Shown here in pieces: positions 1 through 64,000 of a stretch of 64,000 nucleotides of DNA. Source of the stretch: Candidatus Latescibacterota bacterium. GTDB lineage: Bacteria > Latescibacterota > UBA2968. The notes beneath the pieces were generated by a model. The model worked only from the letters and a program-made list of their open reading frames with translations, did not search any database and was not told the origin of the DNA. Within the stretch, counting starts at the first letter, position 1, and the number at the start of each line of letters is the position of its first letter. The stretch spans positions 1,376,001 to 1,440,000 of the forward strand of contig OZ240241.1 in the NCBI GenBank assembly GCA_965198115.1, written 5' to 3'. A program made the translations under genes and the position numbers.

Positions 1-1591
1 CATCGCCGCACTGGTCGCCCCATTGACCCAGAAGGTAGGCGTCACGATTGGGCAGTGCGATCGCGAACGGATTCCGGCCAACGGTCTCGTCAACCCACGT
101 CCGCAATGCGAGCAGGACCTCCCGCTCGATCTCCTCGAACGCGGCCCCCGGATCGGCGTTGATCCATATGTCGAACCCCTTGTCATCCTTGAGATAGGCC
201 TTCGTGCGGTCCCAGTCGATATCCCCCTCGAGGACTTGATCCTCATCCACACCCCTTGCCCCGGGCTTCAACACCGTAAACCCCTCGTCGACCAGGAACT
301 TCCGAATATTCGCGATCCGCACGTCCGGCGACGCACCGTGATCGGCCAAGACACCCACATACGTCGAATCATCCGCACGATCCCAAAGCCTGCCCAGAAC
401 CCGATCCCCCACGATGTACGACTTACGAAACATCTCCATCGCGTCGTCTTCCGTCGCCTTGTCATAAGCCGGACAGACTGGATCGACTTCGTGAAGGTGG
501 ATGTGATTCAAGTAGTCGAATAAATGCCAGTGGCAGATGAAAAACGCGCAGCCCTTCTCGTGAAGCATGTAGTTGGCCACATCCGCGAACCAGAGCCCCT
601 ATACTCACACTCCTCGAGTGCTGTATCGAAGTCACACATCCCCGCCGTGTAAGGTGTCATCGAGGCGTGCTCCTGGTAAGGTCCGAACCGCTCGACCAGT
701 TCTCGCGCCAGATCGTCGGGATAGCTGAACCCGTCAGCGTATGTGACCTGTGTGCGATACAACTTCAGATGCGATCCGTCGGGGGCTATCTCCATCGGTT
801 TCACACGAAACGAGGCGCGTTGTTCGCGACCGTCGATCTGGAACTTTTCGGTCGCCCACATAGACCACGACCCGGCGGTCGCCTTCGTTACGACCTCCTT
901 CCCGTTCCGGCCCCGGCAAAGCCGGAGCGTATCGTAGCCCCGATCCGAGGAGTCCAACAACAGCAGACCGAACGACGTCGTCTCACCACCGAGCCTCGCC
1001 ACGACCTCGATCTCGGAAGCCAGCGGAGGAGCGTGGCCATCCGGCAGGTTGTCCCACCCGGCGGCCTCCTGGAGCATCGGAATCGTGGTCACGCTCTGTT
1101 GTGACGAACGGGGTGCGGTCCCGTCGTGATCCATCGTGACCGTCGCAGCGGCATCCGCCGTCGTATACGCCTGGCACGAAGCGACTTCGTAATCCGTAGC
1201 GGCGTGTCCTGGATGGCCGAAGCCATCGACCACGTAACCCTTCTCCACGGCCGACGGATGCGCAGCAGGATAGTGAACGGCCACACCCTTCAACCCCTCG
1301 CGCTCGAGCGCATTCCAGATTCTCTCGGCGTTGTTCGCCGGGCCGGAGAAACTGTCGATGCGTTCGCCCGGAGCAACTTCGACCCGCCATCGCGACACGC
1401 CGTGGGTGCCCGTATGCGTCCCCGTCGACAGCGTTGCCCAGTTCGTCGGCGTCCAAACCGGAAAGGATGGCAATGTCTGATTGACCGTACCCCCTTCCAG
1501 CATCCTCGTGAAATTCGGGAGAACACCTTCCCGGGCAAAGTGCTTCATCATCGGCGTGATGAAGCCATCCATGCCGTACGCACAAATTTTT
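1..1591 (-). pseudogene. Alkaline phosphatase / type I phosphodiesterase (NPP) family protein, frameshifted and IS-interrupted
   Basis: ORF 508-1572 has GMDG and TPTNWATLSTG motifs. The frame shifts near 600 and continues as ...DYLNHIHLH...LADHG past the window edge. The GTG start and RBS (3023-3037) are stranded on the far side of ISL3 copy 1. Confidence 0.8.
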
Positions 1592-3011
1592 GGCTATATC
1601 CGGATCTCTCAACGAGATGAAGTGGGTGAAGGTGCCGTGGTTCCTGGCATGGGGGCGCGGTTAGAGTGTGCGGAACCTCTTCGGAATCTGCTCAGGGATG
1701 TTTATGTCTCCGACGGTAAGGAAGATCATATCGTTGAATGCGTCGAGTGTGCGGAATCCGCTGGCTCGGTTCTTGACGATTTGGACGATTCGGTTGAGGC
1801 CTTCGGCGATGGCGTTGGTAAGACGCGTGTTCACGAATGCGAGGACGCCGAAGAAGTGCTGTCGCAGGGTCCTGACGAACTTTCGCAGGGGTTCACGTCG
1901 ACTTCTGAGTGCGGACGTCGTCCAGCATTTCAGGAAGCGTTCGGCAGCCCAGGGCGCTTTGTATTCCCAGAACTGCTCGAACTCGTCCTTGAGTCTCCAG
2001 GCTCTATAGATTCGGTAGTTCGCCTCCTCCAGTGCTTTGAGTGTCCGAGTATCCCCTCTGGAGCGTGTCGCTGAGTGCCGGTAGAGGAGCCATCGGAGGC
2101 CCTTCATGGCTTTGCGCTCATCCGGGGCAGCTTTACGCCACTGGTCCTTACGGACCTCGTCAACGGCGGCATTGAGAGCCTTGACGATGTGAAAGCGATC
2201 GAGGACCAGCTTGGCATTCGGACAGTGTTCCTGGATGGCTCCGATGTAAGCTTCGCTCATGTCGCAGCAGGCCCACTCGATCTTGGATCTCCGGTAGGGA
2301 CTGAGAGCCTCTGTGAAGAACCGATCGATCGTTTTACGCGCCCTGCCGCGGCCAACCCACACCACGCAGGAGCGGTCCAGATCGTAAACGAGCGTGGCGT
2401 ACCTGTGACGCTTGGCGTAGGAGATCTCGTCGATCCCGATGGTTTTGAGCCCTCGGATACGATGACCTTCACGAAGCCGCGTGATGGATCGGTGAAGGAG
2501 ATCCGACAGCGTCGAGGCAGAGATGCGCAGTAACTCGGACGCCGCCTTCTGCGTCATGGTCTGGCAGTAGCGCAGCATGGCATACTCGAAGCGATACGTC
2601 ACCCGAGAGAACCGCTCCGCCCACGGAATCTCCTCGACCACACGACCGTGGGTAGGACACCGAATCTCCCGAGGATGGTAGAGAAGCCAGACCCTCCACC
2701 CGCACACCGGAATGTCACGCCACCGACGCGGATGGGGCATTGTGCGGACGATTTTACCTCGACGGCCGCACTCCGGACAACAACAACCATTCTTATGTGG
2801 CTTTACGGCGATGACGAAACAGCTTCTCCCCTCAAACCACCAGCTGACAACACGGAACCCCTTGAATCTCAGCAGTTTCGATAGTAATCTGCTCCCGGTC
2901 ATAGGTCGCACCCCCTTCGCTTTGATTGTCCTACACACACAACCAAGCGTAGGGAACGATCTATGACCTTGTCATTCTATAGTTTCACCGTTGAGAAACC
3001 CGGATAGAGCC
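1592..3011 (-). mobile_element. ISL3-family IS, copy 1
   Basis: IRs ggctatatccggat / atccggatagagcc-like, with an AT-rich target repeat (attttt) on both sides. Near-identical to the other copies. Confidence 0.93.
1661..2938 (-). CDS. ISL3 transposase
   Basis: Zn-finger CPECG...CPTHG, IGIDE, CDMS, DRFH and TNAIAEGLN motifs. Confidence 0.93.
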   Translation of the reverse strand: MCRTIKAKGVRPMTGSRLLSKLLRFKGFRVVSWWFEGRSCFVIAVKPHKNGCCCPECGRRGKIVRTMPHPRRWRDIPVCGWRVWLLYHPREIRCPTHGRVVEEIPWAERFSRVTYRFEYAMLRYCQTMTQKAASELLRISASTLSDLLHRSITRLREGHRIRGLKTIGIDEISYAKRHRYATLVYDLDRSCVVWVGRGRARKTIDRFFTEALSPYRRSKIEWACCDMSEAYIGAIQEHCPNAKLVLDRFHIVKALNAAVDEVRKDQWRKAAPDERKAMKGLRWLLYRHSATRSRGDTRTLKALEEANYRIYRAWRLKDEFEQFWEYKAPWAAERFLKCWTTSALRSRREPLRKFVRTLRQHFFGVLAFVNTRLTNAIAEGLNRIVQIVKNRASGFRTLDAFNDMIFLTVGDINIPEQIPKRFRTL

Positions 3012-3101
3012 ATTTTTTTGGCCACGTCTCTTCCTCCAGAGTCGCAAAAGGCCCGATGACACGCGTCACCGGGCCTCCGTGATGGTGCTTTCTATAGCTT
3101 T

Positions 3102-3914
3102 CTACGCTGAAACAGTGACCCCATCGACATGTTCTTCGAAGAGGTCCACGTTCTTCCGAATCATTTCGGGATCGTCCTTCGTGAACATGCCTACGTGCGC
3201 CACATCACCCGCTCGCATGTTGTCCCGCATGTATTCGAAGCCCTTCAGGATCGGCCGGTTACCCGCGGCAAACACCTTGTAGTGAACGACCGGCGTCGGC
3301 ACTGTGGCGATCACCTCGAGCATGGCTTCCCGATCGATATCTTCCCACTTTTCGCCTTTGTCGGTGTGATGCGGGGATAGGGAGCGATCCGTTGGGTTGT
3401 AGTAACTGCACATCTGGAAATCCACGTCCAGATGATCCCGGATCCAGGCGTGCGCGCCGAACATGTGTCCCGCGTATCCAGCAGCAATGTCGCCCTCGCG
3501 CATCAGGTCGAGGGACTCTTCGAACATGCCCCACTGTTCGGTCGCGAACCAGTTGTCGACAATCCCCCCGTGGATGTAAGCGCCGTTGCAACCCAGGTCG
3601 ATTGCCCCCTGAAGCCACCTGCGCCACGCCTCCGGATCGTCCCGCTCCCTGCAGATCTGAGCGAACCACTGGATCTTCCCGCCCTCGTCCCAGTACTCTC
3701 GCAAAATGCCGAAAATGTGGTCGTCCGTACGCCCGAAGAACGTGTTGATCCCTGCTTCTTCTGCCTCGTGAAGCGTTTCCTTGATCTTCTCCGGCGTGAA
3801 GAAGTCCAGCATTTCCCGGCTGCGTTCCTTCGTCTGATGGGCAAAACCGCTGAACGGATTGCCTCCGATACAGAGCCCGGATACCTGGACACCACCGATC
3901 GGGACGATTCTCAT
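3102..3914 (-). CDS. Conserved hypothetical protein, AKR-like TIM barrel
   Basis: 270 aa with N-terminal VSGLCIGGNPFSG and YKVFAAG, plus an RBS (ggagag). Confidence 0.65.
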   Translation of the reverse strand: MRIVPIGGVQVSGLCIGGNPFSGFAHQTKERSREMLDFFTPEKIKETLHEAEEAGINTFFGRTDDHIFGILREYWDEGGKIQWFAQICRERDDPEAWRRWLQGAIDLGCNGAYIHGGIVDNWFATEQWGMFEESLDLMREGDIAAGYAGHMFGAHAWIRDHLDVDFQMCSYYNPTDRSLSPHHTDKGEKWEDIDREAMLEVIATVPTPVVHYKVFAAGNRPILKGFEYMRDNMRAGDVAHVGMFTKDDPEMIRKNVDLFEEHVDGVTVSA

Positions 3915-4419
3915 GGTCTCTCCTTGGACGAGTCAGGGCCTGACTTCACTCTCGCCATCCAACTGAAGGAATATAGGCACAGAACGGTCGACGCACACCG
4001 ATGCTGGCGCCCCTCGCTAGCTGAGCGAAGGTCCAACTACGGAAAGCCCGTCGGCGTTGTGCAGAGCACGAGGGCGAGTGTGGCGCATTTACATTTTTGG
4101 AAAAACAACGCATTGCGCTCGTCCCTATGCTGTACACAGGGACGTATAGCTGTACGGCGCGATCAGATGCCCGCTACGCCAAGAAATACGCAGGCTCCAT
4201 ATCCGCCCACCACTCGCCCTCTTCCCGATCCTCCAGCGGTTTCTGACACGGCTCGCAATGCGTCCACCATTCCTGTGTCTTCGGATCTGCCGCCATCTTC
4301 GCGTTGTCGGCGTCGATGTCGTCGCCCGTGTACTCGAAAAACATGAACAGGTAGTGATTTCCGTCTGGCAACTTGCGGAGAAAGATGTTGAAGTTCTCCA
4401 TGTTGCACTGCTTGATCAT

Positions 4420-5793
4420 GAGCTCAGGTCAATAGGTGTGTAAAAGAAATCAGGCGGCCATCTTCCCGGCTTCGACCTGCGGTCCGGTTGAGTGTTTCTG
4501 ATCGTAGACTTGTTGTAGCAAGTGTGGCGCGGTGAGTTTCCTGAATCGGCTCTCTGCGACCTTGAGCGTACGCCAGATGAGAGTCGTGGCGTTCCTGACT
4601 TTCTTGAATCGCCTGGCGGCGTTTGTGCGAAGCCGAACGGAAGCAAAGGGGCTCTCGACGACGTTCGTGGTTCTCAGGTGTTTCCAGTGTTCCTTCGGGA
4701 AGTCGTAGAACGTGACCATCCGATCCCAGTCTCTTTCGAGCGTCTCCACGGCGGCAGGGAACTGTGAGCGATACCGTGCGGCAAAGCGTTTCCGGAGCTT
4801 CTCGGCCTCCTTTTTCGTGCCGGCATAGGGGATCTGGACGAGCAGTGCGCGGGCTTCAGCCTGTGCACGCTTGGCGACCTTGTCGAGCACGTTGAGGATC
4901 TTGTGGTTCCAGCACCGTTGTTGCCGGCTCTCTGGCCAGACCTGATCAACGGCCGCCCAGATGCCCATATTCCCGTCCGCGGCGATCAGGACAGGATGTT
5001 CGAGCCCGCGATCCCGGAGATCCCGGAGCACCGTGAGCCAGGATTCTGTAGACTCTCGATAACCGGGTTCTATCGCCAGGATTTCCTTGCTGCCGTCGCT
5101 CATCGCGCCGATCACGACCAGCAGACACGCCTTCTCGCGCTCGAGCCCGGCTTTGACGTAGATGCCATCAGCCCAGGCGTAGACCAGTTCGCGATTATCC
5201 AGACGCCTTTCTTTCCAGTCCTGGAAGTCGACCTCCCACTTCCCTCGAAGACGAGCGATCGAGGTCGGCGAAAGCGGCGCGCCATCACCGAGCAGCGCAC
5301 GCAAAGACAACTCGAAGTCGCCCTGGGAGAGACCGTGGAGATAAAGGTCGGGAAGCAGATCTCCAATGGCCCTGGTTCTCCGGGCGAACAGGGGGAGGAT
5401 GCGGCTTTCAAACCGCTCTTCCAGACCACGAACCCGGGGACGCCGGACCTTGATCGTTCCGCAGCTCGTCGAGAGACGCCGGGGCTTGCCGTAGCCGTTC
5501 CTGTAGCCCCTGGAGCTATCGACCTCGGCTCGGCGCTCATACCACGACCGGCCCAAGAACGCGGTCGCCTCCTCCTCCAGAATGGACTGGAACCGGCTCT
5601 GGATCTCTTCACGGATCCAATCGTCAACCGTCTCCCACGTCGGCATGGACTTCAATGGGGTTCTATGCGTATGTTCCTTCACGGCGATCCTCCTTCCCAA
5701 CCGGGCCTCTCACCCGGTTTTGTGTGAATCAACTATCTCACGGGAAGGGTAGGGTCGCCCTTTCTCTTTTTCCACACCTTTTGATTATAGCTC
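4420..5793 (-). mobile_element. IS256-family IS type A, copy 1
   Basis: Imperfect IRs gagctcaggtcaataggtgtg / gagctataatcaaaaggtgtg, with 9-bp TSD cttgatcat. Confidence 0.95.
4450..5700 (-). CDS. IS256 (mutator-type) transposase
   Basis: YRNGY, WADGIY, ADG, QRCWNH and RTTNVVES motifs. Confidence 0.95.
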   Translation of the reverse strand: MGRRIAVKEHTHRTPLKSMPTWETVDDWIREEIQSRFQSILEEEATAFLGRSWYERRAEVDSSRGYRNGYGKPRRLSTSCGTIKVRRPRVRGLEERFESRILPLFARRTRAIGDLLPDLYLHGLSQGDFELSLRALLGDGAPLSPTSIARLRGKWEVDFQDWKERRLDNRELVYAWADGIYVKAGLEREKACLLVVIGAMSDGSKEILAIEPGYRESTESWLTVLRDLRDRGLEHPVLIAADGNMGIWAAVDQVWPESRQQRCWNHKILNVLDKVAKRAQAEARALLVQIPYAGTKKEAEKLRKRFAARYRSQFPAAVETLERDWDRMVTFYDFPKEHWKHLRTTNVVESPFASVRLRTNAARRFKKVRNATTLIWRTLKVAESRFRKLTAPHLLQQVYDQKHSTGPQVEAGKMAA

Positions 5794-5984
5794 CTTGATC
5801 ATCGACTCCACTTCGGGCCAGACATTCCGATGCAACTCCATATACTCATCCAACTTCTCTTCCCGGACCCCTATAACCTTTCCATATCGTTTTCGATCCG
5901 CCATTCCAAGACCTCAGATCTCAGACTGTCACCCGGACCCCGCCCCAAGTTACTCCTCGTTACTTACTTACCGGCCTTCAGCTC

Positions 5985-6653
5985 CTACGACGCATCGTCC
6001 GATTCCGCCAGGCCATCGGTCTGGTCGTCCTTGAACTCGATGCTCCAGTGCGACCCATCGCAAAAGGGTTTATTCTTGGACGCCCCACACCGGCAGAGGG
6101 CATAGTGCTCCCGCGAGGCCCCCTCACCCCACTCGACCTCGAGCAGCTCGACGCCACCGACGACCTCGTACGGACCGTCTTTCGAAACGGTGATCGCCGG
6201 CGACCGATCCTGGTCCTGATGTAACACACCGTCGACCGTATAACTGAGGGCGCCGGACGGACACTGCCGGATCGTATTGATCGAGGCGGCGGCTTCGTCG
6301 CCATCTGGGTCGATCCACGGTTCGGTTTTCATTCGCCAGACGTGAGGCAAACCCTCCGTGCAGGCCCCCGCGTGCGAGCAGATTCCCCGGTTGTCGTGGA
6401 TGGTGATCCCTTTTCCCACGTAGTCGTCTACCTGATCTGGGGACCGATCGTCCAGTTTCTCGTCGGAAAAGCCATTGGACGCGTGGGTGCCGTCGCAAAA
6501 CGGCTTGGTCTCTGATCCGCCACAGCGACACAGCGCAATCACTGGCTTCGTCGGAATGGCACCACCTTTGGAGTTGCGTAGATCCTCCAGTCCCTTGACC
6601 AGGAGGGGTGCGTCTTTCGCGAGTTCGATCGTAGGCTTGTCCGCCATCTGCAT
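5985..6653 (-). CDS. CDGSH iron-sulfur protein (CDGSH - divergent 4Fe-4S - CDGSH)
   Basis: LCRCGGSETKPFCDGTH, CSHAGAC...CPSGAL and LCRCGASKNKPFCDGSH. Confidence 0.9.
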   Translation of the reverse strand: MQMADKPTIELAKDAPLLVKGLEDLRNSKGGAIPTKPVIALCRCGGSETKPFCDGTHASNGFSDEKLDDRSPDQVDDYVGKGITIHDNRGICSHAGACTEGLPHVWRMKTEPWIDPDGDEAAASINTIRQCPSGALSYTVDGVLHQDQDRSPAITVSKDGPYEVVGGVELLEVEWGEGASREHYALCRCGASKNKPFCDGSHWSIEFKDDQTDGLAESDDAS

Positions 6654-6876
6654 CTCCTTTGACGACTATGGTCCCGACTTTTGAAGTTGCTCTGCCTTTT
6701 CTGAGCCAATACTCTACCGAATGTCATCGATGTGGCGTAGCGATAGCCGTGGAGATCCGCCGAGTCACATCCCCGAATAGGGCCTCGATCCCAGGGCTGC
6801 TACCCATTCGTGTCCATTCGTGTTCATTTGCCTGCCCTGAGTAGCCACGAGAGTGGCGTATCGAAGGGTGGTTGCT

Positions 6877-7887
6877 CTACAGCTCGCTGAGCTCTACTCG
6901 CCGGCCTTCCTTCGCACTTTTTACTGCACCGAACACCATCGCCATTGACTTCAAATTGTCCGTCGCATTGCATTCTGGCTCACGGTCCTCATCCAATGCG
7001 GTCAGAAATTCACACAACACGGGGTTCAGATCCCCCGTTGTCGGTTCGTCCAAATCGATCTGCTCCCTGACTTGAGGGTCGGCTTTATGTCGCTTCGTGC
7101 AGAAGAGATCGAAGCCCTCCCAAGTCAACGTACCTTCGGGCCCCTCGTATCGCCACTCTCCGTTGTGACCGGCCGGCACGTGTCCGATCGTGCAGCCGAT
7201 TCCCCGATGGGTCGCTACGACGCCGTTCTCGAACTCGAAGTGAATCAGCTGACACGCATCTCCCTCGTGCCAGCCCCACGGCAGATTCCAGGTGATGGCC
7301 TGAACACTGACCGGCTCGCAATCGAGCGTGTAGCGCATCATGTCGAAGTGATGGATGCCCATGTCCGTCAGAAACATGAACGGCTCGGTCACGTAATGGC
7401 TTCCCGGATTGTCCGCCCAATCAACGTAGAGGGAGACATCCAGCTGCGCGACATCTCCGACACGTGACTCCGACAACAACCGCCGTGTCGTTCGGGGCAG
7501 GGGGTTAAACCTGTAGTTCTGAGTGATCATGTGAATAACACCGGCAGCCTTCCCCGCCTCCACGACGCGCTTCGCAGCCTCGTAGTCGTCGCTCAGCGGC
7601 TTCTCCCCCAACACGTGGAGCCCTGTATCGAATGCAGCCATCGCGATTGTTTCGTGAACGGACGGCGGCGTCACGTCGACGACGAAGTCCGCATCCGTTG
7701 CGGAGGCAGCGGCCGAAACGCCGCCGTGAATCGCGTCGGCAGCAACATCCCATTCCTCCACCGCACGCTTGATCGAAGCGTCTGCCATCTCCACGTATCC
7801 CACGAGCTCCACGTCGGGATGCTCGCGACAGTTGGCCAACCAGTGCCGGGATCGTCCGCCCAATCCCACAAGAATCGCTTTTTTCAC
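6877..7887 (-). CDS. Gfo/Idh/MocA family oxidoreductase
   Basis: GLGGR Rossmann start, EKP and DMGIHHFD. Probable start is the GTG at 7887. Confidence 0.88.
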   Translation of the reverse strand: MKKAILVGLGGRSRHWLANCREHPDVELVGYVEMADASIKRAVEEWDVAADAIHGGVSAAASATDADFVVDVTPPSVHETIAMAAFDTGLHVLGEKPLSDDYEAAKRVVEAGKAAGVIHMITQNYRFNPLPRTTRRLLSESRVGDVAQLDVSLYVDWADNPGSHYVTEPFMFLTDMGIHHFDMMRYTLDCEPVSVQAITWNLPWGWHEGDACQLIHFEFENGVVATHRGIGCTIGHVPAGHNGEWRYEGPEGTLTWEGFDLFCTKRHKADPQVREQIDLDEPTTGDLNPVLCEFLTALDEDREPECNATDNLKSMAMVFGAVKSAKEGRRVELSEL

Positions 7888-8015
7888 AAGCTCGCCCTTA
7901 TGTAATCGTAGTTCGTTGATGCCCGCCGATGAATCAACCACCCTCATCTTCTGCAAGCAAATAAAAATGGCCGCTCCCGATCGTGAGAGCGGCCATTTAC
8001 ATTCCTCTACTCCAC

Positions 8016-8691
8016 TCACGACAGCGTCACGACATCCTGCTTCACGATCTCCTTCTCCTCCTGATATCCTGCCTTCGAGATCAGCTCGAGGGTCTCGGGC
8101 GACAACCGATCCTTGATTTCATCGGGGAAGGACTCACTCCCCTGCCACTGGAGATGGTAACGCAACACGAGGATCATTCGATTCCGATCTTTCGGCGTCC
8201 ACGGCAGAACGCCGTGCGTCAGCGCCTCGGTGATGATGACCAGGTCACCCGCCTTCGGTGTGATGTTCACGACGCCAGAGGGCAAATCCGATCCATCCTC
8301 GACCATTCCCTCGTTGAAAAGACTGGGTGGACGCTCGAACATCGACTTGTGGGACCCGGGAACGGCCAGGAGGCCACCATCGCCCGGATGCACGTCCGTC
8401 AGATACGGAAAGACGACGATGTGATCGCTGAACACACGGCTGTCGCGTACTTCATACTGAACGGAGTCCCAGTCGTCCTTGGCGCAATGCAGACGCTGCG
8501 CCATGTCGAGCGTATCCGGAAGATTCACTTGAAGCGTGCCACTCGACAGCCTGGGTCGCCCCTTCGTCAACTCCTTCACGACCGGCCAGGCTGCCGGATG
8601 CATCGTCAGCCGCTCGAGCGTCTTGTCGAACGCGAAGCCGTGCAAATGACGCTTTTCCAGGATCTCGAATCCGGGTGGCAGGTCCTCGGGA
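8016..8691 (-). pseudogene. PhyH-family 2OG/Fe(II) dioxygenase, 5'-truncated
   Basis: GGLLAVPGSHK, AGD and THGVLPW. The 5' end is replaced by truncated IS256-B. Confidence 0.8.
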
Positions 8692-9511
8692 TCGGGAAGA
8701 CGGCTTCAATCGCTTCAGGGAAGCCGTTGAGCCCATCTACACAGGCCAGGAAGATATCGTTGACGCCACGGTTCTGGAGCTCGGTCAGGACCGACATCCA
8801 GAACTTCGCGCCTTCGTTCTGAGCCGTCCAAAGGCCTAAGAGCTCTTTGTTTCCTGATAGATTAACGCCCAACGCAAGGTAGACGGCCTTGTTCGTGACG
8901 CTTCCATCGTCTCGAATCTTGACGCGGATCGCGTCCAGATAGACGATCGGATAGATGGTGTCCAGAGGTCTGGACTGCCAGGCCTTGACCTCCTCGATGA
9001 CATCATCAGTCACACTGGAGAGCAGCGAGGGAGAGACATCGACCCCGTAGAGCTCCTTCAGGTGCTCCTGAATCGCTCGAGTCGTCATCCCACGGGAATA
9101 CAGCGAGATGATCGTGTCATCAAACCTGTCGAACCGTCTCTGGCGCTTTCTGACGATCTGGGGCTCGAACTCACCATTGCGGTCCCGAGGCACTTCGATC
9201 GGGATCGCACCACGGTCGGTCTTCAGTGTCTTCGGAGTCTTGCCGTTGCGGGAGTTACCACTGTTCTTACCGTCAGAATCGTGCTTCTCGTAGCCCAGGT
9301 GGTCGGTTATCTCGCTTTCGAGCATCCGCTCCACCAGCCCGGCAGTCAGTTGCTTCAGCAGACCTTTCTCGCCCAGTAGGTCATCGGGACCGTCACAGTT
9401 CTTGATCAGCTCATCGAGGAGACGATCGACTTCAGCATTCCTGGCCATAGAACCTCCTGTTTCTTCACTATAGGATTCTATCACCAGTTACACGGTTAAT
9501 CTTACACACTC
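8692..9511 (-). mobile_element. IS256-family IS type B, 3'-truncated
   Basis: Tnp motifs RNG...[11 protein letters not shown]...YLDAI...DGL break off at PEAIEAVFP. Left end gagtgtgtaagattaaccgtgtaac at 9511. Confidence 0.88.
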
Positions 9512-9714
9512 CGATGACGAAGCAGCTTCTCCCCTCAAACCACCAGCTGACAACACGGACCCCCTTGAATCTCAGCAGTTTCGATAGTAATCTGCTCCCG
9601 GTCATAGGTCGCACCCCCTTCGCTTTGATTGTCCTACACACACAACCAAGCGTAGGGAACGATCTATGACCTTGTCATTCTATAGTTTCACCGTTGAGAA
9701 ACCCGGATAGAGCC
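9512..9714 (-). mobile_element. ISL3 left-end remnant
   Basis: Near-identical to 2809-3011, cut by IS256-B. Confidence 0.9.
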
Positions 9715-10327
9715 ATAAAGAAGACCACGTCGCCCGCCTTGCATATCGGCTGATAGACCGCCCCCAGATCGTCCTCACGCCACCGAACGCCTTGGGGCAT
9801 CGTGTATTTGGACTTGTGGCTACCCGGAACGCATGAAAAACCCCCTGCACCCGGCGATTGGTCGGCCAGTTGCCAGGAAACCGTCACGCCACCGACCCAG
9901 TGGTTTTCACCGTTGTGATGGTACCCCACCCAGGGTTTATGAGGATCTCCGGAGCCGTGCATGCCGCCCCCGTCCATTCCCTTTACGTGCGAGATGATCT
10001 CCGGGCCGTGGTCCAGACGGAAGCCCCTCCCACACATCTCCAGCAGATGGGAAACGATCAAAGGATGCGCCAGCATCGCCCTGAACGGATCGCAATAGGG
10101 CTTTTCCATCTCCAGGAAGTGAGGATGCTGGTTGCTCGTGCGAACGACGATTCCATCCCGAATCGCCGCCCGCCCGGGGCGATCGCTCGCCTCCTGTTCC
10201 ATTTCGAGCACCTTTTGCGCGTAGAACTCGTAGGATTCGTTCGCCGCTTCAACCTGCGCCGGCGACAGAACCTGGCGGAGAACCAGGTAACCTGTCAGAT
10301 CCCAAAAATAGCGCTTTCGTGCGAACG
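9715..10327 (-). pseudogene. PhyH-family dioxygenase, 3'-truncated by ISL3
   Basis: RYFWDLTGYL...FRLDHGP...VPGSHK...AGDVVFFM then the IS end. The start codon appears mutated (ACG). Confidence 0.8.
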
Positions 10328-10348
10328 TGACCCCCTCCGACGGCTTGC

Positions 10349-11557
10349 CTAGCGTCGTGCTTTCTTGGCTTTCTTTGCCGCCTTCTTCACTGCCCTCTTG
10401 ACCTTCTTTGCCGCCTTCTTCACGGCTCCTCTGGCCTTCTTCGCGGCCTTCTTGGCTGACCTCTTGGCTTTCTTGGCCGTCTTTTTTACGGTTGTAGCCG
10501 TCTTCTTCGCCGTTCTTTTCACTTTCTTGGCTGTTTTCTTTGCCGACCTCTTCGCCTTCCTGGCGGGTTTCTTCACCTTCTTTGCTTTTTTCGCTTTCTT
10601 GGCTGTTTTCTTTGCCGCTTTTTTCGCCTTTTTTGCCTTCTTCACTTTCTTCGCCCTCTTGGCCTTCTTCGCCGAAGCGCTCGCCGCACCCTCGATCCAG
10701 ACCCTGTCGCCATCGGAATCCAGGATCGGAAGTCGACCGCCGTGATGCACGCCAGGTCCGTAGAGAACGGCCTGCTGTTCCGGCGTCAGTTCATTCACCC
10801 ACTCGCCGTAGCGCTCCTGAGGCGTGAAGTGCTTGCCTACAGCACGTGCAGCGGCGCGAGATGCGTACTTGTAGAGGATGGAACGCCGGTCGTGATCGGC
10901 CGTCCACGGGAGCGTCCCGTGTGTCGCCGCTTCGGCGAAGAACAGCAGATCGCCCGCCTTCATTTCCACCTGCTCGACCAGACCCATGTCGTCTTCGTAG
11001 GTCCGAACTTCATTCGGCGTCGGCTCCGCGAGCTTATGACTTCCTGGAACGATCGCGAATCCACCGTCCCCCGGCCCGCAATCCGCCAGCTGCCACCCCA
11101 CCGTGATGCCACGACAGTAAATCTTGCCGTTCTGCTGGTGATACCACGTCGCCTGACTGAACGGCTCCCCCCCACCGTGGAATCGGTGGCCCTCGGACCC
11201 CTTCCTGGCCTGAATCATCATGGGGCCGTGGTCCAGGCGAAATCCCTTCCCGCTGAATTCATTCAAACGCGAGACGACGAATGGATGAACGAGCAGCTTG
11301 CGAAACGGCTCGCGGTAGTGCGGCTCCCACCCGAGCATGCCCGTCAATTCGGTTCGGCTCGACGATCCGGCCAATGACTTGGCACCGCGAGACAGACGAC
11401 CGGCTTCGAAATTTCTGGCCTGCGACATCTTGGCGTCGAGGGCGGCATTGAGTTCGCCGATTTCGCCCTGGCCGAGCACGCTGGGGATCACAAGGTAGCC
11501 GCGTAGATCGAAGAAGTACATCTCTTCGTCGGATACTCGGTGCACCTCGTAGTTCAT
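10349..11557 (-). CDS. PhyH-family dioxygenase fused to a ~110-aa Lys/Ala-rich histone-H1-like tail
   Basis: YFFDLRGYL, VPGSHK and THGTLPW, followed by KKAK/KKTAKK repeats. ATG at 11557 with RBS aaggag. Confidence 0.88.
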   Translation of the reverse strand: MNYEVHRVSDEEMYFFDLRGYLVIPSVLGQGEIGELNAALDAKMSQARNFEAGRLSRGAKSLAGSSSRTELTGMLGWEPHYREPFRKLLVHPFVVSRLNEFSGKGFRLDHGPMMIQARKGSEGHRFHGGGEPFSQATWYHQQNGKIYCRGITVGWQLADCGPGDGGFAIVPGSHKLAEPTPNEVRTYEDDMGLVEQVEMKAGDLLFFAEAATHGTLPWTADHDRRSILYKYASRAAARAVGKHFTPQERYGEWVNELTPEQQAVLYGPGVHHGGRLPILDSDGDRVWIEGAASASAKKAKRAKKVKKAKKAKKAAKKTAKKAKKAKKVKKPARKAKRSAKKTAKKVKRTAKKTATTVKKTAKKAKRSAKKAAKKARGAVKKAAKKVKRAVKKAAKKAKKARR

Positions 11558-11614
11558 CTTATGCTCCTTCCGTGATTGTGATCCACGCCCTGTACGCGCG
11601 GAGTTCTTATGCAC

Positions 11615-11712
11615 TTATGCGGCTCGCTGTGCGCTCGTGGGATTCTCGAGCCGAACCGTACCGTCGTCTTCGACTGCCAGATACATATCTTCTCGATTGG
11701 GTGCCGAGCAAG
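11615..11712 (-). pseudogene. 3' remnant of another PhyH-family gene
   Basis: ...DMYLAVEDDGTVRLE... resembles the C-termini of the paralogs at 29698-31576. Cut by IS256-A. Confidence 0.5.
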
Positions 11713-13086
11713 GAGCTATAATCAAAAGGTGTGGAAAAAGAGAAAGGGCGACCCTACCCTTCCCGTGAGATAGTTGATTCACACAAAACCGGGTGAGAGG
11801 CCCGGTTGGGAAGGAGGATCGCCGTGAAGGAACATACGCATAGAGCCCCATTGAAGTCCATGCCGACGTGGGAGACGGTTGACGATTGGATCCGTGAAGA
11901 GATCCAGGGCCGGTTCCAGTCCATTCTGGAGGAGGAGGCGACCGCGTTCTTGGGCCGGTCGTGGTATGAGCGCCGAGCCGAGGTCGATAGCTCCACGGGC
12001 TACAGGAACGGCTACGGCAAGCCCCGGCGTCTCTCGACGAGCTGCGGAACGATCAAGGTCCGGCGTCCCCGGGTTCGTGGTCTGGAAGAGCGGTTTGAAA
12101 GCCGCATCCTCCCCCTGTTCGCCCGGAGAACCAGGGCCATTGGAGATCTGCTTCCCGACCTTTATCTCCACGGTCTCTCCCAGGGCGACTTCGAGTTGTC
12201 TTTGCGTGCGCTGCTCGGTGATGGCGCGCCGCTTTCGCCGACCTCGATCGCTCGTCTTCGAGGGAAGTGGGAGGTCGACTTCCAGGACTGGAAAGAAAGG
12301 CGTCTGGATAATCGCGAACTGGTCTACGCCTGGGCTGATGGCATCTACGTCAAAGCCGGGCTCGAGCGCGAGAAGGCGTGTCTGCTGGTCGTGATCGGCG
12401 CGATGAGCGACGGCAGCAAGGAGATCCTGGCGATAGAACCCGGTTATCGAGAGTCTACAGAATCCTGGCTCACGGTGCTCCGGGATCTCCGGGATCGCGG
12501 GCTCGAACATCCTGTCCTGATCGCCGCGGACGGGAATATGGGCATCTGGGCGGCCGTTGATCAGGTCTGGCCAGAGAGCCGGCAACAACGGTGCTGGAAC
12601 CACAAGATCCTCAACGTGCTCGACAAGGTCGCCAAGCGTGCACAGGCTGAAGCCCGCGCACTGCTCGTCCAGATCCCCTATGCCGGCACGAAAAAGGAGG
12701 CCGAGAAGCTCCGGAAACGCTTTGCCGCACGGTATCGCTCACAGTTCCCTGCCGCCGTGGAGACGCTCGAAAGAGACTGGGATCGGATGGTCACGTTCTA
12801 CGACTTCCCGAAGGAACACTGGAAACACCTGAGAACCACGAACGTCGTCGAGAGCCCCTTTGCTTCCGTTCGGCTTCGCACAAACGCCGCCAGGCGATTC
12901 AAGAAAGTCAGGAACGCCACGGCTCTCATCTGGCGTACGCTCAAGGTCGCAGAGAGCCGATTCAGGAAACTCACCGCGCCACACTTGCTACAACAAGTCT
13001 ACGATCAGAAACACTCAACCGAACCGCAGGTCGAAGCCGGGAAGATGGCCGCCTGATTTCTTTTACACACCTATTGACCTGAGCTC
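11713..13086 (+). mobile_element. IS256-A copy 2 (no TSD)
   Basis: Same IRs as copy 1, but the flanks differ (ccgagcaag / ctcacctca). Confidence 0.95.
11806..13056 (+). CDS. IS256 transposase
   Basis: Near-identical to 4450-5700. Confidence 0.95.
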   Translation: MGRRIAVKEHTHRAPLKSMPTWETVDDWIREEIQGRFQSILEEEATAFLGRSWYERRAEVDSSTGYRNGYGKPRRLSTSCGTIKVRRPRVRGLEERFESRILPLFARRTRAIGDLLPDLYLHGLSQGDFELSLRALLGDGAPLSPTSIARLRGKWEVDFQDWKERRLDNRELVYAWADGIYVKAGLEREKACLLVVIGAMSDGSKEILAIEPGYRESTESWLTVLRDLRDRGLEHPVLIAADGNMGIWAAVDQVWPESRQQRCWNHKILNVLDKVAKRAQAEARALLVQIPYAGTKKEAEKLRKRFAARYRSQFPAAVETLERDWDRMVTFYDFPKEHWKHLRTTNVVESPFASVRLRTNAARRFKKVRNATALIWRTLKVAESRFRKLTAPHLLQQVYDQKHSTEPQVEAGKMAA

Positions 13087-13353
13087 CTCACCTCACGTAA
13101 AAGATACCACGTGCACTACACACCAACGTATGCCTCCTGGCTAAACCAGGTAGAGATCTGGTTCGGCATCATCACACAAAGAGCAATCCGACGAGGAACC
13201 TTTCGGAACGTCAAGGATCTGATCACCTGCATCCAGAAGTTCACAGACCAATACAATCAGAACTCAAAGCCTTTCGTGTGGACGGCAACCGCTGACTCGA
13301 TCCTCGACAAACTCAACAGACTTCTAAAACTTATTCGCGGGACACGACACTAG
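13087..13353 (+). pseudogene. IS630-family transposase 3' remnant
   Basis: HYTPTYASWLNQVEIWF...KPFVWTA, ending ...gacactag. Confidence 0.85.
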
Positions 13354-13367
13354 GTGCCTGTCACTCA

Positions 13368-13395
13368 GGCGATCGCGGCCGGAAGCCGCTCCTAC
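13368..13395 (-). repeat. GTAG-type REP-like palindrome
   Basis: Reverse strand reads gtaggagcggcttccggccgcgatcgc. Confidence 0.5.
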
Positions 13396-13572
13396 CCGTT
13401 TTCAAGTTTCGTGTCCTGTCTTTCGCGCCTATTCGCGGTTGGAGACCGCCCACCGCGAATCTTCGGGGCGAAGCCGTCGTTTACGTCTACCGTCAACCGT
13501 CCCCAAGGAGGCGAAGCCGCTTTTCCGCCCACAGCCGACTGCCCACGGTTTACTGTCTACCGTCCACCGGTT

Positions 13573-14277
13573 CTATGGTTCCCACGTCAGGCAATTTCGG
13601 AGTATCTGTCGGTACGCCTCCTGCTCGAAGTCCTGCGGCAGATGTCCCGGTTGAAAGTAAAACGTCCATCCCTTCCCCGACGGTTTCACCCAGCCACCCC
13701 GATCCTGCATCACGACTTCGCCATCCTTTGTCGTACACTTCGTACCGAACAGCACGGTTTTCTCGCGCCCATCCGCAAAGTGCTGGTTCTTGAAGAACTC
13801 AGTGCCCGTGAACGTGATCGACGGAAAAGTAACCTTCTTGCTCGGCGCATCAGAAGAGGTGTATTCCGTCGTTGTCGGGTAATCGACACCATTCGTCGAG
13901 ATGTAGTGACGCGGATCCAGACGCACGAGTTCGTGTGTCACGTCGACCATCAGTGTCCACGGATTGACCTCACCGTCCTTCGGTACGATGTGCATCCCTG
14001 CGAATTCGAGCCAATCGGGATTCTTCAATTTCGCCGATGCCATTCCATGGTGCAGGATTACGAGCCGTCCCCCGCTATTGGCGTAGGCAATCATTGCATC
14101 GATCGCATTCTGCTCCACGACCTTGTGCACGTACATGAACACGGCGTAGTAGTTGGATAAATCCGCCTCGACATCCTTATCCTCGGCGGTCGTAACCGCG
14201 TGCCCATCCGCCTCCAGAAACGCCTGCAACGGTTTCATCTGATCCCATTCATCCGCGACGATCAACAGATCAGCCAT
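13573..14277 (-). CDS. ThuA-like (class I GATase-fold) protein
   Basis: GGRLVILHHG, GKGWTFYFQPGH and terminal LRNCLTW. Confidence 0.75.
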   Translation of the reverse strand: MADLLIVADEWDQMKPLQAFLEADGHAVTTAEDKDVEADLSNYYAVFMYVHKVVEQNAIDAMIAYANSGGRLVILHHGMASAKLKNPDWLEFAGMHIVPKDGEVNPWTLMVDVTHELVRLDPRHYISTNGVDYPTTTEYTSSDAPSKKVTFPSITFTGTEFFKNQHFADGREKTVLFGTKCTTKDGEVVMQDRGGWVKPSGKGWTFYFQPGHLPQDFEQEAYRQILRNCLTWEP

Positions 14278-14319
14278 GGTCAATCCTTATTCGTCAGGGT
14301 GTGTGCCGCCTCAGCTTTA

Positions 14320-14955
14320 GTCATGACCTCCGGCAAAGCCGGAGGCTTGAAAACTTGTGAACCGCTCAAAGCGGTTGGAAACCAAGCGCCACCTAAAGGT
14401 GGCGATTACCTGAAAATGTTGAGCTGGTCGAGACTCAGGTCCTCCCGCTCCTGGTTCTGGATATACTCCCGAACCGTCTGTTCATCCTTGCCAACGGTGG
14501 AGACCCAGTAGCCTCTTGCCCAGAAATGCTGCCCGGTGAAGTTCGACCTAACCTACGTCCCAGATAGTTCCGAGCAATGTGAATCGCACTCTTTCCTTTG
14601 ATGAACCCTACCGTCTGAGCTACTGAGTGCTTCGGCGGGATCGAAATCAGCATGTGCACATGGTCGGATCGCAGGTGACCCTCTTCCACGCGGCATTCCT
14701 TCTGTGCGGCCAGATCCCGAATCACCTCGCCCAGATAGCGACGAATTTCACCATACAACACTTTTCTACGATACTTCCGAACCCAAACAACGTCATACTT
14801 GCACTCCCAAACCGTGTGACGTAGACTCCTTACGTTGTTCATTAGAGAGCCTTCCTTCCGTGTGCTTTGAGCGGTCCACGGCAAGGGAGGCTCTTACATA
14901 TTTCTGGAACTGTCAAACTCTGGGAGTCTCCCCGGCAGAGCCGGGGGCTTACCAA
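14320..14955 (-). mobile_element. tnpA: IS200/IS605-family element with frameshifted tnpA
   Basis: HUH motif DHVHML and KGKS, frameshift near 14545. Subterminal hairpins cctccggcaaagccggagg and ccccggcagagccgggg. Confidence 0.88.
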
Positions 14956-15036
14956 GGTTTAGTTATTTTGTCTCCTGCTGAGGGAAGAACTCGTGAGAGG
15001 ATAGCTGCTTTGAGGTGATCGGAATATCAGTATATA

Positions 15037-16410
15037 GAGCTATAATCAAAAGGTGTGGAAAAAGAGAAAGGGCGACCCTACCCTTCCCGTGAGATAGTTG
15101 ATTCACACAAAACCGGGTGAGAGGCCCGGTTGGGAAGGAGGATCGCCGTGAAGGAACATACGCATAGAGCCCCATTGAAGTCCATGCCGACGTGGGAGAC
15201 GGTTGACGATTGGATCCGTGAAGAGATCCAGGGCCGGTTCCAGTCCATTCTGGAGGAGGAGGCGACCGCGTTCTTGGGCCGGTCGTGGTATGAGCGCCGA
15301 GCCGAGGTCGATAGCTCCACGGGCTACAGGAACGGCTACGGCAAGCCCCGGCGTCTCTCGACGAGCTGCGGAACGATCAAGGTCCGGCGTCCCCGGGTTC
15401 GTGGTCTGGAAGAGCGGTTTGAAAGCCGCATCCTCCCCCTGTTCGCCCGGAGAACCAGGGCCATTGGAGATCTGCTTCCCGACCTTTATCTCCACGGTCT
15501 CTCCCAGGGCGACTTCGAGTTGTCTTTGCGTGCGCTGCTCGGTGATGGCGCGCCGCTTTCGCCGACCTCGATCGCTCGTCTTCGAGGGAAGTGGGAGGTC
15601 GACTTCCAGGACTGGAAAGAAAGGCGTCTGGATAATCGCGAACTGGTCTACGCCTGGGCTGATGGCATCTACGTCAAAGCCGGGCTCGAGCGCGAGAAGG
15701 CGTGTCTGCTGGTCGTGATCGGCGCGATGAGCGACGGCAGCAAGGAGATCCTGGCGATAGAACCCGGTTATCGAGAGTCTACAGAATCCTGGCTCACGGT
15801 GCTCCGGGATCTCCGGGATCGCGGGCTCGAACATCCTGTCCTGATCGCCGCGGACGGGAATATGGGCATCTGGGCGGCCGTTGATCAGGTCTGGCCAGAG
15901 AGCCGGCAACAACGGTGCTGGAACCACAAGATCCTCAACGTGCTCGACAAGGTCGCCAAGCGTGCACAGGCTGAAGCCCGCGCACTGCTCGTCCAGATCC
16001 CCTATGCCGGCACGAAAAAGGAGGCCGAGAAGCTCCGGAAACGCTTTGCCGCACGGTATCGCTCACAGTTCCCTGCCGCCGTGGAGACGCTCGAAAGAGA
16101 CTGGGATCGGATGGTCACGTTCTACGACTTCCCGAAGGAACACTGGAAACACCTGAGAACCACGAACGTCGTCGAGAGCCCCTTTGCTTCCGTTCGGCTT
16201 CGCACAAACGCCGCCAGGCGATTCAAGAAAGTCAGGAACGCCACGACTCTCATCTGGCGTACGCTCAAGGTCGCAGAGAGCCGATTCAGGAAACTCACCG
16301 CGCCACACTTGCTACAACAAGTCTACGATCAGAAACACTCAACCGAACCGCAGGTCGAAGCCGGGAAGATGGCCGCCTGATTTCTTTTACACACCTATTG
16401 ACCTGAACTC
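15037..16410 (+). mobile_element. IS256-A copy 3
   Basis: IRs present, with near-perfect TSD agtatat(a/t). Confidence 0.95.
15130..16380 (+). CDS. IS256 transposase
   Basis: Near-identical to the other copies. Confidence 0.95.
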   Translation: MGRRIAVKEHTHRAPLKSMPTWETVDDWIREEIQGRFQSILEEEATAFLGRSWYERRAEVDSSTGYRNGYGKPRRLSTSCGTIKVRRPRVRGLEERFESRILPLFARRTRAIGDLLPDLYLHGLSQGDFELSLRALLGDGAPLSPTSIARLRGKWEVDFQDWKERRLDNRELVYAWADGIYVKAGLEREKACLLVVIGAMSDGSKEILAIEPGYRESTESWLTVLRDLRDRGLEHPVLIAADGNMGIWAAVDQVWPESRQQRCWNHKILNVLDKVAKRAQAEARALLVQIPYAGTKKEAEKLRKRFAARYRSQFPAAVETLERDWDRMVTFYDFPKEHWKHLRTTNVVESPFASVRLRTNAARRFKKVRNATTLIWRTLKVAESRFRKLTAPHLLQQVYDQKHSTEPQVEAGKMAA

Positions 16411-16425
16411 AGTATATTTATTTTA

Positions 16426-17845
16426 GGCTATATCCGGATCTCTCAACGAGATGAAGTGGGTGAAGGTGCCGTGGTTCCTGGCATGGGGGCGCGGTTAGAG
16501 TGTGCGGAACCTCTTCGGAATCTGCTCAGGGATGTTTATGTCTCCGACGGTAAGGAAGATCATATCGTTGAATGCGTCGAGTGTGCGGAATCCGCTGGCT
16601 CGGTTCTTGACGATTTGGACGATTCGGTTGAGGCCTTCGGCGATGGCGTTGGTAAGACGCGTGTTCACGAATGCGAGGACGCCGAAGAAGTGCTGTCGCA
16701 GGGTCCTGACGAACTTTCGCAGGGGTTCAAGTCGACTTCTGAGTGCGGACGTCGTCCAGCATTTCAGGAAGCGTTCGGCAGCCCAGGGCGCTTTGTATTC
16801 CCAGAACTGCTCGAACTCGTCCTTGAGTCTCCAGGCTCTATAGATTCGGTAGTTCGCCTTCTCCAGTGCTTTGAGTGTCCGAGTATCCCCTCTGGAGCGT
16901 GTCGCTGAGTGCCGGTAGAGGAGCCATCGGAGGCCCTTCATGGCTTTGCGCTCATCCGGGGCAGCTTTACGCCACTGGTCCTTACGGACCTCGTCAACGG
17001 CGGCATTGAGAGCCTTGACGATGTGAAAGCGATCGAGGACCAGCTTGGCATTCGGACAGTGTTCCTGGATGGCTCCGATGTAAGCTTCGCTCATGTCGCA
17101 GCAGGCCCACTCGATCTTGGATCTCCGGTAGGGACTGAGAGCCTCTGTGAAGAACCGATCGATCGTTTTACGCGCCCTGCCGCGGCCAACCCACACCACG
17201 CAGGAGCGGTCCAGATCGTAAACGAGCGTGGCGTACCTGTGACGCTTGGCGTAGGAGATCTCGTCGATCCCGATGGTTTTGAGCCCTCGGATACGATGAC
17301 CTTCACGAAGCCGCGTGATGGATCGGTGAAGGAGATCCGACAGCGTCGAGGCAGAGATGCGCAGCAACTCGGACGCCGCCTTCTGCGTCATGGTCTGGCA
17401 GTAGCGCAGCATGGCATACTCGAAGCGATACGTCACCCGAGAGAACCGCTCCGCCCACGGAATCTCCTCGACCACACGACCGTGGGTAGGACACCGAATC
17501 TCCCGAGGATGGTAGAGAAGCCAGACCCTCCACCCGCACACCGGAATGTCACGCCACCGACGCGGATGGGGCATTGTGCGGACGATTTTACCTCGACGGC
17601 CGCACTCCGGACAACAACAACCATTCTTATGTGGCTTTACGGCGATGACGAAACAGCTTCTCCCCTCAAACCACCAGCTGACAACACGGAACCCCTTGAA
17701 TCTCAGCAGTTTCGATAGTAATCTGCTCCCGGTCATAGGTCGCACCCCCTTCGCTTTGATTGTCCTACACACACAACCAAGCGTAGGGAACGATCTATGA
17801 CCTTGTCATTCTATAGTTTCACCGTTGAGAAACCCGGATAGAGCC
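16426..17845 (-). mobile_element. ISL3 copy 2
   Basis: IRs present, with 8-bp TSD ttatttta. Confidence 0.95.
16495..17772 (-). CDS. ISL3 transposase
   Basis: Near-identical to 1661-2938. Confidence 0.93.
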   Translation of the reverse strand: MCRTIKAKGVRPMTGSRLLSKLLRFKGFRVVSWWFEGRSCFVIAVKPHKNGCCCPECGRRGKIVRTMPHPRRWRDIPVCGWRVWLLYHPREIRCPTHGRVVEEIPWAERFSRVTYRFEYAMLRYCQTMTQKAASELLRISASTLSDLLHRSITRLREGHRIRGLKTIGIDEISYAKRHRYATLVYDLDRSCVVWVGRGRARKTIDRFFTEALSPYRRSKIEWACCDMSEAYIGAIQEHCPNAKLVLDRFHIVKALNAAVDEVRKDQWRKAAPDERKAMKGLRWLLYRHSATRSRGDTRTLKALEKANYRIYRAWRLKDEFEQFWEYKAPWAAERFLKCWTTSALRSRLEPLRKFVRTLRQHFFGVLAFVNTRLTNAIAEGLNRIVQIVKNRASGFRTLDAFNDMIFLTVGDINIPEQIPKRFRTL

Positions 17846-18210
17846 TTATTTTATGTGAAGGGCCGACAATACAAGGACGCCGACTAGAGACGGCGTTGTA
17901 GCAAAGGGGCTCCCCGAATTCAGTAACAACCTTCAGAGATAAGTGCTCCGGAGGACGGTGCAGTAGATCTGCGAGTAGTAAGGCAGAACGGCAAGCCTCG
18001 CACAGCAGATCATTCGGACGACACTGTGAGAGTCAGGAATTTCAATGGTAACGAGGTCCTTGATCTGATCAAAGCTCCGTCATTTGGCACCCATCGATCT
18101 CAAAGAGGAATAGTAACGAACATCAAGATCATCGGCTCTGAGGAGTCGATCGACATGTCTGTGATTTAGGGTAACGAGGATCGATTTATCCCGCGCCCGG
18201 ATTTCAGGTT

Positions 18211-19598
18211 GGTCAAGTCCCATAGTCAGTTGAAAACTCATCGGGCCCCGTAGTTTGGTCAGGCTCTCTTTTGAGCATTCTGTTCGTTGTCGAGATTCAG
18301 ATCTTTGTTCAGTGCTTGCCTGAGTAGGGGAAGATGTTTGTATCCGCTCACGCGTCGCAGGCGAGGTTCGATGTCGAGGAGTGCGGCAGCCACCCATCTG
18401 TGTCTCTGGGGAGAGTTGTTCCAGCGTCTGACCTTCCGAGTGAGCTCGCCGGTCCTGCTGTTGAGGGCTTCGATGCAGTTGGTGGTTCGGAAGCTTCGTT
18501 TCAGGAATGGGAGCATACCCAGCCGGTGGAGGGTCAGGGTTTCCTCCAGGCCTTCCTCGAGGCTCGTTACGGCAGACTGATTCATCAGCTTCAGTTCGGG
18601 TTTAAGTGATTCGAGTGCGGCCTTTGCCTCCTCGTAGGTGTCGCAGTCATAGGCTTTCTGGAGCTTCCGTCGAACTCTTGGACGTTCCCTCTCCGGGAGA
18701 TAGCTGACGACATTCTCGCGCTTGTGCCACTGACAGCGATGCACGCGCACATACCCTTTGAGGGCTTTGGTGACAGCACTGCGGAGTCCCTTTGAGCCGT
18801 CAAGCACAACGAGAAGGCCCTGGTCGTAGCACAGGCCTCTCCGGATGAGGTCCTGGATCAGCTGGCGGCAGATCCGTTCGTTCTCCGTCGCCGATTCGAC
18901 GAAGCCCAGGGGGATCTTCTGGCCGTCCATCGTGACCCCCGGAGCGATCACGATCTCTTCGTCGGCAAAGCTCTTTCCGTCAATGAACAGGGTCACGAAG
19001 CCGTAGTCGTCGAGGGGACGCTCCTGGAACTGCTTCAGCTTCTTCGCGGTGGCTTTGATGAACCGCCGCGAGACGGAGGACGCTGAGATACCAAACGCTT
19101 CTGGAACCGATTCGGCACAGGCCTTGTAGTTGCGGCACGAGATCCCCTTGAGAACACGAAGCAACAGCCCCTCGTCCGTCTTCTTGGGCGTCTGTAGAGC
19201 CCGGTATGCAGCCAGGGAAACCTCTGCGTCGGCCTCGACGTCGCGCACCCGGGGAACGTCTAACGGGAGCTTCTGGTCCATCAGATACACGGATCCCTTC
19301 TGGCTTCCCCACCGACGATGCGCCTGCTCCGAACCTTTGCGCGCATACCGAACGCCTGCGAGCTGCTCGACCTCCTGCTGGAGGAGGTCTGCCACTGCCT
19401 CCAGACCCAACGGGATCAACGCCTGGATCACCGACAAACGCGTCTCCAAATCGATGACATCGCCCTCAACCTTGACTTCACCATCGCCTGCAAATAGCTT
19501 CTCCATCTGGGCTCCTTTCTTACGGGTATACGCTCCTACACGTCTACCCAACGTAAGTTTGGAGCCCTCTAAGTTTCAACTACGATAGGCACAACACC
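18211..19598 (-). mobile_element. IS256-family IS type C, complete copy
   Basis: IRs ggtcaagtcccatagtcagttgaaa / ggtgttgtgcctatcgtagttgaaa, with 9-bp TSD tttcaggtt. Confidence 0.93.
18259..19551 (-). CDS. IS256 transposase (type C)
   Basis: FIDGK, LDGSKGL, RCQWHK and RTTNCIE. Confidence 0.92.
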   Translation of the reverse strand: MGRRVGAYTRKKGAQMEKLFAGDGEVKVEGDVIDLETRLSVIQALIPLGLEAVADLLQQEVEQLAGVRYARKGSEQAHRRWGSQKGSVYLMDQKLPLDVPRVRDVEADAEVSLAAYRALQTPKKTDEGLLLRVLKGISCRNYKACAESVPEAFGISASSVSRRFIKATAKKLKQFQERPLDDYGFVTLFIDGKSFADEEIVIAPGVTMDGQKIPLGFVESATENERICRQLIQDLIRRGLCYDQGLLVVLDGSKGLRSAVTKALKGYVRVHRCQWHKRENVVSYLPERERPRVRRKLQKAYDCDTYEEAKAALESLKPELKLMNQSAVTSLEEGLEETLTLHRLGMLPFLKRSFRTTNCIEALNSRTGELTRKVRRWNNSPQRHRWVAAALLDIEPRLRRVSGYKHLPLLRQALNKDLNLDNEQNAQKRA

Positions 19599-19746
19599 TT
19601 TCAGGTTTGGGGTCCCCAAGACGACCCTTTCTTGGCGTTCGGGCTTTTTGTCTTGAGGGATTGATGAGACCGAGCGTTTTTAGTCAGTTCGCAATCTTCG
19701 CCAGACGGTGCACCGAGTTAACGATTACTCATGAGGAGGAATAGGC

Positions 19747-20412
19747 ATGGAAGCGATAAGAGAAGCAGTCGTGCAATCATACCAGTCATTTTTCACACAG
19801 TTATCTGCTTTTCTGCCCAAGCTGATCGGATGTGTCCTGATTCTGATCTTCGGGTGGATTATCGCCAAGATCATCCGTGCGATTTCCGTGAGATTGCTCG
19901 CCGTTGTACGTCTGCCCGTCCTAACCGAAAAGGCCAAGATCGATCAGTTCTTGAGCGAAGGGGGAATCAAGCAATCGGCCATCGAAATTATTGGAACCCT
20001 TTTTTACTGGCTCATCATGCTGATCGTCATTGTGGCTGCATTAAACAGCCTGGGTCTGCGTGTGGCGTATGAACTCTTTAACCAGGTTATCTTGTTCATA
20101 CCGAACATCATCGTGTCGATCTTTGTGCTCATCCTTGGCCTCTTCCTTGCCAACTTCACCAGTCAGGTTGTTGTCACCTATTCCAGGAACGTTGGCATAC
20201 AGAATGCCGACACGATGGGTAAAATCGCGCAATACGCGATTGTTATCTTTGTCGTCTCCATTGCTTTGACGCAGATGAATATCGGTGAAGAAATTATAGC
20301 CAACTTGATTCTTGTCCTGTTCGGAGCCGTCTGTTTGACGTTGGCTCTCGCATTCGGACTCGGCGGTCGTGATTGGGCGTCGGGTGTGATCGAAAAATTT
20401 TGGGAGGAATGA
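19747..20412 (+). CDS. MscS-associated TM-helix / CmpX-like membrane protein
   Basis: Two FLPKL/FIPNI TM repeats and a C-terminal ALAFGLGGRD, with strong RBS gaggagga. Confidence 0.82.
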   Translation: MEAIREAVVQSYQSFFTQLSAFLPKLIGCVLILIFGWIIAKIIRAISVRLLAVVRLPVLTEKAKIDQFLSEGGIKQSAIEIIGTLFYWLIMLIVIVAALNSLGLRVAYELFNQVILFIPNIIVSIFVLILGLFLANFTSQVVVTYSRNVGIQNADTMGKIAQYAIVIFVVSIALTQMNIGEEIIANLILVLFGAVCLTLALAFGLGGRDWASGVIEKFWEE

Positions 20413-20466
20413 AGCAACTGTTTGTCGGGAATATAGATTAGAATCTTCCCACTATCAGACGGAGCT

Positions 20467-20900
20467 ATGCTACTGAACTACCTGGCAGTCGGTTGGCGAG
20501 GTCTCGGGCGAGAAAAGTTGTTCGCATGCATTAGCGTGGTGGGACTTGGTCTTGGGTTAGCGTGCTGCATTCTGATGGGTCTCTTTAGTTGTCCACGAGT
20601 GGAGCTTTGATCGGTTTCACGAGCATCGAGAAGATCTGTATCGGGTCATCCGAAGAGAGGTGCGTTCAGATGGGCGCGTTGAATTCCAACCCCTTCAGGA
20701 CATGGACCTTGCTCCCAGACTGATTAAGGAGTTGCCGGAAGTCATAGAGGCGGCCCGGATGATCAGATCAGGGGCTTTGATATCGAAGGACGATAGGTTA
20801 TTCGAAGAGCAGGTTCTCCTTGCCGATGCATCCGCTTTGAGGATGTTCACGTTTCCTCTGCTGGCGGGCGGAGGCTTATCGGACCAGGCAAGCGGAGTAC
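20467..20900 (+). pseudogene. MacB/FtsX-type ABC permease N-terminal remnant
   Basis: MLLNYLAVGWRGL...GLGLGLACC, then DRFH...YRV after a frameshift and ...FTFPLLAG. Confidence 0.7.
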
Positions 20901-20929
20901 TTCTGGTTGTAACCTCAAGACGGCAGGCG

Positions 20930-21180
20930 TGCAGCAGGCACACAGGGAGGACCGGATCACCTTCACGACGCTCACGCCGTGGCCCGGGGACATGGTGTGT
21001 GCAGGAGGGCGATATCTCGAAGGCGAAGGGGAGAAACGCGCAGCCATTTCCATCGGCCCCGAGTTTGGCACCGTTCAGCGCGTGGACCTCGTTTCTGCCG
21101 CCCGCGAGGCGGGCGATGCCGGCTTCGATGTGCTGATCACGTGCGCGTTCAACTACGAGGCGCACGCGACGGAGTTCGTG
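20930..21180 (+). pseudogene. Fragment resembling the C-terminal region of an adenine DNA methyltransferase
   Basis: RAAISIGPEFGTV...AAREAGDAGFDVLITCAFNYEAH. Confidence 0.55.
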
Positions 21181-21345
21181 GGGGAGGGCGAACTGACCAG
21201 GCCCCTCGCCTTCTTCACCCCAGGAAAGTTCTAACTCGCCGTCTGCCGAGAAGCGATGAACTCTGTGCTGACCGTAGCCATCGGATACGAAGACCTGCCC
21301 GGATGCGGCCGCCATCGCCTTCGTCGGCCGATTGAAGGGCTGGCC
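21175..21345 (-). pseudogene. NHL-repeat fragment
   Basis: FNRPT...VFVSDGYGQHRVHRFSADG...GPGQFALPH. Confidence 0.7.
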
Positions 21346-21528
21346 CGGAACGCGTAACACATCTTGTCTTGGGGGTTATTGACCACACTCCGATTGCTGT
21401 TACCAGGTCGTCCTATTTCTTCGTAACTAAGGTCCCCAAGACGATCCTTTCCTGGAGTTCGGGCTTTGTCAGTGGCAGGGCTACTGATCGGTAAGGACTT
21501 TGAGGCTCTCAACTTAAGACCATGTGGC

Positions 21529-21960
21529 TCACTCTCCGGGACTCGCAACGAGGATACTCGCGATGAACCGAAGCCGCTGTTTCCGAGACTGACCCTTGAG
21601 GCTGGCTCCCTCAAGTTCGCGCTCGACGCGGTCGAGGATCCTCGTTGGCGACCACAACGCCCGACGTCCTACGCGGACTGCTCGAATGACGGTCACCGCG
21701 ACGGTTGTGCTGGGCTGATACTCGCAGAGCAATTCCTTCGCCACGTCCCGAATCTTCTTGGCGTCCCCAAGACGTCCTAATTCTGCCAGCAGCGTCGGCT
21801 TTTTTGCCCACGACGTCTGCTCCGCGCCTAGCTCATCCCATAGAAACCGGTACCTCGGGTATAGTCCCGCTCCCTTCGCTCCCTCCAACACCGTGTAGGC
21901 TTGGTATGCGTAGAGTGTGTTGCGCTCTTGCTGCCTGCTCACGCCGCGTGTCTCGATCAC
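21529..21960 (-). CDS. Hypothetical protein (possibly degraded)
   Basis: 143-aa ORF downstream of and co-oriented with 22170-23429. No motif recognised. Confidence 0.35.
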   Translation of the reverse strand: MIETRGVSRQQERNTLYAYQAYTVLEGAKGAGLYPRYRFLWDELGAEQTSWAKKPTLLAELGRLGDAKKIRDVAKELLCEYQPSTTVAVTVIRAVRVGRRALWSPTRILDRVERELEGASLKGQSRKQRLRFIASILVASPGE

Positions 21961-22169
21961 ACTGCCGCGCCTGGGCGAGCTGCTTCTTGTCCTCGAAGAA
22001 GGACGGCAGGCCTAGCGCCTTCCTTCTGTCTTCCACGACAGGTCCGACCTCGAACCTTGATGCGTCTTGTCCGCTTCTTGGCTGGACGCTTGTCTCTGCG
22101 GGTCTGAGCCCGATGCTTTGTTGACATCTTGAAAACTCCGTACGGGGGTGGGTGCCCCCCTATCCGGAC

Positions 22170-23429
22170 CTAGGCTTCTTGCTCCTTGAATGGGATGTAA
22201 TTCACCCGATAGGTGCATGCACCGACCTTGAATGTTTGTGTGCGGCCGGCAGAGCATCGAGGACCTCGAAGCACGCTTGGGTTTTCTTGGTGCCAACCTA
22301 ACGAGTCGAAGATCCCGAGTTCCTTGAGGATCTCGAATGTCGCAAGCTCCCTCTTCTCGATCTCGACCCGTATCCTGAGCCGTAGCAAAGCTTCTGCCTC
22401 CTCCGCATCGATCAGATCCTCGAAAGCAGCCCTCTGCAAGTACTCCAAGCGGATCAGGATCTTGGCGATCACATCCTTCGCCGGCTCGCGACCAGGCATA
22501 AGGAGTCCGTGCTCGTTGAGGGCCCTGATGTCGTTGTACACGACCGATCTGTCTACGTCCGACGCCGCGATGTGTGCAGGTCCAACTCCCCCGGCCAACT
22601 GTGCGGCGACCAGCAGCCGTCTCGCCCATACGGCCATGTGCTCATCCGACCCTCGCTCCTTCCTTCCAGCGGTCCACTTGTCCCCGCCCTGTTGTAGGAT
22701 CTTCAGGACGCGCACGGAGCCGGCGCCGTATACGGGCAGTTCATCTGGGTAGACCACGGCCTCTGTCAGCTGGCTGATCGCTGCGATGTACTCTTGTCCT
22801 TGATACGGTTTGCCGGTACCTGGTGGAGGACCGGCGGGATCCCTCACGCCACGCTCCGCGTCGGACTCCCCCTCCCGCAGGGAGCGCCCGATCGGTCCGA
22901 GGAACCCCAACTTCATCAGCAATTCGCAGAGCTTCACCTCCCGGTCGGTTATCTCGTTCCTGATTCTCCGCCGTGGCTCCAATCCGCCTGCCTCGGCCAA
23001 GTTTTGGAAGGCGTCTACCTGCAGTCTCTCGATTCGTCTCCGGGTCCTGGAAAGTGCAGCGTCGGCCTGTCCAAGTCCCAAGGCCAGAGTCCGGTACGCC
23101 GAAACCACCGACAGGTCGTCCTGCACGACCTCGCTATCCGCCTCCACAGACCTCGCGATCGCCGGCAGGCCGGTTGGCCGCGCGAAGAGCTCGGCGACGA
23201 CCAGCCGCCTGCACCAATCAATGGCACGTCTGCCCACCTCTTCTCGCCGCCTGCCGCGTGGCCAAGTGTCTTCCCGTTCCTGCAGAGCCTCCCGGACACG
23301 TGGGGAGTCGTTGCCGGAAAGGGGAAGCTCGCCCGTTCGGACAACCCGATCGATCAGTTGGCGGATCGCTCTGACGTCCTCCGAAACGGCCACACACAGA
23401 CCCGACGTGGCCCGCCTCTTCTTTCCCAC
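22170..23429 (-). CDS. Hypothetical protein with two tandem HTH-like/helical repeats
   Basis: RBS aaggaggg before GTG, and a visible internal duplication. Confidence 0.65.
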   Translation of the reverse strand: MGKKRRATSGLCVAVSEDVRAIRQLIDRVVRTGELPLSGNDSPRVREALQEREDTWPRGRRREEVGRRAIDWCRRLVVAELFARPTGLPAIARSVEADSEVVQDDLSVVSAYRTLALGLGQADAALSRTRRRIERLQVDAFQNLAEAGGLEPRRRIRNEITDREVKLCELLMKLGFLGPIGRSLREGESDAERGVRDPAGPPPGTGKPYQGQEYIAAISQLTEAVVYPDELPVYGAGSVRVLKILQQGGDKWTAGRKERGSDEHMAVWARRLLVAAQLAGGVGPAHIAASDVDRSVVYNDIRALNEHGLLMPGREPAKDVIAKILIRLEYLQRAAFEDLIDAEEAEALLRLRIRVEIEKRELATFEILKELGIFDSLGWHQENPSVLRGPRCSAGRTQTFKVGACTYRVNYIPFKEQEA

Positions 23430-23488
23430 GGTCCCTCCTTGGGCTCTGAGTTTCGAAGATTGCGAACTAAGGGTTCGCGAATAAATAA

Positions 23489-24908
23489 GGCTCTATCCGG
23501 GTTTCTCAACGGTGAAACTATAGAATGACAAGGTCATAGATCGTTCCCTACGCTTGGTTGTGTGTGTAGGACAATCAAAGCGAAGGGGGTGCGACCTATG
23601 ACCGGGAGCAGATTACTATCGAAACTGCTGAGATTCAAGGGGTTCCGTGTTGTCAGCTGGTGGTTTGAGGGGAGAAGCTGTTTCGTCATCGCCGTAAAGC
23701 CACATAAGAATGGTTGTTGTTGTCCGGAGTGCGGCCGTCGAGGTAAAATCGTCCGCACAATGCCCCATCCGCGTCGGTGGCGTGACATTCCGGTGTGCGG
23801 GTGGAGGGTCTGGCTTCTCTACCATCCTCGGGAGATTCGGTGTCCTACCCACGGTCGTGTGGTCGAGGAGATTCCGTGGGCGGAGCGGTTCTCTCGGGTG
23901 ACGTATCGCTTCGAGTATGCCATGCTGCGCTACTGCCAGACCATGACGCAGAAGGCGGCGTCCGAGTTACTGCGCATCTCTGCCTCGACGCTGTCGGATC
24001 TCCTTCACCGATCCATCACGCGGCTTCGTGAAGGTCATCGTATCCGAGGGCTCAAAACCATCGGGATCGACGAGATCTCCTACGCCAAGCGTCACAGGTA
24101 CGCCACGCTCGTTTACGATCTGGACCGCTCCTGCGTGGTGTGGGTTGGCCGCGGCAGGGCGCGTAAAACGATCGATCGGTTCTTCACAGAGGCTCTCAGT
24201 CCCTACCAGAGATCCAAGATCGAGTGGGCCTGCTGCGACATGAGCGAAGCTTACATCGGAGCCATCCAGGAACACTGTCCGAATGCCAAGCTGGTCCTCG
24301 ATCGCTTTCACATCGTCAAGGCTCTCAATGCCGCCGTTGACGAGGTCCGTAAGGACCAGTGGCGTAAAGCTGCCCCGGATGAGCGCAAAGCCATGAAGGG
24401 CCTCCGATGGCTCCTCTACCGGCACTCAGCGACACGCTCCAGAGGGGATACTCGGACACTCAAAGCACTGGAGAAGGCGAACTACCGAATCTATAGAGCC
24501 TGGAGACTCAAGGACGAGTTCGAGCAGTTCTGGGAATACAAAGCGCCCTGGGCTGCCGAACGCTTCCTGAAATGCTGGACGACGTCCGCACTCAGAAGTC
24601 GACGTGAACCCCTGCGAAAGTTCGTCAGGACCCTGCGACAGCACTTCTTCGGCGTCCTCGCATTCGTGAACACGCGTCTTACCAACGCCATCGCCGAAGG
24701 CCTCAACCGAATCGTCCAAATCGTCAAGAACCGAGCCAGCGGATTCCGCACACTCGACGCATTCAACGATATGATCTTCCTTACCGTCGGAGACATAAAC
24801 ATCCCTGAGCAGATTCCGAAGAGGTTCCGCACACGCTAACCGCGCCCCCATGCCAGGAACCACGGCACCTTCACCCACTTCAGCTCGTTGAGAGATCCGG
24901 ATATAGCC
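23489..24908 (+). mobile_element. ISL3 copy 3 (no TSD)
   Basis: IRs present, but flanks ataaataa / ttgtaaac do not match. Confidence 0.95.
23562..24839 (+). CDS. ISL3 transposase
   Basis: Near-identical to the other copies. Confidence 0.93.
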   Translation: MCRTIKAKGVRPMTGSRLLSKLLRFKGFRVVSWWFEGRSCFVIAVKPHKNGCCCPECGRRGKIVRTMPHPRRWRDIPVCGWRVWLLYHPREIRCPTHGRVVEEIPWAERFSRVTYRFEYAMLRYCQTMTQKAASELLRISASTLSDLLHRSITRLREGHRIRGLKTIGIDEISYAKRHRYATLVYDLDRSCVVWVGRGRARKTIDRFFTEALSPYQRSKIEWACCDMSEAYIGAIQEHCPNAKLVLDRFHIVKALNAAVDEVRKDQWRKAAPDERKAMKGLRWLLYRHSATRSRGDTRTLKALEKANYRIYRAWRLKDEFEQFWEYKAPWAAERFLKCWTTSALRSRREPLRKFVRTLRQHFFGVLAFVNTRLTNAIAEGLNRIVQIVKNRASGFRTLDAFNDMIFLTVGDINIPEQIPKRFRTR

Positions 24909-25016
24909 TTGTAAACAGACACACGACCAAACCAAGTATGCTTCGAATCATTCCAACCTCCTTGAGTGTGATGTCCTCTAGCCTTTTCCTGAATTTCGAA
25001 AGCTGAATCGGAGCCA

Positions 25017-25241
25017 GTGAACAAGACCGACGAAATCAGGGTCGGCGTAACCGTCCGCTACGCGCCTTGGTGGCTGAACCTCAACGTCATACTACCCGGC
25101 CGGCCGGAGCGGGAGTACATGACCGCGGAGGACGGCACGAAGGAACGTAATATGCAGATGCCGGTCCCCCGCGACGTGTTCGACTCGTTGCCCGAGGACG
25201 TCCAGCGCCTCTTCCGCCACTGGGTCGAGGGCATGACTTAG
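25017..25241 (+). pseudogene. C-terminal remnant, probably PhyH-like
   Basis: NKTDEIRVGVTVRYAPWWLNL...LPEDVQRLFRHW. Confidence 0.45.
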
Positions 25242-25882
25242 AGCTTCGGTCTCCAGCTAGTCGATCGGGTCGAAGAAGGTCAGGTCGGTCCCGAAGTTCA
25301 CCATGGCGATGACCTGGTCGCCCCGGAAGCGGGCGCGCGTCTCCGTGGTGCGCCATGACGACATAACGCAGGTGGTGGAATGGGCGTGGGTCCCGAAGAG
25401 CTCCGTCGAGAACGAACCGTCCTCTGTGAAAACTCGCGTATGGCCTTCTTCTTTAGCACCAGCGGCCCTATGGAGCGGGCCAGACGCTGGATGTAGGTCA
25501 GTACCCTTCTCGCATGATCTTGACCGGCAGGTCCTTTTCGATGCGCTCCAACTCCCACTGCTCGGTCGGCACCCAGTAGTCGAAGATCACTCTGGATACT
25601 GGCCTCGGCCAGCTCACGCGCCCGGTCGGAGCCGCGATACTTCACCAAGGAGTAGAGCTATCGGCACGCGATACCCCGCCGGACAGGCCTCAGGCGCATC
25701 GCTGGACCGCCACGGACCTCGCACCGGCGCCAAACACACCGTTTATTCGTCCTATCCGCTGTACCAGAAAGGAGGGATGATTGCAACAGGCCCCGAGCTC
25801 GTTGCACCTCGCTGCCTACCGCCCCTATAATAGGACTCTACACGCATCGTGAACGCAACATGATCTTGAGAAAACGACTCGA

Positions 25883-27839
25883 ATGAGCCTGAAAGAGCAG
25901 CTCGCCGTGCTCGAGCCCGGCATCATTATCACAGTCGCTGGAGTCGGCTACATGGACGGCGTACCTGCTCGCGACGCCCCGGCGGGCACACCCCAGGGAG
26001 TCGTCCGCATAGCCAATGGCGACCTGATCGTCCTCGACATGTGGGGGCACCGCATCTGGCGCATCGATACCGATGGCATCCTGCACGCCTTCGCCGGTGA
26101 CGGCGTGCCGGGCGATCGTGGCGACGGCGGGCCCGCCAAAGACGCCCGCCTCGACGACCCCCACGACTTGACCAAAGACAGGGTCGACAATCTCTACCTC
26201 ACCGACCTCGGAAACCACGCGGTGCGTCGCATCGACGCAGTCTCCGGCGTCATCACGCGAGTCGCCGGCTCCGGTAAAGTCGGCTGGGGCGGAAACGGCG
26301 GACCCGCTCTCGAGTGCGAGATCGACAATGACTCGGGCATTGCCGTCGACGACGACGGTAATGTCTTTCTTTCCTGCGAGTGGTCGAACGTCATCCGCCG
26401 CATCGATGCCACGACCGGCATCATCGAGCACTTCGCCGGGGCCGAGGCGCGCCACTACGACCTGGAGAACGGCAACAGCAGACCGTTCTCTGGTCCGTGG
26501 CTGAGCCTCGGCGGGTACTCCGGCGACGGCGGTCCGAAGGAAAAAGCGGGCTTTCACCACCCCGAGCACCTGGCCTTCGACTCGAAGGGGGATCTCTACG
26601 TCTGTGATAATTCCAACGACCGCATCCGCAAGATCGACATGAAGACGGGGATCGTCAGCACCGTCCTCGGGAACGGCCAGCGCGCCTCCAGCGGTGACGG
26701 CGAGGCCGGCACTGAGGCCGCCATCCTGATGCCCGATGCTCTGTGCTTCGACGCCGAGGACAACATGTACGTCGGCGAGAAGTACGGTTTTCGTCTGCGC
26801 CGCCTGGATGCCAATACCGGCCTGGTTTCCACCCTGGCGGGCAATGGTCAGGCGGGTTGGGGCGATGAGGGCCTGCCCGGCCCGGACAGCCGCATCAACT
26901 CAGTCGAGGCCGGGCTGTGGGCAGATTCCGACGGCACTGTATTCTGGGGCGACTCCTCCGGCCGCCTGCGCAGGTACGACGGGAAGACCGGCGTTGTGAC
27001 GACCGCCCTGGGGGGCACCTCCGTGCATGACGGCGAACCCGCGACGCAGGCGTTTCTGCGAGGGCCCTACGGCATCTCCATCGCAGAGGATGGAGATGTC
27101 TATTTCGCCGATTGCTGGAACCAGCGAGTCCGCGCCATCGACGCCGACACCGGGGTGATTCGCACCGTTGCCGGCGAGGGGGCGCGGGCCTATGGCGGCG
27201 ACGGCGGCCCGGCCGCGCTAGCCTTTCTCGGCAACCCGGGGGACGTCGCGGTCGGGCGGGACGGCACCGTCATCGTGGCGGACACGCGTCACAGCCACGT
27301 GCGCCGGATCGACACAGACGGAATCATCCACAACTTCGCGGGCGCCGCTTTCCCGTGGGACAAGGGCGACGGGGGTCCGGCGATCAGCGCCCGCATCGGC
27401 AGGCCCATGTCCCTCCGCTTCGACGGCGAGGGCAACCTCTACTTCCCGGATATGGCCAGCAACGTTGTGCGGCGCGTCGACGCCGAGACAGGTGTCATCC
27501 GTGACCACGGTAGTCGGCAAGGGCGAGTCGGGTCACTCCCCGGACGGCACGCCCGCGGAAGAAGCCAGACTCGGCTCGCCACACGGTGTCGAGGTATCGC
27601 GGGACGGCGAGACCATTTACCTGGCGGACACCGCGAATTTCCAGGTGCGTGCCGTGGGCCCGGATCGGGTCCTGCGCACCATCGCCGGCAGTGACGACGG
27701 CGGCGACTCCGGCGACGGCGGTCCCGCCACTGCCGCCAGGCTCAACTACCCGTATTCTCTCCGCATTTACGGCGACGATGTCCTGCTCGTCAGCGACCAC
27801 TGGAACAACAAGATCAGGGCCGTGAAACTCTTTCAATAG
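25883..27839 (+). pseudogene. Long NHL-repeat (teneurin-like) beta-propeller protein, frameshift near 27500
   Basis: Repeated GDGGPA...L..P..LA.D..G.LY..D..N.RIR.ID. The C-terminus continues in ORF 27465-27839. The frameshift may be a sequencing indel. Confidence 0.85.
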
Positions 27840-28015
27840 TTCTCGGCGACGAACCGGCGGAATGGTGAAACTCGGATGAAGATCGCGCTCGTTCAGCAAA
27901 GGCGTCAGAGGACAGGACCGCCAACCGCGACGCAGGTCACGCCCTCACGACACCATCCATAAGACACATTTGCTATCCACTGCTCTTCGCGGAAAACCAA
28001 AGGACGAGCCCAGCC

Positions 28016-29101
28016 ATGGACGAAAACCCCACGGTCAGCACCGTATTCGAGATCGAGCCACCGGATCCACCCAACGACGGCATCATGTTCGTAGACCACG
28101 CCCGATCGGGCCGTAGTGGCCACCTGGGCCACGCGCTCGTTGAATATGCTCCGGGGAAAATCCTGGCGTTCTACCCCAACTGCTCGGATAGGAACGACGG
28201 ACACACGGGGGACGGGTGGATGGAATACCGGCGTTCCGAAGACGGGGGACGAACCTGGAGCGCCGGCGAAGTGCTTGCCTACTCCAAGGCGGTCTACGAC
28301 AGGAACGCTGGAAAGTCCGTCATGTGTGAGAATGCCGTGCGAGCCGACGACGGGGCGGTCGTCCTGTTCAACCTGGAGTGCGGGAACACGGCCGAAGAGA
28401 AGTGGGCGTGGGCGCCGCTGGACGTTCCCACGTGTCTTCGCAGCACGGATGACGGCCGTACGTGGGGACCTGCGGAACCGATGGGCGATCAACCCGGCCG
28501 CATCTGGGATGCGATGGTTCACGACGGCAGCATCCTGGTTCTCGAGCTGTGCAACGACAGCTCGATCCATTGGTACGGCAACCTTCCCGAGCACTTCTAC
28601 GGGCTCTACGCAAGCACCGATCACGGCCGCAGCTTCGCCCTGCGGAGCAAGCTGCCGCTCGAGATCCAGTGTCGGGGCTACGGCGCCCTGTCGATTCTGC
28701 AAGACGGCGGACTGATCGCCTACGTCTACAACAAGGCCGACGAAAAGCACCTGGACTACGTCATCAGTCACGACGGCGGCTACACCTGGAGCGACGTGCA
28801 AACCGCGTTTTTCGAGAAGCAGATCCGAAATCCGCAGATGGCCCGCTTCAAAGGCGGATACGTCCTTCACGGACGGAGCGGAGCCCAGGGAGAAGGGAGC
28901 GGACATTTCGTACTGTATACGTCGGACGACGGCATCCACTGGGACTCAGGACGCTACCTGCGGATGCAGGAGGCGCGCGCCGGCGCGTACTCGAACAATT
29001 TACGGGTGCACAGCCCCGGTGCACCGGAACGCCTGCTGATCCAGGCTTCCCACGCGTACGAAGGATATATGACGAACCTCCTGCACTGGTGGCTGACTTA
29101 G
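28016..29101 (+). CDS. Sialidase-like BNR/Asp-box propeller protein
   Basis: Asp-boxes SEDGGRTW, STDDGRTW, STDHGRSF, SHDGGYTW and SDDGIHW. Confidence 0.88.
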   Translation: MDENPTVSTVFEIEPPDPPNDGIMFVDHARSGRSGHLGHALVEYAPGKILAFYPNCSDRNDGHTGDGWMEYRRSEDGGRTWSAGEVLAYSKAVYDRNAGKSVMCENAVRADDGAVVLFNLECGNTAEEKWAWAPLDVPTCLRSTDDGRTWGPAEPMGDQPGRIWDAMVHDGSILVLELCNDSSIHWYGNLPEHFYGLYASTDHGRSFALRSKLPLEIQCRGYGALSILQDGGLIAYVYNKADEKHLDYVISHDGGYTWSDVQTAFFEKQIRNPQMARFKGGYVLHGRSGAQGEGSGHFVLYTSDDGIHWDSGRYLRMQEARAGAYSNNLRVHSPGAPERLLIQASHAYEGYMTNLLHWWLT

Positions 29102-29194
29102 TGGAAGGTCCCACGGGCCTCAGATTTCGGGAGGGAACATGAGCGTCGCAAACCTTGAACCTTTTGTGGTCGACAAGAACCTCGGCGAGATCCT

Positions 29195-29364
29195 TACAAC
29201 TGCACCGGAAGCCAGAGTGTTAACCGCTTGGTGGAGACAGCACTACAATCACGTCCGACCACATAGTGCGTTAGGCTATAGACCACCCGCACCGGCGGTG
29301 GTCAAACTGCCCATCGCGGCCGCATCCTAACTTTGGATGTGGACACAAAAGTGGGGGCAGGTCA
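29195..29364 (+). mobile_element. IS3-family 3' remnant
   Basis: WRQHYNHVRPHSALGYRPP, with IRR-like end tggacacaaaagtgggggcaggtca. Confidence 0.8.
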
Positions 29365-29697
29365 CCGGCTTATGGTCAAATCGTTTCATTTCTCGGCCTG
29401 GGTGCACACATCGTTCACGAAGTCGGTTTCCAAACCGACCTGGTTGCAGCCGCTGTCGTTTACTACTTTGGATATCAGCTGCGCAAAGTCTCGCGGTCGA
29501 ACGGGCGGAATGCCTCCCGCGCCTGCCCGGGATTGACCGTTGCATATCCGTGGTATGGTATATTACTGAGTGATGCTGCGCCTCGCACCGTATGCGGGTT
29601 CAGGCCGTCGGAATCGACCCGAACTCAGTTGAGTATATTGAGTGCGCACTGGGCGAGAGTCGCCTTGTAGTGCTACCAGGTCGAGGCAACGAAACTC

Positions 29698-30633
29698 ATG
29701 ACACCAAGCGAGCGATACTACTGGGACCTCGTGGGCCATCTCGTGGTCCCCAATGCATTGACCGCCAGTGAAGTCGCCGCGGCCAACGAAGCCCTGGACT
29801 ACCTCGTCGACCGGCTTCAAAACGGGACAGACGAATCGTCAGACCTTCTCCGCAAGCACGCGCAGCCCCGATGGCTCGACGGAACCCTGGTCTGGACCGA
29901 CCACACCGTCCCCTTCCTCCTGATGCTCCCTCAGCCCCACTGTGAGCCGTTCAGGAAGATGCTCGCTCCGCCCCAGATCGTGCGTCGGCTGCGTGCGATG
30001 TGTGGGGAGGGGTTCAGGCTGGACGGCGGTCCGTTCTTCATCGGTGGCACGACCGGAACGGAAGTACACAACCTGCACGGCGCAGGCGAGCCGCATAAGC
30101 CTTATGTCGCCTACGCCGAGCAGAACGGGGCCTCATTCACCGGCGCGGTGACGGTGTCATACGCCTTCTCCGACGCGGGCGCAGGTGAAGGTGGATTCGC
30201 GTGCGTCCCGGGCAGCCATAAGTCGCGGTATCCGATTCCGCCGGGTCTCCGCACAATGGACGACGACATGGGCTGCGTCGAGAATCCGTCCGCGAAAGCC
30301 GGGGACGCGATTTTCTTCATGAATGGCGCGCAGACTCACGGTGCTGTTCCCTGGAGAGGCGTAAACGCCCGTCGCACCGTTCTCTTCATGTATTCCGCTC
30401 GATCCACCGCCCGTCAGGGCGCCTCGCGGTGGTGTCTCGATCCGGACAGATACTGGGACGCCGACGCCGTGTCTGGAATGACGCCCGAACAACGAGCCGT
30501 CATGTATGGTCCTTCCTCCTCACCTCAGACCGACGGTCCCTACCTCGACCTGGACGAAGACGGTGTCGTGAAGGTCGATCGCGACTACCTCACTTCGCTG
30601 GAAACTGCCTCGGACACCTTCCTCCGGGGATAA
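29698..30633 (+). CDS. PhyH-family 2OG/Fe(II) dioxygenase
   Basis: YYWDLVGHL, VPGSHK, AGD, THGAVPW and RRT. Confidence 0.88.
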   Translation: MTPSERYYWDLVGHLVVPNALTASEVAAANEALDYLVDRLQNGTDESSDLLRKHAQPRWLDGTLVWTDHTVPFLLMLPQPHCEPFRKMLAPPQIVRRLRAMCGEGFRLDGGPFFIGGTTGTEVHNLHGAGEPHKPYVAYAEQNGASFTGAVTVSYAFSDAGAGEGGFACVPGSHKSRYPIPPGLRTMDDDMGCVENPSAKAGDAIFFMNGAQTHGAVPWRGVNARRTVLFMYSARSTARQGASRWCLDPDRYWDADAVSGMTPEQRAVMYGPSSSPQTDGPYLDLDEDGVVKVDRDYLTSLETASDTFLRG

Positions 30634-30640
30634 GTGCGTG

Positions 30641-31576
30641 ATGAAACCCCGCGAACGGTACTACTGGGACCTGAACGGCCACCTCATCGTCCCTGACGTC
30701 CTGTCGCCAGGCGAGGTCGCCGCCGCAAATGAGGCCCTCGACCACGCAGACGACCACATGCAGAACGGCACCGATGCCTACGCTGAACGCCTCCGCGAAA
30801 GCGCAAACGCGGCCTGGGTCGACGACACGCTGGTGCGCACCCGTCCCGAAGCCCCTTTCCTTCTGACGCTCGAGCCCCCGCACTGCGAGCCCTTCCGCAG
30901 GATGCTCGTTCATCCGGAGATCGTGAGTCGTCTTCGCGAAATGAGCGGGCCCGGTTTCCGCCTGGACAGCGGGCCTGTCTTCATCGGAGGCGTCGACGGT
31001 ACGCGCGTGCACAAGCTCCACGGCTCCGGTGAGCCTCATAAGCCGTATGTCGGCTACCACACGTCCGGCAACGGAATCTTCGCAGGCGCCGTCACCGTGG
31101 CTTACCTCCTCGCCGACGCGGGACCCGATGACGGGGGATACGCCTGTGTTCCGGGGAGCCACAAATCCCGGTATCCCATTCCGCCGGGCGTGCGCACGAC
31201 GGAAAATGACATGGGATGCGTGGCCAAGCCGGTCGTCAAAGCCGGTGATGCATTGTTCTTCATGGATGGCGCACAGACCCACGGCGCCCTCCCCTGGAAG
31301 GCGTCCCATCCTCGAAGAACCGTTCTCTTCAAGTTCCACTGCCGAACATCGGCACGCCGGGGATCCGCCGTGTGGAACCTCGAACCCGAAATGCAGTGGG
31401 ACACAAATGTCATCGAGAACATGACGCCCACGCAGCGTTCCGTCATGTACGGTCCCTCCTCTTCGCCACAGTCCGACGGCCCCTACCTCCAGGTCAGCGA
31501 CGAGGGTGTCGTCAGCGTCGACCACGCTTACCTGCCTTCGCTGAAGACGCACTCTGACACGTTCGTCGCAGGGTAA
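30641..31576 (+). CDS. PhyH-family 2OG/Fe(II) dioxygenase (tandem paralog)
   Basis: Colinear with and highly similar to 29698-30633. Confidence 0.88.
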   Translation: MKPRERYYWDLNGHLIVPDVLSPGEVAAANEALDHADDHMQNGTDAYAERLRESANAAWVDDTLVRTRPEAPFLLTLEPPHCEPFRRMLVHPEIVSRLREMSGPGFRLDSGPVFIGGVDGTRVHKLHGSGEPHKPYVGYHTSGNGIFAGAVTVAYLLADAGPDDGGYACVPGSHKSRYPIPPGVRTTENDMGCVAKPVVKAGDALFFMDGAQTHGALPWKASHPRRTVLFKFHCRTSARRGSAVWNLEPEMQWDTNVIENMTPTQRSVMYGPSSSPQSDGPYLQVSDEGVVSVDHAYLPSLKTHSDTFVAG

Positions 31577-31697
31577 GTAAAGTGTTCAGAGTTCCCACCT
31601 ACGCCCCTATCGGGGCTACCGCGGGCAGGCAGGGTTCCCCTCGACACACTGCCTTCGGCAGCAACTCGGGACAGGCAGAGTTCAGGAAACCAGGACC

Positions 31698-33692
31698 TTG
31701 AGCCTCCCAGACGCACAGCTTCAGACCGACACCTCTCCCGAAGAACGATCCCGCGTCACCGTCGTCGCCCTCTCCTTCGGCGTGCTCGTGGTGACGTGCG
31801 CCGCGGCTACTTACCTGGAGTTCAAGACCCGCTCGGCCCACCTGGCCATGTCGAACCTGCCTCTGGTGGTGCTGATCCCTTTCGTCATCGCCCTGACGCT
31901 CAACGTCCTGCTCAAACGCTTTCTTCCGCGACTGTCACTTACGAGCAGGGAACTCCGGTTGCTTCTGTCGATTCTCTGGGTCGGGGGATCGTTCGCGGGA
32001 TACAACTGGGCGACGCAGTGGGTGGGCACGATGGTTGCCCCTCGCTACTACGCATCGCCGGAAAACCGTTGGGCAGAGCTGTTCTTCGATCACCTGCCGT
32101 GGTGGATGTACCCGACCAACCTGCCCGGCGTCGAAGAGCAATTCTATCTGGGTGCGTCCGAGCCAGGCCTGCTGTGGCCGGCGTGGATCGCGCCGCTCTT
32201 CTGGGCCTCAGCGACGGGCCTCGCGATGATGAGCATCGGTGTCGGGGTGACCGCCATCTTCCAGCGTCAGTGGACCGATCACGAGCGCCTGACATATCCC
32301 TTGGCGGAAGTGCCGCTCGCCCTGACCGTCGGTTTCGATCGGGAACGCGGGTGGGCGCCTTTCCTGGAGTCGCGCGTCTTCTGGATCGGCTTTGCCATCG
32401 CCGCCTTCCCCCTGCTCTGGAACCTGATCGAGTACTTCGTCTCGGCGTTTCCCCGCATCGCCCTGTGGGACCCGTACTGGAGGCCGACCGGCCCGCGGGC
32501 GATCATGATCCGATTCTTGCGCGGGTTCTCCTACCGGCTTCTGCCCACGGTGATGGGATTCACCTTCCTGTGCGACCTGAACATCCTGTTCAGCATCTGG
32601 TCGCTGTATCTGGTCGGCATGGTCTTCCAGTACGGGATGGCGCGCGTCGGATTTTCGGTTGGCATGGCCGGGCAGGAGGCGAACCCCACCAAGATCACGG
32701 GTCTGTTCAGTCACGGCGTGATGATCGGGCTCGTCGTCTGGTCGGTCTGGACCGCCCGTGGACATCTCCGCCGCATCTGGCATCAGGCCCGGAGGGGCGA
32801 ACCAGGCAACACCGTCTTCCTCTCGCCCCGCGCCGCACTCGTCACCACCGCCGCCGGCGGCACCTTTATGATCTTCTGGCTCTGCGCCGCCGGCATCGTC
32901 CTCTGGCTGGCCGTCCTGTGGGTCGTACTGTTCTGGGCGAGCATCCTGCTTGTCATGAAGTTTCTCGTAGCCAGTGGGTTCGCCTACCTCTTCCCGAAGT
33001 TCGGAACCACGGCCACGAGCCCGAACCCGATGGGGGTCTCCGAGATTCCCACGATGTGGACGGGCACGACGGGCATGTCCGAGACGTCGCTCGTCGGATC
33101 GGGTGTCGTTGGCTGGCGGCTACTCTCCGGATGGCGGCTACCACCAGCGCTCCCCCACGTCGAGCGACTGATCGGACCGAAACGTGTGGTGACGCGGTTG
33201 ATCACCGCGGCGACTTTGACGGGCATCCTGGCGGGCGCCTGCTACACGATTCACCTGTGCTATCAGGAAGGGGGCGCGACGTTCGAGGCCTGGTCGCTTC
33301 TCGGTGCACCGCGAGGTCTCTATAACGGCATCGCGACCACGGTGGCAGAAACGCGCACCGTTCCTGACCCGGAGAAGACCTTCGTGTGGCTGTTTGGTAT
33401 GGGAGCCGCTGGGGCGATCACCCTGGCTCAGTCGCGTATCACCTGGTGGCCGTGGCACCCGATAGGGCTGCTGACGATGTTCGACAGTCCGGTTCGAGTC
33501 CACGAGGTGGGCATCTTCATCGTGTGGCTCGCGAAGGTCACCGTCCTGCGCCTGGGCGGCATCGGACTGTATCGGAGGGCGAAGCCCTGCGCCTACGGAC
33601 TTATCGTGGGGTTTGTTTTCGCCATCGCCGTTGCGTGCACCGTGGACCTGATCTGGTTTCCCGATGGCGGGCATTACGTGCACGGGTATTAG
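31698..33692 (+). CDS. Polytopic membrane protein, DUF6785/DUF6784 (OPT-like) type
   Basis: QWTDHERLTYPL, WWPWHPIG and GGIGLYRRAKP...GLIVG, with many TM segments. Confidence 0.8.
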   Translation: MSLPDAQLQTDTSPEERSRVTVVALSFGVLVVTCAAATYLEFKTRSAHLAMSNLPLVVLIPFVIALTLNVLLKRFLPRLSLTSRELRLLLSILWVGGSFAGYNWATQWVGTMVAPRYYASPENRWAELFFDHLPWWMYPTNLPGVEEQFYLGASEPGLLWPAWIAPLFWASATGLAMMSIGVGVTAIFQRQWTDHERLTYPLAEVPLALTVGFDRERGWAPFLESRVFWIGFAIAAFPLLWNLIEYFVSAFPRIALWDPYWRPTGPRAIMIRFLRGFSYRLLPTVMGFTFLCDLNILFSIWSLYLVGMVFQYGMARVGFSVGMAGQEANPTKITGLFSHGVMIGLVVWSVWTARGHLRRIWHQARRGEPGNTVFLSPRAALVTTAAGGTFMIFWLCAAGIVLWLAVLWVVLFWASILLVMKFLVASGFAYLFPKFGTTATSPNPMGVSEIPTMWTGTTGMSETSLVGSGVVGWRLLSGWRLPPALPHVERLIGPKRVVTRLITAATLTGILAGACYTIHLCYQEGGATFEAWSLLGAPRGLYNGIATTVAETRTVPDPEKTFVWLFGMGAAGAITLAQSRITWWPWHPIGLLTMFDSPVRVHEVGIFIVWLAKVTVLRLGGIGLYRRAKPCAYGLIVGFVFAIAVACTVDLIWFPDGGHYVHGY

Positions 33693-33790
33693 GAGTGTTC
33701 ACGGTGCGGCGGGACGACTTTCTTCTCGAGATCCCGGCCGGGGGCCTGCCGGGATGACAGAGAAGCGCCTTTCTAGTCAATAGCGACCTG

Positions 33791-33884
33791 GTCATCCTGA
33801 GCGGAGTCGAAGGGCGTCCAGGTCGCCCAACGCCGACACTTCGACGAAGTTTATCCTGAGCGCAGCCGAAGGGCTCAGTGTGAC
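33791..33884. repeat. REP-like palindromic intergenic repeat
   Basis: gtcatcctgagcggagtcgaagg...cttcgac...tcctgagcgcagccgaagggctcagtgtgac, between convergent genes. Confidence 0.6.
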
Positions 33885-33915
33885 GGCGCATCTCGGCGAC
33901 AGCCACGTCAGAATT

Positions 33916-34140
33916 TCAGACCGAGTATTTCTTCAGCTTCTCTCGATCGATCTCCACACCCAGTCCCGGCGCATCCGGAATGGCCACCATCCCGTCCTTC
34001 AGCTCGAAGGGGGTCGGCGACAGATCCGTACGGAGACCGTTTTCCATCACATCCAGTTCGAGATAGGCGGGAAACGGGTTCAGCGCTTCCGGTTCGTCGG
34101 GAATCGTCGCGATCCACTGGAGCGTCGCCGCGAGCCGAAC
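33916..34140 (-). pseudogene. Mandelate racemase/enolase superfamily C-terminal fragment
   Basis: LELDVMENGLR...DGMVAIPDAPGLGVEID. Confidence 0.7.
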
Positions 34141-34407
34141 CACAGTGCTCACGACAGGCGCTCCCTCCTTTACAAGTACACCGAACGCGCCGCCGCAAGA
34201 GACGTGGGGGGATACTTCACGCCTCAAGAACGCTACGGTGACTGGGTCAACGAGCTTACCCTGGAACAAAAGGCCGTCCTTTACGGCCCTGGCCGCCATA
34301 CGGCCGGCAAGCCACTCCCCTACCTCGAATCCGACGGAAAGAAAACCTGGAGTTCCGGCGAACACATCGGCCAAGATGTCCGAGGCGGAACCGTCAAGAA
34401 ATCATAG
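34141..34407 (+). pseudogene. PhyH-family C-terminal fragment
   Basis: HDRRSLLYKY...FTPQERYGDWVNELT.EQ.AVLYGPG, closely matching the 10349 gene. Confidence 0.75.
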
Positions 34408-34551
34408 ACATATCCAGACGGCGAAACGGCTCGAGTACTCATCGACACTCGAGCCGTTTCGCCGTTCTTCCTGACGCCTGAACACTGGCAACCTAAGTTT
34501 GGGCCGTCTCCGCTCCTCAATGCTCAGAAACGCCTCGCCAACACCTTCCTA

Positions 34552-35235
34552 CTACCGAACCAACACCCCTATTTCCCTCGGCTCCGCATCGCAGTACCAG
34601 ATCTCCCCGTTGTCCCGAACCGTCATGCCGTGCACCTCTTCCGGTTCGTTCACGCGGAACACGTCATAGATCCGACCGTCCTTTTCTGTATCCATCAGCA
34701 TCACGGTCCCGGCCGACGTGTCGGACACCCACAGCCTGCCGTCTTCGTTCCATCCGATACCGTGGGCGCGAAGGCCGGCCGATGGGAACGTGGCAACTTC
34801 CTCCCACGTTTTTGCATCCATCACGTGGACTCTCTGGGTCGGGGGACTTGCCACGTAGACCTTCCCATCACGAAACTCCAGCCCGTGGGCGCCCGACTCC
34901 TTCGTTTCTCCAATCAGCTCACGACCGACCGTTATCCCCCGCCCGGGATCTGGATACCGCTCGATCGTCTTTCCCGTCTCAGGGTCGACCTTGACGATCT
35001 CCAACTGGTAGGTCGACGCGATCCAGACGGCGTCGTCGCCGAGCGTAATGCCACTCGAATGCTCGGTATCGGTATCCATCTCGTGAAGCGTCTCACCCGT
35101 GTCCCAGTCCAGCTTGTGGACTTTCAGGTTCACCTGGTCGATCACCCACAACCCGTCTTCCGCCGCTTGGATCCCGTTGGGCTGAGGACCCGGACTCTGG
35201 AACCGTTTGTCTACGCTTGCCGTATACATCGCCAT
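34552..35235 (-). CDS. Beta-propeller protein (glutamine cyclotransferase/Vgb-like)
   Basis: PGPQPNGI, HGLE, HGIGW and HGMT blade repeats. ATG at 35235 with RBS gaggag. Confidence 0.7.
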   Translation of the reverse strand: MAMYTASVDKRFQSPGPQPNGIQAAEDGLWVIDQVNLKVHKLDWDTGETLHEMDTDTEHSSGITLGDDAVWIASTYQLEIVKVDPETGKTIERYPDPGRGITVGRELIGETKESGAHGLEFRDGKVYVASPPTQRVHVMDAKTWEEVATFPSAGLRAHGIGWNEDGRLWVSDTSAGTVMLMDTEKDGRIYDVFRVNEPEEVHGMTVRDNGEIWYCDAEPREIGVLVR

Positions 35236-35585
35236 CTCGCTCTCCTCATCGTTCGTGGGAAGGACACGCCAAGATGCAGCAACCGGCAACTGAAGGTCAA
35301 CCTTAATCCGGAAACGTGGTAAATCATAACGGCGTGTCAGAGACACATCTCATTCCCGCCTACTCTGACCCGGCCAATCGCGATCAGGACTGTGGCCATT
35401 GTTACCCCCTGGATTTCCTCCATTTGTACGATCTCTAATTTGAGCCCGCGTGGGTTGTCGGTAGCCACCACCATTGACTCACCACCTTCCCGCTTTCCGA
35501 CAAGACTTAACCTGTTGTTAATAACTCTCAAAAGCGAGAATTCCTGCTAATTTCCCGCATTCGAGACTACCACGTTCTTTTGTTT

Positions 35586-37035
35586 CATAGAACCTCCTGT
35601 TTCTTCACTATAGGATTCTATCACCAGTTACGAGCTATAATCAAAAGGTGTGGAAAAAGAGAAAGGGCGACCCTACCCTTCCCGTGAGATAGTTGATTCA
35701 CACAAAACCGGGTGAGAGGCCCGGTTGGGAAGGAGGATCGCCGTGAAGGAACATACGCATAGAGCCCCATTGAAGTCCATGCCGACGTGGGAGACGGTTG
35801 ACGATTGGATCCGTGAAGAGATCCAGGGCCGGTTCCAGTCCATTCTGGAGGAGGAGGCGACCGCGTTCTTGGGCCGGTCGTGGTATGAGCGCCGAGCCGA
35901 GGTCGATAGCTCCAGGGGCTACAGGAACGGCTACGGCAAGCCCCGGCGTCTCTCGACGAGCTGCGGAACGATCAAGGTCCGGCGTCCCCGGGTTCGTGGT
36001 CTGGAAGAGCGGTTTGAAAGCCGCATCCTCCCCCTGTTCGCCCGGAGAACCAGGGCCATTGGAGATCTGCTTCCCGACCTTTATCTCCACGGTCTCTCCC
36101 AGGGCGACTTCGAGTTGTCTTTGCGTGCGCTGCTCGGTGATGGCGCGCCGCTTTCGCCGACCTCGATCGCTCGTCGCTTCGAGGGAAGTGGGAGGTCGAC
36201 TTCCAGGACTGGAAAGAAAGGCGTCTGGATAATCGCGAACTGGTCTACGCCTGGGCTGATGGCATCTACGTCAAAGCCGGGCTCGAGCGCGAGAAGGCGT
36301 GTCTGCTGGTCGTGATCGGCGCGATGAGCGACGGCAGCAAGGAGATCCTGGCGATAGAACCCGGTTATCGAGAGTCTACAGAATCCTGGCTCACGGTGCT
36401 CCGGGATCTCCGGGATCGCGGGCTCGAACATCCTGTCCTGATCGCCGCGGACGGGAATATGGGCATCTGGGCGGCCGTTGATCAGGTCTGGCCAGAGAGC
36501 CGGCAACAACGGTGCTGGAACCACAAGATCCTCAACGTGCTCGACAAGGTCGCCAAGCGTGCACAGGCTGAAGCCCGCGCACTGCTCGTCCAGATCCCCT
36601 ATGCCGGCACGAAAAAGGAGGCCGAGAAGCTCCGGAAACGCTTTGCCGCACGGTATCGCTCACAGTTCCCTGCCGCCGTGGAGACGCTCGAAAGAGACTG
36701 GGATCGGATGGTCACGTTCTACGACTTCCCGAAGGAACACTGGAAACACCTGAGAACCACGAACGTCGTCGAGAGCCCCTTTGCTTCCGTTCGGCTTCGC
36801 ACAAACGCCGCCAGGCGATTCAAGAAAGTCAGGAACGCCACGACTCTCATCTGGCGTACGCTCAAGGTCGCAGAGAGCCGATTCAGGAAACTCACCGCGC
36901 CACACTTGCTACAACAAGTCTACGATCAGAAACACTCAACCGAACCGCAGGTCGAAGCCGGGAAGATGGCCGCCTGATTTCTTTTACACACCTATTGACC
37001 TGAGCTCCCAGTTACACGGTTAATCTTACACACTC
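35586..37035 (-). mobile_element. Isolated left end of IS256-B (about 65 bp), interrupted by IS256-A copy 4
   Basis: 35586-35631 plus 37016-37035 is identical to 9446-9511. Confidence 0.75.
35632..37007 (+). mobile_element. IS256-A copy 4, transposase frameshifted (+2 near 36175)
   Basis: IRs present, 8-bp TSD ccagttac, ORFs 35725-36315 and 36312-36977. Confidence 0.95.
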
Positions 37036-37132
37036 TTTGTTTCTACGACCAGACCGGCATCGAGACCCACTTGTTAACCCATGCGCTACACATCCACACT
37101 GACCGATCATCGCCGCCTTGTTAGCCCCCACG

Positions 37133-37513
37133 TTACACATCGTAATAATCCCGTAACGACTCCCACAACACCTCATTCGGCTTCGCAAACGGATGCCGCT
37201 CAACGACGCTGCCAAGCGCCTCCTTGAGCGCCGCCACCGAAAACGTCACGGAGCGGCTCGTGCCAGCAGCACACGCGGCCATCACCGCACGGCCCTCTGC
37301 CTTGTGTCGGAGAATGAACTCAACGCCCCGTCGCAGCACCGAGCCCCTGAGCGGCACATCATCCTCGACCGGCAAGTAGAGCGTCTCGATGCCCTCGTGA
37401 TCGACCGGCTCCAGGAGCGCGAGTAGCGCCCCCACGCCAATGGCTACCAGCAGCGTCCGATCTCGGGCGTCATCGAAGTTGCCGACGCTCAGCCACGGTC
37501 TGATCACGTTCAC
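37133..37513 (-). CDS. Dual-specificity phosphatase family protein (possibly degraded)
   Basis: CX5R motif [14 protein letters not shown] loop and KPN. Confidence 0.7.
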
Positions 37514-37519
37514 CGGATG

Positions 37520-37800
37520 TGCCGATATGGTCTGCCCACCTCGCTCTCTACTCCAATCGACCCACCGAGTAGTTCAGCGAACTTCTTCGTAATCGATAGC
37601 CCCAGCCCCGTCCCCTTCTGCACACTGCTCTCCGACCCTTCGGCCTGACGGTATTCGTCGAAGATGGTGGGTAGTTCCTCAGCGGGGATGCCCTTGCCGG
37701 TGTCGGTGAACTTGATGGCGTTGCTCAGCATCTGCTGAAGCCGTGCCTTGTCCGTATTTGCCTCGCTGAGGTCGTCGGCCACGTCTTGGCGTAGCGTGAC
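37520..37800 (-). pseudogene. Histidine kinase HATPase fragment with internal deletions
   Basis: [14 protein letters not shown] and GTGLGLSI, with the intervening residues missing. Confidence 0.8.
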
Positions 37801-37809
37801 ACCCATAAG

Positions 37810-37868
37810 CCCTGGAACGATGCGATCTCGACTTGCGGCATTTGGCGCCAACACACCATGATAACGAG
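37810..37868 (-). mobile_element. About 60-bp fragment of the IS91/ISCR transposase gene
   Basis: Encodes [19 protein letters not shown] and matches 43972-44020. Confidence 0.7.
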
Positions 37869-37942
37869 TTCAAAGTTCAAAGTTTCCCACCCCGGTCTTT
37901 ACCTTGAACCTTGAACTTTGAACCTTGAACCCGGAGGATTGT

Positions 37943-38999
37943 ATGGCCGAACAGTTGAAGATCGGGATGATCGGCTGCGGGGGGATCAGCGGCTCCCACT
38001 TGCCGAATATCCTGAAGACACCGGAGATGCGCCTGATCGCCACCATGGATTTGGTGGAGGAGGCCGAGCGGCCGGATGGACGGCGGTACGGAGCCCGGGT
38101 GCGTGCCGAGGAGGGGAATGCCGAGTATTACACCACGGATATGGACCGGGTGCTTTCAGACCCGGACATCGATGCGGTGATGATCTTTTCTACCCACACC
38201 ACCCATGCCGATATCGTCCTCAAGGCCTGTGCCGCAGGCAAGCATATCTTCGCGGAGAAGCCGCTGGCGATGACGCTGGACGAGGCGCGGCGGGTCCAGA
38301 AGGCGGTGCACGAGTCGGGGGTGAAGCTGATGAGCGGGTGGTGGTTCAAGCATTCGCCGGTGACCAAACGGCTGCGCGAGGTGATCCCTCAGCCATACAC
38401 TATTCTCTTTACCTGCCGGGTCTCGAAGCCGGAGTATCGAGAGCCGGACGATCCGGACGGTCCCTACGGCCGCGACGGCATTCTGGACAATTCGGGGTAC
38501 AATCTGTACTGGATCTGGCATGTGATGCGGTCGCAGCCGGTGGAGGTGTTTGCCATGGGCCACGATGGACAGCCCACGAACACCAGTACGATCGTGATCC
38601 GCTTTGAGAACGGCGGGGTGGGGACCTCTTTTTTCAGTACCGTGGGCACCGGGGGGCCCTGCCCAAGCATACGCAGAGGTTCTGGCCGGTCCGGTAAGTG
38701 CGGCCACCCTCCGCTTCGGGAACCTGGTTTTCGAGGGGACCGATGAACCCGGCATTCAGGAGAATGCCTATCACAACGGGTTTGACGGTGAGATGGGGAT
38801 GTTTGCCCGGCTGTGTCTGGAGGATGGGCCGAATCCGATGGATGCGTGGGAAGCCTGCATCCCGACGTTGATTTTTGAGAAAGCGGTGGAATCTATGCGC
38901 ACGCATCAGCCGGCGCCGGTGGATATCCGGGAGGCGTTTTACCTGCCCGACGGCAAGTTGCCGGACAGCATTGAGCGGTTCGGCGATGCGGGAGGGTAG
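37943..38999 (+). pseudogene. Gfo/Idh/MocA oxidoreductase, frameshift near 38660
   Basis: GMIGCGGI and EKP. The C-terminus is in ORF 38604-38999. Confidence 0.8.
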
Positions 39000-39001
39000 A
39001 C

Positions 39002-39940
39002 ATGCCGTGCTTCTCCGTTGAAGACGAGGTCGTTTCCCTGCCGAGGGGAGCCTGGGCCAGGTCCCACCGGCTGAATGTGCGCTGGCGCGGGCGAGATATC
39101 GCCTCTCTGAGCCAGGGGGCATTCCGCGCCTACCTCTTTCCCGTGTATACTCCCGCCGGCTTTGCCGTGACGACTGAGAGTCCCGTGGACCACCCGCACC
39201 ACAACTCGCTCTGGGTCGGCGCCGACCACGTAGACTGCCGGTTGCCCTTTTCTACGGATGCCTACGAAGAGGCGACTTATAACTTCTACGTCAACGAGAC
39301 GTTTCAGGGCCGCGCTCCAGGACGTATCCTGAGCAGGTCGGTGGAGCACACGGAGGTGTCGGAGAACCACCTCCGGCTGATTCAGACGCTCCACTGGCAG
39401 GGTCCGGGCGAGTGGGCTGCGCCAGAGGGACGCATCCTGATTGCCGAGACCCGGACGATCGATATCTATCCGGGCGAGGCGGTCAATCTGATCGATATCC
39501 GTTCGCAGCTGCGACCGACCGATTGGGACATCCGCATCGGTCCAACCCGGCACGCCTATTTCGGGGTGCGCATGGCCGAAGCGCTGCGGGTGACCGGCGG
39601 GGCAACCCTGACCGATTCTGCCGGCCGTTCCGGCGGCGAGGCGATTTCCGGGCGGTGCGCCGACTGGGCGGACTGTTCGGGGCCGGTTGCGGCCGGTCGG
39701 CAGGCGGGTGTGGCCCTGTTTCCCTATCCCCCTTCGGGCAGTGGGACCTGGTTCGTTTCCGACTGGGGGCTCCTGGCGGTGAACCCGTTTGCGAAAAGGC
39801 GAAAGGAGATCGATCGAAACGAGGTGTACGATCTGGCCGTACGGGTTGTCGTGCACGACGGCGATGTGGAGGAGGCAGACGTTGAGGGGTGCTACCGGTC
39901 TTTTGCCGAGGTGTTGAACCGATCGGCTGACGTCACGTAA
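39002..39940 (+). CDS. PmoA-like/DUF6807 family protein
   Basis: YLFPVYTPAG...VT...P.DHPHHNSLW, FGVRMA, ADWADCSG and WG...NPF. Confidence 0.8.
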   Translation: MPCFSVEDEVVSLPRGAWARSHRLNVRWRGRDIASLSQGAFRAYLFPVYTPAGFAVTTESPVDHPHHNSLWVGADHVDCRLPFSTDAYEEATYNFYVNETFQGRAPGRILSRSVEHTEVSENHLRLIQTLHWQGPGEWAAPEGRILIAETRTIDIYPGEAVNLIDIRSQLRPTDWDIRIGPTRHAYFGVRMAEALRVTGGATLTDSAGRSGGEAISGRCADWADCSGPVAAGRQAGVALFPYPPSGSGTWFVSDWGLLAVNPFAKRRKEIDRNEVYDLAVRVVVHDGDVEEADVEGCYRSFAEVLNRSADVT

Positions 39941-39953
39941 GGAGGCTGAGAAT

Positions 39954-40727
39954 ATGAAGATTGTGCGATACAGCGCCAATGGGGATGCCTGTTACGGTAT
40001 TCTGGAGGAAGATGGGAGGATTCGCCAGCTTGCGGGTTCTCCCTTCGAGAGCCTCGATACCGGCGATGTGGTCACGCACCTGGACCGGGTGCGCGTGCTG
40101 GCGCCGGTGGAAGCCCCCAGGGTGATCGGGGTGGGCCTGAACTATGCCGCGCACGCCCGGGAAGGCGGGCACGAGCCGCCCCCTTTCCCCATGCTGTTTA
40201 TGAAACCTTCGACCGGGGTGATCGGCCCGGAAGAGCCGATTGTCTATCCGCACCAGGGGGAGGAGATCCATTACGAGTGTGAGCTGGCCGTTGTGATCGG
40301 AAAGCCGGCCCGGAGGGTGCCGGATGCGGAGGCCCTGGACTGCGTGCTGGGCTACACCTGCGGCAACGATGTGAGCGAACGGGTGATTCAGCGGTCTGAA
40401 ATGGCCATGGGCTGTATGCTCATCGGGAAGGGGTTCGATACCTTCTGCCCGCTCGGTCCGGCGATTGCAACCGGTCTGGATCCAACCGATCTGGATGTGT
40501 CCACCCGGCTGAACGGCGAGGTGAAGCAGCAGGCCAATACGTCCGATCTGCTGTTCCCGGTGGCCCGGCTGATCTCCTACATCAGCGAGGCGATGACCCT
40601 CCTGCCCGGGGATGTGATCATGACCGGTACTCCGTCCGGGGTGGGTCCGTTTGCCCCCGGCGACACCATCGAAATCGAGATTTCAGGGATCGGAACGCTG
40701 CGCAACCCGGTGGTTGCCGAGGAGTGA
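39954..40727 (+). CDS. Fumarylacetoacetate hydrolase family protein
   Basis: VGLNYAAH, YECELAVVIG, NDVS, GKGFDTFCPLGP and TGTPSGVG. Confidence 0.93.
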   Translation: MKIVRYSANGDACYGILEEDGRIRQLAGSPFESLDTGDVVTHLDRVRVLAPVEAPRVIGVGLNYAAHAREGGHEPPPFPMLFMKPSTGVIGPEEPIVYPHQGEEIHYECELAVVIGKPARRVPDAEALDCVLGYTCGNDVSERVIQRSEMAMGCMLIGKGFDTFCPLGPAIATGLDPTDLDVSTRLNGEVKQQANTSDLLFPVARLISYISEAMTLLPGDVIMTGTPSGVGPFAPGDTIEIEISGIGTLRNPVVAEE

Positions 40728-40734
40728 GCGTGAG

Positions 40735-40894
40735 ATGCTGCCGAATTTTCTGCATATCGGGGCTGCCAAGTGCGCCTCCACCTTGAGTGGATCGGGTACG
40801 ACGTCACTCACCCTTGCTTGCGGCTATCGTTCTCTCCAGCAGGGCGAGCCGCTGAAGCGCAGCCCCGTATTCCCCAGTGTCGTATACTCCATTT
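40735..40894. pseudogene. Head-to-head stubs: sulfotransferase N-terminus (+) and aldo/keto reductase N-terminus (-)
   Basis: MLPNFLHIGAAKCAST (PAPS loop) and MEYTTLGNTGLR, both cut short. Confidence 0.6.
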
Positions 40895-40909
40895 GCACCT
40901 TCTCGTCTA

Positions 40910-41905
40910 TCAGGCCTCGTGCAATCCCGCCGCCCGCAACACCGTCTCCTGCACTATAAATTCGTGGTCGAGCGAGCGGTCGGGCGTCTTCTCGCCGCGA
41001 ATATCCGCCACCAACGCGCACAAGCTCTCGACATAGCGCGGACGATTTTCCACCGGCACAGTCTGCCATCCCTTGGCATAGCCATCCCGATCTTCGTCCA
41101 GACAGAGTCGCAGCATGGGTGGCTCAAGCGGCTCCAAGATCACAGTGCCCCGCGTGCCATAGACTTCCAGCCGCCGCGACGCGCCCGATGCAACCTCCAG
41201 CGACGCCGACTCAACCGTAGCCATCGCTCCGCCATATTCAAAAATAGCCGCGGTATTGTCCCGATACCACGGGAATTCATCGTTTTCATTACGCGAAAAA
41301 GAAGTGACGCGGTCGGGCCTACCGAGCAGGGTCACGACGGCGTCGATCAGATGACAGGCGAGAATAAACATAATGCCGCCCTCGCGCTCGCCGCGCGAAT
41401 CCCAGCGTTGCCACGCCGCCTCATCCGACGGGCCGGAGGATATCCGCGCCCGCACGGAAAATATATCGCCCAACTTGCCGCTTTCGGCCCAATCGAAGAC
41501 AAATTGAAAACCCGCGTTGTAGCGGAACATATAGCCCAATTGCACCAGCAGCGTCTTCTCTCGGGCGATGTCGAGCACCGCGCGAAATTCATCCAGGTCG
41601 TCACCGGCGGGCTTGTCGAGCCAGACGTGCTTGCCGTGCTCTAAGGCCCCCCGTGCGAAGGCGAGATTTTCGGATACGCGCCCCTGCGCGGCAATGCCGA
41701 CGATAGTTTCGTCCTCCAGAATCTCTTCTTTTTTAGAAAACCAGTGCACCCCTTCGTAGACCGGATTGGCACCAAGCGTCTCCCGAGCTTCCATGGAAGG
41801 CACGAAGACGCCGCAGAAATCGACCTGATCGCTCGCCTGTAGCACCCGCGCCTTGCCCGCCGCGTGGTCGTGCGAAATGCCGTATTGCGCGAGTTTTATT
41901 TTCAT
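40910..41905 (-). CDS. Gfo/Idh/MocA family oxidoreductase
   Basis: MKIKLAQYG, GKHVWLDKP, GYMFRY and CHLID, with RBS ggaggg. Confidence 0.88.
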   Translation of the reverse strand: MKIKLAQYGISHDHAAGKARVLQASDQVDFCGVFVPSMEARETLGANPVYEGVHWFSKKEEILEDETIVGIAAQGRVSENLAFARGALEHGKHVWLDKPAGDDLDEFRAVLDIAREKTLLVQLGYMFRYNAGFQFVFDWAESGKLGDIFSVRARISSGPSDEAAWQRWDSRGEREGGIMFILACHLIDAVVTLLGRPDRVTSFSRNENDEFPWYRDNTAAIFEYGGAMATVESASLEVASGASRRLEVYGTRGTVILEPLEPPMLRLCLDEDRDGYAKGWQTVPVENRPRYVESLCALVADIRGEKTPDRSLDHEFIVQETVLRAAGLHEA

Positions 41906-42178
41906 TTCACACCCTCCTTTATAGGCCCAGTGGAAATCGCAGAAATCGCCGTCCTCCCACAGCATCTACGCCATCATCGTCCAACTGCGATCCGCAAGCG
42001 GCAACTCGATCTTCTCCCCCCCACGTCGGGCCGCCCTCGAGGTCTATTGAGCGCACGTCTGTATTACGCTTCGACGTTCCCGGTCTCTCATTGTGCGTGT
42101 CTAACAACGTTCAAATCTGAAGCGTGGGCGTTCGCGCCTCAAGATCTCTCCCTTTCGACTCCCGTCATCATTCGTGTG

Positions 42179-43690
42179 TCATGGACTCAGCGCACCTGCG
42201 TCAGCTTCGTTGTCCAGGTAGTACGAGTCGAGCGGCCTGGGGGGAATGCCCAGGGTTTTGAACCTGTGAAAATCGTATGGTCCCACCGGTGCAAAATCTC
42301 CGCGCAGCGCATAGATGGAACCATTAGTCAGTCGGATTGAAAACCGCACCACCTGTCCCTCGAGTGCGGAGATGGATTTCCCGTCGTTCCATGTTGGCGT
42401 CCAGAACAACTCATCTCCGGCAAAGGGAACGCAGTCTTCGAACCCGTAACCCGTCAGTGGCTCTCCCCTGCCATCTTCCACCTGGACGCGGACCTCGCCA
42501 TAGGGTGCCTGCACGTTGATCCGCAGATCGCCACCCTGCCAGAGAATGAAGCGCGTCGTGAGCGCTCCGGGTCCTCCCGCAGATTGGAAATAGCAAAAAC
42601 CATCGAGTCTGAGTTCGTGCAGGAGAATGGCGCTTTGCCTCGACACCGCAGGATCCAAGAAAACCTGGCCGTGCTCTCCCTTGAATGAGCTCGAGTAGAC
42701 TCTGATTCTATCATCATCGGTCACGACCATGCTCGATGAATGAATCGAGCCCGAACCGTACTCGCCCGGCTCGCTGTTGGCGATGAAGGGATCCCGCAGA
42801 CCCCGCTGGAAGTGCCATCCATTGTAGCTGTAGATCAGCTGAGAGTCGATTTTTCCGTGCAGGAACTTGATGGGACCGTCGATGTCGGCAGCCGCGTGGT
42901 AGGCGGCTGATACCTCTGGCGGCGTGTGGTAGATCCACACGAATCCGACGAACATGCCCTCGTAGGGAAAAACCGGCATGCCGTAGATCTCGGCCGACGG
43001 TGTATCGAGGGCGTCAGCCTGGAGCAAGAGCTCGGGCTTGGAAAAAGAGCGCCAGTCCCTGGTTTCGTAGATGGCGACTCTGCGGTCGCCGACGCTTGGC
43101 CGGGCGGTGATGCAGTAGCTGTTGCGGTATCGGTTCCAGAACGCCGTCGCAGCCGGGTCGATCCCCCACGGATGCCACCTGGCGTCCGGGGCTCGCCGCC
43201 ACGCCCTGCCGTCCGGCGAAACGTACAGAAGGCAGTCATGGCCGACCCCATCTTCAGCCCAGCAACAGACGAGTCCTTTGACTCGCTCGCGGGGATCCTC
43301 CGCCCTCACATCGAAGTAAGCGGGTGCCCACTCGAAGAACTCGCCCGAGGGGATCACCTGATGGGGAACCTGCCGCGGGAATTCGCCTCCCTCGGATGAG
43401 AGGTCGGGGACCTCCCATCGAATCCCGTCGTCACTTTCCGCCACCACGGCGACATAACCGCCCACCTCCGCCTTCTCCCGGTGCGGCCCACCCTGATACA
43501 GACAGCGCCATGTGCCGCTGTCGGGATCCCGGAATACCGATGGATATCCGGAGTGCACGTCCAGATAAGGGTCTTGAAACAGCCCGTCACGGACCAGACT
43601 CGGCTGGCCGATGCGACGGTCGAGATTCTCGCGCCTGTACAGATGCCAGTCATCGAAAAAAAGCATGACTCTGTGATCGTCCCTACGCAT
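42179..43690 (-). CDS. Glycoside-hydrolase-like beta-propeller protein
   Basis: LFFDDW, ESDDGIRWE, EIYGMPVFPYEG, LRLDGF and LTT. Probable ATG at 43690. Confidence 0.72.
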   Translation of the reverse strand: MRRDDHRVMLFFDDWHLYRRENLDRRIGQPSLVRDGLFQDPYLDVHSGYPSVFRDPDSGTWRCLYQGGPHREKAEVGGYVAVVAESDDGIRWEVPDLSSEGGEFPRQVPHQVIPSGEFFEWAPAYFDVRAEDPRERVKGLVCCWAEDGVGHDCLLYVSPDGRAWRRAPDARWHPWGIDPAATAFWNRYRNSYCITARPSVGDRRVAIYETRDWRSFSKPELLLQADALDTPSAEIYGMPVFPYEGMFVGFVWIYHTPPEVSAAYHAAADIDGPIKFLHGKIDSQLIYSYNGWHFQRGLRDPFIANSEPGEYGSGSIHSSSMVVTDDDRIRVYSSSFKGEHGQVFLDPAVSRQSAILLHELRLDGFCYFQSAGGPGALTTRFILWQGGDLRINVQAPYGEVRVQVEDGRGEPLTGYGFEDCVPFAGDELFWTPTWNDGKSISALEGQVVRFSIRLTNGSIYALRGDFAPVGPYDFHRFKTLGIPPRPLDSYYLDNEADAGALSP

Positions 43691-43729
43691 TGAACCTGCC
43701 CTCCTCAGCCGATCGATCATCCGGTTAGT

Positions 43730-44296
43730 GGGTTCTCCCTTCACGCCGCAACCCGCATCGTGGCCGACGACCGATCCCGCCTCGAGCGCTTGCGCCGTTA
43801 CGTCATACGACCACCACTGGCCGCAGGCAAGCTCTGTGTTCTTGATAAAGAAACGTTGAGTTTCAGCCTCAAGACGCCTTGGTCCGATGGGACCACGCAC
43901 CTCGTGCTCTCACCGTTGGAACTGATCGAGAAGCTCGCCGCTCTTATTCCTCCGCCTCGTCTAAACCTTGTTCGTTATCTGGCGCCAAATGCCGCAAGTC
44001 GAGATCGCATCGTTCCAGGGCCACAGGAAGTGGTCGCCGAAGGCTGCGATCAGACCGAGCAACCCTCGTCACCCCAACCGGTCTATCGCCTCTCCTGGGC
44101 CCGCCTGCTTGCACGGGTTTTCCGCGTCGATGTGACGGAATGCCCTGCGTGTGGCGGGAAGATGAAAATCATCGCCGCATTGACCGAGCCCGTTGCCATT
44201 CGCACCTACCTCGACGGAGTCGGTCTGGCCTCGCGCCCGCCACCCATCGCCCCCGCACGTCTCCTCCCTCAAACTGAATTCGAATACGCGGATTAA
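43730..44296 (+). pseudogene. IS91/ISCR rolling-circle (Y2) transposase, C-terminal remnant
   Basis: LERLRRYVIRPP, LSPLELIEKLAALIPPPR..LVRY and WARLLARVF..D...CP.CGG. HGV is deleted. Confidence 0.85.
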
Positions 44297-44499
44297 CGCC
44301 ACCTTCCACTTGCGTGCGACCGCGGAGAAGTATGTCCTCGCAAGATGCACAGCGCACTTTCGACTCCGGCTAGCGGCACGTGGCCGCAACTCAACGAATT
44401 CCACGTCCAGCATACTGCAACCAGGCTTGCCGCAACCTTCGCCACGCCCGAACCTGTGCCATTACCCGAGCCAGGGAGTGAGAGAACACCCTTTATTCT

Positions 44500-45919
44500 G
44501 GCTATATCCGGATCTCTCAACGAGCTGAAGTGGGTGAAGGTGCCGTGGTTCCTGGCATGGGGGCGCGGTTAGCGTGTGCGGAACCTCTTCGGAATCTGCT
44601 CAGGGATGTTTATGTCTCCGACGGTAAGGAAGATCATATCGTTGAATGCGTCGAGTGTGCGGAATCCGCTGGCTCGGTTCTTGACGATTTGGACGATTCG
44701 GTTGAGGCCTTCGGCGATGGCGTTGGTAAGACGCGTGTTCACGAATGCGAGGACGCCGAAGAAGTGCTGTCGCAGGGTCCTGACGAACTTTCGCAGGGGT
44801 TCAAGTCGACTTCTGAGTGCGGACGTCGTCCAGCATTTCAGGAAGCGTTCGGCAGCCCAGGGCGCTTTGTATTCCCAGAACTGCTCGAACTCGTCCTTGA
44901 GTCTCCAGGCTCTATAGATTCGGTAGTTCGCCTTCTCCAGTGCTTTGAGTGTCCGAGTATCCCCTCTGGAGCGTGTCGCTGAGTGCCGGTAGAGGAGCCA
45001 TCGGAGGCCCTTCATGGCTTTGCGCTCATCCGGGGCAGCTTTACGCCACTGGTCCTTACGGACCTCGTCAACGGCGGCATTGAGAGCCTTGACGATGTGA
45101 AAGCGATCGAGGACCAGCTTGGCATTCGGACAGTGTTCCTGGATGGCTCCGATGTAAGCTTCGCTCATGTCGCAGCAGGCCCACTCGATCTTGGATCTCC
45201 GGTAGGGACTGAGAGCCTCTGTGAAGAACCGATCGATCGTTTTACGCGCCCTGCCGCGGCCAACCCACACCACGCAGGAGCGGTCCAGATCGTAAACGAG
45301 CGTGGCGTACCTGTGACGCTTGGCGTAGGAGATCTCGTCGATCCCGATGGTTTTGAGCCCTCGGATACGATGACCTTCACGAAGCCGCGTGATGGATCGG
45401 TGAAGGAGATCCGACAGCGTCGAGGCAGAGATGCGCAGTAACTCGGACGCCGCCTTCTGCGTCATGGTCTGGCAGTAGCGCAGCATGGCATACTCGAAGC
45501 GATACGTCACCCGAGAGAACCGCTCCGCCCACGGAATCTCCTCGACCACACGACCGTGGGTAGGACACCGAATCTCCCGAGGATGGTAGAGAAGCCAGAC
45601 CCTCCACCCGCACACCGGAATGTCACGCCACCGACGCGGATGGGGCATTGTGCGGACGATTTTACCTCGACGGCCGCACTCCGGACAACAACAACCATTC
45701 TTATGGGGCTTTACGGCGATGACGAAGCAGCTTCTCCCCTCAAACCACCAGCTGACAACACGGAACCCCTTGAATCTCAGCAGTTTCGATAGTAATCTGC
45801 TCCCGGTCATAGGTCGCACCCCCTTCGCTTTGATTGTCCTACACACACAACCAAGCGTAGGGAACGATCTATGACCTTGTCATTCTATAGTTTCACCGTT
45901 GAGAAACCCGGATAGAGCC
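44500..45919 (-). mobile_element. ISL3 copy 4, inserted in the oriIS-like end of the IS91/ISCR remnant
   Basis: IRs present, with 8-bp TSD tttattct. Confidence 0.95.
44569..45846 (-). CDS. ISL3 transposase
   Basis: Near-identical to the other copies. Confidence 0.93.
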   Translation of the reverse strand: MCRTIKAKGVRPMTGSRLLSKLLRFKGFRVVSWWFEGRSCFVIAVKPHKNGCCCPECGRRGKIVRTMPHPRRWRDIPVCGWRVWLLYHPREIRCPTHGRVVEEIPWAERFSRVTYRFEYAMLRYCQTMTQKAASELLRISASTLSDLLHRSITRLREGHRIRGLKTIGIDEISYAKRHRYATLVYDLDRSCVVWVGRGRARKTIDRFFTEALSPYRRSKIEWACCDMSEAYIGAIQEHCPNAKLVLDRFHIVKALNAAVDEVRKDQWRKAAPDERKAMKGLRWLLYRHSATRSRGDTRTLKALEKANYRIYRAWRLKDEFEQFWEYKAPWAAERFLKCWTTSALRSRLEPLRKFVRTLRQHFFGVLAFVNTRLTNAIAEGLNRIVQIVKNRASGFRTLDAFNDMIFLTVGDINIPEQIPKRFRTR

Positions 45920-45929
45920 TTTATTCTTC

Positions 45930-47580
45930 CTATCCGCTGCCCAACACCATCACCTCGCACTGGTGCACCGCTGGCCAGGGATCCGGTGTCTGCAGCCCAT
46001 CCAGCCCGAGTAACACCCGGTTCTCGCCGCGCTGGACAGGTGGATTCTCGGCGATGAGCCACGACTGGCCCCACTGGTTCTCGACGCTGGCCGCGCCGGA
46101 GAGTGAGACGTCCCGGCCGTTGACCTTGCACACGATGCGATCCATGTGCGATTCGCAATCGGTGAGACGCAGGCGCAGCTGCGTCCCCGCGATGCGACCA
46201 TCTGCCAGACCCGCTTCGATGTCGTCCTCGATGATGAGGCTCATCTCGTAGCCGGCGCCTCCAGTGCTGCGGGCAAACATGCTGAGCTCGCGCGGCACCT
46301 GCGGTCGGTGATCCTCCGGACGAGTGCGCCGGGTTGCCGAACAGGTGCGAATCCGAGACGCAGTAGCAGCGGTCCCGTTGTGCCAGCCTCTTCGGGTCGG
46401 TCAGATCGGTCAGGAGCTGCAGGTGGTCCTCGTTGTAGGTCTCCTCGTCTCTCGGTCCGGCGCGGTGGTGTTTGTAGTCGTAGTTGAACAGGTACACGCC
46501 GGCGGCGCCCTGCTCGTATCCGTTGAGGGCCACCGCCCGCAGCACCGCCGGCACAGCACTATCGTACCCCTCGTGAGGTGATGTCAGGTGCGTCGCGCCT
46601 TCGAAGCCCACGTAGATTAGCACGCCGGTGTCGCGAGCGCATTCTACGGCGTCGCCGATGTCGATGCGGGACGGGCAGTACGAAGCCGATGACAGCACGA
46701 ACAGATCGGCCACGGGCTCGCTGATCCACGTGCGCGCATCGATGCCGATTTCACGACCCTCGTCTAGGCAGGGTGGCACGCGGGTGATCAGCGCAATCTC
46801 CTTGCCCTTGTTATCGGATTGCTGGCGAACCGTTGCATGGGCTGCTCGCATGAAGTCGGTCAGCGTGTCGAGATTGTCGAGCAGGCGGCCAGGCTTGAAA
46901 TAGGGCGGGCCGCGCATCCAGTCGAGCTCCACGGCGTCGAAGTCGTAGCGCTCGAGGGTCTCATCGATCAAACCGAGAAAACGGTTGCGCACGTCTTCTT
47001 CTTCGTAGTTCCACTGCCAGCTGAAGTTCCAGCGATCGGCTCCGGGAGCAGGCGTCGGCAAGGGCGATCCGATCAGCAGATCGGGGCGGGTCTTCTTGAT
47101 GCGACTGCGCACCTGCCATTCTCGGGCCTCGTCGCACGTGTGGGCGTCGTTCATGCGGATCGATGCGATGGCGGTGATGCCGTGCTTGCGACACCCATCG
47201 ATGTAGATCTGCATGAGCTCGCGGCCGTCTTCTATCACCGCGTCCATGCAGTTGTAGAGTTGCTCGAGACGGCTCAACTCGAAACCACCAACAGTCATTT
47301 TGCGAATCGGGTTGCCGTCGGCGTCGAAATCCGGGTCGGGGTCCCAGATCTCGGTGTCGTCCCCCCACATGGCCGAGTGTGGGCTGCCGCGCCAGACCAC
47401 ATCGTCGTCGATGCCGATGAGACCGGCGAGCGCCTCCACCCCCGAGGGCACGAGCTGGTCCAGCTGATGCGTGACGTCGTCTGGATTGCGGTCCGGCAGA
47501 TAGAATAGCATCCAGTTGCCGTCGGTATTGAAAATCAGGCGCGACCACCGCTTGTTCCCCATCGACTTCTCCGTCATCAT
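45930..47580 (-). pseudogene. GHL10-like TIM-barrel putative glycoside hydrolase, frameshift near 46310
   Basis: LIFNTDG, ASIRMNDAH, YDFDAVELDWMR and GAAGVYLFNY. The C-terminus is in ORF 45930-46298. Confidence 0.72.
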
Positions 47581-47659
47581 GGCGCGGGTCATAGCCGCGC
47601 TAGCACTTTGCCTTTGGACATGGTTCGAGCCGACTACCTCCGGCACCGCAGAAATATGC

Positions 47660-47710
47660 GCCATTACCCGAGCCAGTGAGTGAGAGAACACCCTTATTCT
47701 TCCTATCCGC
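47660..47710 (+). repeat. Second copy of the oriIS-like end
   Basis: gccattacccgagccag.gagtgagagaacaccct.attcttcctatccgc matches 44458-44499 plus 45928-45937. Confidence 0.7.
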
Positions 47711-48277
47711 GCTGGCGAGCGCTCGAACTCGTGCAGGCCGACACCTATCCACAGCAATCCGATGCCGTTGTACAGCAGCCCATTCCCCCGCGCCCCTTCG
47801 ACCGCCTCCATGCATTCGGCGCAGAAGGTACCCAGCCAGTGCGTGAGGGCCGAAACTTGCCTGAGTAGCGGAAGATGTTTGTATCCGCTCACGCGTCGCA
47901 GGCGAGGTTCGATGTCGAGGAGTGCGGCAGCCACCCATCTGTGTCTCTGGGGAGAGTTGTTCCAGCGTCTGACCTTCCGAGTGAGGTCGCCGGTCATGCT
48001 GTTGAGGGTTCGATGCAGTTGGTGGTTCGGAAGCTTCGTTTCAGGAATGGGAGCATACCCAGCCGGTGGAGGGTCAGGGTTTCCTCCAGGCCTTCCTCGA
48101 GGCTCGTTACGGCAGACTGATTCATCAGCTTCAGTTCGGGTTTAAGTGATTCGAGTGCGGCCTTTGCCTCCTCGTAGGTGTCGCAGTCATAGGCTTTCTG
48201 AAGCTTCCGTCGAACTCTTGGACGTTCCCTCTCCGGGAGATAGCTGACGACATTCTCGCGCTTGTGCCACTGACAGC

Positions 48278-49651
48278 GAGCTATAATCAAAAGGTGTGGA
48301 AAAAGAGAAAGGGCGACCCTACCCTTCCCGTGAGATAGTTGATTCACACAAAACCGGGTGAGAGGCCCGGTTGGGAAGGAGGATCGCCGTGAAGGAACAT
48401 ACGCATAGAGCCCCATTGAAGTCCATGCCGACGTGGGAGACGGTTGACGATTGGATCCGTGAAGAGATCCAGGGCCGGTTCCAGTCCATTCTGGAGGAGG
48501 AGGCGACCGCGTTCTTGGGCCGGTCGTGGTATGAGCGCCGAGCCGAGGTCGATAGCTCCACGGGCTACAGGAACGGCTACGGCAAGCCCCGGCGTCTCTC
48601 GACGAGCTGCGGAACGATCAAGGTCCGGCGTCCCCGGGTTCGTGGTCTGGAAGAGCGGTTTGAAAGCCGCATCCTCCCCCTGTTCGCCCGGAGAACCAGG
48701 GCCATTGGAGATCTGCTTCCCGACCTTTATCTCCACGGTCTCTCCCAGGGCGACTTCGAGTTGTCTTTGCGTGCGCTGCTCGGTGATGGCGCGCCGCTTT
48801 CGCCGACCTCGATCGCTCGTCTTCGAGGGAAGTGGGAGGTCGACTTCCAGGACTGGAAAGAAAGGCGTCTGGATAATCGCGAACTGGTCTACGCCTGGGC
48901 TGATGGCATCTACGTCAAAGCCGGGCTCGAGCGCGAGAAGGCGTGTCTGCTGGTCGTGATCGGCGCGATGAGCGACGGCAGCAAGGAGATCCTGGCGATA
49001 GAACCCGGTTATCGAGAGTCTACAGAATCCTGGCTCACGGTGCTCCGGGATCTCCGGGATCGCGGGCTCGAACATCCTGTCCTGATCGCCGCGGACGGGA
49101 ATATGGGCATCTGGGCGGCCGTTGATCAGGTCTGGCCAGAGAGCCGGCAACAACGGTGCTGGAACCACAAGATCCTCAACGTGCTCGACAAGGTCGCCAA
49201 GCGTGCACAGGCTGAAGCCCGCGCACTGCTCGTCCAGATCCCCTATGCCGGCACGAAAAAGGAGGCCGAGAAGCTCCGGAAACGCTTTGCCGCACGGTAT
49301 CGCTCACAGTTCCCTGCCGCCGTGGAGACGCTCGAAAGAGACTGGGATCGGATGGTCACGTTCTACGACTTCCCGAAGGAACACTGGAAACACCTGAGAA
49401 CCACGAACGTCGTCGAGAGCCCCTTTGCTTCCGTTCGGCTTCGCACAAACGCCGCCAGGCGATTCAAGAAAGTCAGGAACGCCACGACTCTCATCTGGCG
49501 TACGCTCAAGGTCGCAGAGAGCCGATTCAGGAAACTCACCGCGCCACACTTGCTACAACAAGTCTACGATCAGAAACACTCAACCGGACCGCAGGTCGAA
49601 GCCGGGAAGATGGCCGCCTGATTTCTTTTACACACCTATCGACCTGAACTC
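48278..49651 (+). mobile_element. IS256-A copy 5
   Basis: IRs present, with 8-bp TSD ctgacagc inside IS256-C. Confidence 0.95.
48371..49621 (+). CDS. IS256 transposase
   Basis: Near-identical to the other copies. Confidence 0.95.
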   Translation: MGRRIAVKEHTHRAPLKSMPTWETVDDWIREEIQGRFQSILEEEATAFLGRSWYERRAEVDSSTGYRNGYGKPRRLSTSCGTIKVRRPRVRGLEERFESRILPLFARRTRAIGDLLPDLYLHGLSQGDFELSLRALLGDGAPLSPTSIARLRGKWEVDFQDWKERRLDNRELVYAWADGIYVKAGLEREKACLLVVIGAMSDGSKEILAIEPGYRESTESWLTVLRDLRDRGLEHPVLIAADGNMGIWAAVDQVWPESRQQRCWNHKILNVLDKVAKRAQAEARALLVQIPYAGTKKEAEKLRKRFAARYRSQFPAAVETLERDWDRMVTFYDFPKEHWKHLRTTNVVESPFASVRLRTNAARRFKKVRNATTLIWRTLKVAESRFRKLTAPHLLQQVYDQKHSTGPQVEAGKMAA

Positions 49652-50119
49652 CTGACAGCGATGCACGCGCACATACCCTTTGAGGGCTTTGGTGACAGCA
49701 CTGCGGAGCCCCTTTGAGCCGTCAAGCACAACGAGGAGGCCTTGATCGTAGCACAGGCCTCTCCGGATGAGGTCCTGGATCAGCTGGCGGCAGATCCGTT
49801 CGTTCTCCGTCGCCGATTCGACGAAGCCCAGGGGGATCTTCTGGCCGTCCATCGTGACCCCCAGAGCGATCACGATCTCTTCGTCGGCAAAGCTCTTTCC
49901 GTCAATGAACAGGGTCACGAAGCCGTAGTCGTCGAGGGGACGCTCCTGGAACTGCTTCAGCTTCTTCGCGGTGGCTTTGATGAACCGCCGCGAGACGGAG
50001 GACGCTGAGATACCAAACGCTTCTGGAACCGATTCGGCACAGGCCTTGTAGTTGCGGCACGAGATCCCCTTGAGAACACGAAGCAACAGCCCCTCGTCCG
50101 TCTTCTTGGGCGTCTGTAG

Positions 50120-50913
50120 TGTGACGCCTTGCGATAATTCTCCGCCCGGCTTAAGCTATTCGCAGAATAGGCAGAATCGTTTCAATACGGTTAACAGTGG
50201 AGACCGTTCCCTAATGAGTTGAGGGTCACCTAAGATCTGGCGGCCATGCGACATAGTGCCATAGGAGTACTTACAAGGCGCAACGGCCAAAAGCGGTTGT
50301 CGGACCTACGCCTGATGTCCCTTTCTTTACGCGAACGCGTTTGGCACATTCCGGGGGATCGGGACGCGAAACGCTCTCGACCTCCGACGGAGTCCACGAC
50401 CGGCAGCACCGCCAGGGAGACGGCCGATTTTCTACCCCGCTTCGCCATTTTCGGGAAGCACCTTCAAAGCCGCCTTGTCGACAGACGCAAGCTCTTGTTT
50501 TTGCACTGGTTTAAGTGTTTCCGACACCTGAAAAAACCCCCTTTCGTCGACAACGGCCGCGATGCGCCCTCCGGAACGAAAATTAGGACGGATTAGTAAA
50601 AGAAACGGTCTCAACCGGTGTCCAAAAGAGAGCTGACCGTTTCCACCCCCCCTACCCCCCCGGTGCGGGCCTCGGGCCAGCGACGCGCCCAGGGCCAACA
50701 CCGCGCACCCCCCTATGCCCGCTGGGACCTGGCCTGACCACGTCTTGAGCCTAATCGGTCCTATTTCTCGCGGCGTGTGGGAAAATGAAAAAGGGCGCGG
50801 TCTACATCGGAACGCCCAGAGAGTTCATCCCCCTTAGCCCCGGGTCGTCAGTTCTTGGTGCGTGAGAATGCGAATAGCGTAACTTGGGAGGGAACCTATC
50901 GTAAGCCGTAACA
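50120..50913 (+). repeat. 794-bp MITE-like unit, copy 1
   Basis: About 45-bp imperfect terminal IRs. Apparently identical to 60674-61467. Confidence 0.9.
50230..50448 (-). pseudogene. Short ORF with terminase-small-subunit-like N-terminus
   Basis: MAKRGRKSAVSLAVLP, downstream of a G-rich cos-like motif. Confidence 0.35.
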
Positions 50914-51051
50914 ACTATGTCGCATGGCCGCCAGATCTTAGGTGACCCTCAACTCATTAGGGAACGGTCTCCACTGTTAACCGTATTGAAACGATTCTGC
51001 CTATTCTGCGAATAGCTTAAGCCGGGCGGAGAATTATCGCAAGGCGTCACA
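50914..51051 (-). repeat. Inverted copy of the first 138 bp of the 794-bp unit
   Basis: Exact reverse complement of 50120-50257. Confidence 0.92.
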
Positions 51052-51404
51052 GCACTCCTACCCTTACGGGTGGAGGATTCCAGCCGATCAATCTCGGTGA
51101 ATAGGAATGCACACTAGGAAGATACGGTTTCCGCCGGGATGGCGGCAAGGTGGAATGGGGAAATCTGGTTGTTGTATTGAAGGTTGGTTGGCAGAACCGC
51201 TCAGAGACCAGATGGGGAGAATTCCTAACTGTTCGTCGTCACCCGCCTATCAGATGGTTGTGCGAACGATTCGGGCGAGAGAACCGTGGGAAATGCCCGA
51301 ATAAGCGTGCAGAGGTAGAACGGATTCTGGAATGAGGTCCCTTCCAGATCGCTCCCCGGTTTTTATACCGTGTGTTTCTGTGACTGTCTCCCGAAAGCGC
51401 AGAC

Positions 51405-54400
51405 TTAAGCCGGAAGCCCCACAAATAGCCGACTCCACACATCCTCCAGCGAATCCACTTCGCCTGTTTCCGCAGCCCGTGCAAAAACAACTCCTGGGCG
51501 TCTCACATTGTGGGCTCTCGCAAGCACTCCATAGCCTTTAATCTCTGCCTGCAGCTCTTTGTCGAACTCCTCCATCTCGTGTACGATTCCCGCCAGGCCG
51601 CGCCGGGCACCCGGAACGCGCCCGAAGACCTCGGCAGGAGTCAGCCCTTCGGCCCACCCGTGTGGAATCGGTACCAGATTCATCTCCATATCTCGTACCA
51701 CACCGGCTCCCCCGAGATACTGTTTCAACTGACGCTCATTCCCTCGAGCACCGGACTTGAACATCAGGTTTATTGGCCCCCATCCATCGCCGTCGAATAC
51801 GTCCGACCTCACCACATAGCCTTCGATCTCCTGGGCATACGCCTGCCACTCATCCGCATCGTTTCCTTTAGGTTTTGGGGGCAGTTCCAGATCCGATCCT
51901 ACAAACGGTCCCATAGACAAGCCCAGCGTCTTTGCCACATCGTAGCCTCGATGCATCAGCTTCTGCGATACATCCAACGCAGCCTCGGGTCCTTCCCTGT
52001 CAAGAACTTCTGCCATCGCCTCAATCACGGTGGAATGAGTAACCATACCGTGCGTGGTGGCAATCGAGGCCCCGGCTAGCTCCTCGATCTCTCTCAGCCC
52101 CTCCGGTGATCTGCTGAGTTCCGCAAGCCCCATCATAGCGTCCATCCTGGGAGGTAGCGCCTGAATCAGTCCGGGATCTCGCCGGAGGTGGCCTGCCACG
52201 CTCAGGAGATCGGCCGCCTCCTTTTGTCCTGACTCGGTCAGGGGCAGGTAGACAGCTGCCTGATCTCCATCGAAATCCGCATTCATCATCTCGCAGACAA
52301 GCGGATGTACACGCAGCACATTTTCCGGAATGCGTCTCGGCCGGAAAACGACGAACGACATCGGGGCAACGGCAGGGGCCCGATAGAGAATCAACCACGA
52401 TGACGCCATCGCCTTGTCCAGCGCTTCGGCGCCCCTTTGGCTACGCTCTTGCACAGGCCTGGGATCTCCCAGCTCTCGAACGGCCAGAGGCCCGAACAGC
52501 GACCAAGCTATTTCTTCTGCCACGCCCAGCTCATCAATGCCCAGCTCAGGCCCGGGGGCAATCACCGTCCGTCCACTGAACAGAACGCGTGACTGGAACG
52601 CCATTTTGTCCGGGTGTACCAGCGCATCCAGATATTCTGCAACCCGGGCCCCCAGGTGCTCCGCAGCTTTGCGCGTAAGCGCCTCAGGCATCCCATCCTT
52701 CAGCATGCGCGACAACCGATCGTTCGATGCGGCCAGAGCAGCATATTCCACCAGATCCTCTGCAACCCCCACCACATCACAGGATCTGCTCGCATTCCAC
52801 GGATGCGGGACAGGCCTGATAAGCCCCAAGACATCGCCATGCGGCTCGACGAAGTCAAAGGTCAGCCTGGAGTCTCCGAGCGCGGCTCTGACTCCGCCCG
52901 CCCTCAACCCCTCCTGTATGCGCAGGAAACCGGCGCGAGGAGGTGCAGCCTGCGAGATGCTCCCTGAAGCCACGCGATCCTCCAGGGAGTCCGATCCCTC
53001 CTGTGCCGCCGCACACGTGTGGCTCTGCTCGCGGATGGTCTCGTATGCTCCAACGTCCGCCAGAACCCGATACTCCGTCTCCCCCATGGCCTGCCCACGA
53101 TAATCTCCGGGAGCCGTCCCCGAGTGGATCTTGTCCCTCACCAAGTGAGAAGTGACTCCCCAGTAGACCCAGCCAGCCGTACTTCGACGCTTCAGGGGAT
53201 GACCCTTCACCGTCAGCGCCTCCATACCATCTTCATCCAGCCCGGCATTCTGCAGCTGCTCGCGAAGCGCTTCTGCCTTGGGCGCTGAAAACGGAGGAAC
53301 AATGCACGGCGAACCGGTCGCCTTCGCGATCCGTCCCATTACTGCTTCCCGAACAGCGCCGTAAGCCATTCGGGACGGGAGGCTACATACGCTGTAGATG
53401 AGCTCAACGGGCGTCCCATCGGCGAGGGTTGGCATCTCCGCATCGGGCAGAATACGGCCGACCACACCCTTGTGTCCGTGGCGATTCGACAGCCTGTCTC
53501 CCACAGCAAGAATGTTAGGTGTCCGCATGCGGTCCGCACACGACTCGCTCACCACGATCGAATCCTCGAACGCATCCCCATCCCACGAGATGAACGCCGT
53601 CAACAGATTGTGTCCCATCCAGAAGAAGGGTGTGTCCGGCTCGTGTCCTGTTTGCACCAAAGCCGGTTCGGGCGCCATTCCCTCCGCTTCGCTCATCATC
53701 TGTTGATAGGCGTGGAAGTCACCGGCTTCCTGGATCGGCATCTCTGGATCAGGCTTTCCAATCCATTGGCGCATCATATTCACGCCCATAAGGATCCGGT
53801 TCGAATCGCTGTGCTCGAGGAAGGGAATCGATGCAGCGCCCATCCCCAGCGTGCCTTCGGGACTGTCGTCCACGATCACGATCCGGTCGTCTTGGATGGC
53901 GGCGCCCCGCGCAATCTCCAGAATCAACCCGATATTCGGTCCTTCCGGAGTGCAGAACGGGCAGACCCGTCCCTGCTGACTGGCGACTACTACCGGAATA
54001 CCCGTCAATCTGAACGGGGGCGCCGCTTCCCGTCCGATATGTTCAAGGGATAGGCGTCTCAAGTGCGTGTAAACGTCCAGCCAGTTCGTCACCTGCAGGT
54101 ACTGTGAACTACCCTGGTGTTGTCGGTATCGGCCGTTCAGATAGGTGTGCCACTGCCCGACGTGGAACTCCTGAAACCAATCGTCGATCGGCAGCCACGA
54201 TCTGGTCAGATCAGCATCCCAGGACAGGCTATGCGGGGCGTCTCCCAGACGTTCGGCTATGAAATCCCGCAGCTGATCTCCCACGCAGCTGATCTCCGCA
54301 TCAACCAGGTCCGGGGAGGATGCCAGCGGCACGACCACCCGGTAGCTCCCTTCTACTTTGAACACACCGGCATCGTCCGGTTTCGGCAGATTGTCGAACG

Positions 54401-54581
54401 AGAGCAGCACATCGCCGTCCGCGCCCTGAACGATCACTTCCACGCTACACGTGTATGGTCCTGTCGACTCCGTACGGTAGTCCACTAACGGCACCCGCTC
54501 TCTCAACAGATCGGGAAGGAATTCGTTGACGAATCGATCCCACGACTCCTTGTGCCAAGGGGCAGCATCATTCAAAGACAT
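51405..54581 (-). CDS. Miniaturised single-chain RNA polymerase beta-beta' fusion (RpoB/RpoC-derived, 1058 aa)
   Basis: beta motifs: CPFCTPEGPNIGL, IPFLEH.D.NR.LMG.NM.RQ, FEDSI, GDRLSNRHGHKGVV, PSRM, HLV.DK, GQ.MGE.E. beta' motifs: FSGRTVI, RAP, HPLVC..NADFDGDQ, SGARG, GARRGL. The ATG overlaps the sigma stop (TGATG). Confidence 0.92.
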   Translation of the reverse strand: MSLNDAAPWHKESWDRFVNEFLPDLLRERVPLVDYRTESTGPYTCSVEVIVQGADGDVLLSFDNLPKPDDAGVFKVEGSYRVVVPLASSPDLVDAEISCVGDQLRDFIAERLGDAPHSLSWDADLTRSWLPIDDWFQEFHVGQWHTYLNGRYRQHQGSSQYLQVTNWLDVYTHLRRLSLEHIGREAAPPFRLTGIPVVVASQQGRVCPFCTPEGPNIGLILEIARGAAIQDDRIVIVDDSPEGTLGMGAASIPFLEHSDSNRILMGVNMMRQWIGKPDPEMPIQEAGDFHAYQQMMSEAEGMAPEPALVQTGHEPDTPFFWMGHNLLTAFISWDGDAFEDSIVVSESCADRMRTPNILAVGDRLSNRHGHKGVVGRILPDAEMPTLADGTPVELIYSVCSLPSRMAYGAVREAVMGRIAKATGSPCIVPPFSAPKAEALREQLQNAGLDEDGMEALTVKGHPLKRRSTAGWVYWGVTSHLVRDKIHSGTAPGDYRGQAMGETEYRVLADVGAYETIREQSHTCAAAQEGSDSLEDRVASGSISQAAPPRAGFLRIQEGLRAGGVRAALGDSRLTFDFVEPHGDVLGLIRPVPHPWNASRSCDVVGVAEDLVEYAALAASNDRLSRMLKDGMPEALTRKAAEHLGARVAEYLDALVHPDKMAFQSRVLFSGRTVIAPGPELGIDELGVAEEIAWSLFGPLAVRELGDPRPVQERSQRGAEALDKAMASSWLILYRAPAVAPMSFVVFRPRRIPENVLRVHPLVCEMMNADFDGDQAAVYLPLTESGQKEAADLLSVAGHLRRDPGLIQALPPRMDAMMGLAELSRSPEGLREIEELAGASIATTHGMVTHSTVIEAMAEVLDREGPEAALDVSQKLMHRGYDVAKTLGLSMGPFVGSDLELPPKPKGNDADEWQAYAQEIEGYVVRSDVFDGDGWGPINLMFKSGARGNERQLKQYLGGAGVVRDMEMNLVPIPHGWAEGLTPAEVFGRVPGARRGLAGIVHEMEEFDKELQAEIKGYGVLARAHNVRRPGVVFARAAETGEVDSLEDVWSRLFVGLPA

Positions 54582-55186
54582 CAGTCTCCTCCCTCTCCCT
54601 CGAATCTCCGCCATTGTCGGGCAAGCTCCTTCCGGGCGTGATGAAGCCTCGACTTCACAGTGCCTTCCGGCACACCCAGCCGTTCGGCCACCTCGCGCAT
54701 CTCCATCTCTGCATCGTGCACCATCCGGACGACCTCGCGTTTCTCCTCCGGAAGCTCATCGATACGTCGCTGCAGCCACTGGTGTCGCTCACGCTGTTCG
54801 ACCCGAGCATCTGGGCCAAGTGAAGCGCTGTCAACGAGCCATCCAGGAGTGAGCGTATCGTCGTCATCCTGCACGCCATCGAGCCAGAGAACCGGCTCGG
54901 TCGGTGCCTCTCGTCGTCGACGGACCCACCGGAGGTGATTGTAGGCCAGGTGTGTGCCGATTCGAAGCAGCCACCCCTGCAGCGTCCCGCGGCATTCCCA
55001 CTGATCGGCCCGGCTCCAGAGACGGATAAACACCTCCTGCACCAGGTCTTCAGCCGAGGCAGAATCGCGGACAATTCTGTTAACGCAGGCCTTTATCTGT
55101 CCCTCAAACCTGTCGAAAACGACCTCGAAAGCCTGTTCGTCCCGGTTCAGGATTCTGTTCACAAGCTCTCGATCCGTCTCTGCCAT
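54581..55186 (-). CDS. ECF (sigma70 group 4) sigma factor
   Basis: Region 2 AEDLVQEVFIRLW...WLLRI..HL.YNHLR, and region 4 LPEEKREV...EVAERLGVPEGTVKSRLHHAR. Confidence 0.93.
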   Translation of the reverse strand: MAETDRELVNRILNRDEQAFEVVFDRFEGQIKACVNRIVRDSASAEDLVQEVFIRLWSRADQWECRGTLQGWLLRIGTHLAYNHLRWVRRRREAPTEPVLWLDGVQDDDDTLTPGWLVDSASLGPDARVEQRERHQWLQRRIDELPEEKREVVRMVHDAEMEMREVAERLGVPEGTVKSRLHHARKELARQWRRFEGEGGD

Positions 55187-55204
55187 TCGGGATCCCCACC
55201 TTTA

Positions 55205-55231
55205 AGGACACCACAAATTGAACCGAGTTCA
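55205..55231 (-). promoter_or_regulatory. Candidate autoregulatory ECF promoter
   Basis: Minus strand TGAACT-N16-GTCCT about 20 nt upstream of the sigma ATG. The -35 lies in the palindrome TGAAC-tcg-GTTCA. Confidence 0.45.
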
Positions 55232-55688
55232 TTCGATTATCGACATCTTCTACAGACTGCGCAGATGGCACAGACATTGTACTCCAGCTGTACCATCCCT
55301 CGCAGCTCGTTGCGGATCCAAGAAGAATGGGCACGTCCTCTACCTTCTAAGGACATGCCCAAATCTGAAAACAGGTTTCAGGTCAGTTGCGCCCCGTTCC
55401 AATGGCATTCCGGGGATACCGAGGGGCTAAGGGTTCAGCGTTCTACCGATGCGTGCCACTTAAAGTATTTCGCTCTGCCCTTGTTCCAGGCGGTCACTTT
55501 CCTACCTTGCAGGATGTCAAGCTTCCATCGACCGACTCTCGGTCCGCCTCACACACAACAAGCCTCATACAACAACTAGGCACACTCGCCGGTTTACTTG
55601 ACGTAACGTGCTCCTTTTCGGTAGCCTGTTCCTTACGTGCGTGGCGGTCACCAGCTTTATGGCCCTATGTCCATGCGCAACCCGTCGC

Positions 55689-56218
55689 GGTCAAGTCCCA
55701 TAGTCAGTTGAAAACTCATCGGGCCCCGTAGTTTGGTCAGGCTCTCTTTTGAGCATTCTGTTCGTTGTCGAGATTCAGATCTTTGTTCAGTGCTTGCCTG
55801 AGTAGGGGAAGATGTTTGTATCCGCTCACGCGTCGCAGGCGAGGTTCGATGTCGAGGAGTGCGGCAGCCACCCATCTGTGTCTCTGGGGAGAGTTGTTCC
55901 AGCGTCTGACCTTCCGAGTGAGCTCGCCGGTCATGCTGTTGAGGGCTTCGATGCAGTTGGTGGTTCGGAAGCTTCGTTTCAGGAATGGGAGCATACCCAG
56001 CCGGTGGAGGGTCAGGGTTTCCTCCAGGCCTCCTCGTTGTGCTTGACGGCTCAAAGGGACTCCGCAGTGCTGTCACCAAAGCCCTCAAAGGGTATGTGCG
56101 CGTGCATCGCTGCCAGTGGCACAAGCGCGAGAATGTCGTCAGCTATCTCCCGGAGAGGGAACGTCCAAGACTCTCTTCGTCGGCAAAGCTCTTTCCGTCA
56201 ATGAAGAGGGTCACGAAG
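55689..56218 (-). mobile_element. Scrambled IS256-C remnant (3' end plus an inverted and a deleted internal piece)
   Basis: 55689-56031 matches the IS 3' end, about 56030-56170 is an inverted internal piece, and about 56172-56218 is another internal piece. Confidence 0.85.
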
Positions 56219-57111
56219 TGTTCGCGACGTCTGTTGTGTCGAAAGACGAACTCATCCAAGTAGACTTGGAGCTGTTCACGACTGACGCCGTGATGCGTGC
56301 CAACCAGCCATTGCTGAAGGTTTCCGATCGCTCGGTCCACCAGAGGCACCACGGATTCCGCTCCCTTGCGAAGTTCCGCCCGATGCGGCTGGGAACGGGC
56401 AACGTGGTAGCCTTTCGCGTTGAGTTTCTCAAAACTCTTGAGTCCGTCAGTGTGGATCGTCGAGCCGGGCGTGACGTTCTGTTTGGCGAAGTCAACGAAC
56501 GTTGTCGACTTGAAATCTGGAATCACGGTCATGCGGAGACGCCCGGATCTGTTTGATCCGCGTTTCTCTACAGCAACCAGTACGAGCGCCGCACGGCGGC
56601 CCTTGAGCTGTCGGCTTCCGCGGAGTCCGGGTTGAGGCCCGCCGATCCAGGTGTCATCGATCTCGACCTCTCCGTGGAGGGGTTCACGCGCCTCATTGAC
56701 CATTGCTCGTCGAAGCTTGTGAAGCATCATCCAGGCGGTTTCGTAGCGCTTGAGCCCCAGTTGACGCTGGATGAGAAGCGCCGAGATCCCACGTTTGTCG
56801 GTGGTCATCAGGTAGGCAGCCCAGAACCAAGCCGTCAGCGGCGTTTTCGTCCTGTGAAGAACCGTCCCGGACGTCAGCGACACTTGATGCCTGCAGGAAA
56901 ACACACTCCCACTGTCGGCGTTTGGCGACCGTGTAAGCTCGATCGTGACCACAGCGTGGGCAGACGAAACCGTCAGGCCATCGACACATCGCCAGGTAGT
57001 CTTGACACGCCTCTTCGGTAGCGAACTGGCGCTGAAACTCGCTCAGGTTTTTCGGGAACGGAAGTCTTCGCACGCCCGAACACTACATGATAGTGCCCTC
57101 CTGAGTCAACC
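56219..57111 (-). mobile_element. IS1595-family element, frameshifted and 3'-truncated
   Basis: RWPDGFVCPRCG, SGTVLHRTK, EIDD, IHTDG, GTHHGVS and YLDEFVFRHNRR. Confidence 0.88.
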
Positions 57112-57129
57112 AGGATCGGATTCCGCTCA

Positions 57130-57600
57130 AACAGACTGTTGCGGAGTTCTTCAACGGTGGTCTTGAAGTAACGCACCCAGAGCAGGTTCTCCTTGAGAAT
57201 GCGGATGAAACGCTCGGCGCAACCCCTTCCTTCCGGGCACGCACAAAGCTTGGCGAGGCCTCGATACCCTGGGAGGCGATCTCGAAAGGCGTCAGAGACG
57301 TATTGGGACCCGTTGTCGTGACAGACGCGGGCGAGGCCTTGAGCGATGTCCTTTACCAAGGCGCCGAAGTGACGGCGGACGCCCTGTCGTGCAGTGATCG
57401 ACCGCCACGAACACACTTGCCGTGCCTTCCCCGGTCGTGATCGTCTGAGTCAGATCCGTGCCCACATCGCGTCAGGGATCGGAGTCGTGATCGTGCCGTC
57501 GTGGGCTGAGGACCGCGGCGTGACCCTGTCCGATTGGGTGCCTGTGAACCGTTCTCACGCATCAGACTGTCCTCCTACAGTTCCAGCACACATACAACCA
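57130..57600 (-). pseudogene. Heavily degraded IS3/IS481-type integrase remnant
   Basis: HDNGSQYVS and AERFIRILKENLLW. Confidence 0.6.
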
Positions 57601-58295
57601 CCGGTGGATCGTCCAGCGACACGGCTACAAGACGCCGACTCAAGTCCGAGCCGAGAAACTGGCGGCCAGACGCGCCGACTGAATACACTCACTGGCGTGC
57701 CAGGTTACGCAGGGCTTTATAATCTTGGACCTGGAGCGGATGCCGTTTCAGCGCTGGGAAGCAGCCCCGCAAGCAGCCTTTTCGAGTTGCAATCCCTTAC
57801 GCGGCGTATGTCGACTGTCCTTGACCAGTCCCGGATACCGAGCGTCCGGCACTGAGGTGCTACGGCTGTCACAAAGCGTTCTCTGCGGCGAGCCCCTCTT
57901 ACCGCGTTAGCTCGACCGAGGACACACCCGAAAGATCGGCGATTGGGAGATCGGCGGCACCTTCGTCCGCCGGGCAGCATGCCCGAGGCCAGATCGTCCA
58001 AGACCGCGTCGGCCAGACTGCCCGGCCGTGAGCGTCCAGCGCCCCAGCGAGTAGGATTCCCCGATCCGGCACATCTGGTCCCGGCCAGCCTCAGACAAGA
58101 TTGCAATCCGCGTCGATTGCCACTCCCGACGACGCTCGGCCCTGGTAGGTTCGCCGGCGCCTTCGCATCCGACAGCAGCCCTCGCCGTCGGTGAACGGAG
58201 TCCCGCGCGCCAGACGGTTCTTCAGCTGTACGCGCATCTCCTGAGGGTCGCAAGAGATCGTCTTCGTCGAACGCCGCCCTGAACGACGGCGGGCA

Positions 58296-59678
58296 TCAGC
58301 TTGTATCCGTCCTTCCGCCTCCGGCCTGAAAGTCGCCCAGGTCCTGCTCGTAGAGGCGCTCGAGCAGGGCCTCCCTCCGGCTCTTCGGCAGGGCTTTGAA
58401 GTTCCGCGCGTCATCGGGGACCGGCGCCACCGCCGCGACGGTAGAGGCCCGGTCGTCGACCCACACCACGAGGCGCGACGGGTCCTCACGTTCGCGCTGG
58501 AAGCCCACCGTCACCTTCTGGCCCACGACCGAGAGGAACGGCTCCCTCCTCGGCAGCTGCCACGCCTTCCCGCAACACCGCACCGTCAGGTCCCCGCGCA
58601 CCACGGCCTGGACGCGGTCGTAGAGGTAACGCTCCCACACCTCAGAAGGCATCACACGCACGGCACCGGCCAAGCCGGCCGACCACCTGAGAAACGGCGG
58701 CTCGGCCGTCACGGCGTGCGCCCGGGCGTTGACTTTGTGCAACAGATCCAGCAGCAGCGCGTTGGCCTCCTCCAGAGAAAGACGCACGCCCTGGTCGACG
58801 TGCACACGCAGCAGCGCCGTCAGCCTCCGCTTGAGCGTTCCGATCTGCCGCTCCACCTTTCCCTTGGCCGCCGGGTTCCCCACGCGGTGACGCTTGAACG
58901 TCACGTCCACGTCTTGAATAAACTGCCGGAACAGCGACGACTGCGGCGCGCTGTCGTTGTCCGAATACAACACAACCGGACACCCGCAGAACGGGAACGC
59001 CGCTTTCTCCTCCCAGGCCCGTGCGCAGAAGTCGACCCAGTTGAGCGCGTGCTTGCCGAAATAGAGCCGTGCATACGTCGCCCGCGAATAGTCGTCCACC
59101 AGACAGAACAGGTGCAGGCGGGGGCGCCCGTTCCGGGAACGCGCCCTCCCTTTTTTCTTATCCGCCGCGCCGATCGAGCCGTCGGGTGCGACGAAGTAGC
59201 GCGGCAGCTCCGTCACGTCCAGTTGGTGCAGCCCGTTCGAATGAGGCGCCTCCCAACGCCGGTGCGGCACCGTCTTGAGCCGGGACGTGACCGGCCCGGT
59301 CAGCCGCCTCGGCGCCGTCAGCTGCTTCAGGCTCACCCCACGGGACCGCAAAAAGCCGTTATACGTCGACACCGAGATCGCTTTCGGGGCGATCCAGCCC
59401 TGAGCCTCGGCCTGCGCGATCACGGCTTCGGCCGTCATCCCGTAGCGCACCGTCAACGCCATCATCTTCAGCATCGCGCGGTCGCTCACGTCCACCCGCC
59501 GCCGTCCCTGGTCGGAACGCCTGGACCGCCGACCCTCCTGCCCGACCCACCGGTAGACCGTCGACACGTGAACGCCCAGCGTGTGCGACCACCCGTAGAC
59601 CGCGGCCGTGAACGCGCCCCCTTCCAACCCCCGGCACGAACGACGCACCTCCTCGATGATTTTTGGACCATACGCCAC
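58296..59678 (-). CDS. Mu/B3-type DDE transposase (integrase); C-terminus probably frameshifted
   Basis: N-terminal HTH (VSTVYRW, RRSDQG) and DDE core HQLD...VDDYSR...LYSDN...NPAAKGKVER. Confidence 0.85.
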   Translation of the reverse strand: MAYGPKIIEEVRRSCRGLEGGAFTAAVYGWSHTLGVHVSTVYRWVGQEGRRSRRSDQGRRRVDVSDRAMLKMMALTVRYGMTAEAVIAQAEAQGWIAPKAISVSTYNGFLRSRGVSLKQLTAPRRLTGPVTSRLKTVPHRRWEAPHSNGLHQLDVTELPRYFVAPDGSIGAADKKKGRARSRNGRPRLHLFCLVDDYSRATYARLYFGKHALNWVDFCARAWEEKAAFPFCGCPVVLYSDNDSAPQSSLFRQFIQDVDVTFKRHRVGNPAAKGKVERQIGTLKRRLTALLRVHVDQGVRLSLEEANALLLDLLHKVNARAHAVTAEPPFLRWSAGLAGAVRVMPSEVWERYLYDRVQAVVRGDLTVRCCGKAWQLPRREPFLSVVGQKVTVGFQREREDPSRLVVWVDDRASTVAAVAPVPDDARNFKALPKSRREALLERLYEQDLGDFQAGGGRTDTS

Positions 59679-59729
59679 GGCAGACCTGCCTTTCCTTTGT
59701 AGCCCCTTGTCTTAGGGGGCGGAGACGCC

Positions 59730-60575
59730 TCAGTCCTCCACGCCGGATACGCCCTCAGCGATGTGGAACCGCGTATCGGAGAGCCCATCGGGCGTCAGGA
59801 CGTGCACGATACCCGTCACCTTCTGGCTCAGCGTGCAACCGAACGCCTGCACGGCGTCACGAACGGGCGCCTTTGACAACCCTTGATCGCCATATTCTTC
59901 GGCATACTCCAAAGCCATACGTTCGAGCACCCCGACAACCCGGATCGCACGCGCGAACTGCGCCTCAAGCCGTATCAGCGGCGGCTGCGCGTCCTCGCCC
60001 TCACGCAGCAACCGGTTCTCGGCCGCCAAACCCCGTGATCTCGCCTGCTCCGCCCTCAGCGTCCCCCGGAGCGCCGCGTTTTGCCCTCGCGACTGCCGCA
60101 GTGCTGCCTGAAGCTGCCGGTAACCCATCGTGGCCACGTCGTCCAGTTTTCTTCCCAGAAACGATTGACGCGACATCGCCTCCCTCATCTCCTCATCCGA
60201 CACATCCAGAAGCGCAAGCATCTTCTTCTTCGAATCCCCCGAAACAGCCTTCAAAAATGACCGCGCGAGCGGACATTCCGACTCCACAACACGCTGCGCC
60301 ACGCGCATGAACTCCGAACTGCGCTGACGGCTCATCCCCAACTCACCAACCCACGCCACGAACCGGCCGTGGCCGATCGTCCCTTTCACCCAGATCAGAT
60401 ACTTCCCGATCGTCACCATCTCCTCCAAGACGCTCATCCCCACGTCCAGAATCCGCTGCTTGATACGATCCAGATCGAAATCAAGACCGTCCTGATACGC
60501 CGCCAGATCCGGCGCGGCTTCCGAGGCGGCGCCTGCAGACCTACGGCCAGATGTCGAAACCTCCGAATCCCTCAT
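59730..60575 (-). CDS. DUF3102-like phage protein
   Basis: IGKYLIWVK....HGRFVAWV...GMS.....FMRVA. It lies directly upstream of the transposase, as in transposable phages. Confidence 0.75.
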   Translation of the reverse strand: MRDSEVSTSGRRSAGAASEAAPDLAAYQDGLDFDLDRIKQRILDVGMSVLEEMVTIGKYLIWVKGTIGHGRFVAWVGELGMSRQRSSEFMRVAQRVVESECPLARSFLKAVSGDSKKKMLALLDVSDEEMREAMSRQSFLGRKLDDVATMGYRQLQAALRQSRGQNAALRGTLRAEQARSRGLAAENRLLREGEDAQPPLIRLEAQFARAIRVVGVLERMALEYAEEYGDQGLSKAPVRDAVQAFGCTLSQKVTGIVHVLTPDGLSDTRFHIAEGVSGVED

Positions 60576-60673
60576 TCCGACCTTCCTGTCATCAACGATT
60601 CCGGCTTTTTGCCCGGCGAGAGCCGCGACCTACCCTTACCTCCGCCCACACATCCTCATCCCATCCGCTCCAT

Positions 60674-61467
60674 TGTGACGCCTTGCGATAATTCTCCGCC
60701 CGGCTTAAGCTATTCGCAGAATAGGCAGAATCGTTTCAATACGGTTAACAGTGGAGACCGTTCCCTAATGAGTTGAGGGTCACCTAAGATCTGGCGGCCA
60801 TGCGACATAGTGCCATAGGAGTACTTACAAGGCGCAACGGCCAAAAGCGGTTGTCGGACCTACGCCTGATGTCCCTTTCTTTACGCGAACGCGTTTGGCA
60901 CATTCCGGGGGATCGGGACGCGAAACGCTCTCGACCTCCGACGGAGTCCACGACCGGCAGCACCGCCAGGGAGACGGCCGATTTTCTACCCCGCTTCGCC
61001 ATTTTCGGGAAGCACCTTCAAAGCCGCCTTGTCGACAGACGCAAGCTCTTGTTTTTGCACTGGTTTAAGTGTTTCCGACACCTGAAAAAACCCCCTTTCG
61101 TCGACAACGGCCGCGATGCGCCCTCCGGAACGAAAATTAGGACGGATTAGTAAAAGAAACGGTCTCAACCGGTGTCCAAAAGAGAGCTGACCGTTTCCAC
61201 CCCCCCTACCCCCCCGGTGCGGGCCTCGGGCCAGCGACGCGCCCAGGGCCAACACCGCGCACCCCCCTATGCCCGCTGGGACCTGGCCTGACCACGTCTT
61301 GAGCCTAATCGGTCCTATTTCTCGCGGCGTGTGGGAAAATGAAAAAGGGCGCGGTCTACATCGGAACGCCCAGAGAGTTCATCCCCCTTAGCCCCGGGTC
61401 GTCAGTTCTTGGTGCGTGAGAATGCGAATAGCGTAACTTGGGAGGGAACCTATCGTAAGCCGTAACA
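60674..61467 (+). repeat. 794-bp MITE-like unit, copy 2
   Basis: Direct repeat of 50120-50913 at an offset of 10554 bp. Confidence 0.9.
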
Positions 61468-62336
61468 TCTGTAGAGCCCGGTATGCAGCCAGGGAAACCT
61501 CTGCGTCGGCCTCGACGTCGCGCACCCGGGGAACGTCTAACGGGAGCTTCTGGTCCATCAGATACACGGATCCCTTCTGGCTTCCCCACCGACGATGCGC
61601 CTGCTCCGAACCTTTGCGCGCATACCGAACACCTGCGAGCTGCTCGACCTCCTGCTGGAGGAGGTCTGCCACTGCCTCCAGACCCAACGGGATCAACGCC
61701 TGGATCACCGACAAACGCGTCTCCAAATCGATGCCATCGCCCTCAACCTTGACTTCACCATCGCCTGCAAATAGCTTCTCCATCTGGGCTCCTTTCTTAC
61801 GGGTATACGCTCCTACACGTCTACCCAACGTAAGTTTGGAGCCCTCTAAGTTTCAACTACGATAGGCACAACACCGATGAACCAAGGCATGCCGATCCTC
61901 CTTGACACAGCAACACACGTTCAGTCAGACTTGAATTTTCGGGAGGCACCCATCGTCAATCCATTGTTTGAACCGAGTTCGTCCCCACAAGGTTCAACTG
62001 GTTTGCATTCCTTGCCCTGGCCTCTGCGCCGCCACAATCATTCGGGCACTGCTCAGGCCTTCTGAGCGAAGTTGATCGACGTCAATCCATGCTGTCAGAG
62101 ACGATCAGGATGCTCGCAGACGCTCCTTATCTGCCTTTTGAGAGGTCCAGAGTGTATATCTGACCTGCACGAATGAGATGGACATTCTTTAGCCGTGCGC
62201 CGGGTGCTGGCCCTCCTGCCTGCAGGATCTGTTCCAGTGCCGTGATCCGGCCTTTGAGCGGATAGATCCCCGGACCCGAACGGTGCTCAGCAAGAAAATG
62301 CCGATTAAGTGAGCCGAGCACATAGACTTTCTTGCT

Positions 62337-63085
62337 TAGTACTCCTGTTCGCAAATACGGTGACGTATTCTAAGCAGACTTTGCCAAGGGCGTATCGTAG
62401 AACCTGAGTTTGTCGATCATCTCCGCGAGATCTGTTCGTGTGAACTTCCATTTGAAGGGTGTGGCGATACGTCCGTAGCGTTCCTGAAAACCGAGGATTC
62501 TTGCCTCAAGCTCTTCGAGCGATGCAAATTCGATAGGTGTCAGAGCCTTGCGTTTGAGGATCGAGAAGTAGATCTCGATCTGATTGAGCCAGCTTGCGTG
62601 GATCGGAAGGTGAACGGGGTGGATGTTTGGCCACTTCCCCTGGATACGGTCGATGCATGTTTGCCCTCGGTGCGAGGAGCCATTATCCACGATGAGGTAG
62701 ACTTTCTTTGCCGAGCAATAGGGTTTCCTGCTCATGATCAGGCTCAGGAGCCGGTTGAAGGGCTCGATACCCGAAGAAGACTCACAGAGACCGAAGATTC
62801 GACCATTGTGCACGTCGAGAGCAGCCAGATAGGCCAGGGCTCCTTTCCGCTCGTATTCGTGTTTCAACGCGTGCCGCTCTGTTCGAGGCTGGCGGTAGGG
62901 TAACGTGCTTGCGAGCTCGTGCTTGAATACTGGTCTTTTCGTCGGCAGAAAGTACATATTCCCTCGGCCCTAAAGGCTTTCCTTGCCATTGGCGGTGATA
63001 CAGATCAAGGACTCTACCTGCTTTGGTTTGGAAGTCCGGGTCCCGTGGGAAAATCCAGGAGCGATGATACCAAGGACGAATCGCG
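62337..63085 (-). mobile_element. IS630-family element, 5'-truncated and frameshifted
   Basis: SWIFPRDPDF, SADEKTSIQAR, HEYERKG, VDNGSSH and ASWLNQIEIYF, ending ...gagtactaa. Confidence 0.85.
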
Positions 63086-63485
63086 TCCTCTGAACTCAGA
63101 CACAAGCCGTTCGATTGGCCCACCTGTTCTGATGACTTGGGTCAGGTTGTCGATCTCACGTTCCATTCTCCTGATCATCCCTCCAAGATGCTTCATACGG
63201 GCTGGTGAGTCCGACTTCTGAAGTTGCTCATTCACGTCTTTCAGGAGAACGTCCACTGTCTCGCCAGCCAGCAGTGTGCTTGACAGCAAGTCCATAACGG
63301 CATTCTCGATCCCATCACGAGATAGCGTCCGCCCGTTCGTACAGACGGCATTGCCACGCTTCGAATGATAGCCGCATCGATAATACTGCCGAACTTGCTT
63401 TCGGGCCCTGATCGTGTTCATGTGATAGTTCCCCCCACAGCAGCTACAACGGATCAGTCCAGTCAGGAGATAGGGTGAGATCATC
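63086..63485 (-). pseudogene. Large serine recombinase Zn-ribbon/coiled-coil fragment
   Basis: YLLTGLIRCSCCG...YYRC......C...IENAV. Confidence 0.75.
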
Positions 63486-63523
63486 TTATCGGCGAAAACC
63501 TTCCGTTGGGAGTAGGAGAACAG

Positions 63524-64000
63524 ATGCAACCCTATGAGATCAAAACCCATCGAATCGGTCGGCGCCGCTACTGCTACACCGACGAAGACGCCGGGAAAGC
63601 CGTCGTACTCCTGCACGGTCACCTCATCGCCGAGAATCAATGGGACCCACAGATCCCCGCGCTCACACAAGCCGGCTACCACGTCATCTGTCCCCACCGG
63701 GCGGGCATGGGAAACAGCGACATCTGTGAACACATGTCGGACGCGGCGGATGCGGACGACACCTTCGCCCTGCTCAACGCGCTGGGCGTGGAAAAATGCG
63801 TGGCCGTCGGACACAGCGCCGGAAACGCCCACGCGCGCCAGATGTTCCTCTCCCACCCCAGCAGAGTCGAAGCCGCCGTCTTCATCGACGGCCTGTACTA
63901 TTTGTCCGGAAAAGCCTCCAGGCTGGGAACCGAACGCTACAGCCCCGAAGTCCGCGCCCTGTACAAAAAAAACAAAGCCATCCTCATCGCCCACGACCTC
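63524..64000 (+). CDS. Alpha/beta hydrolase (runs off the window)
   Basis: MQPYEIK...VVLLHG...W..QI...G.G.S...VGHSAG, with RBS aggag. Confidence 0.8.
   Translation, partial: MQPYEIKTHRIGRRRYCYTDEDAGKAVVLLHGHLIAENQWDPQIPALTQAGYHVICPHRAGMGNSDICEHMSDAADADDTFALLNALGVEKCVAVGHSAGNAHARQMFLSHPSRVEAAVFIDGLYYLSGKASRLGTERYSPEVRALYKKNKAILIAHDL

Follow-up and report, generated by a model that had tools for sequence, protein, structure and literature searches.

How did a locus for a sigma factor and a single-chain RNA polymerase come to lie inside an insertion sequence, between two identical non-coding repeats? The arrangement occurs in a genome of Candidatus Latescibacterota bacterium (GCA_965198115.1, assembled as one contig, OZ240241.1), within positions 1,376,001 to 1,440,000 of the forward strand; this stretch of 64,000 nucleotides is called the window below. 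The host genome is very rich in IS elements. An earlier reading, made from the letters of the sequence only, had proposed a recent composite transposition or cointegrate driven by a non-autonomous mini-element, and this proposal is supported by the existence of a MITE family to which the repeats belong, by a target duplication found only at the outer edges, and by the standing of the two repeats as the sole identical pair of that family. We consider it likely that the repeat, present as an identical pair around this cargo in a split IS256, is a natural mini-Mu, built of the two ends of a Mu-like transposable phage and moved by a phage-family DDE transposase with a 7-bp stagger. The features on which the argument draws are given below in window coordinates.

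49652..50112, minus strand: part of an IS256-family copy left of the insert, truncated at 49651 by an IS256 of a second type
50113..50119, plus strand: left 7-bp target duplication, TCTGTAG
50120..50913, plus strand: left 794-bp MITE copy, TGT...ACA, with 45-bp imperfect terminal repeats
50914..51051, minus strand: 138-bp piece of a third MITE copy in inverse orientation, equal to unit bases 1-138
51405..54614, minus strand: 1069-aa single-chain beta/beta-prime-like RNA polymerase with an NADFDGD motif
54581..55186, minus strand: 201-aa ECF sigma factor, overlapping the start of the polymerase ORF
55689..57636, no strand assigned: patchwork of IS fragments (IS256 pieces, an IS1595-type ORF and pieces resembling a 17-copy rve-type IS)
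57950..58295, minus strand: decayed, out-of-frame 3-prime transposase tail and the DNA after it
58296..59678, minus strand: MuA-like DDE transposase, 460 aa
59730..60575, minus strand: DUF3102 protein, one gene upstream of the transposase as in related phages
60667..60673, plus strand: inner flank of the right unit, GCTCCAT
60674..61467, plus strand: right 794-bp MITE copy, same sequence as the left
61468..61474, plus strand: right 7-bp target duplication, TCTGTAG again
61475..61875, minus strand: IS256-family copy right of the insert, reaching its terminal repeat

The element proper occupies 50120-61467 (11,348 bp). The sequence-only reading had placed it at 50113..61474, and both of these edges are real, but they take in the two duplications. 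The 794-bp units, which it had described as apparently identical direct repeats, show no mismatch in pairwise comparison (50120-50913 against 60674-61467), the match stops at both unit boundaries, and the 9.8 kb of cargo between them lies entirely inside the split IS256. Its claim that the IS256 copy was split at a duplicated TCTGTAG is also correct: this heptamer occurs only once in a 1388-bp intact IS256 copy, at position 981, the window halves join exactly there, and 39 other matches run through the position of the split uninterrupted. Chance agreement of random 7-mers in this genome is 0.00011. The label ‘LTR-like’ that accompanied these claims is misleading, and an LTR retroelement was rejected as a candidate, given that no RT domain is present in the eight insert ORFs (among 15 scanned) and that the unit has inverted ends of its own and moves by itself.

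Each unit begins with TGT and ends with ACA, and its two ends agree with each other at 33 of 45 positions, forming terminal inverted repeats in which every 45-bp end carries one motif at positions 12-17 and a second at 34-39, a spacing of 22 bp. The longest ORFs within a unit are of 116, 89 and 72 aa, and its six-frame translation gave no significant match to 27 related loci, in keeping with the earlier description of imperfect inverted repeats that enclose no transposase. Copy number and duplication length, suggested then as a check, set the unit apart as a multi-copy element. The genome holds 16 two-ended copies besides the window pair, and the 7-bp duplication is exact at 12 of these, matched at six of seven bases at one and absent from three; an exact 5- or 6-bp duplication was found at none of the 16. 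Unit length across 17 aligned copies is 751-823 bp, a size at the upper limit of that given for prokaryotic MITEs, 50-800 bp (PMC11602168). The unit is a genome-wide prokaryotic MITE with a fixed 7-bp duplication. No sigma-70-like site was found in a search for an outward promoter in the right unit.

No autonomous element bearing the ends of the unit was found in the genome. Apart from the unit family, no genome sequence beginning with TG reaches 30 of 45 against a unit end, and the multi-copy IS elements examined have different ends, with duplications of 8-9, about 8 or about 15 bp. A nucleotide search for the unit covered 132 genomes of the class (four candidates per genome scored), and those other than G000 yielded only chance-level matches of 28-36 bp. 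The exact end pattern had no match across the genome contig collection, and end patterns in the viral contig collection gave 13 matches and one match, none of which was judged to be an element end; some of the end patterns used in this work were fitted after the ends of the G072 prophage described below were known. Two 154-bp pieces in G004 have similar starts (29-30 of 45), for which a partner end and a duplication were not found, and an end-pattern match in G060 looks like chance.

The cargo itself contains a candidate source of the enzyme. What had been called a DDE integrase does keep its catalytic residues (D154, D240 and E276, invariant across 16 alignment rows), but it is the truncated MuA-like gene of a decayed transposable prophage. 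The protein has 460 aa, compared with 523-550 aa in 15 aligned homologues, and is frameshifted near its C-terminus. The tail region at 57950..58295 has three partial copies elsewhere in the genome, and the frameshift is common to both of those that span the frameshifted stretch. The protein matches the phage profile phrog_310 (E 4e-27), its predicted fold is like those of TnsB (E 3e-16), IstA (7e-14) and, behind these two, MuA (5e-8), and where the context of homologues was read, they occupy phage gene neighbourhoods, with the order DUF3102-A-B plus virion genes. In the window, the DNA upstream of the DUF3102 gene is cut off by the right unit. The insert holds no cognate B-type AAA ATPase, and the best AAA match in the genome, an ExeA-like gene, has host genes around it. 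With 412 query ORFs taken from G072 and from four related phage loci, the genome gave no match to terminase, portal or capsid; a portal profile search of the genome was empty, as were its control profiles. The DDE protein of the insert is a MuA-like remnant truncated by a frameshift.

The link between this remnant and the MITE comes from G072, a genome of the same class with a prophage that carries genes for a transposase, an AAA B protein, terminase, portal and capsid. The transposase of this prophage and that of the window share 39% identity, and the two fall in one clade (support 100/99) with the enzymes of the G132, G133 and G135 phages outside. The window protein has a long branch and skewed composition in this tree. 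The G072 homologue came from an alignment search; searched singly, the window transposase found nothing in the genome contig collection and one weak match in 60 relatives, which do not include G072, and against 50,697 deposited phage records this phage clade has best matches of 23-26% identity (query P0001). One G072 end could be placed independently of the MITE, at the divergence point of two copies. It has CTTGCGATAATT in common with the MITE left end, at positions 9-20, and agrees with the MITE at 26 of 45 positions for the left end and 27 of 45 for the right, either score being reached at only 2 of the 319,955 positions of G072 DNA compared. The other G072 end scores 26 of 45 against the MITE right end (four positions reach that), and the motifs at 12-17 and 34-39 of the unit are in register with both prophage ends. 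The first G072 end was spotted by a score scan in which one non-end site ranked above it (30 versus 28). More distant phage ends agree less, at 16-17 (G132), 12-13 (G133) and 9-10 (G135) of 45. The likeness is limited to the terminal 45 bases or so, and blastn of the whole unit against part of the G072 DNA gave no match. Judged by sequence, then, the MITE ends are like the G072 prophage ends and the two transposases are kin. The 7 bp would be the stagger of the phage-family enzyme, a length taken from the MITE copies alone because intact phages of the family yielded no duplication length; the flanks at the three G072 ends do not match, and the contig of the G147 prophage ends before the prophage does.

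The best-surviving alternative, which we nonetheless regard as unlikely, is that another DDE enzyme of IS21-, IS481/IS1202- or Tn7-like type drives the MITE and that the phage remnant is a mere passenger. TGT ends with tandem sites are common to these families, and in Tn7 the sites are about 22 bp apart, as in the unit. The window transposase has weak IS481 and IS21 scores (87 and 70 bits), IS21-like remnants exist in the genome (a 47-bp left-end fragment of the unit at genome position 25523 adjoins one), and the resident Mu-like gene is broken. However, the ends of the unit occur on no resident element, the multi-copy IS elements examined duplicate other lengths, and the unit ends match those of a prophage with an enzyme from the same clade as the window transposase. 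Both scores of the protein are below cut-off (224 bits for IS481 and 160 for IS21), and no IstB match was found among the cargo ORFs scanned, so that we do not assign it to IS21. Nor do we place it in IS481/IS1202, where duplications, in the available part of PMC10045372, are mostly 6 or about 15 bp (IS481) and 5-6, 15-17 or 24-29 bp (IS1202). Unlike Tn7/CAST and IS21 elements, the insert has no TnsC, TniQ or IstB partner, and those homologues of its enzyme for which the context was read lie in phage neighbourhoods.

If a phage-family enzyme moved the MITE, the pair in the window still has to be accounted for. An exact 7-bp duplication flanks the pair as a whole, whereas the own flanks of either single unit have four mismatches. 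The two are the only identical copies among the 17 aligned (the next closest pair is two substitutions and one gap apart), and they carry a private one-base insertion missing from the 15 others. The earlier account was right about the two-unit outline, but it overlooked a third end: unit bases 1-138 recur without a mismatch, in inverse orientation, at 50914-51051, where they abut the left unit. We consider this fragment best read, from its sequence, as a nested insertion. The inner flank of the left unit, ACTATGT, consists of the first seven window bases of the fragment and would be the nested target site; that of the right unit, GCTCCAT, is unlike both ACTATGT and the outer TCTGTAG. None of four junction patterns for donor-site scars was found in the assembly.

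Two other histories could give such a pair. The same outline would result if a solo copy had entered the IS256 first and a circle of cargo plus one copy had later joined it by homologous recombination. The copies show mosaicism, in that 880 of the 1891 informative pairs of sites fail the four-gamete test, and the closest other copy, at 97.6%, is a solo copy inside an IS256. This history is nevertheless improbable in our judgement, somewhat below a different enzyme, given that the pair is identical although all 16 distinct copies differ, and a crossover of two differing copies gives two different hybrids. Lower again we place the chance flanking of the cargo by two older, independent MITE insertions, followed by cut-and-paste movement of the composite. 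That simple insertion occurs is evident from the solo copies with clean duplications, and MITE-bounded composites are known (PMC13367494, in the part available). However, independent copies here always differ and the pair does not, and neither an excision site nor matching inner flanks were found in the assembly.

Least probable of all is an assembly artefact, in which an unrelated segment would have been set between collapsed repeats by opening a solo copy in IS256: such errors could arise in so IS-rich a genome, polishing could make a pair identical, and the outer junctions and the 50913/50914 join are unbridged among the short-read contigs listed, but the cargo has single-copy depth and no second place in the assembly, the pair has its private insertion, and contigs 51025-55715 and 58333-60702 (zero and one differences from the window) reach unit ends on both sides. 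These two contigs enter the inner left ends by 27 and 29 bases, under a bridging rule of 31 bases, and a further contig spans 56176-58028 with no differences. In run X3, from a second sample, contigs that cannot show absence cover parts of the cargo and hardly any of the unit.

Replicative transposition by a phage-family enzyme is the reading that we prefer, and transposition of the Mu type is described as causing deletions, inversions and replicon fusions (PMC8705779, in the part available). One MITE copy would have sat upstream of the decayed DUF3102-transposase genes and attacked another that lay inverted some 9.8 kb off, and the 138-bp stub and the two unequal inner flanks would be what remains of that event. 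Identical copies would then have been set at both edges of the cargo by replicative transposition, as the outer ends of the pair joined the IS256 site. This may have happened within one cell, where a deletion circle formed and then cointegrated, or through delivery in phage particles, as laboratory mini-Mu is delivered; the product would not differ between the two routes. The enzyme may have been that of a helper phage, or of the resident gene before or after loss of its tail, a part of the scheme to which we give less weight. In Mu, target immunity is lost when the B ATPase is missing, and such a loss in an insert lacking this ATPase would fit a nested insertion. We entertain more tentatively, as a doubtful extension, that an undescribed clade of Mu-like phages with a 7-bp stagger exists and gave rise to a natural mini-Mu family that spread in this genome, that this family delivered the self-contained sigma/polymerase module from another cell in a natural counterpart of mini-Mu transduction, and that the tail-less enzyme may act without B ATPase or target immunity.

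The module itself belongs to a widespread family, present in 30 of 60 relatives, and is a passenger in this insert. In a quick polymerase tree, the window protein falls outside the group with the same-family orthologues, a signal too weak for a claim of horizontal transfer. The earlier claim that the locus had been mobilised holds insofar as the outer duplication attests to it; this duplication is the only ground for the term, as the assembly yielded no donor site. Regardless, the sigma factor and single-chain polymerase are of interest in their own right.

The composite architecture is already known. In TIME-COMP elements, two non-autonomous copies bound and move DNA, as the directly oriented units do here; TIMEs, according to the available part of PMC13367494, are derived from the Tn3 family, whereas our unit is longer, has phage-like ends and probably has its cognate transposase gene lying broken in the cargo. 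Engineered mini-Mu and mini-D3112 also resemble the unit, having phage ends without lethal functions and a MuA-like enzyme, but the unit is natural, non-coding and genome-wide, makes a 7-bp duplication and has no B protein that we could find. The term ‘mini-muduction’ denotes host DNA inserted between two mini-Mu copies of the same orientation. Mu, B3 and the Leptospira prophages (proposed Saltoviridae) share TG...CA or TA ends and a MuA-like DDE enzyme with the insert, which differs from them in its 7-bp duplication, its 11.3 kb and its lack of virion genes and a B gene. The available part of PMC8705779 gives duplications of 5 bp (Mu) and 6 bp (B3, Leptospira prophages) and genomes of 36-39 kb, figures against which 7 bp is unusual, as had been remarked from the sequence, and describes mini-Mu elements as laboratory constructs. 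Our limited search of the MITE literature, including PMC11602168, encountered no mention of Mu-derived MITEs.

If correct, this natural, multi-copy family would add the ends of transposable phages to the known sources of MITEs. The 7-bp duplication would likewise widen the 5/6-bp scar used for finding transposable prophages and, as it falls outside this rule, such a clade could be missed at present. A 7-bp stagger would also offer a natural comparison for what determines stagger in MuA/TnsB enzymes, and the unit ends together with an intact enzyme of the family are candidate genetic tools. For the organism, the insert would mean that about 10 kb of host DNA was moved in an uncultured lineage.

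As the sequence-only reading had it, the insert is bounded by two identical 794-bp units, with identity ending at both unit edges and the 7-bp duplication TCTGTAG on either side of the pair. The target is a single site, position 981 of an intact 1388-bp IS256, where the two IS256 halves in the window join, and it is unbroken in 39 other matches spanning that position. The element measures 11,348 bp and its cargo 9,760 bp, arranged as follows.

50120-50913: left 794-bp unit
50914-51051: unit bases 1-138 repeated exactly in inverted orientation, a third end that the sequence-only reading overlooked
51405-55186: ECF sigma and RNA polymerase pair (also at L083:7720-11738 and L006-L019)
58296-59678: DDE transposase
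60674-61467: right 794-bp unit

The inner flanks, ACTATGT and GCTCCAT, differ from one another and from the outer duplication. The insert is not an LTR element, contrary to its original label; by the features tested, it is a MITE-bounded composite. Short reads containing the stretch come from three runs, all of the same study and representing no more than two samples, and because the best run may be the source sample, these runs are not independent. Cargo contigs have depths of 11.7-13.5 and 8.6-10 in runs X1 and X2, respectively (right flank, 11.8 and 6.2), and extend 27 and 29 bases into the unit ends; no short-read contig bridging the outer junctions is present among the matches listed.

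By the features tested, the 794-bp unit is a MITE. A blastn search of the host genome (8.43 Mb, one contig) returns 26 matches: 17 copies are uninterrupted (the window pair among them), a further copy is split by IS into three matches, and six matches are fragments. An exact 7-bp duplication flanks 12 of the 16 other two-ended elements, against a chance rate of 0.00011 for such a match; one more carries a 7-bp duplication with one mismatch, three have none, and exact 5- or 6-bp duplications occur at none of the 16. Among the 13 exact targets, positions 2 and 6 tend to be C/G and the middle positions A/T, a preference to which the inner flank ACTATGT conforms. When aligned, the 17 copies (751-823 bp) are 90.8-97.6% identical to the window copy, and no two of them are identical except the window pair. 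Mosaicism is evident among the 16 distinct sequences, in which 880/1891 informative site pairs are incompatible (near, 58/285; far, 579/1118). Unit ends are 45-bp imperfect repeats agreeing at 33/45 positions, with a motif at positions 12-17 that is repeated at 34-39. That the closest other copy likewise lies within an IS256 is in keeping with a young subfamily. Portions of the MITE interior (unit bases 130-539) without ends are found at G000:C1:8396846-8397023, 8402803-8403001 and 8403224-8403439 of the host genome, with another small repeat after them; of these pieces, one begins at unit base 130, at most 2 bases from the nested target site (132-138). At G000:C1:25523-25565, a 47-base left-end fragment with a 4-base deletion is fused to IS21-like sequence.

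The protein previously called a DDE integrase does have a DDE/rve core, but it is not intact: it is a truncated remnant of a phage transposase. Its 460 residues best match phrog_310, and D154, D240 and E276 are invariant in an alignment with 15 homologues of 523-550 residues (identity up to 60%). Homology carries on in other frames beyond the stop codon. This frame damage is judged to be real because a run X2 contig crosses the frameshifted stretch without gaps and two partial gene copies elsewhere have identical frame breaks. The predicted structure (pLDDT 72) resembles TnsB, IstA and MuA, and related loci place DUF3102, transposase and AAA ATPase genes together among phage genes. A search of the host genome with 412 related-phage ORFs recovered, apart from the DUF3102 and transposase genes, only a handful of generic host-type matches, and the sole strong AAA match reads as an ExeA-like gene surrounded by host genes. 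In phage Mu, the MuA transposase remains catalytic when it lacks its tail, and loss of the B ATPase abolishes target immunity. The transposase 3′ end and downstream DNA recur as three partial copies (95-98%) at G000:C1:117762-118008, 4614919-4615130 and 5660750-5661089, one of them just past an IS256 that abuts a duplication-less MITE copy.

Among 168 genomes of the phylum, eight, including the host, match the transposase profile, and the best of the others is G072 (E 2e-175). Its prophage, approximately 41 kb when summed from coordinates over two contigs, encodes transposase, B ATPase, terminase, portal, protease and capsid; the transposase is 39% identical to the window enzyme, and the two fall in one clade with 100/99 support. 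One G072 end was fixed independently as the divergence point of two copies. This end and the MITE left end both carry CTTGCGATAATT at positions 9-20, and it agrees with the MITE ends at 26/45 and 27/45 positions, levels each reached by 2 of 319,955 positions. The other, found by a score scan in which a non-end site outscored it, agrees with the MITE right end at 26/45. For phages not in this clade, agreement is lower (G132, 16-17; G133, 12-13; G135, 9-10 of 45). A two-site end pattern, fitted after the G072 ends had been seen, matches 37 times in the host, in G072 at the three phage ends and nowhere else, at two related 154-bp pieces in G004 and once in G060 among the 168 genomes, and its reversed control gives two matches. 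The 7-bp duplication is known from MITE copies and the composite; intact phages of the family gave no readable duplication. The Mu-like G072 prophage (G072:C1:33336, C2:9859, C2:4131971) has one TG end, one TA end and divergent early and late genes, and its flanks do not pair as a duplication; G072 also carries a second partial copy. G004 carries two 154-bp pieces (L120:1501-1654 and L123:1501-1654; 92% alike), in both of which 29-30 of the initial 45 bases agree with the MITE ends; neither a partner end nor a duplication was found.

The best explanation, which we consider likely, is that a natural mini-Mu-like unit was copied by replicative transposition and inserted the cargo via its outer ends, using an enzyme of the G072-type phage family. 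The outer duplication shows a single event in which both outer ends joined one target, and the sequence identity of the two units favours copying of a single unit over two old insertions. The 138-bp stub and unequal inner flanks would follow if one unit had previously attacked a copy lying inverted 9.8 kb away, and a deletion circle followed by cointegration would give the observed product. Replicative phage transposition yields deletions and replicon fusions, according to PMC8705779. None of the four predicted donor-scar patterns was found in the genome, and thus the DNA would be of external origin or its donor lost. Phage-packaged delivery could yield the same product.

The insert probably works like a mini-Mu composite. 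TIME-COMPs are likewise MITE-bounded composites (PMC13367494), and the composite architecture is already known. A transposable phage is rejected because the insert lacks both a B gene and virion genes and has a 7-bp duplication; PMC8705779 reports 5 or 6 bp for such phages, consistent with the earlier remark that 7 bp is unusual for Mu-type enzymes. Resident ISs are ruled out as the source of the unit ends by differing ends and duplication lengths: among 12 seeds examined from a genome with 37 rve matches, four had no second copy, four yielded only partial elements, and in multi-copy ISs for which both ends were recovered, the ends are unlike those of the unit and the duplications measure 8-9, ~8 or ~15 bp. 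No TG-starting position elsewhere in the genome scores at least 30/45 against the unit ends. The protein falls under the IS21 and IS481 cut-offs, and these identities are rejected, IS481/IS1202 also by comparison with PMC10045372. Mu is not mentioned in PMC10969869 or PMC11602168, as judged by text search, and no report of natural mini-Mu MITEs or mini-muduction was found in the literature searched, which excludes most subscription papers. The IS load of the host is very heavy (matches spanning the seed: ISL3, 224; two IS256 types, 132 and 39; IS630-type, 71; an rve-type IS with ~15-bp duplications, 16). Separately, window positions 10370-10634 hold degenerate tandem repeats whose minus-strand reading appears lysine/alanine-rich, suggestive of a putative histone H1-like protein.

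The sigma/mini-RNAP pair attributed to the insert is present, but it is a passenger rather than part of the element, given that it is widespread in relatives and the host carries a second pair. The 1069-residue protein fuses beta-like and beta-prime-like parts, and its predicted structure (pLDDT 91) resembles the cellular chains. Among 54 aligned sequences, conservation is 90% or higher at the DFDGD aspartates and the beta-side lysines, although the window protein has R at one of these lysine positions. The polymerase seems to keep helices resembling the sigma-binding clamp, and the beta flap is apparently missing; RNA polymerase activity and sigma binding are predicted functions. Of 60 relatives, 30 have long matches (family size 1030-1070 residues), and a related ECF sigma (48-54% identical) lies upstream in 8 of 14 relatives' loci taken with 1.5-kb flanks. 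A protein search gave 899 matches at E ≤1e-30, possibly counting ordinary subunits; the 120 listed are full length and carry source names from five phyla (Poribacteria, Hydrogenedentes, Chloroflexi, Gemmatimonadota and Armatimonadetes). The literature searched surfaced papers on YonO/NCgl1702-type enzymes and no description of this family, nor does the available part of PMC2919709 contain one. The single-chain polymerases and their dedicated ECF sigma group may merit separate study.

Follow-up and report, generated by a model that had tools for sequence, protein, structure and literature searches.

Does a short repeat that moves as a transposon carry a phage packaging signal, and what would such a signal do for it? 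The question is raised by the window, by which we mean the whole 64,000-nt stretch of DNA analysed here, in which an initial annotation had placed a G-rich, cos-like motif and the start of a small-terminase ORF on the minus strand of a mini-element; both are confirmed in the sequence, and both recur 10,554 bp away.

A gene-less transposon in at least 18 copies

Copy 1 of the mini-element spans TGTGAC to GTAACA (50120–50913), and the two window copies are identical over 794 nt. The features that concern its extent and its possible partner are these.

50120–50913, plus strand: mini-element copy 1, 794 bp, TGT...ACA, non-autonomous
60674–61467, plus strand: mini-element copy 2, identical to copy 1; predicted cosN at 61171–61162, minus strand
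50120–50166, plus strand: imperfect inverted repeat at the left terminus; a ~12-bp motif occurs at positions 6 and 28
50867–50913, minus strand: right end, imperfect terminal inverted repeat
50914–51051, minus strand: extra inverted left end (positions 1–138) of another copy
58296–60575, minus strand: DUF3102 gene and truncated Mu-type transposase (Mu-like prophage remnant), probable passenger DNA between the copies

Two direct copies had been described, and that pair stands, but the element is not limited to it. The 8.43-Mb host genome (one contig) holds 17 whole copies of 751–823 bp, an eighteenth that is split by two IS insertions, and fragments. The ends form imperfect inverted repeats of ~47 bp, and TGT...ACA termini are found in all 17 whole copies. 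A 7-bp target duplication is exact at 11 of these 17 and has a single mismatch at one more; three have none, and the remaining two are the window pair, which has one joint duplication at its outer ends. The IS-interrupted copy is duplicated at its flanks as well. Dispersed copies with 7-bp duplications show repeated transposition and, together with the terminal inverted repeats, bear out the earlier suggestion that the mini-element is transposable. It encodes no transposase: three ORFs scanned inside it have no Pfam or PHROG match, and its longest ORF is 116 aa. Internal deletions are frequent among the copies. The mini-element is a gene-less, non-autonomous transposon of ~800 bp with at least 18 copies. 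A perfect inverted repeat of 138 bp, at 50914–51051, is not the element's own right end; no other whole copy has it, and it represents an additional left end, from another copy, that probably remained when one copy inserted into another.

In class, the element resembles MITEs and mobile insertion cassettes (MICs), which the available text of PMC3281130 and PMC11389934 describes as non-autonomous transposons: it lacks a transposase and has terminal inverted repeats, target duplications and many dispersed copies. It differs from them in its cargo, two cos-like modules and a terS stub whose alleles are shuffled. With the IS21 family it shares TG...CA termini, imperfect ends of ~50 bp and a hint of two internal repeats; the 12-bp motif at positions 6 and 28 hints at an internal 22-bp repeat, with at most 10 of 12 matches between the ends. 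Unlike that family it has neither istA nor istB (IstB remnants elsewhere in the genome have unlike ends), and its 7-bp duplications differ from the 5 bp duplicated by IS5376 (PMC10122671, whose accessible part also gives TG...CA ends and internal repeats for the family).

An autonomous element with the same ends and a transposase was found neither in the host genome nor in pattern scans of GTDB and IMG/VR, nor in 167 other genomes of the phylum. The element thus shows the MITE features that we tested, and a partner with matching ends was not found in the genomes scanned. The host genome is crowded with IS copies, and we rejected its rve-family IS copies and its IS21 remnants as sources of the partner transposase because their ends do not match. 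The neighbouring Mu-type transposase was rejected as truncated (460 aa versus ~538 aa). Its homologue in another genome (G105, 41% identity) sits in a Mu-like prophage, and no ends like the element's were found in 35 kb around that homologue; being truncated, and with no similar ends on the G105 prophage, the Mu-type transposase beside copy 2 is probably passenger DNA and not the element's own enzyme. The same G105 prophage speaks against placing the element among mini-Mu derivatives. Mu itself packages from its own end by a headful mechanism and makes 5-bp duplications.

Several neighbouring observations concern mobile DNA in this and related genomes. The Mu-like transposase region has three remnants (window 58296–60575; host 117818 and 5660742), which suggests a decayed transposable prophage. 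A 1.38-kb rve-family IS occurs at host position 1779491 and 16 other places; its flanks appear to carry long target duplications, and a TGT start is visible at one end only. In genome G004, two partial look-alikes of the element end (C1, 364609 and 2568124) belong to a ~150-bp intergenic repeat whose first 45 bases are similar to the element's right end.

The cos modules and the terS stub

The putative packaging features of copy 1 all lie on the minus strand.

50578–50660, minus strand: cos module 2, the motif first noticed; G-run, AAA, spacer, GGACAC, core, T tract, TAAT box
50608–50617, minus strand: predicted 10-nt cohesive end (cosN), CGGTTGAGAC
50770–50842, minus strand: cos-like module 1, weaker match
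50346–50448, minus strand: terS 5' stub, ~34 codons, P27/PAJU2-type small terminase; frameshifted by one extra base near 50391

A first cos HMM, made from eight named phages, was weak (E 0.95 or worse), with element copies taking 17 of ranks 3–25. A cos weight matrix was derived from 37 non-redundant viral upstream regions of the stub's TerS family, with no input from the element. Its source was 74 of 80 IMG/VR loci of that family, six having been dropped because the match did not start near the N-terminus; 6 of the 43 long loci were removed as near-duplicates, and 8 of the 31 short loci were set aside (one too short, seven under 5 bits) to leave 23 scorable. We scanned both strands of the host genome with rigid and with flexible (three-block) spacing; the flexible score was devised after the rigid result had been seen, so that its ranks are not fully blind, the matrix itself never having seen the element. 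Under rigid spacing, ranks 1–8 genome-wide are all element module 2. Under flexible spacing, ranks 1–14 are filled by module 2 of the element and by three orphan modules near 8.40 Mb, and all 19 module-2 places fall within the top 43. Since an element-free model puts such modules at ranks 1–14, the cos motif goes beyond chance. The window's own module 2 scores 18.2 bits (rank 25–26), inside the range of seven known phage junctions (16.8–32.6 bits) and below the best background match (19.7 bits), so the cos claim rests on the family of copies.

The register of the motif agrees with physical phage ends. Of the 23 scorable short viral contigs, 14 begin exactly at position +16, and the records of HK97, D3, phiE125 and HK022 are also cut there. 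Phage 16-3, which has an annotated 10-nt cohesive end, has its record cut at +15, so that five of seven phage records are cut at +15 or +16; PAJU2 is cut at +6, the other core edge, and SfV is off. From these viral contig ends and known phage ends we predict a 10-nt cohesive end at 50617–50608, for which other copies carry the alleles CGGTCATGTC or CGGTAGTGGA.

Module 1 was not listed by the initial annotation and ranks 49–577 in the genome scan. It begins TAGAC-CGCGCCC, like the PAJU2 junction, the CGCGCCC core start being that of both PAJU2 and D3, and at 50817–50798 it has 18 of 20 bases in common with the cos region that precedes terS in the resident prophage; 4 of 2,000 random 110-nt windows reach this level, about the number expected to fall on the element itself. 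The proposed likeness of the motif to known cos regions is upheld by its register; it is the weaker module 1 that resembles the host prophage. In blastn, the cos region gave chance matches only against phages and none against plasmids; Rfam gave one chance match for the element, and a scan of the element for promoters and terminators found none.

Judged by its sequence, module 2 is a cos-type site of the HK97/D3 kind and a candidate for that function. As at the cos–terS junctions of D3, PAJU2 and HK97, a G-run, AAA, a spacer, (G/C)AC, a 10-nt core, a T tract and a TAA box precede terS, and the register is that of the phage record ends. Unlike those junctions, the element has a terS that ends after ~34 codons, no terL or HNH gene and a longer distance from cos to ATG (~155 nt), and it lies between transposon ends.

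The ORF downstream, read on the minus strand, starts MAKRGRKS and had been annotated as a terS stub of 72 aa. That length is the product of a frameshift: in each window copy, a single additional base near codon 20 gives a chimeric 72-aa ORF that is TerS-like over ~19 residues only. Three of the 18 copies (both window copies and one other) carry a frameshifted stub; a 58-aa reading is present in 13 of 18, and the TerS frame is kept through ...RPDPPEC (~34 codons) in 15 of 18. A full phmmer scan with the first 36 residues found eight metagenome proteins, and the stub's relatives led to full-length proteins of 134–141 aa. Longer relatives match PHROG 12559 (terminase small subunit) at E 1e-15 to 1e-17, PAJU2 gp01 is matched at E 9e-9, and one protein of the family, P0022, lies above the cut-off for Pfam Terminase_4 (PF05119). 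The stub shares 27 of 33 residues with the full-length protein P0019, and hhalign of the stub against the TerS alignment gives a probability of 98.7; the stub alone against PHROG directly is weak (E 0.23). By homology, then, the first part of this ORF corresponds to the N-terminus of a small terminase of the P27/PAJU2 type: the terminase assignment holds for ~34 residues, and the 72-aa ORF as such does not.

The TerS-family profile matches 17 places in the host genome, all within positions 1–36 of 141, and has no match in 167 other genomes of the phylum. A full-length terS of ~140 aa followed by terL was not found in the host genome, whose sole TerL_ATPase match is in the prophage. Against phages, tblastn with the 58-aa or 34–36-aa stub gave only chance matches; stub queries found nothing in the ESM Atlas or in a search for longer proteins, and the PDB yielded no TerS structure for the family. 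At least ten metagenome proteins are themselves TerS stubs with a common break, P0005–P0008, P0010, P0012–P0015 and P0018 leaving the TerS sequence near residue 85. Judging from this shared break, the ~85-residue stubs may belong to a sister element with a longer stub.

Alleles, helpers and competing readings

Among 16 distinct copies, π is ~0.01 at the left end versus 0.21–0.24 across module 2. The core has three main alleles and the left arm two unrelated forms, which are combined in various ways, and four-gamete conflicts affect 657 of 1,283 distant site pairs versus 16 of 178 close pairs; the cos alleles are shuffled among copies. Alleles that differ at 23–29 of 74 bases still score 18–25 bits; after 24 random changes the median is 6.6 bits, and 15.8 bits, the lowest observed score, is reached in 7% of trials. 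This control lends modest support to the view that intact cos blocks are exchanged among copies rather than decaying, since the alleles are few and not independent (two left arms by three cores). The orphan module at 8.397 Mb has the same core as one of these alleles, and its identity to the element copies is 84–95% over 120–187 bp.

The orphan modules, three in number and without element ends, occupy host positions 8396800–8403560. Two of them are followed by distinct short ORFs that open with MARR or MAKR; in one region a terS stub is also present, fused to an IS21 right-end fragment. Elsewhere (5976093–5982105) a PICI-like island with an integrase and a PHROG 1889 terS adjoins a right-half remnant of the mini-element that contains both cos modules; an ORF in the island is presumably AlpA-like.

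The host carries a 42.8-kb prophage in a tRNA-Pro gene (641,601–684,468) with terS, terL, portal, protease, capsid and tail genes. It is apparently whole, an HK97-type siphoprophage with a 47-bp att repeat and a cos-like motif before terS. Its TerS belongs to another family (PHROG 83) and is not matched by the stub-family profile, and its predicted cosN core, CGGTAGGGTC, matches each element allele at 7 of 10 bases. From these comparisons the prophage is a possible, candidate helper; neither the profile scan of the host genome nor the comparison with this prophage turned up a matching helper. Same-orientation element pairs within 120 kb number three, at 10,554, 31,188 and 117,191 bp.

Beyond the host, 23 sequencing runs from 11 studies contain part of the element, three of them half or more. 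Four runs were examined: contigs of three other studies cover 150–350-bp pieces with few differences and without the extra base of the window copies. Two runs labelled sponge metagenome contain only 8% of the element's words. The element is present in none of 40 related genomes, and no further copy turned up when viral, GTDB and JGI collections were scanned with exact patterns and stub alignments, which yielded one distant terS locus.

The reading we prefer, at a probability of about 0.45, is that the element acts as a transposable packaging signal and hitchhikes with cos phages, spreading between cells when terminase starts at its cos site. A DDE transposase acting in trans on the IS21-like ends would copy it within the chromosome. 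When an HK97/D3-type phage multiplies, terminase would cleave cosN and load DNA in the direction of the stub and the left end, running on into the adjoining host sequence; as the DNA bound by terminase reaches into the beginning of terS, the stub would be retained. Packaging would be completed at another like-oriented copy, on a circle or on a concatemer, and for the 10,554-bp unit, rejoined cohesive ends would restore one whole element on a circle. The cos alleles would be renewed by recombination with phages and satellite-like islands at their cos regions. Hitchhiking draws support from the 7-bp duplications, the TerS homology, the cos motif match and the allele shuffling, from two unlike cos-like modules in tandem in a host with a cos-type siphoprophage, and from the related pieces in contigs of three other studies. 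It is weakened by the rank of the window's module 2 below the best background and of module 1 at 49–577, by a prophage TerS of another family with a cosN at 7 of 10 and no matching helper, by the presence of only three same-orientation pairs within 120 kb when set against a 42.8-kb prophage, and by the 3 of 18 frameshifted stubs, the 0 of 40 relatives with the element and the 0 of 167 genomes with the TerS profile. The fuller proposal, a natural MITE that distributes functional cos sites over the chromosome and exchanges cohesive-end alleles so as to follow the phages around it, we regard as doubtful.

A tentative alternative with a real claim is that the cos and terS sequences are neutral cargo: a transposon would have captured the cos–terS junction of a prophage or satellite by deletion and multiplied through its good transposase ends, with the cos variation produced by ordinary gene conversion with similar islands. 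A genome crowded with IS copies, common internal deletions, 3 of 18 frameshifted stubs and a helper that was not found in the genome all fit this account, for which the orphan modules at 8.397–8.403 Mb, at 87–95% identity, are possible passive donors; on a contig of one run (X8), 257 bp of the middle, module 2 included, are replaced by 104 other letters. Yet module 2 is retained in 18 of 18 copies in the host, two unlike cos-like modules stand in tandem, replacement alleles keep the conserved cos positions, and the ten or more metagenome TerS stubs with a common break suggest repeated capture of like DNA.

It is improbable that the element is an anti-phage decoy kept by the host, whose chromosomal cos copies would absorb terminase or be cut, waste heads and lower the burst. 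The chromosome does hold 23 or more cos-like modules, most of them spaced too widely for packaging to be completed, and several alleles could cover several phages; however, some 20 sites would be few against replicating phage concatemers, the scan found no promoter-like site, and the spread pattern is that of a selfish element.

The third alternative concerns the pair in the window, for which a satellite-sized cos-to-cos unit had been envisaged.

50113–50119, plus strand: target duplication TCTGTAG, left, inside an IS256-family element
61468–61474, plus strand: target duplication TCTGTAG, right

The intact IS256-type element at window position 19191 has the heptamer TCTGTAG once, which together with the outer duplication indicates that 50120–61467 was inserted as one composite or cointegrate. 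Inside the interval are pieces of IS elements, an ORF resembling RNA polymerase, an ECF sigma factor and a disrupted Mu transposase, and the nine long ORFs scanned between the copies or at their edges include no integrase, AlpA, primase or capsid-size gene. That the 10.5-kb interval is a PICI-like satellite packaged from cos to cos is thus largely refuted and very improbable: a pair of identical, directly oriented cos modules with a spacing of 10,554 bp would suit it, and PICIs with two cos sites exist (PMC6092414, in the part available), but its bounds are a 7-bp transposition duplication inside an IS256 element instead of att sites, none of the scanned ORFs is a satellite gene, and the other 16 copies have no such partner. 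At ~25% of the length of the resident prophage, the unit is probably too short for monomer cutting in a full-size head; the skipping of a short monomer in a full-size head is discussed for EcCICFT073 in the accessible text of PMC6092414.

Two further ORF observations belong to the window. Inside the composite, a 1069-aa ORF resembling RNA polymerase beta/beta-prime (51405–54614, minus strand) contains Rpb2_3, Rpb2_6 and Rpb1_2 domains, is much shorter than RpoB plus RpoC and lies directly after the ECF sigma factor ORF (54581–55186, minus strand). At 10370–10634 (minus strand) is a lysine/alanine-rich repeat that we take to resemble a histone H1-like protein.

Related systems and significance

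PICIs measure ~10–15 kb, whereas the element is 0.8 kb and moves by transposition to many sites. It also lacks the integrase, AlpA/Stl, primase-replicase, origin and att site of cos-type PICIs, of which EcCICFT073 (with two cos sites) and SaPIbov5 are examples in the available portion of PMC6092414. What it shares with these two is phage cos sites outside a phage, two of them in tandem, and, as proposed here for the element, dependence on a helper's terminase. Laboratory cosmids and mini-Mu offer a second parallel, a minimal packaging signal that makes attached DNA packageable (again as proposed for the element), from which it differs in being natural, chromosomal and multi-copy. Our search of the open literature, with subscription papers outside its coverage, found no report of a MITE carrying cos sites.

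According to the accessible text of PMC6687093 and PMC9006064, cos phages rarely transduce, two cos-like sites a headful apart being improbable by chance; the former also states that a second site, at roughly one headful's distance, is normally required for cos packaging. By multiplying cos sites, a transposon would lift this spacing limit on generalized transduction by cos phages. If the fuller and doubtful proposal of a MITE with functional, scattered cos sites is true, cos phages would carry any segment between two suitably spaced copies, and the element would spread between cells without encoding a single protein. Hitchhikers have been proposed to arise from non-transmissible elements that gain a cos or pac motif (PMC11389934, in the part available); the element would then be a minimal, protein-free step from non-transmissible element to phage hitchhiker, and the family-specific cos model is a means of finding such elements in other genomes.

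Follow-up and report, generated by a model that had tools for sequence, protein, structure and literature searches.

The DNA analysed comes from Candidatus Latescibacterota bacterium (Latescibacterota; UBA2968), assembly GCA_965198115.1, contig OZ240241.1, positions 1,376,001-1,440,000 of the forward strand; this whole stretch of 64,000 nt is referred to as the window, and coordinates are positions within it. A two-gene unit of 3.8 kb lies at 51405-55186 on the minus strand, as do all its features. The first gene (54581..55186) encodes an ECF sigma factor of 201 aa with sigma2 (residues 24-89) and sigma4 (136-188) and without a C-terminal extension, and the second (51405..54581) a single-chain, pruned RpoB-RpoC polymerase of 1058 aa, here called the mini-polymerase. 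An earlier interpretation made from the letters alone (the sequence-only reading) had claimed that this frame is intact and that its ATG overlaps the ECF stop codon. Translation of 51405-54581 meets no stop, and the stop TGA (54583-54581) and the ATG (54581-54579) do form TGATG, with one base in common. The same reading held that this is not the housekeeping rpoBC locus, and canonical rpoB (a 1281-aa ORF) and rpoC (1364 aa) were indeed found separately, at genome position 1.96 Mb, amid ribosomal-protein-like ORFs. The genome holds a second ECF/mini-polymerase cassette, making two in all, and one rpoA-like ORF; the cassette has no alpha gene. The window is rich in insertion sequences. Regarding a chimeric assembly, which had been proposed for checking, a contig of 4691 nt (one each in two runs of one sample) covers 51025-55715, and so the whole cassette, with zero mismatched letters, a support that is not independent because the sample may be the source sample of the assembly.

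Pfam domains follow one another along the mini-polymerase in the order Rpb2_3 (residues 160-227), Rpb2_6 (352-487) and Rpb1_2 (727-795). The last two exceed the Pfam cut-off, and hence both barrels of the two-barrel (double-psi beta-barrel) polymerase superfamily are present, while all matches to the NCBIfam RpoB and RpoC models are well under cut-off (rpoB 169.5 vs 801 bits; RpoC 112 vs 963.5). The beta-derived half (residues 1-572; 52866..54581) is collinear with RpoB along its whole length in structure and profile alignments, with 528 residues aligning to 22-1165 of structure 8i23_C at 2.7 A and 30% identity. The Pfam order and collinear alignments bear out the claim of RpoB blocks followed by RpoC blocks in one ORF, and the junction, measured at about residues 572-582 (52838-52866), is close to the fusion point of about 52850-52880 given earlier. 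The beta' part comprises the clamp helices (613-652; 52626..52745), which are the sigma2 docking site and retain four of eight known contact positions, the catalytic NADFDGD (residues 767-773), confirmed at 52263..52283, the bridge helix (981-1011; 51549..51641), with a profile match of 94% and a predicted helix at 982-1010, and a C-terminal block (51417..51500) resembling the last conserved beta' region. From sequence profiles, this block is presumably region H of beta': it is the best ungapped RpoC site in 57 of 59 sequences (median z 5.2 vs 3.9 shuffled), and hhalign alone gives a weak P=0.068.

The AlphaFold2 model is confident (pLDDT 91.5, pTM 0.91). The 50 Foldseek matches listed were all cellular or plastid polymerase chains, and the beta' half returned only beta' chains among the matches listed. 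Structural identity is 30-31% to bacterial beta vs 22-25% to archaeal and eukaryotic chains. In size, the protein is about 40% of the two normal catalytic subunits combined.

A search for homologs of the same architecture, which the sequence-only reading had proposed, yielded a family of 195 full-length members of 917-1101 aa, all marked by deletion of the same parts: beta lobe, flap, Zn domain, rudder, jaw and trigger loop. At the lobe site (54309..54320), the motif-to-motif distance is 19 residues in 183/195 members vs 254 in host RpoB, and at the flap site (53508..53543) it is 23 residues in 186/195 members vs 269. A short linker (51501..51548), delimited by spacing and profile search, replaces the trigger loop, the jaw and about 500 beta' residues; from residue 993 to 1029, the spacing is 39 residues in 144/195 members vs 535 in host RpoC. 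The trigger-loop profile gave no match after the bridge helix (z 3.5 vs 3.6 shuffled; 13 in RpoC), and PGVVFARAA, considered as a degenerate trigger loop, was rejected as such. The downstream-duplex clamps are also deleted. Hence, the earlier statement that the deletions fall between conserved blocks stands for some of them, but fails for the trigger loop and the flap, which are themselves deleted and which, to our knowledge, are universally conserved in cellular polymerases. Neither sigma4 anchor (flap-tip helix, beta C-terminal helix) has a counterpart in the mini-polymerase, nor do the contacts with the promoter spacer that PMC6411747 describes, in the case of sigmaH, for Zn domain and zipper.

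Residue conservation was counted over the 195 full-length members, among which the median column is only 60% conserved. The three NADFDGD aspartates are retained in 186, 193 and 192 members. For the remaining columns, we take the matching E. coli positions to be, on the beta side, D814 (187), K1065 (188), K1073 (190), R1106 (193), R678 (184), Q688 (193) and H1237 (186), and in beta' R425 (181). The metal- and triphosphate-binding residues are therefore near-invariant while members share about 40-50% identity. The N of NADFDGD is replaced by D in 43/195 members, and the rifampicin pocket varies: the position presumed to be D516 is D in 71/195, and that presumed to be S531 is S in 21/195. According to PMC2874521, T. 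aquaticus RNAP with its trigger loop deleted still incorporates nucleotides, 10^4 times more slowly, and YonO is active without detectable trigger-loop homology (PMC5467207). The mini-enzyme probably synthesises RNA at a low rate or as short fragments only; if 10^4-fold slower, it may yield nothing useful.

The sigma factor carries Pfam domains Sigma70_r2 and r4_2, is short and has no sigma3, which places it among the ECF (group 4) factors. In its sigma2-sigma4 linker, an acidic stretch is followed by the family-specific motif PGWLVD (residues 114-119; 54830..54847), found in 42/47 family ECFs and, among 21 sigma-like ORFs of the host genome, only in the two cassette ECFs. Given the eight clamp-helix contact positions listed for sigma32 in PMC10216364, those retained among the 195 members are R278 (R/K in 176), R281 (R in 131), L282 (M/L/I in 168) and I291 (L in 188), and those of R275, L285, E295 and M298 are altered; with four of eight changed, docking may be weak or lost. 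The exposed clamp-helix tip is conserved (P632 in 190, L635 in 188, R622 in 163 of 195). The ECF residues facing the clamp helices, D47, E51, L54 and W57, are each at least 90% conserved, which is equally explained by binding to the host core. Evolutionary distances of ECF and mini-enzyme are correlated (rho 0.77), yet this was discounted as a sign of binding, since co-inheritance explains it. No anti-sigma gene was found at the cassette loci. A text search of the 2021 ECF re-classification (main text and part of the supplement, PMC7826278) found no ECF group with Rpb context or GGTGTC; the -35 element TGAACC occurs there in other ECF groups too.

A promoter of the form TGAACT-N13-GGTGTC is predicted upstream of the ECF gene at 55207..55231. 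The family motif, TGAACC-N14-GGTGTC, was found upstream of the ECF in 54/58 loci and again in 13/15 fresh ECF-bearing loci. Its overall length is 26 nt in all 54 matches and in all 15 matches, and the spacer of the present copy is one base shorter; ECFs require rigid promoter spacers (PMC6411747). At the motif level, then, the ECF appears to have a conserved promoter of autoregulatory type. Sites scoring >14 in the host genome number 15 vs 13 in a simulated genome, i.e., there is no surplus. In a wider scan of 31 genomes, the pattern matched 80 times and its reversed form 25 times; some 25 of the 80 matches belong to the cassettes themselves. Fifteen other sites were inspected. Long ORFs contain 12 of them, one is found ahead of a remnant of the cassette, and the last two do not recur and are intergenic in part at best; the recurring matches among those inspected fall inside ORFs. 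No further regulon member was thus found by motif scan of the host genome and the 31 genomes. Terminator-like hairpins follow the mini gene in 28/77 loci vs 23/229 intragenic controls, and the sigma-70 promoter/terminator scan stayed at chance level.

The ECF adjacency, whose conservation was to be examined, is complete: an orthologous ECF is upstream in 63/63 full-length loci, and at most 500 nt away in 51, counts that overstate independence given 21 of the 63 loci come from one genus. In the host class, 56/58 genomes with the ECF orthologue also carry the C-terminus of the mini gene, and the other two are cut by contig ends. All 21 genomes of one genus carry the cassette, which is otherwise patchy, with about 1% occurrence in other phyla. 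Across lineages, no shared neighbour besides the ECF was found, nor conserved mobility genes or cargo. Several relatives have broken copies that lost large internal parts of the mini gene. In 12 genomes compared for both genes, dN/dS is 0.176 for the mini gene vs 0.062 for rpoC (mini-gene estimates range over 0.17-0.18), in agreement with the earlier expectation of purifying selection rather than decay, and this copy departs from conserved columns at 4/185 positions (family median 5). Within genus g4, dS is 0.27 vs 0.33 for rpoC with rho 0.83, and from these sequences inheritance looks vertical. No family member was found in IMG/VR; of the 35 matching phage records (among 50,697), none covers 80% or is a full-length match, none of 67 matching records in the plasmid collection covers 80%, and PADLOC has no match for the mini-enzyme. 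Together, the 195 members, the 63/63 ECF association, the dN/dS and the cassette's own promoter-like motif uphold the proposal of a two-gene accessory module.

A scan of genome contigs with the alignment returned only canonical rpoBC loci, from which 59 pairs, including the host's, were taken as outgroup. A FastTree phylogeny was built with these and 26 of 46 diverse members over 624 confidently aligned columns, in which the mini-polymerase is about 34% identical to RpoB/RpoC. The tree places the family beside Patescibacteria (support 0.85), but this affinity was rejected as uninformative because the stem is long (1.28) and identity to every canonical pair is nearly the same (33-36%). The literature search, with Iyer and Aravind 2012 (reportedly a survey of unusual bacterial two-barrel enzymes) and most subscription papers outside its range, found no paper on the family.

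The sequence-only reading offered two alternatives, a private polymerase or an RNAP-derived sigma regulator, and the best reading of the present results merges them: with a probability of roughly one half, the cassette is transcribed by the host core carrying the ECF, and its mini-enzyme product both binds this sigma and synthesises RNA at a low rate. The plain private-polymerase form is weakened by the loss of the trigger loop and both sigma4 anchors. The ECF would use the ordinary host core at TGAACC-N14-GGTGTC, as only that core has a flap tip to position sigma4 for the -35. The co-translated mini-enzyme would then capture the ECF via its clamp helices, standing in for the missing anti-sigma and closing a negative feedback loop. 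With sigma4 unanchored, the resulting complex would initiate at sites defined mainly by the -10, and its transcripts would be slow, error-prone or short, given that the trigger loop, lobe and jaw are gone.

It is unlikely, by comparison, that mini-polymerase and ECF form a fully private holoenzyme that reads both promoter elements and processively transcribes the 3.8-kb operon, an orthogonal self-sustaining loop serving as a selfish cassette or as a back-up under inhibition of the host enzyme. YonO, which resembles the mini-polymerase in size and has no trigger-loop homology, is an efficient enzyme (PMC5467207), the PGW linker motif (42/47) could serve as an anchor instead of the flap, and the fixed 26-nt motif, the patchy occurrence with two cassettes in this genome, and the variable rifampicin-pocket positions all fit. 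Yet the sigma4 anchor, lobe, jaw and trigger loop are all absent, a loop whose sole product is itself has no evident benefit, conserved mobility genes or cargo were not found, and inheritance in g4 looks vertical.

The position of the mini gene, that of an anti-sigma in an autoregulated, translationally coupled ECF operon with no other anti-sigma found, together with the lost trigger loop, would also suit a non-polymerising mimic of the core: an anti-sigma sensor or decoy in which a ligand in the Mg/NTP/hybrid pocket (nucleotide, RNA-DNA hybrid, antibiotic or phage RNAP inhibitor) frees the ECF. We consider this quite improbable, as the near-invariance of the metal- and triphosphate-binding residues goes beyond what sigma binding needs and the freed sigma would activate only the cassette itself. 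Doubtful to a slightly greater degree is that ECF and host core merely switch the gene on, the mini-enzyme being a promoter-independent nucleotidyl transferase, primase-like or acting on single-stranded DNA or RNA templates. In its favour, the sigma4 anchors, the downstream-duplex clamps and half of the sigma2 contacts are lost, and selfish elements have single-chain two-barrel enzymes for which a primase role was suggested (PMC3417536); however, the clamp-helix tip (P632, L635, R622) is conserved, the ECF would be left without a visible regulator, and the stop-start coupling suggests a stoichiometric pair. A decaying rpoBC duplicate or assembly chimera, which the insertion sequences of the window and the broken copies of some relatives might suggest, is refuted for the family: the deletions recur in 195 full-length members, dN/dS is 0.17-0.18, the cassette is present in 21/21 genomes of one genus, this copy has 4/185 departures, and a single contig spans it.

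Textbook bacteria have one RNA polymerase, diversified only by sigma factors. A selected, widespread core paralogue with its own sigma would depart from this pattern and could be compared with the specialised eukaryotic polymerases. We put at slightly under even odds the wider claim that a second RNAP, DNA-directed and sigma-dependent, operates in many uncultured bacteria: a single chain of about 1000 residues that descends from the beta and beta' of these bacteria, has an ECF and a promoter to itself, and works without alpha, flap, lobe or trigger loop. If true, this would be the smallest polymerase to use a sigma factor, and nature would have supplied a minimal model of cellular RNAP. If active, it would reveal which functions remain to cellular RNAP once trigger loop, flap, lobe and perhaps alpha are removed, and in what way a sigma operates when it has no sigma4 anchor; if inactive, it would be a new kind of anti-sigma or decoy made from the core itself. 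Being just two genes in 3.8 kb behind a defined promoter, the unit is easily expressed and might serve as an orthogonal transcription part.

In comparison with known systems, the mini-polymerase shares with the bacterial core the collinear blocks, the two barrels, NADFDGD, the bridge helix and the clamp helices, and its ECF has a predicted promoter of the autoregulatory type known from bacterial RNAP with ECFs. It differs in being one chain of about 1030 aa vs a median of 2541 aa for beta plus beta', in lacking the lobe, flap, Zn domain, rudder, jaw and trigger loop, in its shortened beta' stretch after the catalytic barrel, which we take to be the alpha-contacting region, and in being present in addition to housekeeping rpoB and rpoC. 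Full-length RpoBC fusions are a housekeeping enzyme; they have the same beta-beta' order in one chain and are the top NCBIfam matches (PRK09603, PRK14844). Those models, however, span 2839-2890 positions, against which the mini-polymerase scores 172 bits vs a cut-off of 5372, and the fusions (about 2800 aa) replace rpoB and rpoC, whereas here a 1058-aa chain coexists with separate host genes.

YonO of the SPbeta prophage, like P23-45 gp64/gp96 and the crAss-like enzymes, is also a single chain of about 100 kDa, is active without trigger-loop homology, and has relatives on some bacterial chromosomes (PMC5467207). The claim that YonO-type enzymes are far more diverged holds: they share only few catalytic residues with cellular RNAP, whereas members of the present family match RpoB/RpoC at about 34% identity across 624 columns, retain the sigma-docking helices and were not found in the phage collections searched. 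As in ECF/anti-sigma bicistrons, the ECF comes first, with a coupled second gene and a conserved upstream promoter, but the second gene is a polymerase homologue and no known anti-sigma. The closest architectural parallel, judged from its description, is Orf6 of the yeast linear plasmid pGKL2, a 982-aa Rpb2::Rpb1 fusion with about half of the sequence deleted and without trigger, lid and rudder homology (PMC2919709). Orf6 is eukaryote-derived, plasmid-borne and without sigma, with about 250 homologous residues and no switch 5, whereas the mini-polymerase family is chromosomal, closer to bacterial chains, confidently aligned over 624 columns, and retains the C-terminal beta' block.

The window cassette consists of a 201-aa ECF sigma gene (54581-55186, minus strand) and a 1058-aa RpoB-RpoC fusion ORF (51405-54581, minus strand), both obtained by translating the window; the stop of the former and the start of the latter share one base. 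In a domain search, the fusion presents RpoB domains followed by RpoC domains, with NADFDGD (52263-52283, minus strand) within the latter. These results confirm the sequence-only reading, which had described an intact ORF with RpoB blocks preceding RpoC blocks and a start overlapping the ECF stop. It was also right that this is not the housekeeping rpoBC locus: ordinary rpoB and rpoC are present at another place in the host genome, and the ORF scores far under all RpoB/RpoC cut-offs in a model search. The host carries a second cassette (L001:7482-11741, i.e., G000:C1:3367482-3371740), encoding an ECF and a 1054-aa mini-polymerase, with 53% identity to the window copy in the sigma and 39% in the large protein. 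Around the window copy, transposase genes and fragments lie on both sides (43760-50086 and 55700-57400), a 116-aa ORF occurs in two identical copies (50246-50596 and 60800-61150), and flank depth in sequencing runs reaches about 150 times that of the cassette.

The homologue search yielded 594 homologous proteins among 7994 candidates scored, and all of the best 120 of the 594 are full length, at 1002-1067 aa and 45-90% identity. Source names are few and consist of hypothetical or domain labels; the sources named are Poribacteria, Hydrogenedentes, Chloroflexi, Gemmatimonadota and Armatimonadetes. With the exhaustive search included, 195 stored proteins cover the whole length of the family profile (917-1101 aa, median 1030), so the homologues of 1000-1100 aa for which the sequence-only reading had proposed a search do exist. 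In the host phylum, 67 of 153 genomes contain a match to the C-terminal 51 residues of the mini gene (64 with E < 1e-8), including 21/21 in genus g4, 20/28 in g27 and 0/15 in g7. In other phyla, matches occur in 2/301 (Anaerolineaceae-centred), 3/301 (Planctomycetota-centred) and 1/126 (Hydrogenedentota-centred) genomes, and no family member was found in IMG/VR or in phage or plasmid collections. Longer single-chain RpoB-RpoC fusions were also observed, namely P0258 (1948 aa), P0261 (2309 aa) and P0264 (2522 aa); the first two have internal gaps relative to canonical profiles, and could represent intermediates or further lineages of pruned enzymes.

When aligned by profile with 59 canonical RpoB/RpoC pairs, the mini-polymerase is collinear with RpoB and then RpoC. 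Residues 9-87 match the beta N-terminus, the beta lobe is deleted (19 residues vs 254), the next blocks present are those of the rifampicin pocket, the fork and hybrid binding, the beta flap is deleted (23 residues vs 269), and the beta barrel and beta C-terminal blocks extend to about residue 572. In a structural alignment, 528 beta-half residues superpose on residues 22 to 1165 of a bacterial beta chain at 2.7 A. The beta' half starts (residues 582-596) at the strand that in RpoC comes after the Zn domain. The clamp helices (residues 613-652) lack the flanking lid and rudder, and switch 2, the catalytic barrel and a shortened funnel lie between them and the bridge helix (residues 981-1011). 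Past the bridge helix, a C-terminal block comes after about 39 residues, a stretch for which RpoC has 535, trigger loop included. The best RpoC site of this block is the last conserved region in 57/59 sequences (z 5.2 vs 3.9 shuffled; P=0.068 by hhalign alone), and the trigger-loop profile has no match in the family (z 3.5 vs 3.6 shuffled). The predicted whole-chain fold is confident (pLDDT 91.5, pTM 0.91), with solely cellular-type polymerase chains among the matches listed.

The mini gene is full length in 63 of the 113 loci examined, 21 of the 63 coming from one genus, and 63/63 have a related ECF in the same orientation at most 2.5 kb upstream (within 500 nt in 51/63). The ECF adjacency on which the sequence-only reading had wanted evidence is hence conserved. 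In the host class, an ECF orthologue is present in 58/125 genomes, of which 56 also have the mini gene C-terminus; contig ends cut there in the other two. No neighbour besides the ECF is common to different lineages, hence no anti-sigma is visible among the cassette neighbours. In some g4 genomes, an ORF of about 597 aa, which by eye looks like an ABC transporter, lies between the two genes (L241, L242, L243, L245, L251, L254, L258, L261). Downstream of the mini gene in 16 loci (L238, L240-L258), usually beyond a terminator-like hairpin, there are an ORF of 128-145 aa and a long ORF for a membrane protein, by eye resembling a BlaI/BlaR pair.

A promoter-like motif, TGAACC-N14-GGTGTC, lies upstream of the ECF gene in 54/58 loci, each 26 nt overall. 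In 20 further loci, for which the pattern allowed 25-27 nt, the motif is present in 15, every one 26 nt (13/15 of those with an ECF). The second cassette has this canonical 26-nt promoter, and 233 nt separate its two genes. The predicted promoter of the window copy (55207-55231) has a 13-nt spacer rather than 14, and was therefore missed by the motif scan; this copy may be weakly expressed or differently regulated. In this copy, a short inverted repeat, TGAAC-TCG-GTTCA, has the -35 element as one of its arms. When the host genome was scanned with a weight matrix, motif sites showed no surplus over a simulated genome, and recurring extra matches in relatives sit inside ORFs; the regulon would be the cassette alone, as far as the two-element motif shows. 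Terminator-like hairpins occur 3' of the large gene in 28/77 loci vs 23/229 controls. Another, at 55328-55361 (minus strand), directly upstream of the window promoter, might serve to insulate the cassette; the number of hits in that scan was at chance level.

The reading we favour, with a probability of about 0.5, is a polymerase that is slow or makes short products, that would bind and titrate its sigma, and that would initiate with it mainly at -10 sites, which a two-element motif scan would not detect. The host core with the ECF would transcribe the cassette: the promoter has two elements at a fixed spacing, which suits this pair, as only the host core can place sigma4. The mini-enzyme, a core mimic produced together with the ECF, would act as a brake, since an autoregulated ECF needs one and the mini-enzyme is the sole co-encoded protein.

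A processive private holoenzyme is an unlikely alternative. In the sigmaH holoenzyme (PMC6411747), sigma4 holds the flap-tip helix and a helix near the C-terminus of beta, and the spacer is contacted by the Zn domain and zipper; none of the four has a counterpart in the mini-polymerase. For the predicted binding of the ECF to the mini-enzyme, the clamp helices give a mixed picture: of the eight residues there that contact sigma2 of sigma32 (PMC10216364), four are kept and four changed, and at the tip P632 is retained in 190/195 members and L635 in 188/195.

The three catalytic aspartates are kept in 186/195, 193/195 and 192/195 members. Residues on the beta side that contact metal, triphosphate and RNA are kept in 184-193 of 195, the median column being 60% conserved. 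The positions of R731 (155/195) and R798 (100/195; E. coli numbering) are less conserved. The N of NADFDGD (family alignment position 767) is D in 43/195 members, and also in the second cassette, and the R731-equivalent is T in 27/195, hinting at sublineages that may have altered nucleotide-sugar selection. The strict conservation of catalytic residues suggests the mini-enzyme still does chemistry, and a non-polymerising sensor or decoy is doubtful. Polymerase activity is plausible given that YonO, without trigger-loop homology, matches cellular RNAP in efficiency (PMC5467207), although T. aquaticus RNAP without its trigger loop is four orders of magnitude slower and loses most discrimination (PMC2874521). 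A sigma-independent transferase is slightly more doubtful still. The cassette ECF retains its core-binding face by sequence conservation, which host-core binding would equally explain, and it has a family-specific acidic linker with a PGW motif (42/47 cassette ECFs), absent from the 19 other sigma-like ORFs of the host genome.

Decay or artefact is hardly credible: one 4691-nt contig (two runs, one sample, possibly the source of the assembly) spans the window cassette with zero differences, and the window copy deviates at 4/185 conserved columns, the family median being 5. From simple pairwise counts among close kin, the large gene has a median dN/dS of 0.173 in g4, and the ECF one of 0.125 (210 pairs, 21 genes). 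Among 12 g4 genomes, the large gene presents 0.176 vs 0.062 for rpoC, with similar dS (0.27 vs 0.33; rho 0.83). These values and the 195 full-length members bear out the earlier proposal of purifying selection rather than decay. Internally deleted cassettes (L097, L101/L105/L116, L117/L119/L126, L141, L232, L262, L284, L285, L299) still have the C-terminal end, together with the promoter or the beginning of the ECF, but much of the polymerase or ECF is gone, a pattern biased by searches selecting for the C-terminus; several deletions look independent of each other.

A phylogeny against canonical RpoB/RpoC places the family in one clade on a long stem (unrooted tree). Its identity to each canonical pair tested is 33-36%, and model scores and structural comparison place it nearer bacterial than archaeal or eukaryotic chains; no donor lineage can be named. 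The cassette is real and selected, and couples a sigma to a miniature paralogue of the core of bacterial RNA polymerase. As a system it is apparently new and undescribed in print, its function being a prediction: titles and abstract openings in the literature gave no published description of the family (Iyer and Aravind 2012, outside this coverage, might mention it), and neither the main text of the 2021 ECF re-classification nor the examined part of its supplement lists an Rpb context.

In comparison with known systems, the mini-polymerase falls outside canonical bacterial RNAP, full-length RpoBC fusions and YonO-type enzymes. It is predicted to work as a two-barrel polymerase, and descends from bacterial beta/beta'. 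The closest design is yeast plasmid Orf6, a 982-aa Rpb2::Rpb1 fusion without trigger, lid or rudder homology (PMC2919709), which is a separate eukaryotic case with no sigma.

Follow-up and report, generated by a model that had tools for sequence, protein, structure and literature searches.

A stripped, single-chain β–β′ RNA polymerase core encoded with an ECF sigma factor: a candidate RNAP-mimic anti-sigma factor

Introduction

The usual teaching is that a bacterium has a single RNA polymerase (RNAP) core. The described systems closest to the protein reported here are the canonical RpoB and RpoC subunits with an ECF sigma factor, the single-chain RNAPs of phages, the fused polymerase of the yeast element pGKL2, and the ECF anti-sigma factors. 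The phage enzyme YonO is reported to transcribe efficiently without trigger-loop homology (PMC5467207), and an archaeal RNAP with its trigger loop deleted is reported to have made no initial bonds (PMC3737540). RsiV, the partner of sigma-V, is described as an anti-sigma factor which is at once the sensor and an inhibitor of its ligand (PMC5014341). A search of the open full-text literature, judged mostly by titles and the starts of abstracts and with most subscription papers outside it, returned no description of a sigma factor encoded with a cut-down β–β′ protein; the searched text of the ECF reclassification paper (PMC7826278) gave no Rpb or promoter-motif match, and a matching ECF group is still possible there.

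A fused β–β′ core and its sigma gene

The window, i.e., the whole 64,000-nt stretch of DNA that was analysed, carries the following features:

55207–55231, minus strand: candidate ECF-type promoter, TGAAC-N14-GGTGTC, 20 nt 5′ of the sigma start, with a presumed promoter function
54581–55186, minus strand: ECF sigma factor gene, 201 aa (Pfam Sigma70_r2 and r4_2; family alignment, n = 76)
51405–54614, minus strand: single-chain β–β′ RNAP-derived protein (ORF, 1069 aa counted from the first ATG)
52869–54581, minus strand: β-derived half, aa 12–582 (hhalign, VIA, interval lengths)
53766–54119, minus strand: RNA-path and initiating-site residues, aa 166–283 (family alignments, hhalign)
53499–53564, minus strand: flap deletion scar, aa 351–372, D814 to G1063 equivalents (interval length)
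52752–52868, minus strand: remnant of the β′ N-terminus, aa 583–621 (hhalign, motif and profile searches, interval lengths)
52626–52751, minus strand: clamp helices, aa 622–663, equal to β′ 267–308 (hhalign), the predicted sigma-2 dock
52263–52283, minus strand: NADFDGD catalytic motif, aa 778–784 (family alignments)
51546–51638, minus strand: bridge helix, aa 993–1023 (structure model, hhalign)
51408–51545, minus strand: post-bridge tail, aa 1024–1069, co-linear with β′ about 1312–1357, a weak match

The true start of the β–β′ ORF is probably Met12 at 54581, giving 1058 aa, since the family alignments begin there; its ATG overlaps the sigma stop codon (TGATG), and GGAGG lies ahead of it. The first-pass annotation covered residues 349–1069 of this ORF. 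Transposases lie near the β–β′ gene copy in the window.

The ORF at 51405–54614 is a fused β–β′ RNAP core, with the β part first. By hhalign, the β half maps to β 29–148, 446–825 (with internal cuts) and 1057–1342. The structure model of the protein has a pLDDT of 91.7 and a pTM of 0.91, and its β half matches 8i23_C with a VIA Z of 29.5 and an rmsd of 2.9 over 533 residues (fold-match Z about 29–30); the VIA rows span residues 1–582 only, and the β′ half was judged separately, including by hhalign. Two double-psi barrels are present together with NADFDGD (the DxDxD metal motif), which is the two-barrel polymerase superfamily's fold. Judged by its sequence, the protein clearly derives from a bacterial multisubunit RNAP core. 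The top PDB sequence matches are Firmicutes β chains, and YonO, gp64, gp66 and pGKL2 Orf6 are absent from the top PDB sequence and fold matches listed.

The same genome also carries a normal rpoB and rpoC. Against NCBIfam PRK09603 and PRK14844 (RpoBC fusions), the protein scores 172 and 166 bits vs. cut-offs of 5372 and 4632, and none of the curated rpoB, rpoC or rpoBC cut-offs is reached. An unrooted tree built from 18 canonical sequences and 22 of the family splits the two groups by a long branch with a support of 1.0, and evolution in the family is much faster than in canonical RNAP; the tree has no outgroup, and therefore no donor lineage is claimed. The ESM Atlas holds clusters of the family under generic names only. 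Among 73 matches, there were no longer fused family forms, just canonical-type RNAP subunits at 24–43% identity, which is weak evidence. The source names of relatives include Poribacteria, Hydrogenedentes, Chloroflexi, Gemmatimonadota and Armatimonadetes in addition to Latescibacterota.

Lost modules

The trigger loop, flap and Zn finger are missing throughout the family (n = 187 proteins). The selective domain loss proposed in the first-pass annotation named these modules correctly and missed most of the other losses, i.e., the lobe, switch 3, lid, rudder, clamp head, jaw and one (the first) rim helix. Interval lengths and profile searches agree on the absence of flap, lobe, Zn finger, lid, rudder and jaw. 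The lobe, flap and switch 3 are cut from the β half, the rudder is cut just after the clamp helices, and the β′ N-terminal remnant, in which aa 594–608 weakly match β′ 103–117, is without Zn finger, zipper, clamp head and lid. FEDSIVVSES and GDRLSNRHG are separated by exactly 13 residues, as first read, and the D814–G1063 interval is 22 aa vs. 250 in E. coli, with a median of 22 in both family alignments. The R780–A1335 interval is 44 aa (family range 41–60) vs. 556 in E. coli. The trigger-loop motif, recovered in 18 of 18 canonical RpoC, follows the bridge helix in 0 of 187 family proteins, nine loose regex matches sitting elsewhere in the chain, and the Cys4 Zn-finger motif is absent in 187 of 187 vs. 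present in 17 of 18 canonical RpoC. A profile search for trigger helices in trans found no copy in 144 loci or in this genome outside rpoC; short retained segments also evaded that search, and the interval length is the stronger evidence of trigger-helix loss. The first-pass annotation had named a trigger-loop or flap equivalent, seen in alignment or structure, as evidence that would count against it; neither alignment nor structure revealed one. The deletion boundaries are constant across the family.

The bridge helix, previously thought to be cut short, is instead a full-length, 31-residue helix at 993–1023 in the model, and its second half, after GARxGL, has lost the canonical sequence and is not conserved. 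The post-bridge tail is too short for trigger helices, a jaw or a second Zn site. Its proposed likeness to the extreme β′ C-terminus is weak as an hhalign match alone (probability 0.3% against β′ 1330–1354, 32% identity, ungapped, the sole β′ match), and the assignment is kept because of shared invariant columns.

Active site and selection

Two family alignments were used, one of 121 sequences (120 close relatives and this protein) and one of 66 divergent relatives. Metal-, NTP- and RNA-binding residues are retained even in relatives at 34–48% identity; D460, D462 and D464 are found in 117, 120 and 121 of 121 and in 64, 64 and 63 of 66, respectively. The equivalents of β D814, K1073, R1106 and H1237 are present, and family alignments and hhalign bore out all β and β′ active-site equivalents listed in the first-pass annotation. 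The RNA-path equivalents β Q513, H526, R529, P564–G566, N568, R678, N684, R687 and Q688 are also retained, as are the template-side R346 and R352 in 49 and 58 of the 66 divergent relatives. The Arg reported at β K1065 is correct for this protein and not a family feature (Lys in 119 of 121 and 60 of 66), and K1065R was rejected as a functional clue, being a local substitution. The S531 position is variable in both alignments, and 72 of 121 and 49 of 66 sequences have a deletion of fork loop 2. A dN/dS of 0.13–0.20 was obtained from 36 pairs of nine orthologues in one genus, and active-site conservation exceeds clamp conservation. Broken or partly deleted copies exist (L005, L062, L066, G135 and G146). 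By these sequence comparisons, the active site is under selection, and a purely inert decoy is unlikely.

Pairing with an ECF sigma factor

The partner sigma is of the ECF type (group 4), with regions 2 and 4 only and a bipartite promoter motif upstream, and scores 94 bits against TIGR02937 (cut-off 42.9). It has a family-specific acidic/PGWMID linker motif, the profile of which matches just the two family sigmas among 22 sigma-like ORFs of this genome. By eye, the linker resembles sigma70 region 3.2; a profile alignment gave no detection.

The sigma gene lies directly upstream of the β–β′ gene in 74 of 75 loci with upstream DNA (L001–L081; six further loci are cut off where the gene begins, and near-duplicates occur among the loci). 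The sigma family occurs in 63 of 168 genomes of the phylum, and a β–β′ partner is found in 63 of 63 (61 at E = 0, the partners in G119 and G156 being cut by contig ends), these genomes being related and hence not independent. The partner persists without an intact sigma at G143, G146, G135, G140 and L006 (G146 and G135 partly deleted), and this one-way pattern of co-loss would also be expected of a sigma that is merely useless once its target is gone. In 46 of 107 pairs, the sigma stop and partner start share 4 or 1 nt. No third conserved gene was found across 111 loci, and no replication gene conserved near the cassette was seen. Eight genomes of one genus, and also G107, have an ABC exporter half inserted in the operon, and a nucleoside phosphorylase and an M29 aminopeptidase are each inserted once; the 64 neighbours scanned include no recurring resistance gene family, bar the genus-limited ABC and BlaI/BlaR1-like genes.

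The family promoter motif TGAAC-N15-GGTGTC precedes 69 of 75 non-redundant sigmas vs. 1 of 70 control stretches, and the spacer is 15 nt in 67 of the 69 motif-bearing loci. The copy in the window has N14, and TGAAC-N14-GGTGTC matches once in these 64,000 nt, with 0.07 matches expected by chance. The fixed −35/−10 spacing fits a flap-bearing core; sigma 4 is reported to bind the flap tip (PMC12019637). Each of 21 genomes of one genus has a site at its own operon, and the search of the same genomes for a wider regulon gave 41 other exact matches, below the 71 control matches; seven of seven recurring other sites that were inspected fall within long ORFs. This genome has 16 exact motif matches vs. 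7 controls and 10 high PWM scores vs. 1 in the shuffle, with no clear excess of intergenic upstream sites at the correct spacers, and four relatives without the module show a similar motif excess. By this test, which detects near-consensus sites only, the cassette's own operon is likely the only output of the sigma.

Predicted sigma–clamp contact

Residues 622–700 align to β′ 267–370, the clamp coiled coil, with an hhalign probability of 97%, in agreement with the first reading. A complex model of the sigma and its β–β′ partner scores 0.62 vs. 0.00 for the best control (of solved pairs, 116 of 157 reach the mark for this score, and of mismatched pairs, 2 of 215); the runs share at least 21% of contacts, with a partner pLDDT of at least 58 and residues 1–264 left out. 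The confident interface is predicted between residues 622–660 and sigma region 2. This model may reflect recall of solved holoenzymes, the interface being a textbook one, and it is equally compatible with an anti-sigma factor and with a holoenzyme. The clamp tip is kept in divergent relatives (P288 in 60, Leu at I291 in 58 and R278 in 43 of 66), whereas R275 is replaced by Ala or Ser and E295 by Ala (Ala in 49 and 43 of 66, respectively); the claim that the sigma-2 clamp helices are kept is sound for the helices, P288 and R278, and fails for R275 and E295. Because R275Q and E295K are reported to impair holoenzyme formation in E. coli (PMC8321222), sigma binding may be weak or absent.

Proposed function and alternatives

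We tentatively favour, at just short of an even chance, an RNAP-mimic anti-sigma factor, also likely the sole output of its sigma, whose intact active site would sense and bind a ligand resembling a nucleotide or short RNA, or turn it over slowly. In this reading, the clamp helices of the mimic are predicted to hold sigma region 2. The anti-sigma assignment is suggested by the constant pairing, the coupled stop and start, the self-only promoter, the lack of a third gene across the loci and the predicted contact between sigma 2 and the clamp. The decoy anti-sigma of the first-pass annotation gains from the same observations, except in its inert form, against which selection on the active site argues.

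First, the sigma, together with the host's normal core, would transcribe its own two-gene operon from TGAAC-N14/15-GGTGTC. Second, coupled translation, consistent with the observed gene overlap, would make sigma and mimic in step. Third, sigma 2 would be caught by the mimic at the surface that the sigma needs for the host core, and, as the mimic has no flap, lobe, jaw, rudder, lid or trigger loop, the result would be a dead-end holoenzyme, so that the loop would stay off. Finally, occupancy of the RNA-product path or NTP site by a ligand would release the sigma and increase the amount of mimic, which would then mop up or process the ligand; among candidate ligands, short RNA or RNA–DNA hybrid ends would rank above a small-molecule RNAP inhibitor. 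YonO transcribes without trigger-loop homology, and therefore the module losses are no proof of a dead end. It is possible, at somewhat below even confidence, that a domesticated copy of the RNAP core serves as a one-chain sensor, with its private sigma locked as a fake holoenzyme, the ligand read in the two-metal active site, and self-induction as the response.

The leading alternative, which we consider rather unlikely, is a slow, sigma-guided polymerase, i.e., a minimal holoenzyme that would open DNA via sigma 2 and make RNA that is short or even long. The protein retains the two barrels and two metal sites, the RNA-path and template-side residues, the F-loop and the bridge helix, the structure model is confident, the complex model is equally compatible, and minimal fused RNAPs are reported to function, i.e., YonO (PMC5467207) and pGKL2 Orf6/Orf7 (PMC6211774). 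However, the trigger helices are missing in cis, in the 144 loci and elsewhere in the genome outside rpoC, whereas the two-barrel RNAPs structurally compared in one report all retain the bridge helix and the trigger-loop start (PMC10770324), and the loop-deleted archaeal RNAP is reported to have failed to initiate (PMC3737540). In addition, conservation of the bridge helix is lost in its second half, sigma 4 has no flap to dock on, nothing grips the downstream DNA, and the sole detected promoter is its own, which would make a loop without output. Of the primer or short-RNA synthesis suggested earlier, the de novo primer part is weakened by the reported lack of initial bonds with the loop-deleted archaeal enzyme (PMC3737540) and by the absence of a conserved replication gene nearby.

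An improbable alternative is a sigma-independent effector enzyme, e.g., one cleaving or extending short RNA or hybrid ends, which the sigma would merely express while being itself controlled in another way, the clamp helices of the enzyme being structural leftovers. The better conservation of the active site than of the clamp, with R275 and E295 replaced, would suit such an enzyme, as would the partner outliving the sigma in a few genomes and the archaeal RNA cleavage reported to be independent of the trigger loop (PMC3737540). However, the sigma, which seems to drive its own promoter, has no other conserved regulator nearby, and the exposed clamp tip is retained and forms the predicted interface.

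No less improbable is an antibiotic decoy that would both soak up and sense inhibitors binding at the RNAP initiation or NTP site. A self-only regulon and the ABC exporter half, nucleoside phosphorylase and M29 aminopeptidase inserted in some operons suit a decoy, and the residues around β E565/G566/N684/K1073, which we take to be the site of GE23077 binding, are retained; however, substrate and RNA are bound by these very residues, and their conservation is therefore not a distinguishing feature. The S531 position and fork loop 2, which presumably line the rifamycin pocket, are variable and mostly deleted, respectively, and the pocket is not preserved; of the RNAP-antibiotic sensing raised in the first-pass annotation, rifamycin is thus disfavoured, and no resistance family recurs among the 64 neighbours beyond the exceptions above. 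Finally, a catalytically irrelevant decoy or decaying pseudo-polymerase, which broken copies and fast evolution would suit, is highly improbable and appears largely refuted already by conservation, the triad being kept in 63–64 of 66 divergent members at a dN/dS of 0.13–0.20 with deletion boundaries fixed family-wide.

In several uncultured phyla, these data show a second, stripped core that purifying selection maintains and that is paired with a single ECF sigma. If the RNAP-mimic anti-sigma reading is true, the cassette would represent a new way of controlling a sigma factor, possibly a sensor of transcription stress, and, as a one-chain sensor, a new anti-sigma class and the first cellular two-barrel protein working without a trigger element. 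If the protein is an enzyme, it would offer a natural test case for what a bacterial RNAP minimally needs, especially for whether catalysis is useful without trigger helices. The cassette consists of just two small genes with a predicted promoter, and the point mutants to make are obvious, so that it lends itself to direct tests in vitro and in a laboratory strain.

Comparison with known systems

The protein resembles bacterial RpoB and RpoC with an ECF sigma in its bacterial-type motifs, β-then-β′ order, barrels, NADFDGD and clamp helices, and differs in length, about 1060 aa vs. about 2750 aa. Yeast pGKL2 Orf6 is likewise described as a fused β–β′ chain, of 982 aa, without lid, rudder and rim helices (PMC2919709, PMC6211774). 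However, pGKL2 is a eukaryotic virus-like element, the β′ part of Orf6 continues in a second subunit, Orf7, and neither a clamp coiled coil nor a sigma is part of the system as described, whereas the protein here has the coiled coil and a β′ C-terminal piece in one chain and no second subunit gene. SPβ YonO, P23-45 gp64/gp96 and phi14:2 gp66 are also described as one polypeptide with two barrels; they belong to viruses and lie very far away in sequence, and where structures exist, the trigger-loop start is reported to be kept (PMC10770324). The β–β′ family is chromosomal, including copies in complete genomes, whereas the phage and plasmid RNAPs reside on viruses or plasmids. A mobile-element origin of the cassette was rejected, with no family member in plasmids or viral contigs (no plasmid match covering 80% of the query, and distant RNAPs only among the best 80 viral loci) and with flanks that vary from locus to locus.

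Like the ECF anti-sigma factors, the protein is encoded right after an ECF sigma, and gene order and overlap suggest co-transcription. Pfam gave no known anti-sigma domain in it, and there is no clear membrane-anchoring helix (maximum 19-residue hydropathy 1.37). RsiV/sigma-V, as described, is a functional analogue and offers a precedent for an anti-sigma factor as both sensor and effector. In contrast to the ECF anti-sigma factors, the protein has an RNAP fold, and it would block its sigma by imitating the core enzyme.

Gene pair and surroundings

The genome of the window carries normal rpoB and rpoC genes together with the following pair.

51405-54614, minus strand: fused beta-beta' RNAP-core ORF (the partner), with Pfam Rpb2_3, Rpb2_6 and Rpb1_2 in a single chain
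54581-55186, directly upstream of the partner: ECF sigma, 201 aa

The sigma stop codon overlaps the likely partner start, Met12. The top PDB sequence matches of the partner are bacterial beta and beta' chains. A 121-sequence alignment gave a confident AlphaFold2 model (pLDDT 91.7, pTM 0.91), whose beta half superposes on RNAP second-largest subunits (8i23_C, Z 29.5, rmsd 2.9, 533 residues). A second pair in the same genome (L138; G000 C1 3367482-3371737) has a sigma 53% identical and a large gene 39% identical to these, with a promoter roughly 250 nt upstream, farther off than usual.

Flanking the unit are ORFs and fragments that by eye resemble transposases (43760-50086 and 55657-60575); relatives do not regularly have such neighbours. 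A perfect 138-nt inverted repeat (50120-50257 and 50914-51051, 656 nt between arms) starts some 350 nt downstream of the large gene and resembles an insertion element that is non-autonomous or damaged. A 705-aa ORF (45880-47997, minus strand), which begins like a transposase and has a weak match of glycosyl-hydrolase type (E 0.014), is possibly a gene interrupted by insertion.

Domain losses and the conserved active site

The partner was mapped by profile alignment against 18 canonical RpoB and 18 RpoC sequences.

Domain map of the partner (partner residues, E. coli equivalents)
19-97: beta 29-148
101-154: beta 446-509 (weak match)
166-362: beta 508-825
366-582: beta 1057-1342
594-608: beta' 103-117 (weak match)
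622-700: beta' 267-370
674-903: beta' 344-641
920-1022: beta' 683-798
1042-1066: beta' 1330-1354 (weak match)

The first-pass annotation had claimed that the trigger loop, flap and Zn finger are missing; these losses are real, and interval lengths reveal many more.

Interval lengths at the losses (partner; E. coli)
lobe: 17; 310
flap: 22; 250
switch 3 region: 14; 27
clamp head and lid: 26; 162
rudder and switch 2: 29; 54
rim helices: 24; 49
bridge helix to C-terminus: 44; 556

Most relatives have lost fork loop 2 (17 vs. 28), but the window copy carries a loop of similar length, modelled with low confidence. Because the interval lengths are nearly constant across the family, the losses are ancient deletions common to its members. 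In the model the bridge helix runs for its complete 31 residues, but its positions 785-802 are without the canonical residues.

Conservation was counted in the 121-sequence alignment and then in 66 divergent representatives of full length, 34-48% identical and picked by length (900-1110) from 148 new ids.

Active-site residues kept (121-sequence alignment; divergent representatives)
beta' D460: 117/121; 64/66
beta' D462: 120/121; 64/66
beta' D464: 121/121; 63/66
beta D814: 117/121; 61/66
beta K1065: 119/121; 60/66
beta K1073: 120/121; 62/66
beta R1106: 119/121; 65/66
beta H1237: 119/121; 60/66
beta R678: 114/121; 65/66
beta R687: 119/121; 65/66
beta Q688: 120/121; 64/66
beta' R425: 118/121; 55/66
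beta' R731: 97/121; 61/66
beta' N458 (looser, frequently Asp): 92/121; 39/66

The partner dN/dS is 0.13-0.20 among nine orthologues of one genus. Taking the roles of these residues and domains to be established in E. coli, we read the residue counts, the bridge-helix decay and the dN/dS together as sequence evidence that selection maintains the two-metal site, the contacts to the NTP phosphates and the RNA path, but not the elements for gripping downstream DNA, holding the bubble or closing the active site.

Predicted sigma dock on the clamp helices

The clamp helices, previously described as kept, are indeed present. Among the 66 divergent relatives, R278 is kept in 43, P288 in 60, and Leu occupies the I291 position in 58. 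R275 and E295, both invariant in 18/18 canonical RpoC, are mostly replaced by Ala (49/66 and 43/66, respectively), showing that the sigma dock is altered. In an ECF holoenzyme structure, acidic residues of the sigma touch three arginines and one glutamate of the coiled coil (PMC12019637), taken to be R275, R278, R281 and E295 from the numbering offset, and E. coli R275Q, E295K and A302D are reported to impair holoenzyme formation (PMC8321222). The altered dock could therefore mean weaker sigma binding or narrowed specificity.

A predicted complex of partner residues 265-1069 with the sigma scored 0.62 vs. 0.00 for the best control, a mark reached by 116 of 157 solved pairs and 2 of 215 mismatched pairs; runs shared at least 21% of contacts, with partner pLDDT of at least 58. 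All confident contacts join partner residues 622-660 to sigma region 2. Since this interface resembles solved holoenzymes, the model speaks for likeness to holoenzyme rather than for binding.

The sigma linker (54785-54913, residues about 92-134) is family-specific and as conserved as regions 2 and 4; it combines an acidic run with a PxW[MLIVF]xD motif, which occurs in 59 of 76 sigmas. The linker is a candidate occupant of the partner's RNA path.

A two-gene module with a putative promoter of its own

The partner family is large, the best 120 hits listed being full length at 44-90% identity. A sigma lies upstream of the partner in 74/75 assessable loci among L001-L081, and in 46/107 pairs the sigma stop and the partner start share 4 or 1 nt. 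Within the phylum, the sigma family occurs in 63/168 genomes, always with the partner. Partner DNA occurs in 67, of which one is cut by a contig end and three are without sigma (G143, partner intact; G146 and G135, partial deletions). Decay is seen in one genus (L132, L150, L250, L253), where the sigma is frameshifted or deleted and the large gene intact or partly deleted.

No third conserved gene was found next to the pair, and no family member on plasmids or viral contigs. Neighbours are miscellaneous, with two exceptions: an ABC exporter half inserted within the operon in G107 and in eight genomes of one genus, and, in that genus, BlaI/BlaR1-like genes downstream of the operon. The half-transporters at L134 3008-4798 and L137 3333-5090, which lie between sigma and partner gene in two genera, are mutually 40% identical. 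Also inside operons are a 381-aa gene (L136 6470-7612; L088, L096, L103) with no match in Pfam, NCBIfam or PHROG and, as single cases between the two genes, a nucleoside phosphorylase (L005 4135-4944) and an M29 aminopeptidase (L043 1103-2212). A Pontibacillus record labelled plasmid (L248 1394-9306) has consecutive genes for beta, beta' and alpha, and its RNAP sequences branch away from other canonical RNAPs in the tree.

The motif TGAAC-N15-GGTGTC lies 17-55 nt ahead of 69/75 non-redundant sigmas vs. 1/70 control stretches. The spacer is 15 nt in 67 of the 69 and 14 nt in the window copy, and one genus uses GGCGTC. In 21 genomes of one genus every operon has the site, and other exact matches (41) are fewer than control matches (71); in two complete genomes the operon site is the sole match. 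Of recurring non-operon sites, all seven fetched fall within long ORFs. The window genome has 16 exact matches vs. 7 controls, an excess that suggests base composition, because four module-less relatives show the like (7-13 vs. 1-2). Its upstream intergenic sites, counted on crude gene calls, number 5 at spacer 14 and 8 at spacer 15 vs. 1-7 at ten wrong spacers; spacer 19 gives 62, probably a repeat. A TGAAT-N14-GGTGTC site at G000 C1 3187619 (minus strand), about 110 nt before a gene that by eye is GNAT-acetyltransferase-like, is within noise. Thus, the operon itself is the only detectable sigma target, though degenerate targets would escape such a search.

Proposed function

Our best reading, held tentatively, is that the partner is an RNAP-mimic anti-sigma: it would sense a ligand in its RNA and NTP sites, bind or slowly process it, and thereby release the sigma. 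The sigma appears to switch on its own gene, so that a brake would be needed, a role for which the partner is the sole conserved candidate. If the partner does bind sigma region 2, it would compete with the host core for one surface. The strict two-part promoter fits a flap-bearing core, and the partner has no flap. A ligand would then free the sigma, and more partner would be made. We infer that the partner is also the effector, because an anti-sigma whose sigma has a sole target would otherwise be pointless and because its active site is under selection. RsiV, with lysozyme as ligand (PMC5014341), offers a precedent. In this scheme the anatomy, the conservation, the pairing and the promoter motif are shown and the sigma contact is predicted, while inhibition, release and the ligand are inferred.

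That the partner is a real polymerase is less probable but is the leading alternative, given two precedents. YonO is efficient without trigger-loop homology, its authors considering many such domains dispensable under mild conditions (PMC5467207), and the yeast pGKL2 enzyme works although it lacks the lid, the rudder, the rim helices and most of the clamp (PMC6211774). Productive transcription by sigma and partner nonetheless looks unlikely, because the two-barrel RNAPs compared in one structural study retain the trigger-loop start (PMC10770324) and an archaeal RNAP with the loop deleted did not initiate, elongated ~30-fold slower and retained RNA cleavage (PMC3737540). A sigma-independent enzyme, which the altered clamp residues would permit, is improbable. 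An antibiotic decoy is about as improbable, and a rifamycin sponge is disfavoured by the variable S531 and the usual deletion of fork loop 2.

Comparison with known systems

Full-text literature searches listed no published description of the sigma-partner system, one key review and the ECF classification tables lying beyond the search. The window contributes the test for a self-only regulon, the co-loss that runs one way, the changed residues of the clamp and the sigma-2 contact as predicted. The partner would work like a fragment of bacterial core RNAP and sits in the genome like an anti-sigma factor. Three features set it apart from known systems. First, it fails membership of canonical RpoB, RpoC and RpoBC. 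Second, its location sets it apart from phage and plasmid single-chain RNAPs. Third, its domain content sets it apart from the known anti-sigma classes.
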